From a virus, in IMG/VR virus record IMGVR_UViG_3300002062_000001, positions 1 through 64,000 of that record: DNA of 64,000 nucleotides. The stretch is one strand, 5' to 3'. Both the position numbers and the translations under genes were made by a program. The notes under the pieces are model-generated. The model did not search any database, was not told the origin of the DNA, and worked only from the letters and a program-made list of their open reading frames with translations. Positions 1 to 64,000 of this stretch are shown here, in pieces (the first letter of the stretch is position 1; each line of letters starts with the position of its first letter).

Positions 1-1
1 C

Positions 2-73
2 GAAGCTGGGCGAACTGGCAGCCCAGATGATCGACATCGACGACGAAAGAAAGATATGCGCCACGCCGCCGTA
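2..73 (+). CDS. 3' end of a CDS entering from the left edge (partial), hypothetical
   Basis: Open frame from the window edge ending ...KLGELAAQMIDIDDERKICATPP*. Same strand as the following genes. Confidence 0.3.
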
Positions 74-340
74 GCCCGGAACCAAGCCACCGGACACTTC
101 CATCCCATCGTGTTCAAGCCTGAGACAGCCCCCGGACGCGCCCAGCGCACGGCCGGCAAGAAAGGGGCTACGATCAAACACATCGTTTTCCGGCACCACC
201 CGGAAGGCTTCGCCACAGAACAGGACGCCCGGACCTATATCGGGCACCACAGCCACGTCCTTCAAGATTCAGGGCTGCTGTTCGAATGGTCTGGCGAAGG
301 ACCACCCACGCCGTCGTGGTATTTCGAGGCGATCCGCTGA
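56..340 (+). CDS. hypothetical protein (94 aa)
   Basis: ORF-track ORF with GC-rich third codon positions. Co-oriented with its neighbours. No family recognised. Confidence 0.5.
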   Translation: MRHAAVARNQATGHFHPIVFKPETAPGRAQRTAGKKGATIKHIVFRHHPEGFATEQDARTYIGHHSHVLQDSGLLFEWSGEGPPTPSWYFEAIR

Positions 341-386
341 CGGATGCGTGATAGGATCGCCACACTGCAACAAAAGGAAGACCCCC

Positions 387-638
387 ATGAAAGCCATCAC
401 CATCATCGCTGCAGCCATGATCGCAGCTTCCCCAGCCATCGCCGAAACTGTTCTGTTCGAAGGTGGCCCCGTGACGCTCAGCAGCGGCACCACCAAGGTC
501 GTTCTGAAGCCTGTTGCCCCGAAGGCAGATGAACGGAAGCTGGCGGTGTGCCAGTACATCAGCGACAAGTCAGCCCGGTGCGGCGACTTGGCCCTTCAAC
601 TCGATACGACCGGCGGTGGCTGGTCCTTGGCGGAATAG
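387..638 (+). CDS. small secreted protein (signal peptide)
   Basis: An internal ATG at 387 is preceded by AAAGGAAG. The N-terminus MKAITIIAAAMIAASPAIA/ET looks like a Sec signal. Confidence 0.6.
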   Translation: MKAITIIAAAMIAASPAIAETVLFEGGPVTLSSGTTKVVLKPVAPKADERKLAVCQYISDKSARCGDLALQLDTTGGGWSLAE

Positions 639-641
639 GCC

Positions 642-1049
642 ATGAAGGAACCACATCAGCGCCGCGCTGAGCGCGAAGGGCTGCCAGTCCGCGAAGAACG
701 CCGGTGGCGCTATGTCCTGACCGCGCCGGTGGCCTATGACGCCGTGGCGGGGCGCGTCGTGGTTCCTGAAGGCTTCCGCTTCTATATCGGCGCGCAAGGC
801 ATCGCCATCCCGCCCTTCACGCGCGGTCTTTTGCGCGCCGCTCTGCTTCACGATTTCCTGTATGACCATTGGCTGGATCGCCCCGCAGGTCTGGCCCATG
901 CGGACACGGCAATGGTTGCTGAAATGCGGCTTCACGAAACGCCGCGCCTGATCCGTCATCTGGTCTGGATCATCATTCGGACCTATGGCGCATTCAGAAA
1001 CGATTCGCCGGTCCTGCCACCCTCGAGAAAGGACACCCCAGATGCCTGA
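642..1049 (+). CDS. DUF1353-like phage protein
   Basis: The pattern FRFYIGAQGIAIP...LLHDFLY resembles the DUF1353 family (FxxDGASIP...HDxLY), recalled from memory. Confidence 0.55.
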   Translation: MKEPHQRRAEREGLPVREERRWRYVLTAPVAYDAVAGRVVVPEGFRFYIGAQGIAIPPFTRGLLRAALLHDFLYDHWLDRPAGLAHADTAMVAEMRLHETPRLIRHLVWIIIRTYGAFRNDSPVLPPSRKDTPDA

Positions 1050-1290
1050 TATGGGAAGACGAACATTCATGGCGACCGCCGCCGCAACCGCTGCAGCGCC
1101 CTTCCTGCCCCCCGTCCCGTCGATACTGGCGGCGACCCCACCCGAAGCCTTGCCGGAAGTGGCTGGTGGGTGCCCCTGTGTCGCGATAGCTGTCGCTATG
1201 GCAGGCGTCGTGGTTGCCGGGATGCAAGATGCTGCTGGCGAAGAAGGTGGTGGCCCGGTCTTCGCGGCCCTGATGTACCAGCCGCGATAG
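1042..1290 (+). CDS. small protein with twin-arginine-like signal peptide
   Basis: ATG at 1042 lies 9 nt after AAAGGA. The N-terminus MPDMGRRTFMATAAATAAAPF looks like a Tat signal. Confidence 0.45.
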   Translation: MPDMGRRTFMATAAATAAAPFLPPVPSILAATPPEALPEVAGGCPCVAIAVAMAGVVVAGMQDAAGEEGGGPVFAALMYQPR

Positions 1291-1293
1291 GCA

Positions 1294-1322
1294 CAAAAAA
1301 GCCCCGGCGCGAAGCCGGGGCT
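1294..1322 (-). terminator. Rho-independent terminator ending the leftward late operon (possibly bidirectional)
   Basis: Hairpin AGCCCCGGC-gcgaa-GCCGGGGCT, flanked by an A6 tract on the + strand (a U-tract on the - strand). It sits between convergent genes. Confidence 0.65.
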
Positions 1323-1411
1323 GAAGTCTAGGGAGGATTTCCCTTACAGGTCGGTTCATGGAACCTATCGAGTAGGGTTTAGACCCTGACCCGATTCGCC
1401 GATGATGTCAA

Positions 1412-2251
1412 TCAGGCTGTCGCCGTCGCCCCATTCATCAGCACGTCCCACACATCCGCCAGTTCCACGATGTCGTGCGATTTCTCGCCAGTCGGGAACG
1501 CCGAATTCAGCGTGACCAGAACAGCCACCGGGACTTCGAAGCCCGATTTCGTCTGGACCGCGCCGGGTGCCGGCCGCTGGATGATCTGGGAACCACACCC
1601 GCCAGACATCCCGCCGATCACAATCGCCTGCTGCATTCCGGGGATGTCACCCAGGTCGTGAAGCACTTGCTTGATGATCCATGACGGGGCGTCGCCGCCT
1701 CGAAACTCTTCCGGGCGATCCAGATAGGCTTCGCCCAGACGGGTTTCGTAGTGGCCATTGATGGTGACGCCGCCGGGATACCCGCGAACCGCCATCTTCA
1801 TTCCCACCGTGATGTTCGGAGGACGATGCTTTGGCAGGATCACGCCGAACAAGGCGACATCCAGTCCACCGGGACGGATGATGATTTCGTCGTCCGAATA
1901 CTTCTTCGTGAATTCGGGCCACTTGGATCGATCCATCCCCGGCTTCCAGAACGACCCACCGGGCCATTCTTCGACAACATGGGCAGCGGTCACGTCACCC
2001 TGTTCGCCGTGCTTGGGGTTCTCTTCGCCCCACTTCCAGCGAGTGCCGAAGGAAGTCCCGTGCCCCTGAACGTCGTTGACGATCACGGACAAGCCGAATG
2101 TGGGCGCTTTCAGTGCGACCGGCTGGTCTGCCAGTGGCGCGCCAGTGTGGGGGTGCGCTGGCGCTGCAGACGCTTCGATCAGGTCCGCCAGCGCCTCAGC
2201 CGCCGCCGTCTGGGCAGCGACGAAACGCGCGCGCGCGGACATCAGACGCAC
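1412..2251 (-). CDS. trypsin-fold (S1-like) serine peptidase
   Basis: Ordered catalytic-triad-like motifs VTAAHVV ... LDVALFGV ... GGMSGG. Confidence 0.55.
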   Translation of the reverse strand: MRLMSARARFVAAQTAAAEALADLIEASAAPAHPHTGAPLADQPVALKAPTFGLSVIVNDVQGHGTSFGTRWKWGEENPKHGEQGDVTAAHVVEEWPGGSFWKPGMDRSKWPEFTKKYSDDEIIIRPGGLDVALFGVILPKHRPPNITVGMKMAVRGYPGGVTINGHYETRLGEAYLDRPEEFRGGDAPSWIIKQVLHDLGDIPGMQQAIVIGGMSGGCGSQIIQRPAPGAVQTKSGFEVPVAVLVTLNSAFPTGEKSHDIVELADVWDVLMNGATATA

Positions 2252-2610
2252 CCCGCATCAGCCTGCAGACCGCGCAGGACGGCAAGCTGGTCCGGCTGAT
2301 CCGCGATCCGGCGCGCATAGACATTGAAGTCTGCACATGCCTTGTCGATTCCCCGGTCATAAACCGCGCCCGAGACGGGGAGACGGTCAGCCAGCGACTT
2401 GCACCCGGCGATCAGGATGTCCGTGCCGATGACTTCGGCGATGGGGACGCCGCGCTTCGTCGCCGCTGCAGCTGCGATAGTGATCCCAGCGGTGCAAAGG
2501 CTGCCTTTGATCGACGTGGACGCTTCCGACACGACCGGATCGACTGTGGTCTTGTCGCAGGCTGCCAAGGTGACTGACAGGGCAGCCGCGATTGCGCTGA
2601 TGGTTTTCAT
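2242..2610 (-). CDS. lipoprotein (possible o-spanin or exclusion lipoprotein)
   Basis: An internal ATG at 2610 gives MKTISAIAAALSVTLAAC with a lipobox (LAAC). It sits next to the lysis genes. Confidence 0.6.
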   Translation of the reverse strand: MKTISAIAAALSVTLAACDKTTVDPVVSEASTSIKGSLCTAGITIAAAAATKRGVPIAEVIGTDILIAGCKSLADRLPVSGAVYDRGIDKACADFNVYARRIADQPDQLAVLRGLQADAGCV

Positions 2611-2697
2611 GGTGTCGTTCCTTCTTACTGGACGGGGACCGGCGCGACTGGTGCGTTGACGCAAGGCGCGCCAGCGGGACAGTGCGTCGGGTCGTAG

Positions 2698-3000
2698 TCA
2701 GACGTGATCTTCAGGCTCAGCGCGATCAGTGCCGTAATTTTCAGCATCGGTGTCGTCTCCTTTTTCAGAGCCAGCGAATTGCGGCTCCGGCTTCAGTGGC
2801 CCCGGCGGGTTCGCTTGGGCTTCCAACGCGCCATCAGGCGCGTATTGCTTCGCCGCGTCGTCGCCCAGCCATTCGATCCGGTCGAACTGCTCGAGCGCGC
2901 GATAATCGACGCCAGCGGTCATGGGGATTTCGGTCCCGGCGTCTTGTCCGGGTCCGTATGCGATGCCTGCAAAGCGCAGGACTTGCTTGGCGTGCCACAT
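2698..3000 (-). CDS. hypothetical acidic protein
   Basis: Coding-like codon usage. ATG at 3000 lies 9 nt after GGAG. The opposite-strand ORFs here are Arg-rich shadow ORFs. Confidence 0.45.
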   Translation of the reverse strand: MWHAKQVLRFAGIAYGPGQDAGTEIPMTAGVDYRALEQFDRIEWLGDDAAKQYAPDGALEAQANPPGPLKPEPQFAGSEKGDDTDAENYGTDRAEPEDHV

Positions 3001-3038
3001 TGGGCTGCACTCCATTCAGTGTTCAGTTGTGGGGTGGA

Positions 3039-4322
3039 TCAGGCGGTGGCCTTTGCCGCCTTTTTCAGAGCCGCCATCGTCCGGGGTCCGGCGATTCCAT
3101 CGACGTTCAGACCGGCGTCATACTGGAACCAGCGAAGCGCCTGTCTGGTCAGCGCGCCCATTACACCATCCAATGGACCGGGATGGTATCCGGCGTCAAT
3201 AAGCAGGCTCTGCGCGCGCCATACGTCGTCCCTGCTTTTCCTGACATGGACGACTTCGGCTTCAGGCTCTTGCCGCTGCATCGCCTTGATCGACAGTTCC
3301 GCGCGGCGAAGGCGATCTTCGTGGCCATTCAGTCCACCGTTAATGCCGCGCGTGACTTCTTCGACCTTGCCAGCTTCGGAAAGCTGGATCAGCGTCCGCC
3401 CCCGCCTCTTGCGATCCTGCAGATACCAGTTCGCGATCCGCCAAGCATGGACAGGCTTCCGGGCCAGATCGGGACGCTTCACGTAGTTGAACCCGCAAGC
3501 GTCACTTGCACGTTCGAAGTTTTCCAGCCCGGTCAGATGGATGTAGCCAGATCCTCGATAGCGCCACCCGTCGCCGGGGCGCTTGTTCCCCAGCCCCGGA
3601 TGGGTGTCGTACAGATGCGATGCCAGCGCCTTCGGTCCTTTGCTCAGGACAGCTTCGGCGTGACCCAGATCATCAAACTTGTGAGGGAAGACCACCAGAA
3701 GCCGCGGCGCGCTGTAGGCCATGCTTTCTTCGGTCTTAGTGAATTCTCGGCTTTCGTGGGCAAGCTGCCCAAACACGATGCCGGCCGGTGTGATGCCGCT
3801 CAGAAACCCCATTTCCATGTGGACCTTCCGAAAGGCTGAAAGGCATTCATCGGGGACAGCGTGCGCCGCCCCCCGGATGCCTGCGGTGGCCTGGGCACCC
3901 GGCGGGGGGTCGCCGCCCAAGATCAGTTCCCACCATCCATAGCTTGTGGTCCCCGGTGGGCGCGAAGTGTGCCGGTTAGTTTCGGCTTCGAAGCTGTAGT
4001 CCAGCCTGATCCGCTGGCCATCTTCCAGTTCCACATACCAGTCGATGGATTGATAGGGGTCTTTGGACGCCAAGACGCATTCCCGCTTGTCGATCCAGCC
4101 GCCGATGGTCAGCGTCACTCCGTCCCATTCGCTTCGCGTGATCGCGAAAGCCCGGACGACATCCCGCCGCAAATATTCCTTGTATTCCTGCAGCGCCACG
4201 CGCTCTGCAGCCATTCGATCAGCCGCCCGGTCGATCGTCCACTTGACCCCAGCGCCCACAAGGAAAATTGCCAGCCCCGCTGATAGAAGCCCCAGCCTTG
4301 CCGTCTTTGTCCGAAACGTCAC
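3039..4322 (-). CDS. membrane-anchored endolysin: N-terminal TM, unknown domain, GH19 (chitinase-like) domain and PG_binding_1 domain
   Basis: GH19-like motifs: GQLAHES..., YRGSGYIHLTG, INGGLNG. The C-terminus LDGVMGALTRQALRWFQ...VDGIAGPRT looks like a peptidoglycan-binding repeat. A GTG at 4322 overlaps the holin stop (GTGA) and gives the N-terminus VTFRTKTARLGLLSAGLAIFLVGAG. The ORF could instead start at 4394. Confidence 0.8.
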   Translation of the reverse strand: MTFRTKTARLGLLSAGLAIFLVGAGVKWTIDRAADRMAAERVALQEYKEYLRRDVVRAFAITRSEWDGVTLTIGGWIDKRECVLASKDPYQSIDWYVELEDGQRIRLDYSFEAETNRHTSRPPGTTSYGWWELILGGDPPPGAQATAGIRGAAHAVPDECLSAFRKVHMEMGFLSGITPAGIVFGQLAHESREFTKTEESMAYSAPRLLVVFPHKFDDLGHAEAVLSKGPKALASHLYDTHPGLGNKRPGDGWRYRGSGYIHLTGLENFERASDACGFNYVKRPDLARKPVHAWRIANWYLQDRKRRGRTLIQLSEAGKVEEVTRGINGGLNGHEDRLRRAELSIKAMQRQEPEAEVVHVRKSRDDVWRAQSLLIDAGYHPGPLDGVMGALTRQALRWFQYDAGLNVDGIAGPRTMAALKKAAKATA

Positions 4323-4630
4323 TTGTCTTTCACTCCCATCTTCTTTTCGATCCATTGGATCAGACGCTTGCCTGTGTCTGGTGCGGTCAGCCACCTTGCG
4401 ATGATTTCGAGGATGAACCAGACGGCGAACCCGGTCGCTGCACTTGCCGCCAGCCAGTCATCCCAAGCGTCGCCCCGAAGAAACGGGACGATTCGCATTG
4501 CTGTAGGCGCGAAGATCACGCCCGCGATGGTGCCAAGAACGCACCGATAGATGGCGGATCGCGTCCCTTCAGGGGCGATCATGGCCATCGAAATAAGAAC
4601 CCCCGCAAGGCTGCCCAACAGCTTCGCCAT
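4319..4630 (-). CDS. putative holin (about 3 TM segments)
   Basis: Start at MAKLLGSLAGVLISMAMI. Three hydrophobic segments and a charged C-terminus. Lies immediately upstream of the endolysin. Confidence 0.55.
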   Translation of the reverse strand: MAKLLGSLAGVLISMAMIAPEGTRSAIYRCVLGTIAGVIFAPTAMRIVPFLRGDAWDDWLAASAATGFAVWFILEIIARWLTAPDTGKRLIQWIEKKMGVKDK

Positions 4631-4679
4631 CCAGACAGACGCGAGGATTTTTTCAAGATGCGGTTCTGGCACTGATGCG

Positions 4680-5117
4680 TTACGCCTTTTTTGTTTCGGT
4701 GGATGCCTCGAGCGCAGCACCTGCAATCCGGGTTTCGATGACCCGCGTCAGCGCGGCACCAGCACTGACACGACCTTCACCATCTGAGACGGTCAGCCCC
4801 AGACGCTTCGCGGCCTGCGGTGTGTGTTCGATGACATAGTTGGCGATCTTGGCCACTTCGTCCGATGCCCCGATGGTGATCGGGCCTTTCTTGGCCACCA
4901 CTTCGCGCGCCTTGGCCTCGACAGCATCCAGCAGCGCGCGCCGGTCAATTTCCAGCCCGAAACGGCGTGCCATCGACCACAGAAGACCGCTGATGACGGC
5001 TGCTGCAATCGGGACGATCACTTCAGAAATCAGGGGTGCGAAGTCGATGACTTGTACTTCCGAAGCTATTGCCGGAGTTGCAGAGAACCCTGCCACCGCG
5101 AAGATGACGTACCACAT
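4680..5117 (-). CDS. membrane protein, Holin_LLH-like (holin/antiholin candidate)
   Basis: ATG at 5117 follows AAAGGA. Two N-terminal TM segments and a soluble tail with a ...VIETRIA motif reminiscent of LLH holins. Confidence 0.45.
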   Translation of the reverse strand: MWYVIFAVAGFSATPAIASEVQVIDFAPLISEVIVPIAAAVISGLLWSMARRFGLEIDRRALLDAVEAKAREVVAKKGPITIGASDEVAKIANYVIEHTPQAAKRLGLTVSDGEGRVSAGAALTRVIETRIAGAALEASTETKKA

Positions 5118-5154
5118 GCCAGATCCTTTCTTGTGTTGGAAAAGTCGTAGTTGA

Positions 5155-5931
5155 TTAAGAACTTGAGTAGCGCAAGCCGTAGTATTGGTTCGCTTCCGCG
5201 TACAGCGCATCGACTGATGCTTCCGCGTCCTTAACGGCGTTGCCGCCGTAGAATAGAAGTGCAGCTACATCCAAGTGATCCGCCAGAGCCGGATTGGACA
5301 CAGTATTGTCGTTGTCAATGTCTCCGAACCTCGCCTTCTGAAGACCCCCGAACGCCATTGCGTTCCCGTTTGCAGTGACCGCGCTGGTGGTTCCTTGCGC
5401 CGGGGCACCATCGTTCAGGATGTAGGCTGCTTCACGCCTTGCTTGGTCGAATGCACCAGCGAACAGGAATTCTTCTTCCGGGCCATGACTAAAACCAGAA
5501 ATAATATTCTGGACTCCAGACGACCCGCAAGTATGTCTGAAAGAGGCGTTGCCAGAGAAAAATCCGAATCTGACATTTGGGACAACATTTCCATTTGCGT
5601 TGTTGTTGCACAGGATAGGGTAGTAATTGCGCGTTCCGCTTCCTCCAGTCAGGTCAACGCGAGCGATGATAACCATCGTGCCTTGAAATGGTATCGGCTG
5701 ACGAAACTCGAAGATGGCACTGTCGTTCAGGCGCACGCATGAACGCTCATTTGAACCGAAATCCGACTGAAAGTTTACGGCCCCGCTGGTCAGCACCATA
5801 TCGCAGTCTTGGATAGCGCTTCCCTTGAACACGTTCAGGAAAGCATTTCGAGAAGAGTCGAAGAACGACGGTCTGTTCTCGAAAAAGAAGCCCATTCGCG
5901 GCTTCGGGATTTTGAAAGCGTTTTTCAACAT
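5155..5931 (-). CDS. tail-fibre-associated protein, possibly ConA/LamG-like beta-sandwich
   Basis: Visibly AT-richer ORF directly downstream of the tail fibre gene. The product is rich in Gly, Asn and Ser. The fold assignment is a guess. Confidence 0.4.
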   Translation of the reverse strand: MLKNAFKIPKPRMGFFFENRPSFFDSSRNAFLNVFKGSAIQDCDMVLTSGAVNFQSDFGSNERSCVRLNDSAIFEFRQPIPFQGTMVIIARVDLTGGSGTRNYYPILCNNNANGNVVPNVRFGFFSGNASFRHTCGSSGVQNIISGFSHGPEEEFLFAGAFDQARREAAYILNDGAPAQGTTSAVTANGNAMAFGGLQKARFGDIDNDNTVSNPALADHLDVAALLFYGGNAVKDAEASVDALYAEANQYYGLRYSSS

Positions 5932-5936
5932 AGCGT

Positions 5937-7994
5937 TTACTCCGATGCTTCGGTGACGGCGACAGCAAACCGCGTCAACCAGTTTTCGTGTTGGAAGGGT
6001 TCGATCACAGGTGCGCCGACAAGAGTCATGTCGATAGCCGTTCCGATCTCGACTAGCTCATCAGCCGCAAACTGACCTGTCACGCGGTAAGCCGTAAAGA
6101 ACCCTTCCGCATCGTCTGTATCGAAAGAGCCGGACGTGTATGTGACTCTATGCACCAACGCTGTCGCACCGCTGGTCGCGCCGATGATGACTCTTCCCGC
6201 TGGGGAGTCCCCGGGAGAACCTGACCCTGTAATGCCATTTGTAAATTGAAAGAGGTGCATCCTCAGAACTGCGGATTCGACCGCGACTTCTACCGTGCGA
6301 ATGTTGCCGCCTGCCCTGTTCTGCCCCCCAGACTGCAATGCAGCAGCGTCTTCCTGCATTGCATACCGAAGTTCTTCATCCGCCAGCACCGCGCCTGGGT
6401 CGCTCGCCAACTTGATGTGAATGACCCGGCCATAGATGGACAGAGAAGCGCCTGTCAGATCAATCAAAGCGCCAGAACGATGGTATTGGAACCCCAACAG
6501 TTCTGTTGAGCCGTCGATTGCCCGCGCAAAGTCGATTTCAGGAACTTCGGTTAGAGAAACACCACGCGGCGTCTTGAAAACTGCTTCGATAATAGACCCG
6601 TTGCGGACCACGTATTCACACGTCGGGCACCCCACGTCTTCGTCCCCCATCATCATCTGACTGCCGTACAGGGTTGCGATCTCTGATTTCACCGCATAGC
6701 CCTCGCCATAGGGATGCACTTCATCAGCTTCGTGCATATACGGGTAGGCAGCGGTCACGAAAACACATCGCGGTGTTTCACGGACCACATCAGCTTGCGC
6801 CTGAATAATCTCGTGAAACGCTTCTGTCGTGTCTCCCATCATCATTTGATGGAACATGATCGGGACAACATAATCTGGGTTGTCCGCGCCCCATGCCGAA
6901 GCTAGTCGAATGTCGATGAAAGCACTGCGAAGCTGGTCAGCATAGTCAGCCCTACTGGTTCCCGCGTTGGCATCGGCTTCACCGTGCGCGATCTGCCACG
7001 GCATACGCGGGGTGTAAGGGCCATCAACATGCGAAGCCAGAAGTTCCCCCATGCGCTCAGCCGCCGCGAACAAGTTGTTCCTCGGCCCGTTATTGAACAA
7101 GATAGCCAGCGTCCGCGCGCCCACAGCAGCCGAACAAGCTGACGTTCGGGCAAAACGACCGGCCGCCGCTGTTCCAACGGCGCGGGTCAGACCTTCCAAG
7201 CCATCGGTATCGGTATAATCCACCAGCGATGCCATATCGTCGATGGTCGCGGTGTGGGTTTCGTTGGAAGATGCGTGTGTGAATTGATTTGTATTCGGCC
7301 CCCCGTTGAACATCAGATGACCTGCGGCGGTGAAGATCGCTGTTGATGAGGCGCGTTGGAACGCAAGGGATTGCCCTCCCATCAAGCCAGCAAAAGCTAT
7401 CGGGCGTCCTGCGTCCCGAGCACCGATAGCAGCGCGTCGTTTCTCGCCTTCAGCCCAGAATGCCGCTTCAATATCATTGAGCGTAAAGGCGGAACCACCA
7501 CCGCCAGATCCTCCAACGGGGTTCCAGCTTCCAGTGCCTTCGGCACCGACTTTCTGAAATCCGCTTCCAGTATCAAGCGCCAGAGCCAGCGTTGATGCGG
7601 CGGGAGAAAGATCGACCAGAAGTTCCGCTTCGGTGAGATACAAAACCTCGACAGCCTCGAGAGCATCTACGCGCGCTGTCAGCGGGTTAAGGTCCACATC
7701 GGAAGGCAGACTGTCGATCAGCGTAGCGGTGCTTCCAGAAGTATGCTGGTAAAGATCAAGAAAGCTGTCGGCTGCTACGCCTGGGGTGATAAAATAATCA
7801 TCCTGACTTGTGGCGGCAACGCCCGATGCTGGCGTTTCATAATGCGGAAAACCCGCTGAAATCGAGACGTTAAGCTGCGAAAGGACACGCTCTACAACTC
7901 CGGTCCAAGTTCTAATTTCAGATTTTTTCGGCTCATGAAGCCCCCCGGAACCTTCCTGCCAAATATCGGCAGATGATTTAGCAAACTCTGGCAT
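5937..7994 (-). CDS. tail fibre/tailspike with SASA/SGNH-like carbohydrate esterase motifs
   Basis: GLMGGQSLAF (GQSN-type Ser motif) and WQIAHGEADA (WxQGExD-type motif), as in sialate O-acetylesterase-like (DUF303) domains. Sits after the host-specificity protein. Confidence 0.55.
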   Translation of the reverse strand: MPEFAKSSADIWQEGSGGLHEPKKSEIRTWTGVVERVLSQLNVSISAGFPHYETPASGVAATSQDDYFITPGVAADSFLDLYQHTSGSTATLIDSLPSDVDLNPLTARVDALEAVEVLYLTEAELLVDLSPAASTLALALDTGSGFQKVGAEGTGSWNPVGGSGGGGSAFTLNDIEAAFWAEGEKRRAAIGARDAGRPIAFAGLMGGQSLAFQRASSTAIFTAAGHLMFNGGPNTNQFTHASSNETHTATIDDMASLVDYTDTDGLEGLTRAVGTAAAGRFARTSACSAAVGARTLAILFNNGPRNNLFAAAERMGELLASHVDGPYTPRMPWQIAHGEADANAGTSRADYADQLRSAFIDIRLASAWGADNPDYVVPIMFHQMMMGDTTEAFHEIIQAQADVVRETPRCVFVTAAYPYMHEADEVHPYGEGYAVKSEIATLYGSQMMMGDEDVGCPTCEYVVRNGSIIEAVFKTPRGVSLTEVPEIDFARAIDGSTELLGFQYHRSGALIDLTGASLSIYGRVIHIKLASDPGAVLADEELRYAMQEDAAALQSGGQNRAGGNIRTVEVAVESAVLRMHLFQFTNGITGSGSPGDSPAGRVIIGATSGATALVHRVTYTSGSFDTDDAEGFFTAYRVTGQFAADELVEIGTAIDMTLVGAPVIEPFQHENWLTRFAVAVTEASE

Positions 7995-8006
7995 TTCACA
8001 TTCTCC

Positions 8007-10175
8007 TTATGCGCCACCGGATGAAGTGACGTTGACGGTCACGATGTTTGAATCTGAGGACTGTACGCCCGATATGTTTTCGGCTGTTGCTTTGAAACTA
8101 TATGAACCCGCCACTGGTTCTGATCTTGTGATTGATGTTGGCTGGCCTGGCGTTCCAGTGATCGGGGGGCTTTCTTCGACCCCGTTCCTGAAGAGCCTGA
8201 AACGCCAGAACTCAGACTCATCAGGAGCGGTTAAGGTTATTGTGAAAGGCTGCCCTTCATCGACAGATGTTGGCGCGATTGATACCTGCGGAGCGGCTGT
8301 AGCCGTTGAAGAAGCTAGAGCCAGAACGTCTTCGACAACCACCCAATCCGTGGGCGTGCCGTTCGGAGCAAGGTGCCGAACCCGAACGTCGTAAGTTTGA
8401 CCATCTTCAACAACTTCGGTCGTTCCTTCACCTGCCGATGCAGAAATATCGCTTACTCGTCCGGTCCAATTTTCGCTTCCCGAAACGGTATATTCGATCT
8501 GCTTGGTAATCGTTTCATCAGCCACAGAGTCCCAGATTGCTCGAAGGCGAACCCCGGAAACCGACTGATTGACGGTCGCGCTGGTAGCAGCCGCTGATAC
8601 GTTTGTAGGTGCTGCCACTTGCTGCCCATCGGTTGTCAGTGGCGGCGGGTAATCGACAGGAACTTCCTCTTCCTTTGTCCAAACATCGTACTGAGGCGAT
8701 TCCGCGACAACATCCATGTCTATGGACACGCCGTCGCGGCTGACGGAATGCTTGGTCACGCGCCAATTTCCGTAATGCTCTACTTCGTAAAGTTCGATGT
8801 CGCACCCCCGACCGGCCCCGGTAAGCATACCTGCCAGAGAAGTCTGAACAGTTGCTGACCAAGCTGGACGCTGGCGAAGAAGTTCTTTCTTTGCCAGACG
8901 CTGGCCTTGCCCCGGCGATGGACAGAAGTCCAACTTAATGGCCAGAACCTGTTCGCGATTTCCTCTAGCCGCCACAGCCGCCGGGTCGATCACAGCGGGG
9001 ACAGACTGTTCTTGATAGCCTGCAAGCGGATCAACTATTTCAGCAACGACCTTGTTGTAACCGTTCAATAGTCCCGGCCCCTTGCGAAGCGTCACTGCGC
9101 TGATCGTGTCTTCATCGTAAACCTGATCTGCGCTGACAGCAGGCGCGCCAAACTGCACAGATATCTGGGGGCGAATTTGGCCATCGCTTCCAAGGCCAGA
9201 TTCAAGATACGGGACAGCATCCGCATTCTTCAAAAGCGCGGCGAGAACTTCACGCGGTTTTGCCGATAGAGAAATGATCCCCCATGCGCGGTAGCGCGCT
9301 TCCGTGCTGTCGTCGTGCCTAACAATCAATTCGTCACAATGGTCAGCCCATGCCGTCCATGTGGGAAGATGGATGTCGTCGATGGTATATCGGGAACCAT
9401 CTATGTGCAGGGCACGATGGAGTGTGCAAAGTGCCGCGTTATCGGACCACTCCCAAGTTTCGGGGTCGTTCAGGTCGTGAAGCGGGTTTCGAAGATCATA
9501 GACCTTCGGCCCTCGTCGTACTTGGGTATATTGAAGCCTGCCGTCGCGCGGATATACCTCGAGTCTTTCGCTATCCTTTACAGGCTTCTGAAGAATAAAC
9601 GCTTGGGCAATTCCCCGTCCGCGATGGGCGCTGGTCCATTCTGTTACAGCTTCGACAGCCTCTGCCAGTGCGGGCTGACCTTCATCGCCATCGTTCGTGA
9701 CAATCCTAACCCTGTCCTGCCACTTGCTAGGCGTCTGAACCCATCCATCAGAATCCAGCGTCACGCGCTCATTGTTCAGATAGTGCTCTTCGATTTGATC
9801 GACCTTCTGGCAATCCATCGCCAGAATCTGGGTCAGGTTGTTTTCGTATCCGATCTCCTGACTGATCCCATACCACAGGAAAGAGCCTGCGTTTTTCACG
9901 CGCCCTATCGACTGCGATCGGGGGACGCGCGGCTGATTTATAGTGGACAACCGGGCTTGGGGCGGCACGCTTGGAGACGATGGTGATGGCGTGAAGAATG
10001 ATTGCGCAAGACCGCCTAGAACAGTGATGCCAAGACCGATAACCTGTCCAACGGTGAAAACGGTCCCAAAGGCGGCAAACGCAGTTGCGCCCAAACTGAT
10101 CCCGGCGACGGTTGCCGTCGAGGCGGCGGCAGCGGCGGCAACGATACTGGTGACGGCGGCAGCAACGGGTGGCAT
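8007..10175 (-). CDS. host specificity / central tail fibre protein (lambda gpJ- or GTA g15-like)
   Basis: 722 aa, last gene of the tail-tip block. Hydrophobic Ala-rich N-terminus. The C-terminal part looks like fibronectin-III repeats. Confidence 0.65.
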   Translation of the reverse strand: MPPVAAAVTSIVAAAAAASTATVAGISLGATAFAAFGTVFTVGQVIGLGITVLGGLAQSFFTPSPSSPSVPPQARLSTINQPRVPRSQSIGRVKNAGSFLWYGISQEIGYENNLTQILAMDCQKVDQIEEHYLNNERVTLDSDGWVQTPSKWQDRVRIVTNDGDEGQPALAEAVEAVTEWTSAHRGRGIAQAFILQKPVKDSERLEVYPRDGRLQYTQVRRGPKVYDLRNPLHDLNDPETWEWSDNAALCTLHRALHIDGSRYTIDDIHLPTWTAWADHCDELIVRHDDSTEARYRAWGIISLSAKPREVLAALLKNADAVPYLESGLGSDGQIRPQISVQFGAPAVSADQVYDEDTISAVTLRKGPGLLNGYNKVVAEIVDPLAGYQEQSVPAVIDPAAVAARGNREQVLAIKLDFCPSPGQGQRLAKKELLRQRPAWSATVQTSLAGMLTGAGRGCDIELYEVEHYGNWRVTKHSVSRDGVSIDMDVVAESPQYDVWTKEEEVPVDYPPPLTTDGQQVAAPTNVSAAATSATVNQSVSGVRLRAIWDSVADETITKQIEYTVSGSENWTGRVSDISASAGEGTTEVVEDGQTYDVRVRHLAPNGTPTDWVVVEDVLALASSTATAAPQVSIAPTSVDEGQPFTITLTAPDESEFWRFRLFRNGVEESPPITGTPGQPTSITRSEPVAGSYSFKATAENISGVQSSDSNIVTVNVTSSGGA

Positions 10176-10595
10176 CTACGCTCCCCCATAGGTCATCAGC
10201 ATGTCGCACCGCCGATCCCCTCCGATCAGAAGCGTCACACCCGAGATTGCACGGACGTACCAGCCTGAAGTCGCGCGAATGGCGACGACACCGGGCCAGT
10301 TGTCGTAGACGCCCGGAAGACGAAGGATGCCAATGTCACCTTCTGCCGGTGGTTCGTTACTTAATTGCCATCCGACACTTTCCAGCCCATCACGGCAAGC
10401 CTTGCCGATACCACCTGCATCCGAAAGCATCGCTATCGCCTGTTCTTCGGTGCTGTAACGTCGTCGCCACGCCGTAGCAGGGTCGCCATAGCCCTGAGAT
10501 ACGGACCAGTCAGCGCCCATCAGGCAGCAATCAGAGACGCCCCACACGAAATCGCGCGCAGCTTCTGCATCAATAAATTCCGATAGAGTCATCAT
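10176..10595 (-). CDS. tail-tip protein with NlpC/P60-like (papain-fold) motif (gpK / GTA g14 position)
   Basis: Motif VWGVSDCCLMGADW. Assigned mainly by synteny between the gpL-like and gpJ-like genes. Confidence 0.45.
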   Translation of the reverse strand: MMTLSEFIDAEAARDFVWGVSDCCLMGADWSVSQGYGDPATAWRRRYSTEEQAIAMLSDAGGIGKACRDGLESVGWQLSNEPPAEGDIGILRLPGVYDNWPGVVAIRATSGWYVRAISGVTLLIGGDRRCDMLMTYGGA

Positions 10596-11191
10596 CCGAA
10601 CCAGTTAACCTGTCTTTGGGAAAGTTCCGCCGCAAACTCACAGGCAAGATCGCCTGGGAAACGGGCCTGTTGATCCACGTTCGTCAAGTAAGCGTGTGGT
10701 GGGTCGAGTCCTTCGACAAACAGGCTTTCTGCGCTGATCCGCATAGCAAAAGTTTCTGGGCGGATTTCGGCTTCGGGCTGCGACATGAACCCAGCCCAAA
10801 TCGGTTCTGGGCTTCCTTCGCATTCTCCGGTCTCCATATTCATCACCTGCGCGTAGATCGCGCAGCGCCTGCCTTCGTACTCTTCCTGCATGGCCTGTCG
10901 AACCGCCTCACCAAACTCAGTCGCTTCGATGGCGATCAGATCCCCGTCCACCTCAGCTTCACGAGCGATTTCGAAAGTGATTTTCTCAGCGACCAGACCT
11001 TCTTTGGTCACTATGTCGCTGACGGAGCCGAAATTGCCGATGCCTTGCCACATCCGACCATCTAGCGTCGTCAGCTTGCCAAGCCCTGTCCAATACCTCT
11101 GAAGCCCGCTCTCGAAGTCAAATTCCGCCAACCCCGGAAGACCCAGAAGCTGAGATTTAAGCAACTTCACCGCGCCAGACGTATAGGTCAT
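10592..11191 (-). CDS. minor tail protein (lambda gpL / GTA g13-like)
   Basis: Assigned by size and synteny after the gpM-like gene, plus the pattern ...YWTGLGKLTTLDGRMWQGIGNFGS. Confidence 0.5.
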   Translation of the reverse strand: MTYTSGAVKLLKSQLLGLPGLAEFDFESGLQRYWTGLGKLTTLDGRMWQGIGNFGSVSDIVTKEGLVAEKITFEIAREAEVDGDLIAIEATEFGEAVRQAMQEEYEGRRCAIYAQVMNMETGECEGSPEPIWAGFMSQPEAEIRPETFAMRISAESLFVEGLDPPHAYLTNVDQQARFPGDLACEFAAELSQRQVNWFG

Positions 11192-11684
11192 GGTCCCACC
11201 TCAATCAGTTCCAGTATCGGGTCGTCGCGCTGAATGGCCTTTTTCTTCACCAAGCCTTGCTGGTCGTCCATCAGAACCATCTTGGTAGATGGGACAGCAT
11301 CGAACGTAGTTCCTGCCGCATAGTCAGCGCGCATTGGCGGATTTGTTTCGATGATCGCGGTATCGTCATTTGAGGAAATCACATCTGCTATTTCGTAGAG
11401 AAACCCCCCAATTCCGAAGAAACCCTTGGTCCACCTGTCGCTTGAAAGTGGGCAAGCCACTTCAATCCTGCGGGGACCATAGTGCCACGACGCTTTGCAA
11501 GCCACGCCCTCCAATCAAGTCGCTTCGCTTCAGGAACATGCAAGGTGATTGTTGCCCGCCACCGTTCGGCAAGAGCACCCACACGCTGCCGCCTGCCTGA
11601 AAGGGACTGATTTCCCATTCGGGAGTGGCCTTGAATGAACCAAGACTCTTCTTTGAAGTATATTCCTTCCGGGTGCCATGTCAT
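11188..11684 (-). CDS. distal tail protein (lambda gpM / GTA g12-like) split over two reading frames
   Basis: The ORF 11388-11684 (N-terminal part, ...RWRATITLHVPEAKRLDWRAWLAKRRG) and the ORF 11188-11514 (...SWHYGPRRIEVACPLSSDRW...) together resemble one gpM-type protein. Joining them needs a -1 frame change near 11484. Confidence 0.45.
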
Positions 11685-14600
11685 CAGCGCCCCCTTCTTT
11701 GAGTATCGTTAATAATCGTGGTCAGATTGTTCTGAAGTTCTTCTTGAGCGCGGGCCAGCTTACTGAAGACGCTGGAATCGGCACCGCGCGCGTCGATAGC
11801 CACGGATACGTTCGTCTGCTGGCCTTGGCTGGCATTGCCTTTCGGGACAAAGGGCAAGATCGTTCCCGGACTATCAGGCACAAAAACTTCGGGCCGCTTT
11901 TCCCCGACGATATAAGGCTGACCAGCCCGTACCGGGCCACCGTTTTCGCGGAAAATACCACCGATGACGTTGCCCAGCGCCGCACCTAGACCGCCCAGAG
12001 CGCCGCCGGACTGGCCAGCACCATCGACGCCCAGCAGTTTTTCGAAGAACCCGGTGGCGATGATCTTCAGGATCTGGATGCCCAGCTTCTTCAAGCCGTC
12101 TTCCACATTGTCCAGATCGTCCAGCAGCCCCGCGAAACCTTCCGCCAGCGCCTTGTTCGCTTCGTTCTGGGCCTTCTCTGCCTCTTCGATCTTGTCCCGG
12201 CGCTCGTCGATCTTTTCGTTGGTCGCCTCGACTTCGTTCCGGTAGTCGATTTCCGCGCCTTTCAGCTTCCGCATTTCTGCGATCTGGGCAGGGGTGGCGT
12301 TCTCCCCCAATTCACGGATCGCGGCCTGAACTTCATATTCACGTTCCAGCGACTGGATCAGCCGGTCACGCTCTTCGATGATCGCGGTGATTTCCTCGAG
12401 CGTGGACGCTTCGCCCACCTGACCATAGGCATCCTTCAGGACCGCCAGCCGCTCTTCACGATTCCCTTCACCTGCTGCCAGTTCGGCAAGCCGCTCCTTG
12501 ATCCGAAGCTGGTCTTTCAGCTTTTCGGTCAGGCGTTCGGTTTCGTCAGTCTCTTCGACAAGGGCCAAGATTTCAGCGCGGATCGCCTCTTCATCGACAT
12601 CGACGCCACCCTTCCGGGCTGCATCAGCGATGGCGCGGGCCTTGTTTCGGGCCTCGATAGCGCGCGTCTCGGCTTCATAGGCGTCCTTGCCTTGAACGAT
12701 GGCAGCCTGAAGCCTGATCTGGTCCTGAAGGGATTCGCGCAGGGCGGACATACTGTCGTTCAGCTTCAGCCGCGCGTCCGCAGCCTTCTTCGCCGAATCC
12801 GTCGATAGCTTCTCTTTCTCAGCCAGCACTTCGTTCGCGCGCGCCAGATCGAAGGACAGCCGGGTGGCCTCTTCGACCGCATCGGCATAGGCGACATCAC
12901 CACCGGATCGCTTCAGCGCGTCTTCTCGCGCGCGGGTGACAGCCAGCCGTTCCTGTTCGACGCGCAGGGCGTCCTTAACCGTCTCAGCCTTCTGGCTTTC
13001 GAAATCACCGATCTGAGCCTGAACCGCTGCAAGGTCTTCCTGCAGCCGGACCTGCTTCTGAAGGGCTTCTTCCCTGTTTTTGGCAGCCTCTTCAGACTTC
13101 TTCGCCGCGTCGTCATCGGTCTTCGCCTTCTCAGCCGCCAGCTTTTCGCTTTCGGTCATCAGTTCGTTGGCTTTGCCGATTTGAATAGATAGTTCCGCCG
13201 CCGCCTTGACCGATTTGGCATAGGCTTCGTCCCCGTCCGATTCCCTCAGCGCATCCTGATAGGCACGTTCGATCCTCAGCTTGGCTTGCTCTGTCTCGAG
13301 TGCGTCCCGTGCGGTCTTGGCGCGCTTGCTTTCAAAGCCGCCCAGCGCCTCTTCGATCCCCAGAAGATCGGTGCGAAGACGGGCTTCCCGGCGCTGAGCG
13401 TCTTCCCGGCGCTTCGTGGCGTCGGCTTTCGTCTCTTCGGCTTCCAGTTCAGCCTGCGCGGCCTCTTCTGCTGCAGTCTGCGCGGCTCGAGCCTGCGTCA
13501 CCTGCTGGCGACCATATTCGGTCAGCATTTCCATCGACGCCGCGCGGCGCTGGGTCAGTCGGACGATTTCAGCGGCTTCTTCGGCTTCATCAGCCGTTTT
13601 GCCCTTGGCCAGAGCGTCTTCCCGTGCGCGCTCGACCGCCAGCCGCTCTTCTTCTGTCTGGACCCGACGTTCAGCCGTATTGGCCATTTCAACGTCGATC
13701 CCCATCAGTTCCTTCTGGATCGTCGCGATGTCTTCCTTCAGGCGCTTGATCTTCAGAAGCCCATCCGATTCCTTCGCGATTGGATCTTCGCCGCCACCTG
13801 AACCGCCTGCAGCACCCGCGCCGGGGTCTGCCGGGTTGAAGCTGGTCACGGTCGCGTCTTTCGAGAACGCCGCCACGATTTCCTGCTGGCGCTTCAGTTC
13901 CGCTTCGGCGGCGATCACATCTTCCGTGATGGCAAGATAGGCGCGCTGCTTCGCGGTCAGTTCATCGCCGCGTTCCAGCCGCCGGTCGATGGCAGCCGTG
14001 ACGGCTTCGACCATTTCCAGTTCTTCATCACTGGTTAGCGGGGCAAGGATGAATTCCCGGTTCGCCCCGAATTGTGCGTCTGGATTGTCTGCAGCGAACT
14101 GTTCGGCGCGTCGCTTCCTGATCTTGCGGCGCGCCGCGCGGCCGGCATCGGTGTCCGTCGCCGCGTTCTGCTGTTCGGACTGGACGGATTTGAACGCCGC
14201 TTCCTGATCCGCCAGAGTGACACGGATGCCCCGGATAATTTCCTGACGCCGGTTCTGCATCGCCGCGATGGTCTGATTGATCGCGTCGATCTGCAGGCGT
14301 GCGCTGGTCTGGGCGTCTTCGCCTTCCTTCAGCATCGCCGCCGCGTGTTCTTCACGGGCTTGCTTCAGATCGTCTGTCGCCTGTTCCAGATCGCGGTTGA
14401 CCGTCTCGAGGGCGGAAAACTTCCGGTCAAGTTCGCTGGTCAGATCGGAAAGCGCCTGAACCTTGTCAGCCGCTGTCTGGGTCTGGTTCGACAGATAGAG
14501 CATCGCGCCGGTGATCGCGGTGATCGCCAGCCCAATCGGGCCACCGAAGAACGCCATCGCAGCCTGCAGCCCACGCATCGCAGCCGCTGAGGCAGCCGCG

Positions 14601-15520
14601 CGGGATGTCAGGATCGCCATGCCGCCGGACAACAGCCGCCCCGTGCGATCCGCTTGGATCATGGCAGCCCCGAACCTGCCCACAAGGATCGTGGCGATAA
14701 TCAGCAGGGCGTCGCCCAGCGTATCGAGGTTTTCCGCCAGCATTTCGATGCCACGGGCCAGCGCGTTCGTGACGCCCAGCGACTGGTCAGCAGAGCCGAC
14801 GAACCGAGTGAATGCGTTGTTCAGCTTCGTCAGCGCGCGGGGGATGTTGGCTTCCATCCGCTCTGCGATTTCGTCGGACTTGCTGGCGTAGCCGTCCAGA
14901 GCCTTCAGGACGACATCGGTCGTGACCTTGCCTTCAGCCGCCAGATTTCGAAGCTGCCCCACCGTGACGCCCATAGACGCTGCGATGGCGCGCGCGATGG
15001 CTGGGGCACCTTCCAAGACGCTGACCAGTTCGTCGCCGCGAAGCGATCCTGACGCCAGCGCCTGACCCAACTGGCGGATCGCCGCGGTAGCACCGGGCGC
15101 GGCCTTGGCGATGGTTTCGGTGATGCGAAGCAGTTTTTCCTGCGACAGCCCCAGACCATCGGTCGCGACGATCAGATTGGCATAGGTCTGGGTGACAGCA
15201 GTGATTTCGCTGTTCGACCGCTGAGCGACGCCATACAGGCGTTCCAGCCCAACTGCGATGGCCTCTTCATCATCGACCACCCGGCGAAGCGTGTTTCCAA
15301 GTTCGGACCATGCGTTCGCATACTTCGTGACCAGATTCGCGGTCAGCGCCGCACCGATAATGCCGATGGCGGCTTGGACCTTCCGGGACATTTCTTGGAA
15401 CTGCTGACCCACATGGCGGGTGTCCCCATCGACCCCTTCGCGGAAGCGCCTGCTGTTGTTCTGGAAGCCCCGGAAGTCCGCATCATAGACAGCGTTCAGG
15501 CGTTCGACTGTGGTCGCCAA
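11684..15520 (-). CDS. tape measure protein (1278 aa)
   Basis: The largest ORF, downstream of the G/G-T chaperone. TTG start 8 nt after AGGAGG. Hydrophobic central segments, long coiled coils and a Gly-rich C-terminal part. Confidence 0.9.
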   Translation of the reverse strand: MATTVERLNAVYDADFRGFQNNSRRFREGVDGDTRHVGQQFQEMSRKVQAAIGIIGAALTANLVTKYANAWSELGNTLRRVVDDEEAIAVGLERLYGVAQRSNSEITAVTQTYANLIVATDGLGLSQEKLLRITETIAKAAPGATAAIRQLGQALASGSLRGDELVSVLEGAPAIARAIAASMGVTVGQLRNLAAEGKVTTDVVLKALDGYASKSDEIAERMEANIPRALTKLNNAFTRFVGSADQSLGVTNALARGIEMLAENLDTLGDALLIIATILVGRFGAAMIQADRTGRLLSGGMAILTSRAAASAAAMRGLQAAMAFFGGPIGLAITAITGAMLYLSNQTQTAADKVQALSDLTSELDRKFSALETVNRDLEQATDDLKQAREEHAAAMLKEGEDAQTSARLQIDAINQTIAAMQNRRQEIIRGIRVTLADQEAAFKSVQSEQQNAATDTDAGRAARRKIRKRRAEQFAADNPDAQFGANREFILAPLTSDEELEMVEAVTAAIDRRLERGDELTAKQRAYLAITEDVIAAEAELKRQQEIVAAFSKDATVTSFNPADPGAGAAGGSGGGEDPIAKESDGLLKIKRLKEDIATIQKELMGIDVEMANTAERRVQTEEERLAVERAREDALAKGKTADEAEEAAEIVRLTQRRAASMEMLTEYGRQQVTQARAAQTAAEEAAQAELEAEETKADATKRREDAQRREARLRTDLLGIEEALGGFESKRAKTARDALETEQAKLRIERAYQDALRESDGDEAYAKSVKAAAELSIQIGKANELMTESEKLAAEKAKTDDDAAKKSEEAAKNREEALQKQVRLQEDLAAVQAQIGDFESQKAETVKDALRVEQERLAVTRAREDALKRSGGDVAYADAVEEATRLSFDLARANEVLAEKEKLSTDSAKKAADARLKLNDSMSALRESLQDQIRLQAAIVQGKDAYEAETRAIEARNKARAIADAARKGGVDVDEEAIRAEILALVEETDETERLTEKLKDQLRIKERLAELAAGEGNREERLAVLKDAYGQVGEASTLEEITAIIEERDRLIQSLEREYEVQAAIRELGENATPAQIAEMRKLKGAEIDYRNEVEATNEKIDERRDKIEEAEKAQNEANKALAEGFAGLLDDLDNVEDGLKKLGIQILKIIATGFFEKLLGVDGAGQSGGALGGLGAALGNVIGGIFRENGGPVRAGQPYIVGEKRPEVFVPDSPGTILPFVPKGNASQGQQTNVSVAIDARGADSSVFSKLARAQEELQNNLTTIINDTQRRGR

Positions 15521-15532
15521 TGGGTCAGCCTC

Positions 15533-16206
15533 CTATACGGGGTGTTCGCCGCGCCTGATTTTCTCAGCGGCTCGATAATATTCTTCGTTGGTCAGCGGCT
15601 TCGCCTTCGTGGTGTCGCTGACGCCCCGGCGTCGGGCGTTGACGCCTTGGGTCAGTTCCACGAATTCGGGAAGCGTCAGGTCCGCAAGGGCGTTGGGACC
15701 GATTCCTAGTTCTGCGAGCGCCGCGACCGTTTGCGATCTCGAGAGCGGTTCCGCTTTTTTTTTTCGTAGCGCGGGCTTTCTTCCTCGAGAACCTGCGCGC
15801 CCATCATCGCGACGCCGATGATCGCCTGAGCGACCTTAGCAGCCTCGAGCAACCCCATTCCGCCATCAGCGCAGACGCGATCCACGACCGCGCGGGCTTC
15901 ACCTGGGTTTGCGCCGCCACCGATCAGGGCCATGCGGATCACTTCGGTCACATCCCGGCCGGCGAAAGACCCGTCCGCAAGATCCTTCCAGATTTGCCCG
16001 AATGCCTTGGGACGCTTCCCGTCGTCCGCGTAGTAGCCACATGCGTCTTCGATTTCGAAGACGTGTTCCAGACGGATGCGGAATTCCCGTTCCACACCCA
16101 TCAGTTCCAAGGTAGTCCCGCCGCGATAAGCGTTGCGGCGGGCTTCCTTTTCGTACTCGTTTTGCCAGATCATCTTAGGCGGCATCAGTCCACGGGAACG
16201 CGCCAT
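15533..16206 (-). CDS. tail assembly chaperone G-T-like fusion made by a -1 ribosomal frameshift
   Basis: The -1 frame is open from the A-run to TAG at 15533-15535. It encodes AEPLSRSQTVAALAELGIGPNALADLTLPEFVELTQGVNARRRG..., which looks like a real protein. Confidence 0.65.
15706..16206 (-). CDS. tail assembly chaperone (G-like, frame-0 product)
   Basis: Lies between the major tail protein and the tape measure. Ends in a basic tail just after the slippery A-run. The start is uncertain (16206, 16185 or 16173). Confidence 0.7.
   Translation of the reverse strand: MARSRGLMPPKMIWQNEYEKEARRNAYRGGTTLELMGVEREFRIRLEHVFEIEDACGYYADDGKRPKAFGQIWKDLADGSFAGRDVTEVIRMALIGGGANPGEARAVVDRVCADGGMGLLEAAKVAQAIIGVAMMGAQVLEEESPRYEKKKRNRSRDRKRSRRSQN
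15754..15765 (-). promoter_or_regulatory. slippery sequence for programmed -1 frameshifting (G AAA AAA AAA G)
   Basis: A run of 10 A on the coding strand (T10 at 15755-15764 on +). It contains A AAA AAG in frame 0 (tac gaa aaa aaa aag cgg). Confidence 0.65.
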
Positions 16207-16624
16207 CGTTGCCGATGGTCAGCGATACGGTGGCGACGTTGGTCCGGTTGCCCTTGATTTCGAAATTCTCGAGCAACCAGTTGCCAGCCCAATGCCCACC
16301 GCCGTTCGCGCCGGTCGTGCCGACGATCAGGCGCGCTGCTGCAGACGCCTTCTGGGCGTGAAGCGAGCGGTACAGACCCAGCGACGTGCTGGCCAGCTTG
16401 CCGGTGGCCTGAACGCTGCAGGACGTGGACAGCTTGTGACGAAGGATCACAGCCAGAGCCGACGCGGTGGGGTCGCAATCATAAACGGTGTCGTTCGTGA
16501 TTTCGGACTGGAAGTTCGCGGTCCACTCTTCCAGACCGCACGGGTCCAGATAGGTTCCGGCGTTGTCCGGGTCTTCGAATGTGAAATACAGAAGGCCGGG
16601 ACCAAGGGTCAGTGGGATGGTCAT
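16175..16624 (-). CDS. major tail protein
   Basis: 149-aa beta-rich protein immediately upstream of the chaperone pair. Matches TP901-1 / GTA g9-like size and position. Confidence 0.7.
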   Translation of the reverse strand: MTIPLTLGPGLLYFTFEDPDNAGTYLDPCGLEEWTANFQSEITNDTVYDCDPTASALAVILRHKLSTSCSVQATGKLASTSLGLYRSLHAQKASAAARLIVGTTGANGGGHWAGNWLLENFEIKGNRTNVATVSLTIGNDGAFPWTDAA

Positions 16625-17085
16625 CAGGTTCGTTCCTTTTCGATGCTTGCGCCAAAGGTGACGCGGGTTCGTTCCACCCCGTTCAGGGGTTCCGGTAGGG
16701 ACAGGGTTGTCGTGTGGATCAGCCGCGCCAGCACGAAGCCGGTCAGCGGGATGCGGGGTGTCCCGCGCTTAGCGCGCGATGCGTCGTCCAAGATGTCCCG
16801 GACGGCTCTGGCCTTCGTTCGCACGAAGACGTTCGCAGGGGTGCCGTTCAGGCTCAGATCATCGCGTCTGGCCCAGACATCCACGAATAGTTCGGTGTCG
16901 ATCATGTCCAGATCGGTGCCGCGGTCATCGACTATCGTCCCGTGACCGATGGTCATCGCCGGATAGTTGGTGTCTTCAGCGATCCAGTCCATGAAGACCG
17001 ATTCCCCAAAGGCAGACGCGATGTCTGGGTCTGCATTCAACGTCGCATAGACAGACGCGATCATTTCGAGTTCTGGGGTACTCAC
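16624..17085 (-). CDS. tail completion / tail terminator protein (DUF3168-like)
   Basis: Assigned by synteny between the HK97 gp10-like gene and the major tail gene, and by its 153-aa size. Confidence 0.55.
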   Translation of the reverse strand: MSTPELEMIASVYATLNADPDIASAFGESVFMDWIAEDTNYPAMTIGHGTIVDDRGTDLDMIDTELFVDVWARRDDLSLNGTPANVFVRTKARAVRDILDDASRAKRGTPRIPLTGFVLARLIHTTTLSLPEPLNGVERTRVTFGASIEKERT

Positions 17086-17483
17086 GACATCGCCTTCCTG
17101 AAAGCGCGTCGAAGGTTCCGCCGGGTTTCAGGCAGTTCCTTCTTAAACGATGGGGAAAGGTGTGGGCGGGGCTTCATCTTGCTGTTGCCCAACTCGAGCC
17201 ATTCCGAATAGGGCACCGTCGATCCGGTCCTGATCGGGAAGCTGTTCGGCTCGAAAAACGTCCGGTAGGACTGGTGCAGTTCCCCGGTGTCCGCGTTCGG
17301 ATACTTGCCGGGTAGGGATGCGATGTGTCCCGCGCCAAGGATCGCGCCCTTCAGGATGCCTTCCTGTGTCGTGTCCTTGGTGCGCTCTGCAGCATCCAGC
17401 AGGACCAGAAAAGCGCCTTTCTTGCAGCGCCGTTCAAGTTCTTCCTGCGAAATCAGGGTCTGCTGGATCACTCGAAACGTCAT
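17082..17483 (-). CDS. HK97 gp10-like head-tail joining protein
   Basis: ATG at 17483 overlaps the upstream stop (ATGA). Assigned by size and position, plus a C-terminal motif SPSFKKELPETRRNLRRAF. Confidence 0.55.
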   Translation of the reverse strand: MTFRVIQQTLISQEELERRCKKGAFLVLLDAAERTKDTTQEGILKGAILGAGHIASLPGKYPNADTGELHQSYRTFFEPNSFPIRTGSTVPYSEWLELGNSKMKPRPHLSPSFKKELPETRRNLRRAFRKAMS

Positions 17484-25527: not shown

Positions 25528-26280
25528 TCCCTTCATCGCCCACATCACCGATTCTTCCAGTCGCGTCCGGGCCAGATCAATTTCACGGCATTCGCCGGTG
25601 TGCCCCTCGAGCGCATCGATAACGCACGCCATCGCGTCAGCGGCGCTCTTGACCGCGCGTTGGCTCAGCTTTTCTTCTGCGGTCAACTGGCGATACTGGT
25701 GCCGGAAGTCAGTCTTCGGCAATCGGCTGGCGGGGACGAAGGTTTCACCGGCGGCTTCGCCCACCCGTTCAGGCGGGGTTTTCGGCACCGGGCCACCGTG
25801 AGACTTCGCCGCGGCGCGGCGATCTTCTTCCGCGCGCTGCTGTCGCCATTGCTCTGTCACGCTGGGGGTGCCGCGCGCGGCTTCGATGTCTTCGTCCGAA
25901 ACCGGGAAATCTGGGTGCTTCACAGCCCGGACACCTTCGATGGCGGCTTCAGTCGCGCCCTTGATGGCGTCATCAACATCTTTGGATGCCTTTTCGACAG
26001 CTTTCGCCGCCTCTTGGACTTCCTGCACCTTGCTCTTGCCGATTTTGAGCGTGCCGCCGGTGCGTGCCTTCGGCGCTGCTTCGACAGGTCCGGTGCATTT
26101 TTTGCCGCGATCCGTGAACGTGCCCACCGGGTTCCCGTCCTTGATCTTCCATTTCAGTTTCGCGCCGCACGCGCAAACGGTCGTCTTAACCAGACCGGAT
26201 TGGATTTCGTCATCTTCAGCAAGGCTGGTGATGGTTTCGGGCTGCGCGATGCACGTTCCCGGTTCCGTCATGGCTTCCAT
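25507..26280 (-). CDS. hypothetical protein (257 aa)
   Basis: ATG follows AGGAGA. Lys/Ala-rich middle. The C-terminal helix is ...ECREIDLARTRLEESVMWAMKGL. Confidence 0.55.
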   Translation of the reverse strand: MEAMTEPGTCIAQPETITSLAEDDEIQSGLVKTTVCACGAKLKWKIKDGNPVGTFTDRGKKCTGPVEAAPKARTGGTLKIGKSKVQEVQEAAKAVEKASKDVDDAIKGATEAAIEGVRAVKHPDFPVSDEDIEAARGTPSVTEQWRQQRAEEDRRAAAKSHGGPVPKTPPERVGEAAGETFVPASRLPKTDFRHQYRQLTAEEKLSQRAVKSAADAMACVIDALEGHTGECREIDLARTRLEESVMWAMKGLTATRR

Positions 26281-26340
26281 CTGGGGTATCTCCTGTGGAT
26301 AAAGGGTATGGAACCCTTACCCCGCGCCCCAGCGTCAGCA

Positions 26341-26375
26341 AACAAAAAACCCGCCGCCGGTTCTCCGGGGCGGGT
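26341..26375 (-). terminator. Rho-independent terminator (- strand)
   Basis: 11-bp GC stem ACCCGCC(G)CCGG-ttct-CCGGGGCGGGT followed on the - strand by TTTTTTGTTTG. Confidence 0.65.
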
Positions 26376-26657
26376 CTTCTGGGATGGCGGCTTTCGCCGC
26401 CGGGGGGTCATGGTAGCCTCACTGCCTCAGCCCGAACTTCGGGATTTCACCTTGGGACGACCTGAGCCTAAGACGATCCTGACCGGGATGTCAAAAGAAG
26501 AAACCGCACCAGCACATCCACCCCTGCTTCCGGTGATAGCACCGCTGGTGAACGTGTTGTTCATCATTCGCTGTTAGATTTACGTTGCACATTGCCGTGG
26601 TCCCCATCCGATTGCACTCGCTGGGGACCACAATGCCTTCAGGATCTTGACGATCCC

Positions 26658-26873
26658 CTAAGAGAACCCGCCCGTTTCCGTCGCATTGTATTCAATTTCG
26701 CCGATGATGGCGGGGTCGATGGGGTTTTCCCCATCCCGCCAGTCGTCGAAATCCAGCAGGAAGAACCGTTCCGGCGTATCGCCCAGACGCGCGATAGGCG
26801 CATCCGGGTACAGCCGATTGTATTCTTCCCGCGCTTCACTCAGGCGCTGATCCTGATCTTCGGCATAGGTCAT
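26658..26873 (-). CDS. hypothetical protein (71 aa)
   Basis: ATG at 26873 overlaps the MuF gene stop (ATGA). Confidence 0.5.
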   Translation of the reverse strand: MTYAEDQDQRLSEAREEYNRLYPDAPIARLGDTPERFFLLDFDDWRDGENPIDPAIIGEIEYNATETGGFS

Positions 26874-28807
26874 GGTGCCGTGTCTCCCTCTTCGATGATT
26901 TGCCGGAACTTGGCGATGGTACGCGGGGCCATGCTTTCCATCATCCACTGAAGCAGTTCAGGGAATTCGAGCGTGTGGCCCATGAAGGCATTCGCGAAGG
27001 CTTCCGCGACGTGCCCCACCGTGACCCCATCGCCGATCTTCTGGAAGTTCGCATAGTACGCTTTGCTGTGACCCCGCCCCCTTTCAAGGTCGGTGATCGC
27101 GCCCAGAAAGTCGTTCACGTTGCCCATGATGTACTGGTGCAAATAGATGTCATCCAGTTCGGTTTCGAGAACTTCAGGCGACCGGCTGTTCAGCGACCGC
27201 TTGCGGATCGTCCCCTGAATGACAGCCACCGCCTTTTCGAAATCACCAGCGTCCATAGCTTCGTGGAATTCGAATTCAGCGCCGCCATCATCGTCCTTCA
27301 GGATGGCCTGAAGCTGCCTGTCTGCTTCAGGCGGCATGGCCTCGGAAGGTTTCTTCCGAAGCGGATCGCCCACCGGACGCACCAGATCAGCACGGTCAGC
27401 CAGTAGGTCATCCATCATGGCGACCGATTTGGCCTTGGTGTAATCACGATTTCCCGATGGCCCGAAATCAACCGCGTGCCCCACTTCATGGAAGAACGTG
27501 CCCACCCACTTTTTGCGGTGCGTGGACTTCTTCCAGTCGCTGGGCATCATAATTTCATGGCGCTCTGGCGAGTAGTTGCCCCCGCGCTGACTGTTGCGGA
27601 TCGTAATCCGTTCCAGCCCTTCGATTGCACGCCGGAACACTTCAGAACCGGCGAATTCGGGCATGTAGGACTTCGTGATCGCCGGGGTGAATGCGGACTT
27701 CGTGGTCCGCTGGCGCGGCGTTGCGGCCGGCGGGATGGGGATGCCCGCTTGCGGGGATGCTGGCTGCACAGTGACGGGTCCGGGGTCTGGTGCCGCACGC
27801 CCAGCGCCTCGAGCGGGTGCCGGTGGCGTCGCAGGGGTGCCGCCTGCGATCTGGTTGATCGCCGCGATCAGTTCTTCTTCGCCTTCTGGCTCTGGATCGT
27901 CGGCACCCAGCACGGATGACAGATCGATCTTGCGCTTGGTGAAGCACCTGCACCCGTACCGCTCTGGACCTGCTGCCAGCGGGTCGCCGGGATACCGGAT
28001 CAGGCTGAACAGCCCTTCGAACGGTTCGCCTTCCTTCTTCTTCTGACCGTGAAGATGGACGTGGCTGTCCCGGACCTTGCCATCGCTGACCGATTTCCAT
28101 TCCACGGTGATTTCGTCAGCCGTGATGTCGCCGGTGTCCAGCAGTTGGGCATAGGATTCGTTCTGGCCTTCGTGGTGGGCTGCCAGACTTTCCTGACGCG
28201 CCACTTCCTTCGCCCGGTCATCCAGTGCCCGCTGCGCGTAGCGGTCCACCATCCGGTCGATCTGTTCCTTCGACAGCGGCTTCCCGCCACTGATGGCCTT
28301 TTCCACCGTCTTGTCGAAGCGGCGATCCCTGCGCGCGCGGCGTAGGGCGTCCCGGTCGCCGTTCTCGAGCGCAGACCGGAAGTTCGCGACAGCCTTGGCG
28401 TCGCGCCCTGTCAGCCCCATGACCTGGCGCAACTGGCGTTTGCGCTGATCGCGGGTGATGCTGTGGCCACCCTCTTCGATGGCCATCCGCTGGGCGGTGT
28501 TCAGGCGCTCCATCAGCGACCGGCGGGATGCGTCGATGGAAGCAGCGGCGCGACGGTGGGTCACGTCGAACGATGCCGCGTCCAGACCAAGCTGCTGCAA
28601 CATCTTCGCTTCCGATTCCGCGCTGGCGATGAAGCTGGCGGCGTTGGCAGCTGCGACGCGGGCCATCACCACTTCGATGCTTTCCATCGCTTCGTCCCAG
28701 CGGCCGGCAATCAGCAGGTCGTCGATCTGGTTGATATAGCGATCAGTCTTCAGGATGGCCGTGGCATCCCTGAACGCTTTGTAAATCCGGCTATCAGCCG
28801 CCTTCAA
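26870..28807 (-). CDS. MuF/SPP1 gp7-like head morphogenesis protein with C-terminal HExxH (zincin-like) domain
   Basis: MuF-type motif VEWKSVSDGKVRDSHVHLHGQ...YPGDP...GCRC, then a Pro/Ala linker. The C-terminal domain carries FFHEVGHAVD (27476-27490) and a later EAFANAF. Confidence 0.75.
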   Translation of the reverse strand: MKAADSRIYKAFRDATAILKTDRYINQIDDLLIAGRWDEAMESIEVVMARVAAANAASFIASAESEAKMLQQLGLDAASFDVTHRRAAASIDASRRSLMERLNTAQRMAIEEGGHSITRDQRKRQLRQVMGLTGRDAKAVANFRSALENGDRDALRRARRDRRFDKTVEKAISGGKPLSKEQIDRMVDRYAQRALDDRAKEVARQESLAAHHEGQNESYAQLLDTGDITADEITVEWKSVSDGKVRDSHVHLHGQKKKEGEPFEGLFSLIRYPGDPLAAGPERYGCRCFTKRKIDLSSVLGADDPEPEGEEELIAAINQIAGGTPATPPAPARGAGRAAPDPGPVTVQPASPQAGIPIPPAATPRQRTTKSAFTPAITKSYMPEFAGSEVFRRAIEGLERITIRNSQRGGNYSPERHEIMMPSDWKKSTHRKKWVGTFFHEVGHAVDFGPSGNRDYTKAKSVAMMDDLLADRADLVRPVGDPLRKKPSEAMPPEADRQLQAILKDDDGGAEFEFHEAMDAGDFEKAVAVIQGTIRKRSLNSRSPEVLETELDDIYLHQYIMGNVNDFLGAITDLERGRGHSKAYYANFQKIGDGVTVGHVAEAFANAFMGHTLEFPELLQWMMESMAPRTIAKFRQIIEEGDTAP

Positions 28808-28842
28808 GAGCGCAAGAATGCGCCCTTCATCATCGGGTTGGA

Positions 28843-30285
28843 CTAGCTTGTCCCCGATTCCGCTGGCGGCTGGGGTTTTTTTCCGGGTACGGGTTCCACC
28901 GGGTCGTTCGTTCCCACCGGGTCGTTCGCCGCTTGGAATTCGGCTTTCTGCTTTCGCAGTTCTTCCAGTTCCTCTTCCTCGGGTGTCGGTGGCAAGATCC
29001 CCGCTTCGCGCTCTGCAGCCACGTCTTCCACGTTCTGTTCGATGTTGGGAAGGATGCCGTCTTCAGCGACCATCGTGACCACAGAACGGCTCAGCGCCTC
29101 GGGGTCGATCAGCTTGGTGCGGTGATAGACGGACACCGTGGCGGCTTTCTTCGTGGAAGTCTCTGCCTTTTCCTTGGCGGAAGGCTGCCAGAGCGGGTTC
29201 CATTCGTAGTGCGAATCTTCGGGGTCCGCGCCCAGCGCGTGCATCTTCAGGGCCACGTCCAGCGGCGTGATGCGGGGCTGAAGATCGATGACCTGCATCG
29301 ACGCGATCCCGTCGTAATAGTGCCGGATATTGCCCTCGCCGGTGTCGCTGAGCGATCCGGGGGACACGTCCGCGATGCGCTCGACAGGGATGTCCGCCGC
29401 GCCGGACACGACCTTCACCATCACTTCGATGACTTCCGGGATGCCTGCGAAGTTGTAGGTCTTCTGTTCCCAATTCTCTTCTTCGTCCAAGATCACGGCA
29501 CCATTGATGCCCTTGATAAGCATCGCCGCATCGAACCGCTTCAGGACCGCTTCCATGCCTTTCTTCGTGGAAACCTGTTCAGCCAGTTCCTTGACGTGGA
29601 TGATGTCGGACTTCGCGTCGTGGATCAGTTCGGCGATGGCGTAGCAGATGCGCGCGACGTTCTTGACCTGCTGGTGGCACGCCTGAAGCACGCTATCGCC
29701 CCAGACACCATCGCTGATGCCGAAGGCAGGGTCTTCCGATACTTCACCCACGAACTTGATGACGCGGCTGGGGTGAATTTCCACATAGCGGCTATTGTCC
29801 GCCGGGATTTGCCACATGATCGGTTCCCCGAACCACGGGTCTGCGATGTCCCGCTGAACGTCATCATAGAAGACTTCTTCACGGTCGAAGACGTGCAGAT
29901 ATTTGATCCCGCCCTTCTTCATCTTCTCAGGCTCGAGGGGCAGGCGCGGGTCAGATGCCCCGTCGCCAATCAGCAGCAGCGATCCACCGCGCCACCGCGC
30001 CAGACGCTGGGCCTTCTGGCACTTCTGAAGGACGCCCAGCGCGGTTTCGGCGTTCTCGATATGCGTCTGGTCTTTGCCGTCGATCCCGCTCCACGTCCGC
30101 CATTCACGGAAGGCGTCTTCCGCCGGGATGTTCACGATCTTTCGGGCCAGCCAGTCGTCGCGGTACATCGCATAAAGCTGGTACGGGGTCAGGGATGGAA
30201 GCGCGCCATACTGGTCAGCGCCTGCGCGTCCTTGGGTGGCCAGCAGGTTTTCCGCCAGAGCCGCCATGTTGTCGATCATCCGCAT
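28843..30285 (-). CDS. portal protein (DUF1073-like)
   Basis: 480 aa, immediately downstream of TerL. N-terminal pattern ...YRDDWLARKIVNIPAEDAFREW. Confidence 0.8.
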   Translation of the reverse strand: MRMIDNMAALAENLLATQGRAGADQYGALPSLTPYQLYAMYRDDWLARKIVNIPAEDAFREWRTWSGIDGKDQTHIENAETALGVLQKCQKAQRLARWRGGSLLLIGDGASDPRLPLEPEKMKKGGIKYLHVFDREEVFYDDVQRDIADPWFGEPIMWQIPADNSRYVEIHPSRVIKFVGEVSEDPAFGISDGVWGDSVLQACHQQVKNVARICYAIAELIHDAKSDIIHVKELAEQVSTKKGMEAVLKRFDAAMLIKGINGAVILDEEENWEQKTYNFAGIPEVIEVMVKVVSGAADIPVERIADVSPGSLSDTGEGNIRHYYDGIASMQVIDLQPRITPLDVALKMHALGADPEDSHYEWNPLWQPSAKEKAETSTKKAATVSVYHRTKLIDPEALSRSVVTMVAEDGILPNIEQNVEDVAAEREAGILPPTPEEEELEELRKQKAEFQAANDPVGTNDPVEPVPGKKPQPPAESGTS

Positions 30286-30294
30286 GATCTTGCC

Positions 30295-31614
30295 TCACAG
30301 TCCGTCATAGATTGACCTTCTCTTGTTCTGGATCAGCGGTGCCAGTGCATAGCGACCCGCGTCAATGGTGTGGTTTTCCTTGTCCACAATGTCCGTAAGG
30401 ATGTCGCCTGCCTTGTTGACCTTGTAGCTGTATAGCCGGAATTCGCGATGCACTCGAGGGCACGCCGGGTGGATGACGTGCTTATAGGACCGCATCCATT
30501 CCACCCCGTCTTCCACGGACCCCTTCCACTTGTCCGCTGCCTCGAGCCGCCGGAAGCCGCCCTTCCGCCGCACATAACTGATGGTTTCGGGCCTGCTGTT
30601 GTCCGCCCGGACCTTGAAATCCGCCGCTTCCGGGATGTCCTTCAGCCAGTTCGGACCAATGTCTTCCATTTCCCAGCCGACGCCGCCCGATTCCCGGCAC
30701 CAGTACATCACGCCGTCGAACAGATAGATTTCGATCAGATAGGTCGGATCGACACTGAAACCCCAATCCGCGCCATAGTAGGGGCCATCCCATTCCGGCT
30801 TGATGTCGAATTCTTCGACCCGGAACTTGCCCGAAAAGATTTGCGTCGCAGACCTGGTGTTATAGCCGCCCAGCCAGACGTGTTCGAACGTCTCCCAATC
30901 GCCCTTGATGTCCACAGCGATTTCTTTTTCAAGCGCATCGCTGAGCGGATAGGGGTTGTCCTGATAGTTGACGTGGATCGACATCGTGTCCGGGTTGCCG
31001 CCGTTCAGCACACCGTCGCCCATTTCGTTGCGGAAGAAGTCGTCGATCGCATCTTCCGGCTTGTCCGGGTTCCACGATGCCCAGATTTGCGATCCCGCCT
31101 TGCGGATCGTCGGACGCAGCAGGGACAGTGACCGCTTCGACAGGCTCTGGGCCTCTTCGATCCACGCCCAATCCATGCCTTCCAGCGACTTGATGGATTC
31201 GGCGTTGTGCTGCTGCATCCCCGCGAAGATGATGAAGCCTTTGCCGCCCTTCCGCTTGATGATCTTGTCTTGGATGTCGAACAGATGCGCGACGCCCAGC
31301 TTGCTGATCTTCTCTTCGATCAGGGCCTTGGAACTGAACTTCAGGCTGACTTGGGTTTCCCTGATGCAGACCCCTTTGCAATCAGGATCGATCACCAGCC
31401 GTTCCACCGCCATTTCGGCGAATTCGTGAGACTTGCCGGAACCACGCCCACCGTATGCGCCCAGATAGCGATAGGCGGGGGTCATGGGCAGCGCCCAGCG
31501 CGGACGCGCGCGCCGGAAGGTTGCACCATCTAGCAAGGGATCAGCCTTCTGGCAGGTTGCGACTGCGGAAGAGCGGGGCCAGACGATCCGACTGGAACCG
31601 CCCAACAGCGTCAA
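30295..31614 (-). CDS. terminase large subunit (PBSX/Terminase_3-like)
   Basis: Walker A YGGRGSGKS and a C-terminal nuclease region. The true start is probably downstream of 31614, because that start overlaps the upstream ORF. Confidence 0.85.
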   Translation of the reverse strand: MTLLGGSSRIVWPRSSAVATCQKADPLLDGATFRRARPRWALPMTPAYRYLGAYGGRGSGKSHEFAEMAVERLVIDPDCKGVCIRETQVSLKFSSKALIEEKISKLGVAHLFDIQDKIIKRKGGKGFIIFAGMQQHNAESIKSLEGMDWAWIEEAQSLSKRSLSLLRPTIRKAGSQIWASWNPDKPEDAIDDFFRNEMGDGVLNGGNPDTMSIHVNYQDNPYPLSDALEKEIAVDIKGDWETFEHVWLGGYNTRSATQIFSGKFRVEEFDIKPEWDGPYYGADWGFSVDPTYLIEIYLFDGVMYWCRESGGVGWEMEDIGPNWLKDIPEAADFKVRADNSRPETISYVRRKGGFRRLEAADKWKGSVEDGVEWMRSYKHVIHPACPRVHREFRLYSYKVNKAGDILTDIVDKENHTIDAGRYALAPLIQNKRRSIYDGL

Positions 31615-31747
31615 CGCGGATGTGCGTCAGCCCTTCCGGGCCAATAAGCACATCGCCAGACAGGGCAGAAGGCGAGACATACGCCCCCGGCTGATCTGGG
31701 TCTTCAACCAGAATCGTGACGTTCTTCAGCTTGCGCGTCCTATCCAT
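31541..31747 (-). CDS. hypothetical protein (68 aa)
   Basis: ORF-track ORF, co-oriented with its neighbours. Overlaps the annotated TerL start. Confidence 0.4.
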   Translation of the reverse strand: MDRTRKLKNVTILVEDPDQPGAYVSPSALSGDVLIGPEGLTHIRVDAVGRFQSDRLAPLFRSRNLPEG

Positions 31748-31949
31748 TCGGGGTCGATGCCTCGAGAAAAGCCGCGCGCTCTTCGCTGCACTGGATGCGG
31801 TCAGCGATCCGCTTTTGAAGGCGCTTCACCCCCGCCATCGCGGAAACGGCTGCGAATCGTGCATCGTTGCCCTTTTCGGATTCCAGCATCCAGTGGCGAA
31901 GGTCGCCCCGGATCAGTCCGGCGATCAGGGTCAGGTCAGGTCTTTGCAT
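31740..31949 (-). CDS. hypothetical protein
   Basis: An internal ATG at 31949 follows a purine-rich GAAAGAAAGAAG. Confidence 0.4.
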   Translation of the reverse strand: MQRPDLTLIAGLIRGDLRHWMLESEKGNDARFAAVSAMAGVKRLQKRIADRIQCSEERAAFLEASTPNG

Positions 31950-31962
31950 CGGCTTCTTTCTT

Positions 31963-32217
31963 TCAATCCGCGCCGCTGTTGGACGCGATTTCATAGATGC
32001 CATCACCTGTATCACGGATCAAACCCCGTTCCGATAGGGCGATCATAGTAGTATAGCGCGGGGACCAGTTGGGTTCATCTGCACCGAAGAAGCTGCAAGA
32101 CGCTCGAGGCGCTTGGAAAGGGTCCGATGCAGGCGGGTCCGTGAAGACCGTCACGACCCTGCAGCCCTTGGCCATCTGTTCCAGCACCCGGCGCATCACC
32201 GGGGACAGCCCATTCAT
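31963..32217 (-). CDS. hypothetical protein (84 aa)
   Basis: ORF-track ORF with coding-like composition. Confidence 0.45.
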   Translation of the reverse strand: MNGLSPVMRRVLEQMAKGCRVVTVFTDPPASDPFQAPRASCSFFGADEPNWSPRYTTMIALSERGLIRDTGDGIYEIASNSGAD

Positions 32218-32483
32218 CGCCTTTTCGGGAAAATCCCCGCCGCGATATATGCCGGATGCCGGCCGATGGGGTTGCCTTGGGGCAGACCGTTCTGTCTTGT
32301 TAGGTTTCTCTGGGGACCGTACAGATGGTTATAAGCCACTTGGCGAACTTTTTTGAGGTATCCCGAAACTTCGCCGCGACGACGCGCCCGAGAATGCGCC
32401 CGATCTATTTGACGAAGAGTGCATCCATCTGACTTTTCATCGCAGTCGGAAAGCGGACAAGAGCCACAGAAATCAAGCATCAT
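32214..32483 (-). CDS. hypothetical Cys-rich protein
   Basis: An internal ATG-ATG at 32483 gives the N-terminus MMLDFCGSCPLSDCDEKSDGC. Confidence 0.4.
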   Translation of the reverse strand: MMLDFCGSCPLSDCDEKSDGCTLRQIDRAHSRARRRGEVSGYLKKVRQVAYNHLYGPQRNLTRQNGLPQGNPIGRHPAYIAAGIFPKRR

Positions 32484-32874
32484 CTGAAACAGACCATCCG
32501 CATTCGCTGCACTTGCGGCAATCGACGAGCGCGCCGGGACCGCCGGGGGACATCGTGACTTGGCTGTCCCCGTCGTGGAAATCCCCGCGTCCGATGAAGG
32601 TCTGGGCAATCGCTTGGCTGTCCTTCATGCGCCCCCCGCACTGGCGGCACAGTTCCCGCTCTTCGCCGCGGTTCATCGCTTCGTTCATCCCATCGATCTG
32701 CAGATGAACCATCGGTGCGTCCATATCCATTAGCTGATGGACAGCCATGACTTCCGCGCCGAAATTCTTCCAGACCACGATCTTGACCGCGCCGGGGCGC
32801 GTCGGGTCTGGCGTGAAGGTGATGGTCCTGCCCTTGCTGATGGCATCGTGGACAACCTGCTGGAACGTCTTCAT
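32473..32874 (-). CDS. hypothetical protein with C-terminal zinc ribbon
   Basis: ATG at 32874. CRQCGG...CRKCSECG motifs. Confidence 0.45.
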   Translation of the reverse strand: MKTFQQVVHDAISKGRTITFTPDPTRPGAVKIVVWKNFGAEVMAVHQLMDMDAPMVHLQIDGMNEAMNRGEERELCRQCGGRMKDSQAIAQTFIGRGDFHDGDSQVTMSPGGPGALVDCRKCSECGWSVSDDA

Positions 32875-33009
32875 GGCCACGTCCTTGTTCTTCGCTTCTT
32901 CATCGCACAAGAAAAAGCCTTGGCTGGGCTGCATCCCTTAGCTTCGTAATGGACGCGCCAAGCCTCGAGCCGTCCGGGTTCTTCAGATCCTGAAATGGTG
33001 GGCATTCGA

Positions 33010-33246
33010 TCAGTCCTTCTGCTTCGGGTCGATTTCCGGGGTGTAAGCCTCGAGCCGCGCATAGTGCGGACCCATGACAGCCAGCCCCACCGCGTCGTGC
33101 ATCGAATCGTCCAGCTTTGATCGCTGGGCAACCGCGAGCAATTCAGCACAGAACGCCTTGTGGGCTTCGAACTGAGCATCACAGACGCGCTGCATTTCCG
33201 CGCGCAGGTCTTCAGCCGTGGTGATGTCTTCGGTGCCAGCCATCAT
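33010..33246 (-). CDS. hypothetical protein (78 aa)
   Basis: Overlaps the TerS stop. Predicted helical. Confidence 0.45.
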
Positions 33247-33800
33247 TCTTCCTCGCGTTTCGGTGGCTTGGGTGGTTCCGGCTTGTTCGCCGGTTCCATC
33301 ACTTCGTAAACGACCTTGGTGGGCGGGGCGAAGGTCACGGTTTCGGCGCTTTCGGACTTGTCCACCAGACCCAGGTCGCGCGCGATGATGTTGGCGTTGA
33401 ACTGGTCAGCCGCCGCCCCCTCGAACTTCTGGGCCTTGATGATTTCATAGATTTCCGCTGTGACTTCCGAAAAATCCGCCCGCTGAGTGTAGTCGATCCA
33501 CGTCTGGACCCCGATGCCAAGGAAGATGCGAAGCCCCCCCAGCGTCATCGCGCGGCGCTTTGGGATGTCGGCATTCACGACCTTCCCGTTGTTCTGGAAG
33601 ACCTTGCGTTCCCATAGCGGGTTCGCTTCGACCCACTCGAAATATTCGCAGGCAGCTGCCCAGAGGATTTCGGGGCTGGCGAAGATGGGCTTCCGTCCGT
33701 GAGACGACCGGGCCTTCCAGAAGTCATTCCGGGGCAGGAACAGCCCTTTGGCATCCTTGCCGTCGCCCTTGTCCTTCACGTCTTCGGCTGCTTCGCCCAT
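33243..33800 (-). CDS. terminase small subunit (gp3/DNA-packaging-protein-like)
   Basis: Pattern [27 protein letters not shown]...[15 protein letters not shown]...W.DY, typical of small terminases. ATG at 33800 overlaps the upstream stop. Confidence 0.6.
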
Positions 33801-34294
33801 CAGAAGTCCCCCGGCGCGACCTGCGCGCAGATCAGCCCTTCGGATCGCCACATATCGACGACGGACTGGCGATCATCGAAGACCAGCGCGGGCTGGAAGC
33901 CGCCAGCCTGCAGTTCGCGCAGGAAGCCCAGCTTCAGGGCGAAGTCTGGGCGATAGTCGTCGTCTGGGCGCATCAGCAGCAGGCTGTTCGCCCCGGATGG
34001 GAATCGGGTCATCGATCTGGGGAACGCGGTGGCGTTGACGGTTTCAGCGTCCACATGCGCTTCCAGCCAGATGTCCGTGGCGGCTCGAGCGCGTTCCATC
34101 CGCCCGGTCAGGAAGGCGACGCGCGACTTGCCGTCCTGAATGAAGCGCCGCGCCAGTTCGCACATGGGTTCGATGGGCGGGTCTTTCGCGCATCCATCCA
34201 GAAAGGCTTCCCAATCCTTCTTTTCGCCGGTGACGTGGTGCCGCCGGTGTTCGCAGTCAGACAGGGTGCCGTCGATGTCAAAAATTACGTCCAT
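33800..34294 (-). CDS. HAD-superfamily phosphatase (PNK-phosphatase / acid-phosphatase-like)
   Basis: HAD motifs in order: FDIDGTL, FLTGR, DFALK, VFDDR. Confidence 0.7.
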
Positions 34295-34449
34295 AAGATC
34301 AGCCTTCTAGCGGGTGTCACGTCTCCGATACTTAGAAGCTAGGACCATCAAACGGTATCCGCGTCAAGGTTCTAGCCCTTAAAGAGCGCCAGACAGAAGC
34401 CCCCGAAATCACAGTCTTTGTCCGTATGACCCCGGCATAGATCAAAAAT

Positions 34450-34503
34450 AATCACAAATAATGTGATTTGACGGTTGCGCGTCGATACTGTCAGGGTTAT
34501 ATC
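34450..34503 (+). promoter_or_regulatory. promoter/operator unit P1: AATCACA-aataa-TGTGATT palindrome, then TTGCGC-N17-TATATC
   Basis: Palindrome at 34450-34468, -35 at 34475-34480 and -10 at 34498-34503. The architecture is the same as at 36909-36960. Confidence 0.5.
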
Positions 34504-34540
34504 CCTTGTTATCGAAGCGACGAACACAAGGAATGCCCCG

Positions 34541-34768
34541 ATGATGACCACAGACCAACACATTGCCCGCGCCCAGAAAAAAGTAGAAGCTGGGGTGATT
34601 AAGTGGACTGCGGTCGCTTCGCTTCTGCGGAATCGGATCATGCGTCTGGAAGAAATGATCCGCCCTTTGCCGGGATACGCTCAGCACGCCGGACACGCGG
34701 ACTACGTTGCCGAAAAAACCCGCCGGATCGACGAACTGAAGGCACTGAAAGCCCGGCACTCGAATTAA
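34541..34768 (+). CDS. hypothetical protein (75 aa)
   Basis: ATG at 34541 follows AAGGAA. First gene after P1. Confidence 0.5.
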   Translation: MMTTDQHIARAQKKVEAGVIKWTAVASLLRNRIMRLEEMIRPLPGYAQHAGHADYVAEKTRRIDELKALKARHSN

Positions 34769-34818
34769 GATAAACGGCGCGCCACCCGGCGCGTCGCCAA
34801 CTTCAAAGGAATGCCCTG

Positions 34819-34995
34819 ATGCCCAATGATCCAGAACCTTACGACGCCTTGGCGCGCGCGATGATGGCCACCCGTCCAGAATTGGATACCGGCGTGGACC
34901 TTTACGAGTGGCTGGCCAGCAACCGCGAAGGCTTGTCCCGCGCTGAACTGGTCGCCGCCGAAGCGATCCTGATGCTTCACGAAGAGAAAGTCTGA
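34819..34995 (+). CDS. hypothetical protein (58 aa, below the ORF-track cutoff)
   Basis: Hand translation: MPNDPEPYDALARAMMATRPELDTGVDLYEWLASNREGLSRAELVAAEAILMLHEEKV*. AAGGAA lies 8 nt upstream. Confidence 0.4.
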   Translation: MPNDPEPYDALARAMMATRPELDTGVDLYEWLASNREGLSRAELVAAEAILMLHEEKV

Positions 34996-34998
34996 GCC

Positions 34999-35760
34999 AT
35001 GAAGCCTGTGAATCCACCCAAGACCATCCGCGATATGATCGCTTCCGGCGCGCTCTTCGTCGTCAACCACAGCGCAGGGAAAGACAGTCAGGCGATGACC
35101 GCGCATCTGGTCAATATCGGGATTCCGACATCGCAGATGCTGGTGATCCACGCCGATCTGGGCGAAGTCGAATGGGAAGGGAACATGGATCACATCCGGG
35201 CGACGATCCCTGAAGGCGTGCCGGTGATCGTCGCGAAGGCCACCAAGACCTTCTTCGATATGGTCGAACACCGGGGCATGTTCCCCAGCCCATCGCATCG
35301 CCAATGCACTAGCGACCTGAAGCGCGCGCCTATCGAACGGGAAGTCCGCCGCTACCTGAAAACCCACCCAGAATTCGGTGGGCAGGTCGTCAACTGCATG
35401 GGGATGCGCGGCGAAGAAAGCCCAGCGCGTGCCAAGAAATCTGCCCTGACGCGATCCGCCAAGAATTCCAAGGCTGGTCGCGAGTGGTGGGACTGGCTGC
35501 CCATCCACGACCTGACTGCAGACGATGTGTTCAGCATGATCGCCGCTGCTGGGCAAGAACCCCATTGGGCCTATGCCGCCGGGATGTCTCGCCTGTCCTG
35601 CTGCTTCTGCATCATGGCGTCGAAGTCCGATCTGACGACAGCCGCGCAGCTTCGCCCAGACCTTTATCGTCGATACGTCGAAACCGAAAAGCGTCTGGAC
35701 CACACGCTGAGTATGTCCCGGAAGCCGCTCGAGGAAATCACCGGCGTCCCGGCGACCTGA
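34999..35760 (+). CDS. PAPS reductase / DndC-like PP-loop ATPase family protein
   Basis: PP-loop VVNHSAGKDS (SGGKDS-type) and a C-terminal Cys cluster SRLSCCFC. Confidence 0.75.
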   Translation: MKPVNPPKTIRDMIASGALFVVNHSAGKDSQAMTAHLVNIGIPTSQMLVIHADLGEVEWEGNMDHIRATIPEGVPVIVAKATKTFFDMVEHRGMFPSPSHRQCTSDLKRAPIEREVRRYLKTHPEFGGQVVNCMGMRGEESPARAKKSALTRSAKNSKAGREWWDWLPIHDLTADDVFSMIAAAGQEPHWAYAAGMSRLSCCFCIMASKSDLTTAAQLRPDLYRRYVETEKRLDHTLSMSRKPLEEITGVPAT

Positions 35761-35798
35761 ACGACCACGAAGACTGAACCCATTGAAAGGATGCCCCA

Positions 35799-36068
35799 AT
35801 GCCAGAACCAACAACAGAAGCTGTTGAACTGTCGCAAGCCTTTTCGCGCAACATGCGGGAAAGCCTGACGGCAGACGAACTGGTGAAAGTCAACGAAAGA
35901 AACGCAACCCCAGAATATGCCGGTGCCTGCGCTTCGCACGACTTCTGTGATGCGAACGAACTGATGCTGAAGGCTTTGGCTGATGTTGGAAGGATCTTTG
36001 ACCAGAGCCAGACTGACCTGATGAATGCCGCATGGGACTTGTCCCGCGCCAATGGCTTCAAAAGCTAA
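35799..36068 (+). CDS. hypothetical protein (89 aa)
   Basis: ORF-track ORF, co-oriented with its neighbours. Confidence 0.5.
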   Translation: MPEPTTEAVELSQAFSRNMRESLTADELVKVNERNATPEYAGACASHDFCDANELMLKALADVGRIFDQSQTDLMNAAWDLSRANGFKS

Positions 36069-36091
36069 CCCACCAACTGAGGAATCGAGCA

Positions 36092-36367
36092 ATGAAAACG
36101 ACGATGACAATCATCGCGCTACTGCTGACCACCCTGCCTGCCAGCGCGCAGGACGTGCCCACGGAACAGAACATCGAAGCGCACCCAGAGCGCCTGAAGC
36201 GATGCGGGTACAAGCACACCACGACATCGCTGGGCTACACCTTCACGGAAGCGGTCTGCGTCTGGCAGGATCGCTACGGGAACGCCTTCCTGATCGCCGT
36301 TCCGGTGGTCTGCGATAGCGATTGCAGCCCTACCGGCACCCCGCGCATCACCGCCTTTTACGAGTAA
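36092..36367 (+). CDS. small secreted Cys-containing protein
   Basis: ATG at 36092 follows GAGGAA. Signal peptide MKTTMTIIALLLTTLPASA/QD. Confidence 0.55.
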   Translation: MKTTMTIIALLLTTLPASAQDVPTEQNIEAHPERLKRCGYKHTTTSLGYTFTEAVCVWQDRYGNAFLIAVPVVCDSDCSPTGTPRITAFYE

Positions 36368-36374
36368 GAAGCAC

Positions 36375-36656
36375 ATGCCCAAGATCACATACACCGACGC
36401 ACAAGAGCGCGCATCAGTGGAAGGGGCCAAGAACACGCGGCATCCGCCCAGCGCCCACGCTATGGACTGTCTGGCGCGTGCCGCGCACGACCCCTATCCC
36501 GCTCAGGAAATCAATTTCACCGTCAGGGACAAGCTGCTGGCGTTCGGGTACGCCCGAACAGAGCCGCGACCATCGCCCTACAAAACTCACAAGCCCGGAA
36601 CGACGGTGGACTATCTGGTCGTCACCGACGCTGGACGCCAAGCCCTGAAAGGATAG
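36375..36656 (+). CDS. hypothetical protein (93 aa)
   Basis: ORF-track ORF, co-oriented with its neighbours. Confidence 0.5.
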   Translation: MPKITYTDAQERASVEGAKNTRHPPSAHAMDCLARAAHDPYPAQEINFTVRDKLLAFGYARTEPRPSPYKTHKPGTTVDYLVVTDAGRQALKG

Positions 36657-36659
36657 GCC

Positions 36660-36854
36660 ATGAACATCCCCACAATGGAATTCCGCAACACTCTGGCGAA
36701 GCTGCTGCATCTGGATCGTCACGATCTGGTCAGCGCCGGGGTGCTGGACGACAGCAACGAAAGCGGCTGGACCCACTTCAGGGACGACCCGCTTCGCGGC
36801 GCGCTGAGGCTACCGGATGACAGGCTGAAAAAGCTGCTGGAACTGGTCCAATAA
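36660..36854 (+). CDS. hypothetical protein (64 aa)
   Basis: ORF-track ORF. Followed by the hairpin GCCCCGTCA-caaa-TGATGGGGC. Confidence 0.5.
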   Translation: MNIPTMEFRNTLAKLLHLDRHDLVSAGVLDDSNESGWTHFRDDPLRGALRLPDDRLKKLLELVQ

Positions 36855-36908
36855 AACACCGCCCCGTCACAAATGATGGGGCAGCACCCACCCTATAAGG
36901 AACTTTTC

Positions 36909-36960
36909 TCACATTTTTTGTGATTTGCCTATTGCGCTTTGCAGTGGTCAGGGTTATATC
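36909..36960 (+). promoter_or_regulatory. promoter/operator unit P2: TCACA-ttttt-TGTGA palindrome, then TTGCGC-N17-TATATC
   Basis: Palindrome at 36909-36923, -35 at 36932-36937 and -10 at 36955-36960. The 8-nt gap between palindrome and -35 is identical to P1. Confidence 0.5.
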
Positions 36961-36999
36961 CTCTTTATCAGAGAGACACAGACACCCGGAGACGCCGCC

Positions 37000-37173
37000 A
37001 TGAAAAACTTCACCGCATTGGAAGCCCTCGCAATCATCGCCGGTGGCGACGCTGACTTGTTCGTTACCGCTGAACTGGCTGGCCTTCAGAGCGAAATCGA
37101 AGCTATCCCGCCGCACCGCGAACTGACTGGTTCGATCTGGGACCGCTTCACCGAAGCATTCATGGCTGGTTAA
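37000..37173 (+). CDS. hypothetical small acidic protein (57 aa)
   Basis: ATG at 37000 follows GGAGA. First gene after P2. Confidence 0.45.
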   Translation: MKNFTALEALAIIAGGDADLFVTAELAGLQSEIEAIPPHRELTGSIWDRFTEAFMAG

Positions 37174-37208
37174 TCCAGCCCACCACACACCTGACCGGAG
37201 ACATCACC

Positions 37209-37523
37209 ATGACCGCATTCGAAGCAAATCGCACCTACTTCCAGCGCAGCATCTGCGACCACGACACGATCTTCAAGATCACCGTCGTCCGTCGCACCGC
37301 CAAGACCATCTGGACGGAATGCGGCAAGACCCTTCGGATCAGCGTCTATAACGGCGTTGAACAGGTCAAGCCCTTCGGCACCTATAGCATGTGTACCATC
37401 ATCGGTGCCGACAAGGTGCTGGACGACACGCCAGCAGCCCCAGAACCGGCTGCTGAGCCTGCCCCGGCGTTGCCTAGCAATGTCATCGACTTCGCGGCTG
37501 CTCGAGCCGCACGCGCCGCGTAA
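37209..37523 (+). CDS. hypothetical protein (104 aa)
   Basis: ORF-track ORF with a Pro/Ala-rich C-terminus. Confidence 0.5.
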   Translation: MTAFEANRTYFQRSICDHDTIFKITVVRRTAKTIWTECGKTLRISVYNGVEQVKPFGTYSMCTIIGADKVLDDTPAAPEPAAEPAPALPSNVIDFAAARAARAA

Positions 37524-37549
37524 GCGGCACCCACCCACCAGTCAAAGGA

Positions 37550-37969
37550 ATGCCCACCATGACGAAATCACCGAACCCCATCGACATCCACGCTGGCAGC
37601 CGCGTCAGGTTGCGCCGGATGATGATCGGAATGTCCCAAGAGCGCCTTGGGGAGAAACTGAACCTGACGTTCCAGCAGGTCCAGAAATACGAAAAAGGCT
37701 CGAACCGTATGGGTGCCAGCCGCCTGTTCACCATTGCCGCGATCTTGGATGTCCCTGTTCAGTTTTTCTTCGAAGACATGCCAGCCGACGCGCTGCCTGA
37801 TGGCATCGATCCAGCCCTGAGCGCAGACATTGAAGCCGGTGGCACCGACGACCTGATGGGGTTCGTCGCCAGTCACGAAGGTCTGAAGCTGAACCGTGCG
37901 TTCCGCAACATCAACGATCCCGCCGTCCGCAAGACGCTGGTCGATCATATCGAGGCTTTGGGCGAATGA
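37550..37969 (+). CDS. XRE-family helix-turn-helix transcriptional regulator
   Basis: Classic HTH_3 core: IGMSQERLGEKLNLTFQQVQKYEKGSNRM. Confidence 0.8.
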   Translation: MPTMTKSPNPIDIHAGSRVRLRRMMIGMSQERLGEKLNLTFQQVQKYEKGSNRMGASRLFTIAAILDVPVQFFFEDMPADALPDGIDPALSADIEAGGTDDLMGFVASHEGLKLNRAFRNINDPAVRKTLVDHIEALGE

Positions 37970-38223
37970 TGCCCCCCGCTGGACTGCCAGCCCACATCGA
38001 ACTGCTGATGCAGCAGACAAAGGAATCGCGCGCGGCTCGAGGGCTGAAGCGGACCTATGTTTGCCGCCAGACAGGCGAGCCGTTCGATATGTATCACGCG
38101 ACACAGGCACAAGCCGACTTCAAGGACGCCCAGCACGCGGCATTCGACGCCCACGGCGCTTCCGAGAACTGGCCCGATGATGTTCGCAAGAACGTCAAGC
38201 GGCTCTGGGAAGCCCAGCGATGA
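37966..38223 (+). CDS. hypothetical protein (85 aa)
   Basis: Overlaps the upstream stop. Co-oriented with its neighbours. Confidence 0.45.
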   Translation: MMPPAGLPAHIELLMQQTKESRAARGLKRTYVCRQTGEPFDMYHATQAQADFKDAQHAAFDAHGASENWPDDVRKNVKRLWEAQR

Positions 38224-38486
38224 CCGTGCTGGCGATCACAGACGACTACTTCGTGGAATTCGACTGCGGCATCTTCACTGTGTCCAGATACACGGATGGC
38301 CACTGTCTGATGATCCGGGCCAAGGGCGTCGCCGGGGATTTCCGGGACGCCATGAAAAAGAAGGGCGCGGACCACGCGATCACGCTCTTCAAAAACATCG
38401 CCATTGCAACCGGCGCGCAATGGGAACCGCTCTACAAGCCGGACATGATGCCCCGCACGATGGAAGAAGCGCGGCTAGACACCTGA
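38220..38486 (+). CDS. hypothetical protein (88 aa)
   Basis: Overlaps the upstream stop. Co-oriented with its neighbours. Confidence 0.5.
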   Translation: MTVLAITDDYFVEFDCGIFTVSRYTDGHCLMIRAKGVAGDFRDAMKKKGADHAITLFKNIAIATGAQWEPLYKPDMMPRTMEEARLDT

Positions 38487-38497
38487 AAGGATACCCT

Positions 38498-38761
38498 ATG
38501 ACTATCGGAGACATCAGGATCAGAATCGAGAACGCCAGCAAGATGCAAGGCAGCATCGCATGGCAAACAACTGGCCCGAAAAACACCAACATCGAACGCC
38601 ACGGAATGCTGATGTTCGGCGCGACGCTGGTTTATGTTCAGACCTTCGAAGGTGGCGGCTGGGAAGCGTTCATCACCGCCAGCAGATCAAACGAAGTCAC
38701 CGCGACGTTCAAGGCGATCATCGCGCGTGTCGAAGACGACGAATCCGTGGGTGCATCGTGA
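38498..38761 (+). CDS. hypothetical protein (87 aa)
   Basis: An internal ATG at 38498 follows AAAGGA. Confidence 0.5.
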   Translation: MTIGDIRIRIENASKMQGSIAWQTTGPKNTNIERHGMLMFGATLVYVQTFEGGGWEAFITASRSNEVTATFKAIIARVEDDESVGAS

Positions 38762-39006
38762 CCGCCTTCATCGGGTACATGGGCGACAACGACGACAACA
38801 TGACGCCCGTCGCTGCTGATGTGACCCGTGAAGCCTGCTTCAGCCGCACACCGAACCGCATCGTGGAAATCTGCGAAGGCGACTGGTGGTCGCTATCCAT
38901 GACCCAGATGGCGGTTTGCGAACGCAACATCACCCGAGAACAGGCGGCTGAACTGGACGCACTGATCGACAAGCACCTGAAAACGAAAGGCCAGACCGAT
39001 GTCTGA
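38758..39006 (+). CDS. hypothetical protein (82 aa)
   Basis: A GTG at 38758 overlaps the upstream TGA. The ORF-track frame is 38560-39006. Confidence 0.4.
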   Translation: MTAFIGYMGDNDDNMTPVAADVTREACFSRTPNRIVEICEGDWWSLSMTQMAVCERNITREQAAELDALIDKHLKTKGQTDV

Positions 39007-39409
39007 AGACAAAGAAACCAAGCCACATCGCCCAGAAGTCAAAGCTGAACCCTTCGACCGCGAAAACATGGCCCCACGCATCGTGGGCCTTTGTCTGATC
39101 GCGGTCCTGCCCTTCGCCGCCAGTGGCGGCATGGGCGACAACTTAGCAATTCTCGGAACCGCTCTGCTGTACTTCCTGACTTGGATCATGGCGACCCGGA
39201 CGGGTCAGTTATTCAGCGGTTCTGGGGATGTGCAGACCGGAACCCCGGTGATGTTACACTGGATGAAGTTCTTCGCGCTGATGCCGATGGTATATTTCGG
39301 CTACTGGTTCCCGTTTCTGGTGTTCAGCTTCACCAGCATTCAGGTCGCGCTGATCGTCGCCGCACACAGCGCAGCCGATAAATATGAGGCTGCGAACGAT
39401 GACGGGTGA
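38999..39409 (+). CDS. integral membrane protein
   Basis: About four hydrophobic segments. Confidence 0.5.
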   Translation: MSEDKETKPHRPEVKAEPFDRENMAPRIVGLCLIAVLPFAASGGMGDNLAILGTALLYFLTWIMATRTGQLFSGSGDVQTGTPVMLHWMKFFALMPMVYFGYWFPFLVFSFTSIQVALIVAAHSAADKYEAANDDG

Positions 39410-39647
39410 ACAGTTCTGCCAGTGGCTCGAGGCGATGCGAGCCGCGGGAAAGATCGACAAAGACAAGGACGTTGTGCCGTTGCTTGGCGTCCACCAGAAC
39501 AGCCTGACAAACCTTAAACAGAAGGGCGGCGACCGGCGGCTGTCTTTGGCGTGTCAGTGCCTGTTCCGGGGTCTTCCAGCGTGGGGTGATCCTTTGGAGT
39601 ATCCAGCCGGACCAGATAGTCTGGAAGAGGCTCAAACACCCGATTGA
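39399..39647 (+). CDS. small HTH-like (Cro-like) protein
   Basis: MTGEQFCQWLEAMRAAGKIDKDKDVVPLLGVHQNSLTNLKQKG resembles a short HTH. Its 3' end overlaps the convergent gene. Confidence 0.4.
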   Translation: MTGEQFCQWLEAMRAAGKIDKDKDVVPLLGVHQNSLTNLKQKGGDRRLSLACQCLFRGLPAWGDPLEYPAGPDSLEEAQTPD

Positions 39648-40263
39648 ATTCCTCGATACCGAAGGCGATCTTCAGCCGCATCACGGACCAGCCGAAAGCC
39701 TGATTGACGGCGAACAGCGTGTCCGATCTGCATCCCCAGCGGTGCTGGGCCAAGATTTCCTTCGGCTTCACCCATCGGACCCCCACATCGTTCAGGATCG
39801 TCAAGACCGGCATCGGCCGGCGCGTCTTGCTGACCTTCTTCGACGGGTGCTGGACATAGACCCCGCGCAGGAACGACAGAACCCGACGCAATTCAGCGGC
39901 ATCTGCCACCCGCTGCGTCACCCCGCCGTCGCTCAGCTTCCCCCCATCGACCGGCGAATCCAGTTCGACTGCTGAGATAGCGCCCATCTTTTCGCCCAGA
40001 TGGATGTAGCGATCCAGAGCGTGCCCACCGCCCAGCGACAGCATTTTGATGACTGCAGGCTGGCGATTCCTGCTGACGTTCATCAGCTTGATCGCGACCT
40101 TTCCCTTGCCGACTTCGACCGGCACCGGGACATAGGTGGATTCTTGTTCGGGCCTGCCTCGAGCGTCTGGGCCGGGGTCGCCCCCGTGATTTAGCACCGG
40201 AAGGGGTGCCGGTTCGGTCACATCTTCGGTCGTGTCAGTGGACCGTTTCCGGCTGTTCGTCAT
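39514..40263 (-). CDS. hypothetical protein (249 aa), last gene of the leftward early operon
   Basis: ORF-track ORF overlapping the SNF2 gene stop. No family recognised. Confidence 0.5.
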   Translation of the reverse strand: MTNSRKRSTDTTEDVTEPAPLPVLNHGGDPGPDARGRPEQESTYVPVPVEVGKGKVAIKLMNVSRNRQPAVIKMLSLGGGHALDRYIHLGEKMGAISAVELDSPVDGGKLSDGGVTQRVADAAELRRVLSFLRGVYVQHPSKKVSKTRRPMPVLTILNDVGVRWVKPKEILAQHRWGCRSDTLFAVNQAFGWSVMRLKIAFGIEEFNRVFEPLPDYLVRLDTPKDHPTLEDPGTGTDTPKTAAGRRPSV

Positions 40264-41935
40264 CCTTAGCTTCCCTGCTCAAAACGGATTGCGCCAGCAT
40301 TTTTACCCGGCTTTCATCGCGATGTTGTTCCGGCAACGCTTGACCTGGGTCATTAATTCCGCGCGCCTGATCTGCCTTAATCCCATTTACTTCCATCAGC
40401 ACAGGGTCTGAACCCTCTTCAACGTATGGATAATATACGTTGACTTGTCGAGACTTTCCGCCCCGTCGAACCCGCCCGACGATCTGCTTATGAACTTGGG
40501 GCGACCAGTCGAATTCGCCCACCATCACGTCGTCGCAGTAGCGTTCCAGCCCATCGACCCCGGCACCTGAGCGCAGGGACAGCATCAGGATTCGCGCGTC
40601 GCCTTCGCAGAAGCGTTCAATGTTTCGGTTCTTCCGGGCTGTCGTTTCGGTGCCGGTGTACATCGCCGGATTGAAGTCGCTCAGCACTTCCTGCCAGATT
40701 TCCCACACTTCGCGATGCCACCCGGCAAGGATCAGCTTTTCGACCCCGCCGGTTTCCAGCAGCATCCGGGCATAAGCTGCGACCGCTCGAGACTTCGCGA
40801 CGCCGGTGGCCTGCCTCAGCTTGGCGTCCAGTTCGCGCGCTGCCATGCCGGACTGCTGAAATGATCCACTCAGCACCAGCTTCGCCAGTTCCTGCACATG
40901 CGCTGAATTTTCATGGAAGACACTGGCGTCCCACGGCACCGCCTGCATCACGACGTTGGGCGGTGGCATCGACTTATCGACATCGTGTTCAGTTCGGCGA
41001 AGCATCGCGTTGCACTCGCGAAGGTATTCACCCAGCGCGTCAGGATCTCTGACGATGCGCCCTTGGATGCACCATTCCCGGATGAATTCGTCCCACGTCC
41101 CCAAGATGCCGGGGTCCAGGTACTGCATCACATTCCAGATTTCGGACCCATAGTTATAGATCGGGGTCGCGGTCAGCCCCATCCGATACTGGCACATATC
41201 AGCGAGGACAGCGCACGCCGCGCCCTTGGCGGTTTCCGCGCCATGCCGGACTTCCTGCATTTCGTCGAAGAAGCACGACCGATAGCCAGCCCCCGCCATT
41301 GTGTCTGACCATCCGGCGATGTTCGAATAGCGAAAGATGGTCACATCTGGGGTGCCGTCTCGAGGATGGGGAAGCCGGGTGTCGATCACGCCACAAGACA
41401 GATCGGTGAATTGCTCAAGCCGCTTTTTCCATTGCTCTGCCAGATGCGGCTGGACGACGACCGCCGCCGGTAGCGTGTCTGGCGCGCCCATGCACATTGT
41501 CGCGAAGGATGAAATCGTCTTGCCCAGACCCACATCGTCTGCCAGCAGCAGCCGCCCTGTCGCCAGCGTCATCGCAGCTGCTTGGCTCTGATACAGCCAC
41601 GGCTCCATTCCATCCCGGAACCCGGACGCCCCGGACGGTCGCCAGCTTTCATCCGCCAAGATCGCGTCGATCACCTTTTCCTGATCGCGCATATCCCGGA
41701 CGCCGGACTTCAGACGGTTGTGGTGCTTCGTCTGCAGTGGCCAGCGTTCCATGAACCACAGCAGGTCGGCGCGAAGCGCAGGGCTGTCAGCCATCAGATG
41801 GACCGTCGCGCCGGTCTGGACGCGCGGGAACAGGCGCTTGAACATCATCGCGCAAGGTGGGGTCAGATCGCGCACCCGCCACAGCTTCCCATTGAATTCC
41901 AGTACCCCGTATTTTCTCACGGTCGAGAATTCCAA
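40235..41935 (-). CDS. SNF2/RAD54-family helicase-like ATPase
   Basis: Motif I LLADDVGLGKT, motif II FFDEMQEV, and a C-terminal helicase domain (...LSLRSGAGVDGL...QIVGRVRRGG). Confidence 0.85.
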   Translation of the reverse strand: MEFSTVRKYGVLEFNGKLWRVRDLTPPCAMMFKRLFPRVQTGATVHLMADSPALRADLLWFMERWPLQTKHHNRLKSGVRDMRDQEKVIDAILADESWRPSGASGFRDGMEPWLYQSQAAAMTLATGRLLLADDVGLGKTISSFATMCMGAPDTLPAAVVVQPHLAEQWKKRLEQFTDLSCGVIDTRLPHPRDGTPDVTIFRYSNIAGWSDTMAGAGYRSCFFDEMQEVRHGAETAKGAACAVLADMCQYRMGLTATPIYNYGSEIWNVMQYLDPGILGTWDEFIREWCIQGRIVRDPDALGEYLRECNAMLRRTEHDVDKSMPPPNVVMQAVPWDASVFHENSAHVQELAKLVLSGSFQQSGMAARELDAKLRQATGVAKSRAVAAYARMLLETGGVEKLILAGWHREVWEIWQEVLSDFNPAMYTGTETTARKNRNIERFCEGDARILMLSLRSGAGVDGLERYCDDVMVGEFDWSPQVHKQIVGRVRRGGKSRQVNVYYPYVEEGSDPVLMEVNGIKADQARGINDPGQALPEQHRDESRVKMLAQSVLSREAKDDEQPETVH

Positions 41936-42120
41936 CGCGCGATAGCGATTTCAGGCGTTTCCTGACCACATGGCCCCCACGCCTCGCAGTTATCGTTATC
42001 GCAGATCACTCCCCAGCACCCATCCACGCCACGTTCGCCTTCGATGTGAAGGTCAATGCCGCCGCAAAATGGGCAAGGAAGGCAACGCCCTTGTTCGATT
42101 TCAATTACTTCTGCAGTCAT
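41917..42120 (-). CDS. Lar-family restriction-alleviation-like protein
   Basis: Pattern CPFCGG...C...C.AWGP...EIAIARWNSRP, matching the Lar family pattern (CPFCG ... A..aWNrR). ATG at 42120 overlaps the downstream stop. Confidence 0.6.
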   Translation of the reverse strand: MTAEVIEIEQGRCLPCPFCGGIDLHIEGERGVDGCWGVICDNDNCEAWGPCGQETPEIAIARWNSRP

Positions 42121-42797
42121 AACCACCCCATTCCTACCGAAACCACTACGACCAGCACCCCGCCAATCTCGGCCGGCATAGACACCGCCTTCGCGCTGAC
42201 CAGCACCAGATTTTCCACTTCGTCGTGATCGGAGTAGCGCAGAAGCTGGCGGACGAAGCTGATCGGGCTGCCACTGATCTTGGCTTCGATCCCCACGGCA
42301 CCAGCCATGAAGTCGATCCGGTCACGCTTGGACAGGGCGACTTCGTGTTGATGATCGACCCCCGCGCCGGTCAGCGCGTCTGCGATCGACGAATGAAGCG
42401 CCGCTTCGGTGGATGCGGATAGCCGCGCGCCGGTCAGCGCCGCGACCACCCGTTCCAGATCACATTCCTCGCACGGACCTTTGGCCAGTTTCCCGCCCCT
42501 GATCGCGTTGCCCACCGCTGTCCGGGCCTTGTATCGGTCTGGATGCTTTTGGCGATGGCGCTTCTGGTATTCGGGATATTTCCCTTCCGCTCGAGCCTTC
42601 AAGACGCAGGATTTCGCGTGATCGCGACGTTCTTCCGAATCCGCATATCGCTTGCGATCAAAAGCCCGATAGTAATCGACCTTTTCGGCGCGGTTCTTCC
42701 GAACGCGCGCCTTGATGCAGTCTTTGCATCGATTTGGGTCGGACTTGTAGGTGTTGCCCGTTGACAAGCCGCACCCGCAAACCTTACACGTTTTCAT
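42117..42797 (-). CDS. Zn-ribbon protein with possible PD-(D/E)xK nuclease-like C-terminal domain
   Basis: N-terminus CKVCGC...CKDC. C-terminal ...HEVALSKRDRIDFMAGAVGIEAKISG looks like a D...(D/E)xK pattern. The call is tentative. Confidence 0.4.
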   Translation of the reverse strand: MKTCKVCGCGLSTGNTYKSDPNRCKDCIKARVRKNRAEKVDYYRAFDRKRYADSEERRDHAKSCVLKARAEGKYPEYQKRHRQKHPDRYKARTAVGNAIRGGKLAKGPCEECDLERVVAALTGARLSASTEAALHSSIADALTGAGVDHQHEVALSKRDRIDFMAGAVGIEAKISGSPISFVRQLLRYSDHDEVENLVLVSAKAVSMPAEIGGVLVVVVSVGMGWL

Positions 42798-42813
42798 GCC
42801 CTAAGTCCTTGTA

Positions 42814-43151
42814 CTAGAAAGGAATCTCGTCATCTAGGTCTTGCCCGAACCCGCCGCCGTCTTGGCTGCTGTCTGATCCACCATCCACTTCCGGGTTTCA
42901 AGCTGCCCTTCGATGTACACCTTCGATCCTTTTCGAAGGTATCTTTCCGCGACGCCCACCAGCCCTTCGTTGAAGATCGACACCCGATGCCATTCGGTGC
43001 GTTCCTTCTTTTCGCCGGTGTTCTTGTCCTTCCACGTCTCGGATGTCGCGATGTTCAGATTGCAGACCTTGCCGCCGTTGGCGAACGTGCGGACTTCAGG
43101 ATCACGGCTCAAGTTTCCGATAAGGATCACTTTGTTGACGCTACCAGCCAT
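42814..43151 (-). pseudogene. ssb: single-stranded DNA-binding protein gene, internally deleted and frameshifted
   Basis: Frame 0 gives a host-like OB-fold N-terminus ([23 protein letters not shown]...GQLETRKW) and then stops at 42834. The canonical tail ...[23 protein letters not shown] is in the -1 frame and ends at 42814. Confidence 0.7.
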
Positions 43152-43154
43152 TTT

Positions 43155-43655
43155 CTATTCCTCTTTTTTTCGAGACGCACCGATAAATCCTGCACGACCC
43201 GGCTGCAGATTAGCTTTAGATTTTGGGTTCAAACGCCCCTTTAACGAAGCGTCCTCCATGTTTTGGGATTGCGTTCCCGCAAACAAATGATTCGGGTTAA
43301 CACACGATGGGTTATCGCAAGCATGGCAAACCGAAAGACCGTCAGGGACAGGACCGAAGCGCATTTCGAATGAAAGTCTGTGCGCCTTTATTCTTTGTGT
43401 CCTGTACCGAAGAACGCCATAGCCTTCGTCATCAGTCGTGCCTGTCCAGTCCCAGCAAGCATTGATAGGGCTTTCGATGAAGCTGGACCAAAATTTCATG
43501 TGCGGAGGGACATCTTTCTTCGCATCATTCGAGCAACTTGCTGAACAATACGCGCGATCTTGCCACTGAGAATGGCTATCTTTTGGCTTCTTGTGAAACG
43601 CGAATCCGCAAGATTCACAAAACTTGGTATTGATGCCGTCATAGACTACAGTCAT
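43155..43655 (-). CDS. HNH homing endonuclease (HNH_3-like)
   Basis: Motif [18 protein letters not shown]...AHRLSF...[14 protein letters not shown]...N.D. AT-richer than its neighbours. Confidence 0.75.
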
Positions 43656-43948
43656 TGTGATTTTCCCTTTTTCTCTTTTGTTTTCAGACCTGTCTGGAAG
43701 GCTATTTCTTCCAGCATCAGAGACTGCATGGTGGAAAGCGACGGATCAGACAGCGAAACCATAACGATCCGATGTTCTTGAAACACCCGGCGCGCAGTCA
43801 GCGCAAAGCGTTCACCCTCGAGCGGGCCAGCCCCGCGTTCCGTGCCCCGCTCAGTCATCGAGACGTTCTGCAGCGATGTCCTGACCGGGATGTCTCGCGT
43901 CCGGTGGCGTCGCTTGGGCAGTTTTCGCTTCTCACACTTGAACGTCAC
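43652..43948 (-). CDS. hypothetical protein (98 aa)
   Basis: A GTG start overlaps the upstream stop. Confidence 0.4.
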
Positions 43949-44577
43949 GCCTCGGGTTCCTTCTTCCGGTTCGTCGGCACCTTGCCCAGCACTTTCGCAG
44001 CGAAAGCCTTGCGCCGCGCGACTTCTTCCGGGGTCCGGGTCATGGCTTCCGCATCCCGGCGCGCCTGTTCTTCCCGCGCCTCTTCGATCTTTTTCGCTCG
44101 ATACTCGATTGCGTGGGCTTTGCAGTTTTCGGACGCGATCACTTCGGCAAGTTCGGGCACCGTTGGCGGGAACGACCCCTTGAAGGGGCAGGTATTCCGG
44201 TCGATAATTGCGGAAAGCGTGGTCGCGTATGCGTCTTGAAACGCTTCAGCATATTGGCCCATCGTATCTTCGCGCAGATCGTTCGCCCACGAATTCGCGC
44301 TGGGAAAGAACCCCAGCAGTTTTTTCCCGGCTGTAGCGCAGTCCAGCGGAGACGCCGCGACCGCTGAAGCCGCCGCCACCGCCACCGCTGACTGGACCAC
44401 ATCGACGGACGGCACCGCGCCCACCCATGCCTGCCCCAGCGGGTCATAGTGCCCATCCAGAGACGCCAGAGCGTCATTCAGCTTCCGGTGATCCGCCAAG
44501 CCTTTTGAGGATGCGGGCAGTCTGGGCATCGATTTGGCCGGTAGCAACGGCGTACTGTTCAGCAGTTTGTGGGACAT
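43945..44577 (-). CDS. hypothetical protein (210 aa)
   Basis: ATG at 44577. Overlaps the 3' end of the upstream gene by about 100 nt, so the start is uncertain. Confidence 0.45.
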   Translation of the reverse strand: MSHKLLNSTPLLPAKSMPRLPASSKGLADHRKLNDALASLDGHYDPLGQAWVGAVPSVDVVQSAVAVAAASAVAASPLDCATAGKKLLGFFPSANSWANDLREDTMGQYAEAFQDAYATTLSAIIDRNTCPFKGSFPPTVPELAEVIASENCKAHAIEYRAKKIEEAREEQARRDAEAMTRTPEEVARRKAFAAKVLGKVPTNRKKEPEA

Positions 44578-45514
44578 CTTCTTCAGCCTCTATGAACTGG
44601 TTGATCGTTGGTTTTCCGTTACGTTTTTCAGTGAGATAGGACAGTTTCAGCCGCCAAGTTTCGTGCCCGTTTTTCAGATGTTGGGTGCCGTTGAAAAACT
44701 TGGACTGCGCCACTTTCCGAAGCTGGGCGCGCCACCCTTCAATCCCGCCGCAGGCTTTGATGGTGGGCTTCATGGCTTTGGCCAGTTCAGGGGTCATCTT
44801 TCCGCACCGGACTGGAATGCGCGGGGCATCCGGGTTCCGTTCCATAAGCCATGCAATCATCTGGTTGTAGGTCTTCGCCGCTTCCATGACATCCATCGGA
44901 GCATCGAAGTCGCATTTCGGGAAAAACTTGGCATAGGGGTCGTCTTCGGGAGGGATGAAGACCTTCGCCGATTCCGGCAATGAAAGATCAAGGACCGGCG
45001 GCGCGGCGTGAGCCGTGCCCCCTTCTTCTTTTTCCGGTTCTTCTTCCGGTTCTTTCCTATTTGTGTCCCCAGAGAGGACACTATCTGTCCCCAGAGAGGA
45101 CATTACACTGTCCCCAGAGAGGACATTACGATTTTCGCCGGGTTTCGTAGTGTCCTGAGCGGGGACACTATCTGTCCTGAGCGGGGACACTACGTCGTCC
45201 AGATAATCGTCGTTATGGTCCTGCGTAGTGTCGTCATCGGGGACACTACGCGCCGCCTCAATCAGATACACGACCTTCCGATCTTTCAGTGTCCCGGTGT
45301 CGATTATGTCGCCCGATTCCCTCAGCGAAGCGAGGGCTTCCGACACGCTCGAACGGGAAGCGCGACAGTCTTTCGCAATGCTGCCAGCCGATGGCCACGC
45401 CAACAGATCGCCGCGCTTGTGGTTCGCCCGTAGGGCCAGAACCATCAGAACCATTCGGGCAAGGCCACGGGCTTCTGATCGATCCATTGCAATTTGGGCA
45501 TCGCGACCACTCAT
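44474..45514 (-). CDS. replication initiator-like protein with N-terminal winged-helix domain
   Basis: wHTH-like segment MVLMVLALRANHKRGDLLAWPSAGSIAKDCRASRSSVSEALASLRESGDI. The gene body contains iterons, an arrangement like lambda O. Confidence 0.55.
   Translation of the reverse strand: MSGRDAQIAMDRSEARGLARMVLMVLALRANHKRGDLLAWPSAGSIAKDCRASRSSVSEALASLRESGDIIDTGTLKDRKVVYLIEAARSVPDDDTTQDHNDDYLDDVVSPLRTDSVPAQDTTKPGENRNVLSGDSVMSSLGTDSVLSGDTNRKEPEEEPEKEEGGTAHAAPPVLDLSLPESAKVFIPPEDDPYAKFFPKCDFDAPMDVMEAAKTYNQMIAWLMERNPDAPRIPVRCGKMTPELAKAMKPTIKACGGIEGWRAQLRKVAQSKFFNGTQHLKNGHETWRLKLSYLTEKRNGKPTINQFIEAEEDVPQTAEQYAVATGQIDAQTARILKRLGGSPEAE
45063..45248. repeat. iteron array (putative origin of replication): six copies of (TAG)TGTCC-N7-GGACA(CTA)
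   Basis: Copies are centred near 45072, 45094, 45117, 45159, 45181 and 45237. The spacings are 22, 23, 42, 22 and 56 nt. The best copy is TAGTGTCC-TGAGCGG-GGACACTA at 45148-45170. Confidence 0.65.
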
Positions 45515-45668
45515 TATTCCGTCAGACCCCAAAAAACGCTGGTCTGCGCGGACGCGGATAGGATAGAAATTTGCTCGAGCATGGCGGACCCTCCATCGGT
45601 CTTCTGCTTATCGGGGCGGCGCGGTAGGGCATTCCCGCGCCGCCACTTCCATAGATCAAACATCATCG

Positions 45669-46355
45669 TCACAGCAAGTCACCTTGCGGGCTGGCCCCGT
45701 CTTGGCGGCGATCCAGCATTAGGAATTCCGGCGCGCCGCTGGGGTGCTGGCTGGGCCTGATGCGGTCCCAGACGAACCAGCCATTCAGCATGGGCGGCGA
45801 TCCATCGCCGGTGAAGTCGATCTTCCACCGGCACAAATAGACCCGCGCAGGCGGGTATTTCGCCCAATGCCCAGCGTGGCCAGCAGCACCGGGCCAGTTC
45901 CACGACAAAAGCGCCGCAAAATATTCCAGCTTCAGTTCTTCCCAGCCATATCGAAGCCACCTGGCGCGCCCATCCCGCGCGTTAATTTCCTGATAGGGGG
46001 GGTTGGTCACGACCGCCGGGGCAGGGGCTTCCTTGAAGTCATAGAAGCTGCGAAGGGTGCAGTCCTGTGCGCCCCGGTCGATGATGTCGCTGTTGATGAC
46101 CGCGTGTCCGGCGCGCTCGAGTTCTCGAGACATCGCCCCATCGCCCGCGCAGGGTTCCCAGATCGTCGGGTAGCGGATCAAGCTGGGTCGCTCTGCCATG
46201 ATAAGCGCACGGGTGGGTTCCGGCGGGGTCGGATTGAAGTCGTCTTTTTCCCGGACGCGATCCTTGCTGGCGTTGCCGGTGGCCTTGAACAGCCCCGCCG
46301 CTGATTGTGCCGGCCGGTCGTCGATGGGCGCGCTATAGTCTGGCTTCTCAGTCAT
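45669..46355 (-). CDS. N6-adenine (or N4-cytosine) DNA methyltransferase, NPPY type
   Basis: Motif I IWEPCAGDGAMS and motif IV VVTNPPYQ. The start could be 46355 or 46364. Confidence 0.7.
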   Translation of the reverse strand: MTEKPDYSAPIDDRPAQSAAGLFKATGNASKDRVREKDDFNPTPPEPTRALIMAERPSLIRYPTIWEPCAGDGAMSRELERAGHAVINSDIIDRGAQDCTLRSFYDFKEAPAPAVVTNPPYQEINARDGRARWLRYGWEELKLEYFAALLSWNWPGAAGHAGHWAKYPPARVYLCRWKIDFTGDGSPPMLNGWFVWDRIRPSQHPSGAPEFLMLDRRQDGASPQGDLL

Positions 46356-46626
46356 GGAAGGCACCTTTCGCGATAGCTTCCTGTTTGCAGCGTTCCCAGA
46401 AACGAAGAACCCGCCGCCAGCTTTTTTGGTCTGGGCGGCGCTTAAACCTGCGCTTCGCCATCGAAAAAAGATGCCGAAGCCGCTTGGGCACGTTCCGCCA
46501 GTGGGTGCCGCATATCCATTCTGGATAGTCGTCCGGCGTGATCGCCAAGGTCTTGCTGCAGAACGGCGCGCCGCACCTGATGCGTTGTCCGGCGGCGATC
46601 TGGCGTTCCTTCTCTTCGCTGGTCAT
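46348..46626 (-). CDS. hypothetical basic Cys-containing protein
   Basis: ATG at 46626 overlaps the upstream stop. Confidence 0.45.
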   Translation of the reverse strand: MTSEEKERQIAAGQRIRCGAPFCSKTLAITPDDYPEWICGTHWRNVPKRLRHLFSMAKRRFKRRPDQKSWRRVLRFWERCKQEAIAKGAFHD

Positions 46627-47351
46627 ATCTTCCGCCACACTGCTTCGCTCGAATAACTGCCTTCACGCCGGCCGCGCGTCGAAACCACTTCGAAGAGTGG
46701 ATCAAACGGAAGCCAGTCAGCGCCCACATTTTCGCAGACATCGACTGAACCAGGTAGCGACCTGCACCATTCAGCAAGCGCCGGGAAGTCCACGCTGTCA
46801 TGCGGATACTTGCGCCCCGGCGCGCCGGAATAGGGTGGATCGATATGCCAGTGGGCTTCTTCGACCGGCACCTTCTCCCACGATAGCTGATCCACCGTCC
46901 AGTTCGCGATCAGCGGCTTCTGATTGATGATCCGCGCCTTCACCTGCGGTCCCCAGACCCTGCAATCGTGAGATTGATTATATCGGAAATACCACGGCGA
47001 CAGCTTTTGGCTGGGCTGGGCGCGCCCCTTCGCGATCCAGAACGAACACAAAAGGCGTGGCCCTCGCTCGAGGCTCAAAAACTCTTCATCTGTGACGAAG
47101 CTGTCAGGGATTTTTTCGATGTCATTAACGGAAGCGTTAATCAGGAAATCCCATAGATCACAGATGTCCGGTGACACATCGTAAAGCCGTACATTTCGGG
47201 CGTTCCAGCGGGTCGCGTAGCAAGCTGAACCGGCGAACGGCTCTATCACAAGATCCCGGCGGGGTTTCCCGTAATATTTCGCGCCGATGTACTTCGCGCC
47301 ATAGTAGCTGAAGAACGGCTTCACGGCGCGGTCAGGAATACGGGCTTGCAC
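46623..47351 (-). CDS. Dam-like (D12 class) DNA N6-adenine methyltransferase
   Basis: N-terminus KPFFSYYGAKY, then VIEPFAGSA, then the catalytic motif IDPPYSG. Confidence 0.8.
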   Translation of the reverse strand: MQARIPDRAVKPFFSYYGAKYIGAKYYGKPRRDLVIEPFAGSACYATRWNARNVRLYDVSPDICDLWDFLINASVNDIEKIPDSFVTDEEFLSLERGPRLLCSFWIAKGRAQPSQKLSPWYFRYNQSHDCRVWGPQVKARIINQKPLIANWTVDQLSWEKVPVEEAHWHIDPPYSGAPGRKYPHDSVDFPALAEWCRSLPGSVDVCENVGADWLPFDPLFEVVSTRGRREGSYSSEAVWRKI

Positions 47352-47701
47352 CCGTGATCTTCCAGAGCGCGGTCAACACCAAAGCGAAGCGCCTCTTGGT
47401 GCTTCCTGATCGCCGCCCAGCTGCTGGTCCGTTCTGCGTCACAGATCAGCCAGACCAGCCCACGAAGCGTGTCTTCAGCGCCCAGCCGTTCGATCTGATC
47501 TGGTGTCACGCTTTCGCTGTAGCCAGACAGCTTCCGAAGTTCGGAGACATCTAGCCCGGTGCAGCATCCGCGTTCTGCGATGATGGCGACCCTAAGCACC
47601 AGTTCGAAGCCAGCCCCCCATCGCTGATCGATATAAGAGGGGCTGGTGGGTAGCGCGGGGACCGTCACTTCTGACCGCGCACGCGCATCAGATACTTGCA
47701 A
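47321..47701 (-). CDS. hypothetical protein (126 aa)
   Basis: ORF-track ORF with a non-ATG start. Co-oriented with its neighbours. Confidence 0.4.
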   Translation of the reverse strand: MQVSDARARSEVTVPALPTSPSYIDQRWGAGFELVLRVAIIAERGCCTGLDVSELRKLSGYSESVTPDQIERLGAEDTLRGLVWLICDAERTSSWAAIRKHQEALRFGVDRALEDHGCKPVFLTAP

Positions 47702-47907
47702 TGGTCGCGGACCATCCTGCCGAAGCCAGTCAAACGACCGGCGGCATTCGCGATCCCGCCATATCGGTTGCCCAGATCGGGGTTGATGGTGTCCGTCGTG
47801 CTGCGACCCAGCGCCAGCCGGTGGTCCGGGTTCATCACAAAAGCGCAGGCGCGCGCTTCCTGTCTGGTTCCGCTGCTGGGCACCGCGACAACTTTACAAT
47901 GGGGCAT
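47665..47907 (-). CDS. hypothetical protein (80 aa)
   Basis: ATG at 47907. Co-oriented with its neighbours. Confidence 0.4.
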   Translation of the reverse strand: MPHCKVVAVPSSGTRQEARACAFVMNPDHRLALGRSTTDTINPDLGNRYGGIANAAGRLTGFGRMVRDHCKYLMRVRGQK

Positions 47908-49354
47908 CGTCCATTCCTTTCAGGCATCGTTTCAGAATCCAGTCCATGACGTGCGTCGGCATCGCGTTGCCTATCGCACAATATCGAGGGCCATCCGGGG
48001 TCCGGGTCAGCACTGCGACATCCTCGGGTGAATAGCCGCTTTCCAGCAGATACCGGCGATCATCTTCGATGTCGCCTTCCTTCCGTCTGGCTTTCGGCCA
48101 TTCGATCAGTGTGTGGTCGTCCGGGAAGCCCTGCAGCCGCTCAGCTTCGCGTGGCGTGATCCGGCGGACGACGAACTGTCTGCTGTCGAAGATCACCGGG
48201 TCTTGGTCGCCCTTGTCCGCATCCGCTGTCAGGGGCGGGAAGACATCGCTGGGCGCGCCGTCTTTGTCTCTGGTGAAGAAGCTGGGCTTGAAGGCGACCG
48301 CCTGCGGGGTCCGGCGCGCCTCGATCGTATAGGCGACATCTTCCGCGATCCCCGCGCCCTGCGGTCCAGCTTCCGGGTTCTCACTTGTCGCGCGCTCTTG
48401 GATAGCGATGGCGACCTGTCCCCCGGAATTCGGGTGGCTCTTGTCGTGCTTCATCGCGCGCAAGGTTGGCGAAACTTCTCCCACATCTGCCCCATTGTCG
48501 GTGCAGGAAAACGCCACTAAATTTTGCGTTTCGTTGCCGGATGGTCCGCCGGTCCCCTTCGCCCACTTAGAAGATACGCACCCGGCAATCTGCCCATGAT
48601 GGCCTGCTACCGTGACCCGCTCAGGACCGCTTCCAGCGCCGCCTTCAGGAATGGAAATAACTTGTTCGACAGGCTCTTCTTTTCGGCGCGGCGCAGAATG
48701 CCGGTGCAGGCTTTGACGCTCAAAGAGAACCGACGCGGGGTCTGGACCGTCTCCAAGATCGACCACAACGAACAGACGCTTGCGTCGTTGGGCCAGTCCG
48801 AAGAATTCAGCGTTGAGAACCCGCCAGCAGAGCCGTGCCCGTGGCCCGGAAGCCATACCGACGACGGGCCAGCTTCCCCCGTCTGGCGTACACATGGGAT
48901 GATCTGCCCCGATAATTCCTGAAATGAAACATCCGAAGGCGTTGGTGTCGTCGCTGAGGACGCCGGGGACGTTCTCCCAGACAACGCATCGAAGAGGTCC
49001 GTTTGATCTGAGGTCATGCACCAGTTCCACGAATTTCAGTGTGAGGTTGCCACGCGCGTCGTCCGTGCCCTTCCGCTTCCCGCTCAGGCTGAACGCCTGA
49101 CACGGCGTCCCCGCAACAAGGATCTCTGGAAGCGGCACCCGATCAGCTTTTAACCGCGCCGCAGTGATCTGGGTGAAGTCACCATAAAGCGTGCCGCCGT
49201 GGTTCGATGGCCCTTCTTCGATGGGTCGATAGCCCAGCTTCTGGCACAAAACCGCGCGCGGGAATGGTTCGATTTCAGAAGCCGCGCGCCACTCGATTTC
49301 CGGGCAAGCGACTTCTGGACTGCCGATTCCTGAGCAAACCGTCATGCCAATCAT
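47894..49354 (-). CDS. DNA cytosine-5 methyltransferase
   Basis: C5-methyltransferase motifs in order: CSGIGSPE, GTPCQAFS, WENVPG, QRRKRLF, ...RLQGFPD, GNAMP. Confidence 0.9.
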   Translation of the reverse strand: MIGMTVCSGIGSPEVACPEIEWRAASEIEPFPRAVLCQKLGYRPIEEGPSNHGGTLYGDFTQITAARLKADRVPLPEILVAGTPCQAFSLSGKRKGTDDARGNLTLKFVELVHDLRSNGPLRCVVWENVPGVLSDDTNAFGCFISGIIGADHPMCTPDGGSWPVVGMASGPRARLCWRVLNAEFFGLAQRRKRLFVVVDLGDGPDPASVLFERQSLHRHSAPRRKEEPVEQVISIPEGGAGSGPERVTVAGHHGQIAGCVSSKWAKGTGGPSGNETQNLVAFSCTDNGADVGEVSPTLRAMKHDKSHPNSGGQVAIAIQERATSENPEAGPQGAGIAEDVAYTIEARRTPQAVAFKPSFFTRDKDGAPSDVFPPLTADADKGDQDPVIFDSRQFVVRRITPREAERLQGFPDDHTLIEWPKARRKEGDIEDDRRYLLESGYSPEDVAVLTRTPDGPRYCAIGNAMPTHVMDWILKRCLKGMDDAPL

Positions 49355-49551
49355 AAAGAGAATTCCCAGCGGCGATCTTCACTTATGGCCCCAGATGAAA
49401 GGTCTATTTTGCCCATATCATCTTCTGAAAATTGCCTTCTGAAGCGGTGTCTGGCTTCACGAATGGCAATTTCTAAGCATCGCGCGCGCACAAAGAACTT
49501 TCTTTTTTCGCCGCCTATACTGCAATCGAATTCGTACAACCGCTTAGACAT
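49351..49551 (-). CDS. hypothetical protein (66 aa), AT-richer
   Basis: ATG at 49551. Lies between the RuvC gene and the C5-methyltransferase gene. Confidence 0.4.
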   Translation of the reverse strand: MSKRLYEFDCSIGGEKRKFFVRARCLEIAIREARHRFRRQFSEDDMGKIDLSSGAISEDRRWEFSL

Positions 49552-49951
49552 CAAAACACTTTCTTGGATCGCTCGAGAATGCGCCGCGCGCCGCGCTGAT
49601 TACCCCGATGCCGTTCACGGCACCACGCCCCCAGATGTTTTTCCGCCAGTCTCCGATGGAAACAGGCACCGTCTTCGCGCCCCGGATTTCGGCGACCGCT
49701 TCAGTGATAGCCGCCAGTCCGAACAGGACAGCCGTAGTCTTCGGGTTCTTGCCTTGGAATGCGGCTTCGTATCCCACAATTTCCGGCTGATGTTCTTTCA
49801 AGCGGGCACTAAGCCACTTCAAATAGACAGCATACCGGCGATTTTCTTCAGCCTTATCCGAAAACGAAAGCGACCCAAAAACTGGATCGCCCTCGGCATC
49901 GCCTATGCACCATCCGGTGCTGCTGAAACTGAGGTCCAGCGCGACGATCAC
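49544..49951 (-). CDS. RuvC-like Holliday junction resolvase
   Basis: N-terminus IVALDLSFSSTGW (RuvC D-x-G/S motif region). 135 aa. A GTG start overlaps the upstream TGA. Confidence 0.6.
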   Translation of the reverse strand: MIVALDLSFSSTGWCIGDAEGDPVFGSLSFSDKAEENRRYAVYLKWLSARLKEHQPEIVGYEAAFQGKNPKTTAVLFGLAAITEAVAEIRGAKTVPVSIGDWRKNIWGRGAVNGIGVISAARGAFSSDPRKCFDV

Positions 49952-50559
49952 GTAAATTCAGCCTCGGCATCAGCCTTGGCCTTCGCGGCTGCGTCGGCTT
50001 CGGTTTCATCATCCAAGGCGTCGTCGTCGAGCGTATCGGCTGCGTCCTTTTTGTTTTGCTCTGCCAGTGCTTCGTTCAGGATCGACTGGCCTTCATGCCA
50101 TGCCGCATTGAACGCCTGAACCAGTTCCTGATCTTCGTAGTCGCAGACCATCGGCGCATCTTGGCGACCGGCGGTGAACCCTTTGTTGCTGGCGCGCGAC
50201 AGTTCTGTCTTACGCTCTTCGGCTTTCGACATTTTCTTGGGGCTGTCGAACTTCAGTTCCGTCTGGAACCCGACCGGCATCCGCATCATCTGTTTGATGG
50301 CTCGAGCCTGCGATTCCTGTCGCTCTTGCTCTTCCGGCGACAGCTTGTTCAGCTTCCGCACCGCGTCCAGAACGCCCAGAGTGACGCCCTTCGATTTGAT
50401 TTCCTGCCTGACTTCGCCCTTGCGAGCCTGAAGCGCCTTGATCTGGGCTTCCAGTTTCTCTTCGCGCGCGATCAGCTTTTGCAGTTCTTCGGGCTGACAG
50501 TTGATGCCAGACAGTTCGGTGATTTCCGGTCCCATATTGTGGTCCTTACCCTTCGCCAT
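49948..50559 (-). CDS. protein with N-terminal DUF2312/GapR-like domain and acidic C-terminus
   Basis: ELQKLIAREEKLEAQIKALQARKGEVRQEIKSKGVTLGVLDAVRKLNKL aligns by eye with GapR (QLKSIIDRVERLEVEKAEI..IKEVYAEAKGNGFDVKVLKKVV). ATG at 50559 follows GAAGGAAG. Confidence 0.5.
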   Translation of the reverse strand: MAKGKDHNMGPEITELSGINCQPEELQKLIAREEKLEAQIKALQARKGEVRQEIKSKGVTLGVLDAVRKLNKLSPEEQERQESQARAIKQMMRMPVGFQTELKFDSPKKMSKAEERKTELSRASNKGFTAGRQDAPMVCDYEDQELVQAFNAAWHEGQSILNEALAEQNKKDAADTLDDDALDDETEADAAAKAKADAEAEFT

Positions 50560-50854
50560 TTTCGGTGTCTTCCTTCTGTTTGGCGTCTTCCAGCCGCCGT
50601 TGTTGCATGATGATCCTCGCCTTCCGCGAAGTGTCATAGGTCGTCGTCGGAATTTTTCCGGTGTGCTTGGGGTCTTCGCGTGCAGCTATCGCGAGACGCA
50701 GACGGTCAACCCATTTGGTGTCGCCGGTCACGTCAACGCCCAGCTTCGATTTGCTGCAGATGCCTTCTTCCAGGAATGCTTCGACTTCGGCGACGAACGC
50801 GACGAAATCGTGGTCTGGTCGAAGGTCTTCGGGGGTGTCTGTATTATCAGCCAT
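50546..50854 (-). CDS. hypothetical protein, first gene of the leftward early operon
   Basis: ATG at 50854. The ORF extends to a TTG at 50878. Confidence 0.45.
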   Translation of the reverse strand: MADNTDTPEDLRPDHDFVAFVAEVEAFLEEGICSKSKLGVDVTGDTKWVDRLRLAIAAREDPKHTGKIPTTTYDTSRKARIIMQQRRLEDAKQKEDTENGEG

Positions 50855-50899
50855 CCGCACAAAGGGGATAAAACCCAAGGCGATGTCAAGAATTATCGC

Positions 50900-50942
50900 G
50901 GGTTATAACCCTTAAAAAGCTGTTGCGCTCAGGGTTTAATCC
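50900..50942. promoter_or_regulatory. divergent control region with palindrome GGGTTATAACCC and related GGGTTTAATCC
   Basis: A perfect 12-bp palindrome at 50900-50911, TTGCGC at 50923-50928 and GGGTTTAATCC at 50932-50942. The region lies between divergent operons. Confidence 0.45.
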
Positions 50943-50982
50943 GTTACAGATCGGATGGGTTTGACACATTGAAGGATATGAC

Positions 50983-51351
50983 ATGCTGACGAAGCGCCAG
51001 AAAGTTAACTGCGACGGATGCACCAGATGCTGTCAGGGGTTCCAGCAAATCATGCTGAAGCCCGAAGACAATCCCGATCTGTACCAGACTGCAGAAACCA
51101 TATCAGCACTGACCGGCGAAACCGGCTTGGCCCTTGCTCAGAAGCCTAATGGCGACTGCGTTTATCTGGGCGAAGAAGGATGCACGATCTATGACCGCGC
51201 GCCCGCCATCTGTCGCCATTTCGATTGCAGGCAGATGGCTGCCCTTCTTCGATCAAAGATGACCAGAGCCGAATTCCGGCGCGTGGTCAGGGCGGAAACC
51301 GCCGGTGTGCTGAAGCGTGGCGTTGAACTTGGAAGGGAAGACACCCCATGA
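50983..51351 (+). CDS. YkgJ-family (UPF0153) cysteine-cluster protein
   Basis: CDGCTRCC ... GCTIYDRAPAICRHFDC pattern. Confidence 0.7.
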   Translation: MLTKRQKVNCDGCTRCCQGFQQIMLKPEDNPDLYQTAETISALTGETGLALAQKPNGDCVYLGEEGCTIYDRAPAICRHFDCRQMAALLRSKMTRAEFRRVVRAETAGVLKRGVELGREDTP

Positions 51352-52478
51352 CTGAACAGACCGAACTGCTACCGCTAGGCATCCACTTTGGGCTGCCCCA
51401 AGACCAGTATCTGGACGATCCGGGCCTTGGATCGACACAGGTCAAGGAACTGAACATCGACCCGCTGGAATACTGGTGGAAGTCCCCGATGGGTCCGGGT
51501 GTGGAACGGAAGGAATCGGATGCGATGACCTTCGGGACTGCGCTGCACTCTATCGTTCTCGAGGGCCAAGGCGCATTCGAACGGCTTTATTCGGTCGCCC
51601 CGCGCAAGTCTGACTATGAAGGGCTGCTGGTCACGAACGACGATATGAAGGAATGGCTGAAGGCTCGAGGGCACCCCACGAAAGGCACGAAGGCTGTGCT
51701 GATCGACGCGCTGAAGGAAGCTGGATGCAGTTGGCCCATCTGGGAAGATCTGATCGACGCCCACCGCGCGGATTGCGAAATGCGTCAGGTCGAAAGTCTG
51801 GACGCTGAAGTCGCTGAACAGCTTCAGACCCGCGCGCGGGTTATCCACGCTGATCCGAACGTGAAGACACTGTTAACGGATGGATTTTCGGAAGTGTCGA
51901 TCTTCTGGGAAGATGCGGATGGTGTCCGCTGGAAGGCTCGAGTGGACTACATCAGGAAGCAAGATCAGACAGACCTGAAATCGTTCCAGAACCAGTTCAA
52001 GGAACCGATCATCAAAGCGATCACGAAGCGGATCACCAGCCTGCAGGGCCACATTCAGGCGCGGCTGCACTGGTCCGGGGTTCAGGCGGCGAAGGACATG
52101 CTGCTGGCGCATGGCGACGACGCTGTGTTCCGGCACGGGAAGTGCCTGTCGCCGGACGAAGCGTGGCTGATCGATTTCGCTTCCATGCCGCCGGGACCGT
52201 TCTATTGGATTTTCGCGCAGTCCACGGACGCCCCCATCGTCCGCGCGCTCAAGTGCCCGATGTCTGGCGTTCGGCAGATTCGCGACGTTGACGGAAATGT
52301 CACCGGAACCAGAACTGAGGTTTCCGAAATCTGGAACGATGCCAGCCTGAAGATCAGCTATGCGAAAAAGCTGTGGCTGGACTGCAAGGCGAAGTTCATC
52401 GACGGCGAAGCGTGGATGGATTTGGACGCCCAGCACGAACTGAACGATTGGGATTTCCCCCCGTACATCATCGGCTGA
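51348..52478 (+). CDS. PD-(D/E)xK recombination exonuclease (RecE/DUF3799-like) with an inserted SAP motif
   Basis: FGTALHSIVLEG and E-x-S...KARVDYI...TDLKS nuclease-type motifs. SAP-like segment MKEWLKARGHPTKGTKAVLIDALKEAG. Confidence 0.6.
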   Translation: MTEQTELLPLGIHFGLPQDQYLDDPGLGSTQVKELNIDPLEYWWKSPMGPGVERKESDAMTFGTALHSIVLEGQGAFERLYSVAPRKSDYEGLLVTNDDMKEWLKARGHPTKGTKAVLIDALKEAGCSWPIWEDLIDAHRADCEMRQVESLDAEVAEQLQTRARVIHADPNVKTLLTDGFSEVSIFWEDADGVRWKARVDYIRKQDQTDLKSFQNQFKEPIIKAITKRITSLQGHIQARLHWSGVQAAKDMLLAHGDDAVFRHGKCLSPDEAWLIDFASMPPGPFYWIFAQSTDAPIVRALKCPMSGVRQIRDVDGNVTGTRTEVSEIWNDASLKISYAKKLWLDCKAKFIDGEAWMDLDAQHELNDWDFPPYIIG

Positions 52479-52494
52479 ACAGGAGAACAGCACC

Positions 52495-53490
52495 ATGAAC
52501 GACGACGAAGACTTCCACGTTGAAAGTGCCCAGCGCAAAGCCACCCCGGTCATCATCGGGCTTTATGGGATGTCCGGGTGCGGAAAGACCCTTTCCGGGC
52601 TGAAGATGGCGCGCGGTCTGGCTGGCCCAGATGGCAAGATTGGGGTGATCGATACCGAGAACCACCGCGCGCAACTCTATTCGGGACGCCCGGAAATCGG
52701 CGACTATCTGTGCATCACGCTCTTCGAACCCTTCCACCCGGATCGCTTCAAAGCTGCAGTGAAGCGGCTCGAGGCAGAAGGATGCACGGTCATTATGATC
52801 GACAGCATCAGCGCCGAATGGGAAGGGCCGGGTGGCGTTCTGGACATGGCGGACAAGGAACAGGAACGCACCGGCAAGACTGGCCTGCACATCTGGAACA
52901 AGCCGAAGATGAAGCACAAGGGGATGGTCCAGCGGCTGATCCGTTCACCGGCTCACATCATCTGCTGTTGCCGCGGCAAGCACGAGATGGTGCAGAAGGG
53001 CAAGGAAGTCATCCGTGGTGACATCGTGCCCATTCAGGAAAACGGCTTCATCTATGAAATGACGGTTCACATGCGTCTGGACGTGGATGGCAACACGCCC
53101 ACCGTGACGAAGTGCTTAGACGAACTGATCCACTACATCGACGAGCGCAAGCCCATCACTGTCGAGACTGGCGCGAAGATCGCCGAATGGGTGAACAAGG
53201 GCGCGGCTGTCGATGAAGCCCTTCGCCTGCTGCTACTGACCGCGACCGATGCCGCTGAGCGGGGCAGGGAATCGCTGAAGGCTTTCGTCAATTCTCTGGA
53301 TCAGACAGAGCGGGTGCAGCTTCGCCCGTACCAGACGGAACTGAACACCACCGCCAAGTCAGCGGATCAGGTCAGCAGCAGCGACCCGGACGCGACAACG
53401 GGTCCAGATCCTGAGAAGGCAGCACAGGCGGCGAAAGCATTCGGTCAGCGCGACGAAGAGAAGACCAGCAGCGCGCAAGAAACTTGCTAA
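52495..53490 (+). CDS. AAA_24 / Sak4-like RecA-fold recombination ATPase
   Basis: Walker A LYGMSGCGKT and Walker B VIMIDSIS. Confidence 0.7.
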   Translation: MNDDEDFHVESAQRKATPVIIGLYGMSGCGKTLSGLKMARGLAGPDGKIGVIDTENHRAQLYSGRPEIGDYLCITLFEPFHPDRFKAAVKRLEAEGCTVIMIDSISAEWEGPGGVLDMADKEQERTGKTGLHIWNKPKMKHKGMVQRLIRSPAHIICCCRGKHEMVQKGKEVIRGDIVPIQENGFIYEMTVHMRLDVDGNTPTVTKCLDELIHYIDERKPITVETGAKIAEWVNKGAAVDEALRLLLLTATDAAERGRESLKAFVNSLDQTERVQLRPYQTELNTTAKSADQVSSSDPDATTGPDPEKAAQAAKAFGQRDEEKTSSAQETC

Positions 53491-53645
53491 GCTGAAGAAA
53501 GCGATGGCGCGCAAGCCGCGCCGTCGTGGTTCTCAATCAGGGATGATTGGGCACGTACATTCATCAAAGGCTGGACTTTCTATGGCTGTCATGGCCGCGC
53601 TGGCTTTTCAGACAGCCCCAATCAAAAATTACGAGGAAGACTAGA

Positions 53646-54875
53646 ATGCCCACTGAACCAGAAGTGATCGACGTAACCCCTGACCAGATCGACAGCGGGG
53701 ACGCGCCGGAAAAAACGAAGATCGACCCGGAACAGGTCGAAATGACAGACACCGGAATCGTTGTGCATGGCTCTGGCCTAACGCTGGCGGATGTCTTCAA
53801 GGTCGATGAAGGCGTGGAAACCGTCATCAGCGCCATCGAAGACCGGGTGAAGAATTCCACCCCGGACCTGTCCACGCTGAAGGGACGCGAAGCTGTGCGG
53901 AAGCTGGCTGCTGATGTCTCGAGGGCCAAGACCAAACTGGATGCGGCCGGCGAAGCCGTGAAAGCTGACGCTCAGGCAGTGGTGAACGCAGTCAACGCAG
54001 ATCGCCGGAAGCTGAAGGACCGGCTGGACGCCCTACGCGATGAAGCCCGGAAGCCCCTGACCGAATGGGAACAGGCTGAAGAAGCGCGGAAGGCCGGTCT
54101 GGCAGCGCGCCTGAACGCTCTGGAAGCCCTGAACAAGATCGGGCAACAGGACAGCGCCGAAGAAATCCAGACCCGGATCGACAGCGCCGAAGCCACAGTG
54201 ATCGACGATAGCTGGGATGAACTGGAAGAAGAAGCCGCCCGGTCGAAGGAAATGGTCCTGACAGCCCTGCGCGGTGCCCATGCCGTCGCCGCTGAGCGTG
54301 AGGCAGAACGCGCTGAACTGGAAGCCCTGCGCGAAGCCGCCCGGAAGCGCGAAGAGGAAGAGGCAGCCGCCCAAGCCGCCGAAGAACAGCGCCGCCGGGA
54401 AGAGGAAGAAGCCCAGCGCGCGAAGGAAGAGGAAGAGCGCCGCGCGCGTGAGGCAGCCGAAGCCGAAGAGCGGCAGAAGCGTGAAGCGGCTGAAGCTGCC
54501 CAGCGTGCCGCTGAAGAGGCAGCCCAGCGCGAACGGGATGAAGCTGACCGCCTTCGCCGGGAAGCCGAAGAACAGCGCGAACGCGAACGCGCTGAAGAGG
54601 CCAAGCGGATCGCCGATGCTGAGGCAGCCCAGAAAGCTGCTGAAGAGCGCGCCGCCCGCGCCGCTCAGGAAGAGCGCGACCGGCAAGAGCAAGAGCGGAA
54701 GGACGCCGCCGATGCTGAAGCCAAGCGCCGCGCCGATGCTGAGCATCGCGAAAAGGTGGTGGCAGCATCTGCGAAAGCAATCACCGGCGAAACACGTCTG
54801 GCGGACAAAACAGCGCGAAAGCTGATCGAAGCAATCGCCGCCGGGAAAGTCCCCAGCGTGTCGATCAAGTTCTGA
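53646..54875 (+). CDS. DUF1351-like protein with a long Glu/Arg/Ala-rich coiled coil
   Basis: ATG at 53646 follows GAGGAAG. It occupies the slot next to Sak4 that DUF1351 proteins usually take. Charged low-complexity region at about 54270-54760. Confidence 0.45.
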   Translation: MPTEPEVIDVTPDQIDSGDAPEKTKIDPEQVEMTDTGIVVHGSGLTLADVFKVDEGVETVISAIEDRVKNSTPDLSTLKGREAVRKLAADVSRAKTKLDAAGEAVKADAQAVVNAVNADRRKLKDRLDALRDEARKPLTEWEQAEEARKAGLAARLNALEALNKIGQQDSAEEIQTRIDSAEATVIDDSWDELEEEAARSKEMVLTALRGAHAVAAEREAERAELEALREAARKREEEEAAAQAAEEQRRREEEEAQRAKEEEERRAREAAEAEERQKREAAEAAQRAAEEAAQRERDEADRLRREAEEQRERERAEEAKRIADAEAAQKAAEERAARAAQEERDRQEQERKDAADAEAKRRADAEHREKVVAASAKAITGETRLADKTARKLIEAIAAGKVPSVSIKF

Positions 54876-55576
54876 TGCTGATCCGAGTGATCGACTTCGA
54901 AACGACGGGTCTGGGCGATGATGCCCAGCCCATAGAAGTCGGCTGGACCGATCTGGTGGATGGGGTCGTCAGGGACACCACGTCACTGCTGGTGGCCCCA
55001 GACTGGCCAGTGGAAATCGAGCCGGAAGCGCGCGCGGCGCATCACATCGACCCCCATGACGTGATGACTTTCGGCGTATCTTTGGAGCGCATGGAAGCGC
55101 ATCTTCAAGCTGGGACGCCAGACCTGCTGGCTTCGCATTATGCGGAATTCGACCGGAAGTTCTACACGCCACCGGCCGGCACGATCTGGCTCTGCACCGA
55201 AAAGTGCGCTCGAGCCGCATGGGAGAAAGCGCCCAGCTACGGCAATCAGGTCTTGCGATACTGGCTGAACCTGCAGGTCAACCCACAACTGGCGACACCC
55301 GCGCACCGGGCTGGGCCTGACACCTACGTCACCGCCCATCTGCTTCAGCATCTGCTGACCGGCGCAACGCTGGACACCTTGATCGAATGGACGCGGGAAC
55401 CACGGGTCTTCTGGAAGATGCCATTCGGCAAACACCGGGGCGAACGGTTCGCGGACCTGCCAGACGACTACATCAAGTGGATGCTGTCGCCCAAGGCTGC
55501 AGACATGGACCCAGAAATCTTGGCGTCTGCGCGCCGGGAAGCGAACCGGAGGGCAGGTTATCTGCCATTCGCATGA
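54875..55576 (+). CDS. DnaQ/ExoX-like DEDDh 3'-5' exonuclease with C-terminal KHRG (DUF3820-like) domain
   Basis: Exo I VIDFETTG, Exo III HRAGPDTYV, and C-terminal MPFGKHRGERFADLPDDYIKWML. Confidence 0.8.
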   Translation: MLIRVIDFETTGLGDDAQPIEVGWTDLVDGVVRDTTSLLVAPDWPVEIEPEARAAHHIDPHDVMTFGVSLERMEAHLQAGTPDLLASHYAEFDRKFYTPPAGTIWLCTEKCARAAWEKAPSYGNQVLRYWLNLQVNPQLATPAHRAGPDTYVTAHLLQHLLTGATLDTLIEWTREPRVFWKMPFGKHRGERFADLPDDYIKWMLSPKAADMDPEILASARREANRRAGYLPFA

Positions 55577-55998
55577 CGAACGCCGGGAAGCGACCTGGCG
55601 TTAGCGCGCGCGACGCGCGGGTGACATGCGCGAAGATGGCGATGGATCAGGGCACGCCCCTGATCTGCCTGATCTGCAAGCAACCGATCACGCCAGAACA
55701 GATGGCTGCAAGGGGTCAGGATGGCGTCATCAACGAACACTGGACCCCGCGCGGTCTGGGTGGATCAGACGACCCACTGAGCGGGAACCGTGGCTATGTC
55801 CACAAGCCCTGCGCGGACAAAAAAACCCACGGCATCGACGGCGACATTCACAAGGTTGCGAAGACCAAGCGGATCGTCGCCAAGGCCAAGGGCGAAAGGA
55901 AAAGGCGCGGACCACCACTGAAGAGCCGCGGCTTTCAAAAAAACCCCGATCTGGTTCGGGGTCTGGACGGCAAAGTGAAACCAAGGAAGAAAAAATGA
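55573..55998 (+). CDS. HNH endonuclease
   Basis: ATG at 55573 overlaps the upstream TGA. Motif INEHWTPRGLGGSD...GNRGYVHKPCADKKT. Confidence 0.6.
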   Translation: MTNAGKRPGVSARDARVTCAKMAMDQGTPLICLICKQPITPEQMAARGQDGVINEHWTPRGLGGSDDPLSGNRGYVHKPCADKKTHGIDGDIHKVAKTKRIVAKAKGERKRRGPPLKSRGFQKNPDLVRGLDGKVKPRKKK

Positions 55999-56432
55999 GC
56001 GAAGAAAAACAGAAGGACCGGATCGAAGGAACCGATTATTTCGGCATCGTGATGGCTGATGACGACCGGCGGCTGATCCGAAACCCGCGCGTGTCATCCG
56101 CGCTGGCTCGAGCCGGACGGCTGGCCAAGAAACACCAGAAGAAGTTCTATGTTTTGAAGGTCGTCCGGGTCATCACAGCCGAAACTGAGCATGAAGAGCG
56201 CAACCGGGAAGAAGGTCCGCGACGCGACGCATGGGACGCCGCATGTGCTGTGATGCAGCGCGAGCGCCAGCACGCGATCCGGCACCTGAAAAAAGCCCAC
56301 AAGCTGCTGAAACAAAGGCTTTCGGATGAAGACCTGACCGATGAAATGTCCGATCTGATCGCTGCGATTGAAACGGCGAAAGGTGTCTTGGACGGCCAGA
56401 TCGATCTGGATGCCGACGATCAGAAAAAATAA
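55995..56432 (+). CDS. hypothetical protein (145 aa)
   Basis: ATG at 55995 overlaps the upstream stop. Confidence 0.5.
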   Translation: MSEEKQKDRIEGTDYFGIVMADDDRRLIRNPRVSSALARAGRLAKKHQKKFYVLKVVRVITAETEHEERNREEGPRRDAWDAACAVMQRERQHAIRHLKKAHKLLKQRLSDEDLTDEMSDLIAAIETAKGVLDGQIDLDADDQKK

Positions 56433-56521
56433 AATAAGGGTTTGATCCCTGATTTAATCTGTGATTAGGCTGCCCCGTCCACTGAGAAGGACAAAACCCT
56501 TACAGCAAATTGGAGACACCC

Positions 56522-57085
56522 ATGCTGAAACTCGAAAAAGACCAAGACCTTGTGCTGGCGAAAGCCGATGGCTCTGCAGCAAACAACGTGACGGCTGGCG
56601 TCGGATGGGATGCCGCCGAAGAAGGCGCGACCGTCGATCTGGACATTGCCGCGTCCGTCTTCCGGGGCACCGAACTGGTCAACACCCTGTACTATGGCAC
56701 GCCGAAGAACGCTGATGGCAAGCTGGCGATCCCCGGCATGGTCCACAGCGGCGACGACCTGACCGGCGACAACTCGGATGATGGCCCGGACGAAGAAATC
56801 CAGATCGATCTTTCCGCCGTCGAAGGCGACCGCGTGGAACTGCTGGTCAATCTCTACAACGCAGCTTCGAAGGGTCAGACCCTCGGCATCGCCAAGAACG
56901 CATTCGTGCAGGTTGGCGGCGATGTGGAAGACGCCCGCTTCACGGTCACGGACGACATGACCGGGCACACCATGCACGTCGGCACGCTGACGAAGCAAGA
57001 CGATGGCTGGCACTTCAGCCCCCACGGCACGATGCTGGGCGATGTGGACCTGAACGGAGCGAATGCCGCCGTCAAAGGCGCGTAA
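56522..57085 (+). CDS. terD: TerD-domain stress protein
   Basis: GVGWDA...VDLDIAA...MVHSGDDLTGDNSDDGPDEEIQIDL matches the TerD Ca-binding signature (GDNxTGxGxGDDE). ATG follows GGAGA. Confidence 0.8.
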   Translation: MLKLEKDQDLVLAKADGSAANNVTAGVGWDAAEEGATVDLDIAASVFRGTELVNTLYYGTPKNADGKLAIPGMVHSGDDLTGDNSDDGPDEEIQIDLSAVEGDRVELLVNLYNAASKGQTLGIAKNAFVQVGGDVEDARFTVTDDMTGHTMHVGTLTKQDDGWHFSPHGTMLGDVDLNGANAAVKGA

Positions 57086-57114
57086 TCACCCCTTTCAGTC
57101 ATCCAACATAGGAG

Positions 57115-57138
57115 GGGCAGGGGGTCAAAGCCCTGCCC
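57115..57138 (+). terminator. hairpin followed by a T-rich tract after terD (possible attenuator/terminator)
   Basis: GGGCAGGG-ggtcaaag-CCCTGCCC followed by TTATT. Confidence 0.4.
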
Positions 57139-57146
57139 TTATTCAC

Positions 57147-57674
57147 ATGGTCAGCATCATTTTTACTGCGCTTTCTGCTCTGGTCGCGATCCTCTTCGCT
57201 TTCTGGTGCCTGAAGCTGTTCAAATCCAGCAAGGTCATGGGCGTCGCCGGTCTGGTCGCCCTTGGCATCATCTGGGTGGGCTTCGAAATTGTCCGCCCTC
57301 ACGTCACCCACGAAGCGATCACCGGCACCGAAGTCCGCCGGATCGACAAAGACGGTCTTGGGCCACTCCCATCCGTCGATGTCCAGTTCATCTACACCGC
57401 CGATCAGGCTTATCAGAACCGCGATAGCTGGTGGTGGTTGAAGAAGAATTCGGACAATCTCTATCGGGACGCGAAGACCATTGAAGGCACCGAAGATCCT
57501 GTCTGGATCGTCTACAATGGCGCGCGTTCGACCCCGCTGGACTGGTGGGGAAACATCATCGGGATGGGGCAATCCTTTCCGATGTTCACCGCTCTTCGGA
57601 TCGCGATCTTCTATCTGATCGCCCTGATCCTGATCGGCGTCATCGGCGTGGCGGTTCGCAAGATTGCCCGCTGA
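57147..57674 (+). CDS. membrane protein with N- and C-terminal TM segments (DUF1523-like, from memory)
   Basis: Hydrophobic N- and C-termini. Central motifs VDVQFIYTAD...YQNRDSWWW...NLYRDA. Confidence 0.5.
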   Translation: MVSIIFTALSALVAILFAFWCLKLFKSSKVMGVAGLVALGIIWVGFEIVRPHVTHEAITGTEVRRIDKDGLGPLPSVDVQFIYTADQAYQNRDSWWWLKKNSDNLYRDAKTIEGTEDPVWIVYNGARSTPLDWWGNIIGMGQSFPMFTALRIAIFYLIALILIGVIGVAVRKIAR

Positions 57675-57712
57675 ACTACCCCTTCAACAACTGATACCCG
57701 GAGACATAAATC

Positions 57713-58150
57713 ATGGGCTTTTTCTCGGATAAATTAGGCGCTTTCGGTGCATGGCTGGACAAGGCCAAGGATCAACTGAGCGGGAACCTTGCGAAGCTGC
57801 AAGGCAAGGGACCGCTTGAGCGTCTGGCAGCCTGCGCGTTCCTGATCGCGAATTCAGACGGTGACATCGACGCCGATGAAATCGAAAAGTTCGCAGACAT
57901 CGTGAAGCGCAACGCGCCACAGTTCAGCGAAGACGACGCACGCGCCGCCTTTACCAAGGCACGCGAGAACGGCGACACCAACAGCTTGCTTGCCCTGATC
58001 GGGAAGGCACCTGCAGAAGAAGGTGAAACGCTGGTCATGGCTGCCATCGCAATCGGTAGCGCGGACGGCGAATTCGACGACGACGAAAAGGCGATGGCAC
58101 GACGCATCTGCACCGCGTTGTTCATCCAGCCGTCGAAGTTTGATCTGTGA
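57713..58150 (+). CDS. terB: TerB-family protein
   Basis: Two ADG-type repeats: IANSDGDIDADEIEKF and IGSADGEFDDDEKAM. Confidence 0.7.
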   Translation: MGFFSDKLGAFGAWLDKAKDQLSGNLAKLQGKGPLERLAACAFLIANSDGDIDADEIEKFADIVKRNAPQFSEDDARAAFTKARENGDTNSLLALIGKAPAEEGETLVMAAIAIGSADGEFDDDEKAMARRICTALFIQPSKFDL

Positions 58151-59106
58151 TTGGCGGCGACACGCTCTTGTGGTTGGCGCTGATCGTCATGGGCGGGGGT
58201 ATCCTCGCCTATGACATCTTTTGCCACCGCGATGAAAGGGTGATCGGCCTGCGCGAAGCTGCAGTCTGGTCCACCGGCTATGTCATCATCGCGATCCTTT
58301 ATGGGATTCTGGTCTACTATGTCCGGGGCGCGGAAGACGCCGCGAAATACTATACCGGGTGGACGCTCGAGAAAGTTCTATCGCTGGACAACGTGATGGT
58401 GTTCGGCGTGATCTTTTCCTATTTCGGCATCGCCCCAGAGCATCGCCACTGGATTCTGCATTGGGGCATTCTGGGCGCAATCGTCTTGCGGCTGATCTTT
58501 GCCGCCGTTGGCGTCGGGATGCTGAAGGCTTTCGGGGCACCGATGCTGATCGTCTTCGGCTTGATCGTTCTTTGGTCAGCTTGGAAGATTTGGCAGGAAC
58601 TTCGGAAGGGCGACGACGACGAACCCGTGGATTACGAATCGACGTGGTACATCAAGGGGACGAAGCGCCTGCTGGGTGATCGGGTGACATCGGAGACGAA
58701 CGGTCACGCGCTATTCATCAACGGGGCAGCCACGCCGCTGTTCTTCTGCCTGATCGCCATCGAAATCAGCGATGTGATGTTCGCTCTGGACAGCATCCCG
58801 GCGATCATCGCCGTGACCGAAGACTTGCTTCTGGTCTATGCCGCGATGGTGTTCGCGATCATGGGCCTTCGGTCGCTGTACTTCCTGCTGGATGCCTTGC
58901 TGAGAGTGCTTCACCTGCTGTCCTATGCGCTGGTGCTGGTGCTGTTCTGGATTGGCGTCAAAATGCTGCTGGCGGCATCTGAGCAACTGACAGGCTACGG
59001 GACGCACGTCGATCCCATCACCAGCCTGATCTTCGTCCTGACCACTCTGGCGCTGGGGGTTGTAGCCAGCTTCATCTGGCCCGAGAAAGGCAAGGCAGAT
59101 GGCTGA
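58147..59106 (+). CDS. terC: TerC-family integral membrane protein
   Basis: Motif LEKVLSLDNVMVFGVIFSYFGI...HW.ILHWGILGAIVLRL plus a second half-repeat. A GTG start overlaps the terB stop. Confidence 0.85.
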   Translation: MIGGDTLLWLALIVMGGGILAYDIFCHRDERVIGLREAAVWSTGYVIIAILYGILVYYVRGAEDAAKYYTGWTLEKVLSLDNVMVFGVIFSYFGIAPEHRHWILHWGILGAIVLRLIFAAVGVGMLKAFGAPMLIVFGLIVLWSAWKIWQELRKGDDDEPVDYESTWYIKGTKRLLGDRVTSETNGHALFINGAATPLFFCLIAIEISDVMFALDSIPAIIAVTEDLLLVYAAMVFAIMGLRSLYFLLDALLRVLHLLSYALVLVLFWIGVKMLLAASEQLTGYGTHVDPITSLIFVLTTLALGVVASFIWPEKGKADG

Positions 59107-59317
59107 TGAACCGGACATCGCTGCGATCATCGAAAGCATGAGTGGCCCCCAGCGTTACGCGCTGGCGGCACCTTATCACCCGAACAATCAGCTTCGGGGA
59201 AGGGTCAGCACCGTCAAGGCGCTGGAAAAGATGGGGCTGGCGAAGGACGGGATGCGGACCCCCTTGGGGACCGATGTTTGCAGCCATCTGATTGAAATGG
59301 GCTATGGCGAATCGTGA
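59099..59317 (+). CDS. hypothetical protein (72 aa)
   Basis: ATG overlaps the terC 3' end. Confidence 0.5.
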   Translation: MADEPDIAAIIESMSGPQRYALAAPYHPNNQLRGRVSTVKALEKMGLAKDGMRTPLGTDVCSHLIEMGYGES

Positions 59318-59798
59318 ACCAGTCCTATGCGCGCATTGCCGCCATCCGTCCCGTCTCACGACGGGGCGGGAAATCTATCCGCACCGCCGCGACCTGCGCG
59401 ACCTGCGCTTCTGGCGCTGTGACCGCTGCGACGCCCATGTGGGCTGCCACAAGCCCGGTGTCGGCTTCGGCGATGGCACGGTTGCCTATGGTCGCCCAGC
59501 GAACAAGGAACTGCGTCGCGCTCGAGGGTGGATGCACAAGAAATTCGATCCGATCTGGATGGCAGCGCCGCGCAAGAAACGACGCACGGCGCGCCGCCGC
59601 CTCTATCGGATACTGTCCCGCGCGCTGCAGATCAGCACCACAGAATGCCACATCGGAATGTTCGATCTGGCGCAATGTCGCCGGTGCTGGGTGCTGCTGG
59701 ACGATGTGACGTGGGAACACGCTTTCGATCAGGGACGCTACGACCCGGACCTTGATCGGAATGAACAACTGGTCGTGAAAGAAGAAGGAACTGAATGA
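59304..59798 (+). CDS. DUF3268-like zinc-ribbon protein
   Basis: Motif CAHC...GREIYPHRRDLRDLRFWRCDRCDAHVGCH...ELRRARGWMHKKFDPIW. Confidence 0.6.
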   Translation: MANREPVLCAHCRHPSRLTTGREIYPHRRDLRDLRFWRCDRCDAHVGCHKPGVGFGDGTVAYGRPANKELRRARGWMHKKFDPIWMAAPRKKRRTARRRLYRILSRALQISTTECHIGMFDLAQCRRCWVLLDDVTWEHAFDQGRYDPDLDRNEQLVVKEEGTE

Positions 59799-60019
59799 TG
59801 GGAATTTTCATCGCGCTACTGGTCTGGGGCTTGGGTATGATCCCTGCCGCTGACCGCTTCAAGGATCGCTTCGGCAAGCCTGAAGGCGAAGACGCCGGGG
59901 AAGACGCGAACGACGCCCACGAAACCCTGTATTGGGCGGCTGTGGTGCTGTGGCCTGTTCTGGTGCTGGTGCCGCTCTGCAGGCAGATATTCCGCTTGCT
60001 CAAAGAACTGGCGGACTGA
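59795..60019 (+). CDS. small membrane protein (2 TM segments)
   Basis: Hydrophobic N-terminal and central segments. Confidence 0.5.
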   Translation: MMGIFIALLVWGLGMIPAADRFKDRFGKPEGEDAGEDANDAHETLYWAAVVLWPVLVLVPLCRQIFRLLKELAD

Positions 60020-60025
60020 CCCGCC

Positions 60026-60370
60026 ATGCCTCGGAATATGTCATTCGCCATGACAACCGAGCAAGTCCGGGCGCGCTCAAAAGACGTGACCCGGCGCTTC
60101 GGCTGGTGGTTCCTGAAGCCCGGTGACATCGTGAACGCGGTGGAAAAAAGCATGGGGCTGAAGAAGGGCGAAACCGTCGTCCGGCTCTGCCAGATCAGGA
60201 TAGTCAGCACGCGCGGCGAACTGCTGAACCAGATCGAAGCTGAAGACATGCCCCGCGAAGGCTTCCCGGAAATGGCCCCGGACGCCTTTGTCCAGATGCT
60301 GGTCGATCACTACCGCTGCGATCCTGACAGCGAAGTGAACCGGATCGAATTTGAATATTTGGAGGATTGA
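60026..60370 (+). CDS. ASCH (PUA-like) domain protein
   Basis: Pattern ...KDVTRRFGWWFLKPGD...; 114 aa. Confidence 0.6.
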   Translation: MPRNMSFAMTTEQVRARSKDVTRRFGWWFLKPGDIVNAVEKSMGLKKGETVVRLCQIRIVSTRGELLNQIEAEDMPREGFPEMAPDAFVQMLVDHYRCDPDSEVNRIEFEYLED

Positions 60371-60372
60371 GG

Positions 60373-60591
60373 ATGCCCGGCGAAACCCACACCTGCGACG
60401 ACTGCGAACACTGCAAGCTGAAGACGAAGCATGACGGGACATTCTTTCGCTTCCCGCCCAGCGCCCACCCTGTTCCGGGTCCGCACAACCCCGGCGTCTT
60501 CGACGATGTGGTCTGGTTGCGACCGGCTGTGGCGCTGAGCGAACCGAAATGCGGCGAGTTCAAGCGCGCCCAGATCAATCAAAGGCTTTAG
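60373..60591 (+). CDS. hypothetical Cys-containing protein
   Basis: ATG at 60373 lies 7 nt after GGAGGA. Confidence 0.45.
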   Translation: MPGETHTCDDCEHCKLKTKHDGTFFRFPPSAHPVPGPHNPGVFDDVVWLRPAVALSEPKCGEFKRAQINQRL

Positions 60592-60593
60592 AC

Positions 60594-60755
60594 ATGGAAC
60601 ACGCCTTCCATGTGCTGGGCACGCTTTTCATCCTTTGGCTGTTCACCCGATGGAGCGACAGCGAACCTTGGATGAAATTCTTCATACTGCTGCTGGGGCT
60701 GCTGGGCGTGATCGTCACGCTGCGCGGCTTCGGCATCGTTATCACGACAACCTGA
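60594..60755 (+). CDS. small membrane protein (53 aa)
   Basis: ATG at 60594. Two hydrophobic segments. Confidence 0.45.
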   Translation: MEHAFHVLGTLFILWLFTRWSDSEPWMKFFILLLGLLGVIVTLRGFGIVITTT

Positions 60756-60779
60756 ACCGACCCAGAGAGGACACCCAAA

Positions 60780-62771
60780 ATGAATGCCGACTTCCCTAAA
60801 TTCTCGCGATCCGTAGCCCAACGCTTCGAATTGATGTCGCAACATGAACTGTATGTCATGGACAGCGACCGCGACGCCATCTGGTCACAGTACCTAAACG
60901 CTTTCCCACAAGGATCGAACCCGGTCTTCCGCGTCAACACGGCGCACGATTGCTCTTGCTGCAGGCACTTCGTCCGCACCATCGGCAATGTCGTTGCGAT
61001 CGTCGATGGTGCAGTCCAGACCGTCTGGGACATCGAAGGGCTGGAACACCCCTATGATGTGGTTGCTGCCACGATGGCTGAACACATTCGATCCCTGCAG
61101 ATTCGTGGCGTCTTCCGCACCAAAGAACGTCAGTTTGGCGCTGAGAAGACCCGCGAACTGCTGGAAGACCAGACGACCCGGACGTGGCATCATTTCGTTG
61201 CGAAGATCGCTGACCGGCACTTCAGCCCGGACGCCGACAGCGTGCGCGGTGTAATCGCCAGCACGGCTGGCGTCTTCCGGCGCGGCGTGAATGAACTGAC
61301 GGCTGACAGCCTCGAGACGATCAGCGATCTGATCGCGTCGAAGGCACTCTATCGAGGCGAAGAACACAAGGCAGCCGTCGATGGGTTTCAGGCGTTGATG
61401 CGTGGTGCTGATGCTTCCAGCGATCAAAGCCTTTTCATCTGGGAGAATGTGCGCGACCGGAACGCTGGGTTCCGCAATACGGTCATCGGCACGCTGGCCC
61501 AAGACCTGAGCGAAGGGAAGGACATCGAAGCCGCCGTGAAAGCGTTCGAAGCCAAGGTGGCCCCCGAGAACTACAAACGCCCCACCGCCCTTATCACCCC
61601 GCGCATGGTCGATGCCGCAATGGCGACCATCGGCGACCTGGGTCTGGAACCTGCCTTGGAACGTCGCTTCGCGCGCCTGTCTGATGTCGCCGTGACTGAT
61701 GTGCTGTTCGTCGATAATTCGGTGCAGGGCCAGATGAAGGGCGGCATCCGCGAAGCACTGATGGAGGAAGCCACCGTCGCGAAGCCCAGCTTGGACGGCG
61801 CTCTGGAACTGACCATCGACGACTTCATGGCTGGCGTCGTTCCCAAGGCCAGCAGCATCGATCTGCTGGTGGAAAATTCCATGATGGGCAACTTCGTCAG
61901 CCTGACCGCGCCGGTGCAGGACGACGCCCCGCGCCTGTTCAAGTGGCCCAACGGCTTCGCATGGTCCTACGATGGCGACGTGGCGGATTCGTCGATCAAG
62001 GAACGGGTGAAGCGCGCCGGTGGTCGTGTCGATGCCACCCTTCGGGTCAGCCTTGCATGGACCAACACCGACGATCTGGACATCCACGTCCACGAACCTG
62101 ATCGGAACCACATCCACTACGGCAACAAATGCGGCAAGCTGGATGTGGACATGAATGTCAGCACCCCGGTTCGCGACGCCGTGGAAAACGTCTGCTGGAA
62201 TCGTCCGGCGGATGGCGACTATGTGGTGAAGGTCCACAACTACACCCACCGGGAAAGCCGGGACGTGGGCTTCACGCTCGAGGTCCAGAGCGAAACCGGC
62301 GCTATCGAGACATTCACCTATGCCCACGAAGTCCGCAACAACCAGATGGTGCCTTGCCTGACGATGACGGTGAAGGATGGGCGTCTGGTCGCCGTCAAGA
62401 TGGCCAAGGGACTGACCCGAGACGCCGCCGGTCAGGACAAGTGGGGCATCACCACGCAATCGCTGGTGAAGGTCAACACGCTGATGCTAAGCCCGAACCA
62501 TTGGGGCGACGCCGCCGTGGGAAACCGCCACTGGATGTTCATGCTGGATGGGTGCAAGAACCCCGGCACAGCGCGGGGCATCTACAACGAATTTCTTCTT
62601 CCCGCCCTCGAGCCGCACCGGAAGGTTTTCGAGGTTCTGGGCGCGAAGACGAAATGTCCGCCTGCCGAAGAACAGCTTAGCGGTCTGGGCTTTTCGTCCA
62701 CCCGCAAGGCCAAGGTCAAGTTCTTCGTCAGGGGGACCAATGTGCAGCGCGCTTACAGCGTGCAATTCTAA
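60780..62771 (+). CDS. large conserved-looking protein of unknown function with a YfaP/DUF2135-like beta-sandwich
   Basis: 663 aa. RBS GAGAGGA. N-terminal HDCSCCRHF motif. LRVSLAWTNTDDLDIHVHEP...YGN..GKLDVD...PVENV.W..P.DGDYVVKVHNY resembles DUF2135. Confidence 0.6.
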   Translation: MNADFPKFSRSVAQRFELMSQHELYVMDSDRDAIWSQYLNAFPQGSNPVFRVNTAHDCSCCRHFVRTIGNVVAIVDGAVQTVWDIEGLEHPYDVVAATMAEHIRSLQIRGVFRTKERQFGAEKTRELLEDQTTRTWHHFVAKIADRHFSPDADSVRGVIASTAGVFRRGVNELTADSLETISDLIASKALYRGEEHKAAVDGFQALMRGADASSDQSLFIWENVRDRNAGFRNTVIGTLAQDLSEGKDIEAAVKAFEAKVAPENYKRPTALITPRMVDAAMATIGDLGLEPALERRFARLSDVAVTDVLFVDNSVQGQMKGGIREALMEEATVAKPSLDGALELTIDDFMAGVVPKASSIDLLVENSMMGNFVSLTAPVQDDAPRLFKWPNGFAWSYDGDVADSSIKERVKRAGGRVDATLRVSLAWTNTDDLDIHVHEPDRNHIHYGNKCGKLDVDMNVSTPVRDAVENVCWNRPADGDYVVKVHNYTHRESRDVGFTLEVQSETGAIETFTYAHEVRNNQMVPCLTMTVKDGRLVAVKMAKGLTRDAAGQDKWGITTQSLVKVNTLMLSPNHWGDAAVGNRHWMFMLDGCKNPGTARGIYNEFLLPALEPHRKVFEVLGAKTKCPPAEEQLSGLGFSSTRKAKVKFFVRGTNVQRAYSVQF

Positions 62772-62789
62772 GAAAAGGAGACGACACCG

Positions 62790-63206
62790 ATGGACGGAAT
62801 GTTTGAATTCGCCACCCGCCGGAAGACCCGGTTCCCCTCGAGCCGCGGCGAACTGACCGCCGAACAGCTTTGGGATTTGCCGCTGCTGTCCAGCGACGGG
62901 TTCGATCTGGACACTGTGGCCCGGACGATCAATGGCGACCTGAAGGAAGTCGCTGAAGGCAGCTTCGTCAAAGCGACACCTGACCCGCGCGTGAAGCCGT
63001 TGCGCGCGTGCCTCGACATCGTGAAGCACATCATCGCCGTTAAGCTGGAAGAGCAAGAAAAGGCGAAGAAGGCAGCGGATCGCCGGGAGCGCCGGACTAA
63101 GCTGATTGAAGCCCTTGGCGACAAGGAAGACGCCGAAATGGCGAAGATGTCGAAGAAAAAGCTGCTCGAGGAAATCGAGAAGCTGGACGACGAAGACGAC
63201 GACTGA
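62790..63206 (+). CDS. hypothetical protein with charged coiled-coil C-terminus
   Basis: ATG follows AAAAGGAG. Tightly follows the 663-aa gene. Confidence 0.55.
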   Translation: MDGMFEFATRRKTRFPSSRGELTAEQLWDLPLLSSDGFDLDTVARTINGDLKEVAEGSFVKATPDPRVKPLRACLDIVKHIIAVKLEEQEKAKKAADRRERRTKLIEALGDKEDAEMAKMSKKKLLEEIEKLDDEDDD

Positions 63207-63270
63207 CCGTCGCGCCCATCCCCAAGCCGGGGTGGGCGTAACTTTTTGCACCCCAGCGAGGAACCCAACG

Positions 63271-63924
63271 ATGACGACACCCCATTCTGTGAAGCTGGTC
63301 TGGGTCACGCCAGATGCCGACGCCTTGATGACCTACATGGCGAAGGTGTCGAACCCGGCGAAACAAGACGAACCATCGCCGCGCCTGATCCGTTACCTGA
63401 TGGACAACCACCACTGGTCGCCGTTCGAAATGGCCAATGTCTGTTTTGAGGTAAACACCACCCGCACCATCGGCCGGCAATTCATTCGCCACTGGACCAT
63501 GCGGGTTCAAGAATTCAGCCAGCGGTACGCGGACCCATCTGCCCTTGGCGATCCTATTTTCTCCGAAGCGCGTCTGGCACACCCGACGAACCGCCAAGAC
63601 AGCATTCCGGCGAACGACCCCCTTCTGGAAGACTGGTGGCAACAGGCGCAACAACGCGCATGGGACGTAACCACCGGCATTTACGACGAAGCGCGCCGCC
63701 GGGGCATCACCAAAGAGCAAGCCCGAAACGTCATGTGTGAAGGGCTGACCCCCACGCGCATGTACTTCAACGCGCAGATCAGGACGCTGCTGCATCTGTG
63801 CAATCTTCGGTCGAAGAAACATGGCGCGCAGGACGAAGCTGTCACCGTCGCGCAGGGCGTCGAAAGCCTGATGATCGAACACCTGCCAGACACCCACGAA
63901 GCCTATCTGGAATGGGCAGCATGA
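63271..63924 (+). CDS. thyX: ThyX-like flavin-dependent thymidylate synthase (divergent signature)
   Basis: ATG at 63271 follows GAGGAA. Motifs HHWSPFEMANV and IRHWTMRVQEFSQRY, compared with the ThyX signature RHRxxSxxxxSxRY. Confidence 0.7.
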   Translation: MTTPHSVKLVWVTPDADALMTYMAKVSNPAKQDEPSPRLIRYLMDNHHWSPFEMANVCFEVNTTRTIGRQFIRHWTMRVQEFSQRYADPSALGDPIFSEARLAHPTNRQDSIPANDPLLEDWWQQAQQRAWDVTTGIYDEARRRGITKEQARNVMCEGLTPTRMYFNAQIRTLLHLCNLRSKKHGAQDEAVTVAQGVESLMIEHLPDTHEAYLEWAA

Positions 63925-64000
63925 TCGACAGGAAGGACACGAACCCGAAGGACGCCGTGGGCGTCAGGAAGTGGCGTCAGTTCTTCTGCGTCCCCTTCGC
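63921..64000 (+). CDS. 5' end of a DUF5664-like (dATP/dGTP pyrophosphohydrolase N-terminal domain-like) gene, partial
   Basis: MIDRKDTNPKDAVGVRKWRQFFCVPF... matches the NPKDAxG..K N-terminal pattern. Truncated by the window edge. Confidence 0.45.
   Translation, partial: MIDRKDTNPKDAVGVRKWRQFFCVPF

Follow-up and report, generated by a model that had tools for sequence, protein, structure and literature searches.

Ter operons are widespread, find use as clinical markers and have been connected with resistance to phages and colicins, yet to our knowledge their mechanism has been unsettled for decades. When a compact set of Ter genes is found in a phage, one can ask what it does there and how it was acquired. 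Such a set is present in a 64,000-nucleotide window (the whole stretch of DNA analysed here) of a metagenomic contig from an uncultivated, siphovirus-like tailed phage with a genome of roughly 74 kb. The host is probably an alphaproteobacterium, and the best portal matches among sequenced phages are to Rhizobium phages (37-40%). No integrase or repressor was identified among the window genes sampled. Neither the cassette nor the 24 kb around it has a nucleotide match in INPHARED, and the phage thus has no close sequenced relative there.

The cassette occupies 2.6 kb and consists of four consecutive plus-strand genes in D-x-B-C order, which code for TerD, a DUF1523-family protein, TerB and an Alx-subfamily TerC. 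All four genes are intact. The features of the locus are as follows.

56436..56501, plus strand: 66-nt conserved upstream block, defined by identity to the sister phage L003, which holds the site listed next
56438..56449, no strand: near-palindromic site GGGTTTGATCCC, lying 73 nt ahead of terD
56522..57085, plus strand: terD, 187-aa cytosolic TerD-domain protein with predicted Ca2+ binding (PF02342, phrog_5698)
57113..57140, plus strand: GC-rich hairpin with a 10-bp stem between terD and the DUF1523 gene
57147..57674, plus strand: gene of the DUF1523-family membrane protein, 175 aa (PF07509; AF2 model)
57713..58150, plus strand: terB, 145-aa TerB-domain protein with two acidic (S/A)DG..D.DE repeats (PF05099; phrog_632)
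58147..59106, plus strand: terC, 319-aa TerC/Alx-subfamily protein, a predicted divalent-cation exporter (PF03741; TIGR03718)

A sequence-only reading of this DNA had proposed a phage-carried Ter module made of TerD, TerB, TerC and a membrane protein, for which DUF1523 was to be checked. Both the module and the gene identifications proved right, as each of the four proteins passed the curated Pfam cut-off in HMM searches. TerD matches PF02342 with an E value of 5.5e-22 and 78.6 bits (cut-off 25.3) over profile positions 3-174 of 187. The start codon of its gene is ATG 56522, which follows a GGAGA Shine-Dalgarno sequence, and not TTG 56510, in agreement with the gene call of the source contig. 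The Ca-binding signature noted earlier, SGDDLTGDNSDDGPDEE, can be read directly in the translation. An alignment with the solved structure of Klebsiella TerD (2KXT/2KXV; E 1.9e-15) takes in the GD..TG..DDE loop, and both this loop and a DLD segment are conserved relative to 2KXT/2KXV and 3IBZ (GDDLTGDNSDDGPDEE vs GDNRTGEGDGDDE; VDLD vs FDLD). Conservation of the acidic-loop residues predicts that the phage protein binds Ca2+.

TerB matches PF05099 with an E value of 1e-15 and 58.5 bits (cut-off 24.4), its PHROG family, 632, being annotated as "tellurite resistance", and the two acidic repeats expected from the first reading are found in the translation as SDGDIDADE and ADGEFDDDE. The proposed GTGA coupling of terB and terC is likewise present, with the GTG at 58147 and the TGA at 58148-58150; TerB has been reported as an interaction partner of TerC (PMC11003894). 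TerC itself matches PF03741 (E 4.7e-43, 147.4 bits, cut-off 27.8) and the NCBIfam TerC/Alx model TIGR03718 (298.8 bits, cut-off 246.4). Export of Mn2+ by E. coli Alx needs the acidic residues E86, D92, E213, D216 and D222 (PMC10197570); all five are invariant in window TerC in our alignment A4.

TerD, TerB and TerC fall into PHROG families 5698, 632 and 7180, respectively, and none of the four proteins matched a family of the PADLOC-DB 2.0 defence models at E <= 0.01. The cassette combines the ligand-binding TerB and TerD with the membrane component TerC, as complete Ter systems do, and contains no second TerD paralogue, the terE on which the plasmid core depends. No TelA, vWA (TerF/TerY) or nucleotide-biosynthesis genes (PRTase, HAD phosphoesterase) were found among Pfam-annotated genes within 10 kb on either side, and the window beyond was sampled for such accessory genes.

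The second gene, whose ATG start at 57147 also agrees with the source-contig call, required closer inspection. DUF1523 (PF07509) is an uncharacterised family of bacterial membrane proteins. The window protein passes its cut-off of 23 with 29.5 bits (E 5.6e-7), a margin of only about 6 bits; PF07509 was also pre-assigned to P0001 and P0002. The earlier description of one N-terminal and one C-terminal transmembrane helix had to be revised, since the AF2 model predicts three, two of them N-terminal (residues 2-27 and 29-49) and one C-terminal (146-174), enclosing a beta-rich OB-fold domain (51-141). The model was built from 20 sequences (pLDDT 87.9, pTM 0.79); with three sequences the prediction was uninformative (pLDDT 51). 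By the positive-inside rule, the OB-fold domain would face the periplasm. The best solved-structure matches of the model are B subunits of AB5 toxins, with E values of about 1e-3 and target-normalised TM-scores of 0.5-0.6; no PDB match reached E <= 0.001, and the OB-fold match is therefore weak. Human BK-channel beta subunits, also retrieved by Foldseek, resemble the model in topology only (rmsd 12-16 A, TM-score 0.26) and were discarded. A holin-like role seems unlikely, given the length of the protein (175 aa), of which about 95 aa form a conserved soluble domain, and its linkage to TerB on non-phage elements as well.

The DUF1523-like family is rare, with 59 cluster representatives among 1.84 billion. 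A tblastn search of INPHARED retrieved nothing for the DUF1523 protein and nothing for TerB. IMG/VR scans with the DUF1523 protein, the DUF1523 alignment and TerC, as well as two scans of JGI metagenome contigs, also returned nothing, and a plasmid collection yielded only a canonical Pasteurella DUF1523 at 30% identity. The genes of 80 chromosomal homologues, mostly from Hyphomicrobiales, have no Ter neighbours, from which it follows that the DUF1523 family is not intrinsically a Ter component. On mobile elements, a DUF1523-like protein (27-33% identity to the window protein) adjoins TerB in at least five divergent lineages, a linkage that rests on eight or so loci. In three of them (L006, L089 and L090) the pair is accompanied by an Na_Ca_ex protein and in two (L096 and L098) by TerC; the two genes are also adjacent in L007, and in L091 the DUF1523-like protein is found with a vWA protein and TerB. 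The transporter slot therefore appears interchangeable, being filled by TerC in some loci and by a CaCA-type (Ca2+/Na+ antiporter-type) protein in others. A full-text search, which did not extend to the main comparative study of Ter (Anantharaman et al. 2012), found no literature linking DUF1523 to Ter.

One can imagine that DUF1523-like proteins are an overlooked Ter component specific to mobile elements, in which a membrane-anchored periplasmic OB-fold sensor of, for example, phage, colicin or wall damage gates a divalent-cation exporter via TerB. In that case, since TerC and a CaCA-type antiporter can occupy the same slot, efflux of Ca2+/Mn2+ would be the long-sought effector output of Ter. 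We offer this as a tentative idea that is clearly less likely to be right than wrong.

Upstream of the cassette, the GGGTT..CCC motif reported earlier is indeed present as the site GGGTTTGATCCC. Three further sites of this type lie close together in a divergent control region (50865-50943). The degenerate motif GGGTTNNAWCCC, a pattern defined after the sites were seen, has 27 strand matches with at most one mismatch, compared with 6.9 +/- 3.2 in shuffled sequences, and none of 100 shuffles reached 27. The surrounding block is identical to that of L003 at 61 of 66 positions, while the coding regions share 71-80% nucleotide identity. The block is probably a promoter/operator or a leader. A structured RNA was considered for the same region (fold z = -3.4) but is not supported, as the inner helix does not hold in L003 and the remaining pairs show no variation. 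No Rfam family, the yybP-ykoY riboswitch included, was matched at E <= 1 in positions 50000-64000.

Downstream of terD, the previously described hairpin was confirmed with its 10-bp stem, and the T-tract said to follow it was not, the sequence there being only CUUAUUC. The predicted energy of the hairpin is -20.8 kcal/mol for the centroid and -22.2 for the MFE structure, with an unremarkable z-score of -1.7, and a terminator scan did not call it. A hairpin is found at the same position after terD in L003. In another relative, L005, a hairpin with a different stem sequence at the orthologous position is a canonical terminator with UUUUUU. The window hairpin may act as a partial terminator, stabilise the mRNA or bridge the distance between a Shine-Dalgarno sequence and its start codon. 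The cassette is flanked by recombination and replication genes, and this position suggests that it belongs to an early operon.

We consider that the best overall explanation, to which we assign a probability of roughly 0.5, is an intact, vertically inherited, dispensable Ter module of the moron type, to which a DUF1523 protein has been added and which would act by cation export at the inner membrane. The function is proposed here from sequence and comparative data. In this scheme, the four proteins would assemble at the inner membrane of the infected or lysogenised cell, with the OB-fold domain of the DUF1523 protein exposed to the periplasm. On the cytosolic side, TerB and the Ca2+-binding TerD would be metal-sensing adaptors, and the Alx-type TerC would export divalent cations, i.e., Mn2+ and possibly Ca2+. 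The resulting change in ionic or envelope state may shield the cell that produces the phage from oxidative damage and from damage to its membrane; it may also hamper the entry of rival phages or pore-forming toxins, as in the Phi and PacB phenotypes of plasmid Ter. We infer complex formation and topology, and likewise which ion is transported, when the genes are expressed and what phenotype results. Superinfection exclusion and envelope protection, both suggested in the sequence-only reading, seem the most plausible roles.

A simpler metal-homeostasis set would share the transport activity with this scheme and do without phage exclusion. Here TerC, tuned by TerB and TerD, would export Mn2+ (or Zn2+/Ca2+) or serve the metalation of exported proteins, so that metal pools suit phage replication. 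The membership of TerC in the Alx subfamily, with all its transport residues, agrees with such a role, and so do the Ca2+/Na+ antiporter-type proteins that stand in TerC's place in sibling loci and point to cation flux as the output; lone TerC genes are moreover common in phages, with TerC relatives in 175 INPHARED records (TerD relatives are in 30). However, the sister phage L003 keeps DUF1523 and TerB and has no transporter, and the transporter is therefore not the sole useful part. The Rfam search revealed neither an Mn2+ riboswitch nor another metal-responsive element upstream, and the predicted periplasmic OB-fold protein would be left unexplained. We therefore regard metal homeostasis without exclusion as unlikely, though still worth considering.

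The state of the cassette in relatives bears on its origin and on whether it is under selection at all. The cassette is found elsewhere, too: L005 holds the same four genes, and related cassettes are carried on other mobile backbones. In the sister phage L003 and in L004, a separate assembly, there is no terC, and a 4-nt deletion puts terD out of frame. The temperate phage L093 has TerD-TerB-TerC between a CI-like repressor and an integrase, without a DUF1523 gene, and one related copy (L095) adjoins an IS605-type TnpB. Given the loss of terC and the broken terD, the cassette is, as far as genomes of relatives can tell, dispensable, and it is evident from this decay that the module as a whole is under weak or conditional selection. 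Such losses, the gene missing from L093 and the TnpB neighbour in L095 would all be expected if the genes were neutral passengers of host or plasmid origin, carried along and heading for loss. Yet all four genes are intact in the window phage, and dN/dS values of the cassette genes (0.05-0.36) indicate purifying selection; terB is the best conserved (86% identity to L003, dN/dS 0.05). The upstream block, as described above, has changed less than the coding regions. The GC and GC3 contents of the cassette are those of the phage, and the divergence of its products from L003 (70-86% amino acid identity) equals that of flanking backbone genes (63-87%), which argues that the cassette has been kept since the common ancestor with L003. 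The nearest relatives of window TerC are encoded on phage-like contigs and make up a small clade (63-98% identity), and cellular TerC proteins never exceed 47% identity to window TerC. Thus, the sequence is not that of a host-identical passenger, the outcome that the first reading had set against its own proposal, and a recent host origin can be rejected; a neutral passenger is an improbable account of these data.

Equally improbable is a counter-defence role, the third suggestion of the first reading, in which the module would buffer membrane depolarisation or ion fluxes caused by host abortive-infection effectors so that the cell survives until phage release: a membrane module with a predicted cation exporter and a Ca2+-binding protein in an early/replication gene block would fit, but the temperate-relative cassette in L093 lies beside an integrase and a repressor, which is typical of prophage-expressed genes and speaks for protection of a lysogen more than for rescue during lytic infection.

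The vertically inherited, cation-exporting module that we favour would be of use beyond this phage. It is small and evolutionarily stable, is free of the numerous paralogues and the biosynthetic genes that plasmid ter clusters contain, and comes with natural variants that lack terC, terD or DUF1523 or have TerC swapped for a Ca2+/Na+ antiporter type. The recurring DUF1523-TerB-transporter arrangement is a concrete hypothesis that cation export is the Ter output, and if the DUF1523 protein is indeed a sensor, the phage cassette would be a minimal self-contained system for proving it. For phage biology, the cassette is another membrane-acting accessory module, probably for competition between phages, an idea that is already known.

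Indeed, the claim that a compact phage Ter cassette is uncharacterised was overstated: abbreviated and complete phage Ter operons have been published, with superinfection exclusion put forward as their role (Iyer et al. 2021, PMC7824862), though our literature search found no experimental test of that proposal. Genes of the ter type are routinely mentioned as auxiliary genes in phage genome papers (PMC11256456, PMC6536676). Ter genes in phages are thus already known, and three of the four cassette proteins belong to existing PHROG families. What appears to be new is the DUF1523 membrane protein and the fact that it habitually occurs together with TerB and a cation transporter.

Comparison with known systems places the cassette as follows. 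Besides tellurite resistance, for which enterobacterial plasmids need the core that includes TerB, TerC and TerD, the complete plasmid ter operon has been linked to colicin resistance (PacB) and phage inhibition (Phi). The terZABCDEF operons of plasmids and islands (R478, pTE53/pKL53-L, E. coli O157 islands) share with the cassette TerB, TerC and a TerD-family protein, i.e., three of the four members of the terBCDE core, as well as terB directly upstream of terC and the Ca2+-binding loop of TerD. The phage cassette differs in having one TerD paralogue, no terE, terZ, terA or terF, the order D-x-B-C with DUF1523 inserted, and neither terXYW nor a biosynthetic module. The minimal plasmid core terBCDE is reported to be essential for tellurite resistance (PMC8123226), and the complete Ter system, as outlined in PMC7824862 (which summarises Anantharaman et al. 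2012), comprises the ligand binders TerB and TerD, TerC, biosynthesis of a nucleotide derivative, TelA and the vWA proteins TerF/TerY.

Among phages, Caulobacter and Brevundimonas jumbo phages, with abbreviated operons, and Acinetobacter phage ME3, with a fuller one, also carry Ter sets with TerC and TerD (PMC7824862), and the best INPHARED match of window TerC is in Brevundimonas phage Kikimora (45.7%). The jumbo phages, with genomes above 280 kb, have the arrangement TelA-x-TerC-TerD, and also carry TerF (PMC7824862); they have no TerB detectable with the window TerB as query and no DUF1523, whereas the window cassette has TerB and DUF1523, lacks TelA and vWA genes and resides in a mid-sized siphovirus-like genome. 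Phapecoctavirus and the ca. 90-kb Proteus and Cronobacter phages P59, Privateer and vB_CsaP_009 share a phage TerC (phrog_7180) at 39-43% identity; by annotation only, they have a single TerC-type or membrane protein, and they are not among the records with a TerD relative.

E. coli Alx and the other Mn2+ exporters of the TerC family resemble window TerC in sequence (34% identity), in passing the TIGR03718 cut-off and in the five acidic residues; window terC differs in being translationally coupled to terB instead of having a yybP-ykoY riboswitch. An upstream yybP-ykoY Mn2+ riboswitch is typical of the "R_switched" TerC subfamilies and is not a feature of the protein. Finally, the window DUF1523 protein has in common with Pfam DUF1523 the succession of a transmembrane segment, a roughly 100-aa domain and a transmembrane helix at the C-terminus, and keeps the motifs GTEVRR, YIYT, NxDSWWWLK and RS..SW.PN. 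It represents a divergent branch (ca. 35% identity to Hyphomicrobiales chromosomal proteins), in a clade with one extra N-terminal transmembrane helix. While chromosomal members stand alone, the phage protein sits among Ter genes, and this linkage is the first functional context for an uncharacterised Pfam family.

The cassette described in the sequence-only reading comprises four consecutive + strand genes in the window region 56438-59106. Their boundaries agree with the gene calls of the 73.6-kb public contig ENA ERZ27298443, which encodes an identical TerC:

56522-57085, + strand: terD, 187 aa, ATG behind GGAGA; Pfam PF02342, E 5.5e-22
57147-57674, + strand: membrane protein, 175 aa; PF07509 (DUF1523), E 5.6e-7 (29.5 bits, cut-off 23)
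57713-58150, + strand: terB, 145 aa; PF05099, E 1e-15
58147-59106, + strand: terC, 319 aa; PF03741, E 4.7e-43

In HMM searches all four proteins exceeded the curated Pfam cut-offs, so the TerD, DUF1523, TerB and TerC assignments hold, as does the claimed terB/terC coupling, the terB stop and terC start sharing a GTGA overlap. The membrane protein, described as having N- and C-terminal transmembrane (TM) helices, is predicted to have both, but the AlphaFold model contains three helices, not two. The observation is confirmed with small corrections. The window TerC belongs to the TerC/Alx subfamily (NCBIfam TIGR03718, 298.8 bits, cut-off 246.4). Export of Mn2+ by E. coli Alx requires five acidic residues, E86, D92, E213, D216 and D222 (PMC10197570), and all five are invariant in the alignment of window TerC with E. 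coli Alx. The acidic Ca2+-binding loop of the solved Klebsiella TerD structure aligns with the window TerD, for which Ca2+ binding is predicted.

The window is a tailed-phage genome with the following layout:

first 32 kb, - strand: terminase, portal, head protease, tape measure and tail fibre genes
33.2-33.9 kb, - strand: small terminase subunit
from ~51 kb, + strand: recombination/replication block with exonuclease VIII-like, AAA_24 and DnaQ-like exonuclease genes, then DUF3268 and DUF8224

On the source contig, ThyX lies further along this block. Since the cassette is located inside it, early or middle expression is plausible. No close relative of the phage was present in INPHARED. The portal is 37-40% identical to Rhizobium phage portals, the best phage match of TerC is to Brevundimonas phages, and cellular homologues of the DUF1523 protein are found in Hyphomicrobiales, which together point to a likely alphaproteobacterial host. 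The scanned parts of the window yielded neither an integrase nor a repressor.

Several other genes were noted. Contig locus L002 carries, at 15125-16227 (window ~63.3-64.0 kb and beyond), ThyX followed by a dGTP_diPhyd_N protein (PF18909) and DUF5131. Other parts of the window hold a PAPS-reductase-like gene (34999-35760) and two or more DNA methyltransferases (45669-46364 and 47894-49354), and the whole set hints at roles in the nucleotide pool or in DNA modification. The region 53547-54875 encodes a ~410-440-aa protein, mostly E/A/R/K-rich low-complexity sequence of coiled-coil type, to which the source-contig annotation assigns no family; its opposite strand bears long spurious ORFs. The product of 20799-22667 (- strand) combines a head maturation protease domain (residues 228-620) with an N-terminal part matching PHROGs labelled "RNA ligase" and portal C-terminus; either this is an unusual fusion or the PHROG label is misleading.

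As the sequence-only reading stated, a GGGTT..CCC-type motif precedes the cassette: the near-palindrome GGGTTTGATCCC at 56438-56449 stands at the start of a conserved 66-nt upstream block (56436-56501) in which the window and L003, a contig of a sister phage, agree at 92% of positions, whereas coding DNA is only 71-80% identical. Three similar sites, GGGGATAAAACCC, GGGTTATAACCC (a perfect palindrome) and GGGTTTAATCCG, are found in the 128-nt divergent intergenic region 50855-50982. This region separates a - strand gene (start near 50854) from a CxxCxxCC gene (ATG 50983); the sites are spaced by about 35 bp, with TTGACA between the first two, and the arrangement resembles a phage genetic switch. 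No repressor was identified. A degenerate motif, derived after the sites were seen, is enriched in the window (27 matches versus 6.9 +/- 3.2). The simplest reading is that the sites are operators for a phage DNA-binding protein that would also control the cassette. RNA structure in the upstream block is not supported, and no Mn2+ riboswitch was found for the cassette.

A hairpin plus T-tract had been proposed after terD. The hairpin is real (57113-57140), but its U-tract is poor and it was not called by the terminator scan. The DUF1523 gene has a single Shine-Dalgarno-like sequence, AGGAGG at 57110-57115, which lies 32 nt 5′ of the ATG (region 57110-57149) at the 5′ foot of this hairpin, a layout shared by L003. 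Since folding would draw AGGAGG close to the ATG, the role of the hairpin may be in translation and not in termination.

A host-derived passenger, with host-identical sequence, is rejected. The cassette GC content is 58.3%, against 59.1% in other phage genes, and GC3 likewise matches. Protein identity to the sister phage L003 (68.6-kb contig) is 70-86% for the cassette and 63-87% for the flanking backbone, so the cassette predates the split of the two phages and has diverged in step with the rest of the genome. All four genes give pairwise dN/dS values of 0.05-0.36, which are approximate since dS is near saturation. Among 5.8 billion database proteins, relatives of TerC at 63-98% identity form a small clade from metagenomic contigs only; after a gap, every cellular or other phage protein is at most 47% identical.

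Natural variants are informative. L003 and L004 represent one sister phage in two separate assemblies: DUF1523 and TerB are kept, terC is entirely absent, and directly after terB comes a homologue of the 72-aa gene located behind terC in the window. A 4-nt deletion breaks their terD (9381-9937 in both) into 79-aa and 141-aa ORFs. The change, GTCGATCTGGAC to GTCTGGAC, costs the DLD segment its first Asp codon (GAT) and shifts the frame thereafter; both it and the clean terC absence are seen in each assembly. L005, another mobile backbone, carries the complete four-gene set, with canonical terminators 3′ of terD and of terB. L093, L094 and L095 encode TerD-TerB-TerC without DUF1523 (TerC 75% identical). 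In L093 (7180-12577) the cassette is flanked by a CI-like repressor and an integrase on a 49.8-kb temperate-phage-like contig, and in L095 (3516-4916) it is directly upstream of an IS605/TnpB-type gene, which suggests how it moves between elements. The terC-less, terD-broken and DUF1523-less variants indicate that the module has a modular build, moves among phages and is dispensable. Its single constant and best conserved member is TerB.

The DUF1523 protein is the unusual member of the cassette. It belongs to no PHROG family, and neither INPHARED nor IMG/VR gave a match; among 1.84 billion cluster representatives, an exhaustive profile search retrieved only 59 relatives. A confident AlphaFold model from 20 sequences (pLDDT 87.9, pTM 0.79) predicts TM helices 2-27, 29-49 and 146-174 around a beta-rich domain (51-141), which the positively charged loop KLFKSSK and tail RKIAR would place in the periplasm. 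Its best solved-structure matches are the AB5-toxin OB-fold B subunits PltB, SubB and LT-IIb B, although these are weak (E about 1e-3, TM-score 0.5-0.6); uncharacterised phage and giant-virus proteins match more strongly (E about 1e-6).

At 80 genome loci (L009-L088), mostly of Hyphomicrobium and other Hyphomicrobiales, a ~35%-identical homologue stands alone among unrelated metabolic genes, a single, conserved chromosomal gene in many of these genomes. The Pfam neighbour scan covered one of the 113 chromosomal DUF1523-like loci found, L053, where the gene (5986-6543) neighbours FAA hydrolase, cyclase, FGGY kinase and MFS transporter genes. A canonical DUF1523 adjoining DeoC has no Ter linkage either. 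Small mobile-looking contigs, in turn, carry divergent relatives (27-33% identity) with TerB adjacent: DUF1523-TerB-Na_Ca_ex in L006 (adjoining a MobA relaxase), L089 and L090, DUF1523-TerB-TerC in L096 and L098, DUF1523-TerB next to a ParE toxin in L007, and a TerF-like vWA protein (weak match) followed by TerB and DUF1523 in L091. The Na_Ca_ex proteins best match calcium/sodium antiporter models, under curated cut-offs. Repeated in very divergent lineages, at about eight loci, this adjacency suggests a functional tie between the DUF1523 protein and TerB, and the exchange of TerC for CaCA at the same position in this set argues that divalent-cation transport may be the module output.

We conclude that this is a genuine Ter module, resident in a phage and under selection, and the interpretation first offered is partly supported. 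The best-supported reading, to which we assign a probability of about 0.5, is a membrane-associated module that would handle cations, protect the infected or lysogenised cell and exclude competitors, a function we infer. Its rivals are a pure metal-homeostasis role, a cassette that is neutral rather than selected, and a counter-defence role. None of the four proteins is included in PADLOC.

The compact phage cassette had been called uncharacterised. No experimental study of a phage-borne ter gene was found in the searchable literature, but phage Ter systems in general and the favoured explanation are already published: Acinetobacter phage ME3 has a near-complete Ter system, Caulobacter jumbo phages have abbreviated TerD/TerC/TerF/TelA operons, stand-alone TerB, TerD and TelA genes also occur, and superinfection exclusion and xenobiotic tolerance were proposed as roles (Iyer et al., PMC7824862). 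Other phage genome papers enter ter genes as auxiliary genes (PMC11256456, PMC6536676). The essential core of plasmid ter is terB, terC, terD and terE (PMC8123226), and a TerC-TerB interaction has been reported (PMC11003894). Brevundimonas jumbo phages have the gene order TelA-x-TerC-TerD. The DUF1523 OB-fold membrane partner recurrently paired with TerB and the interchangeable transporter, TerC or CaCA, appear to be new. The D-x-B-C composition of the cassette, in a mid-sized siphovirus, also appears new.
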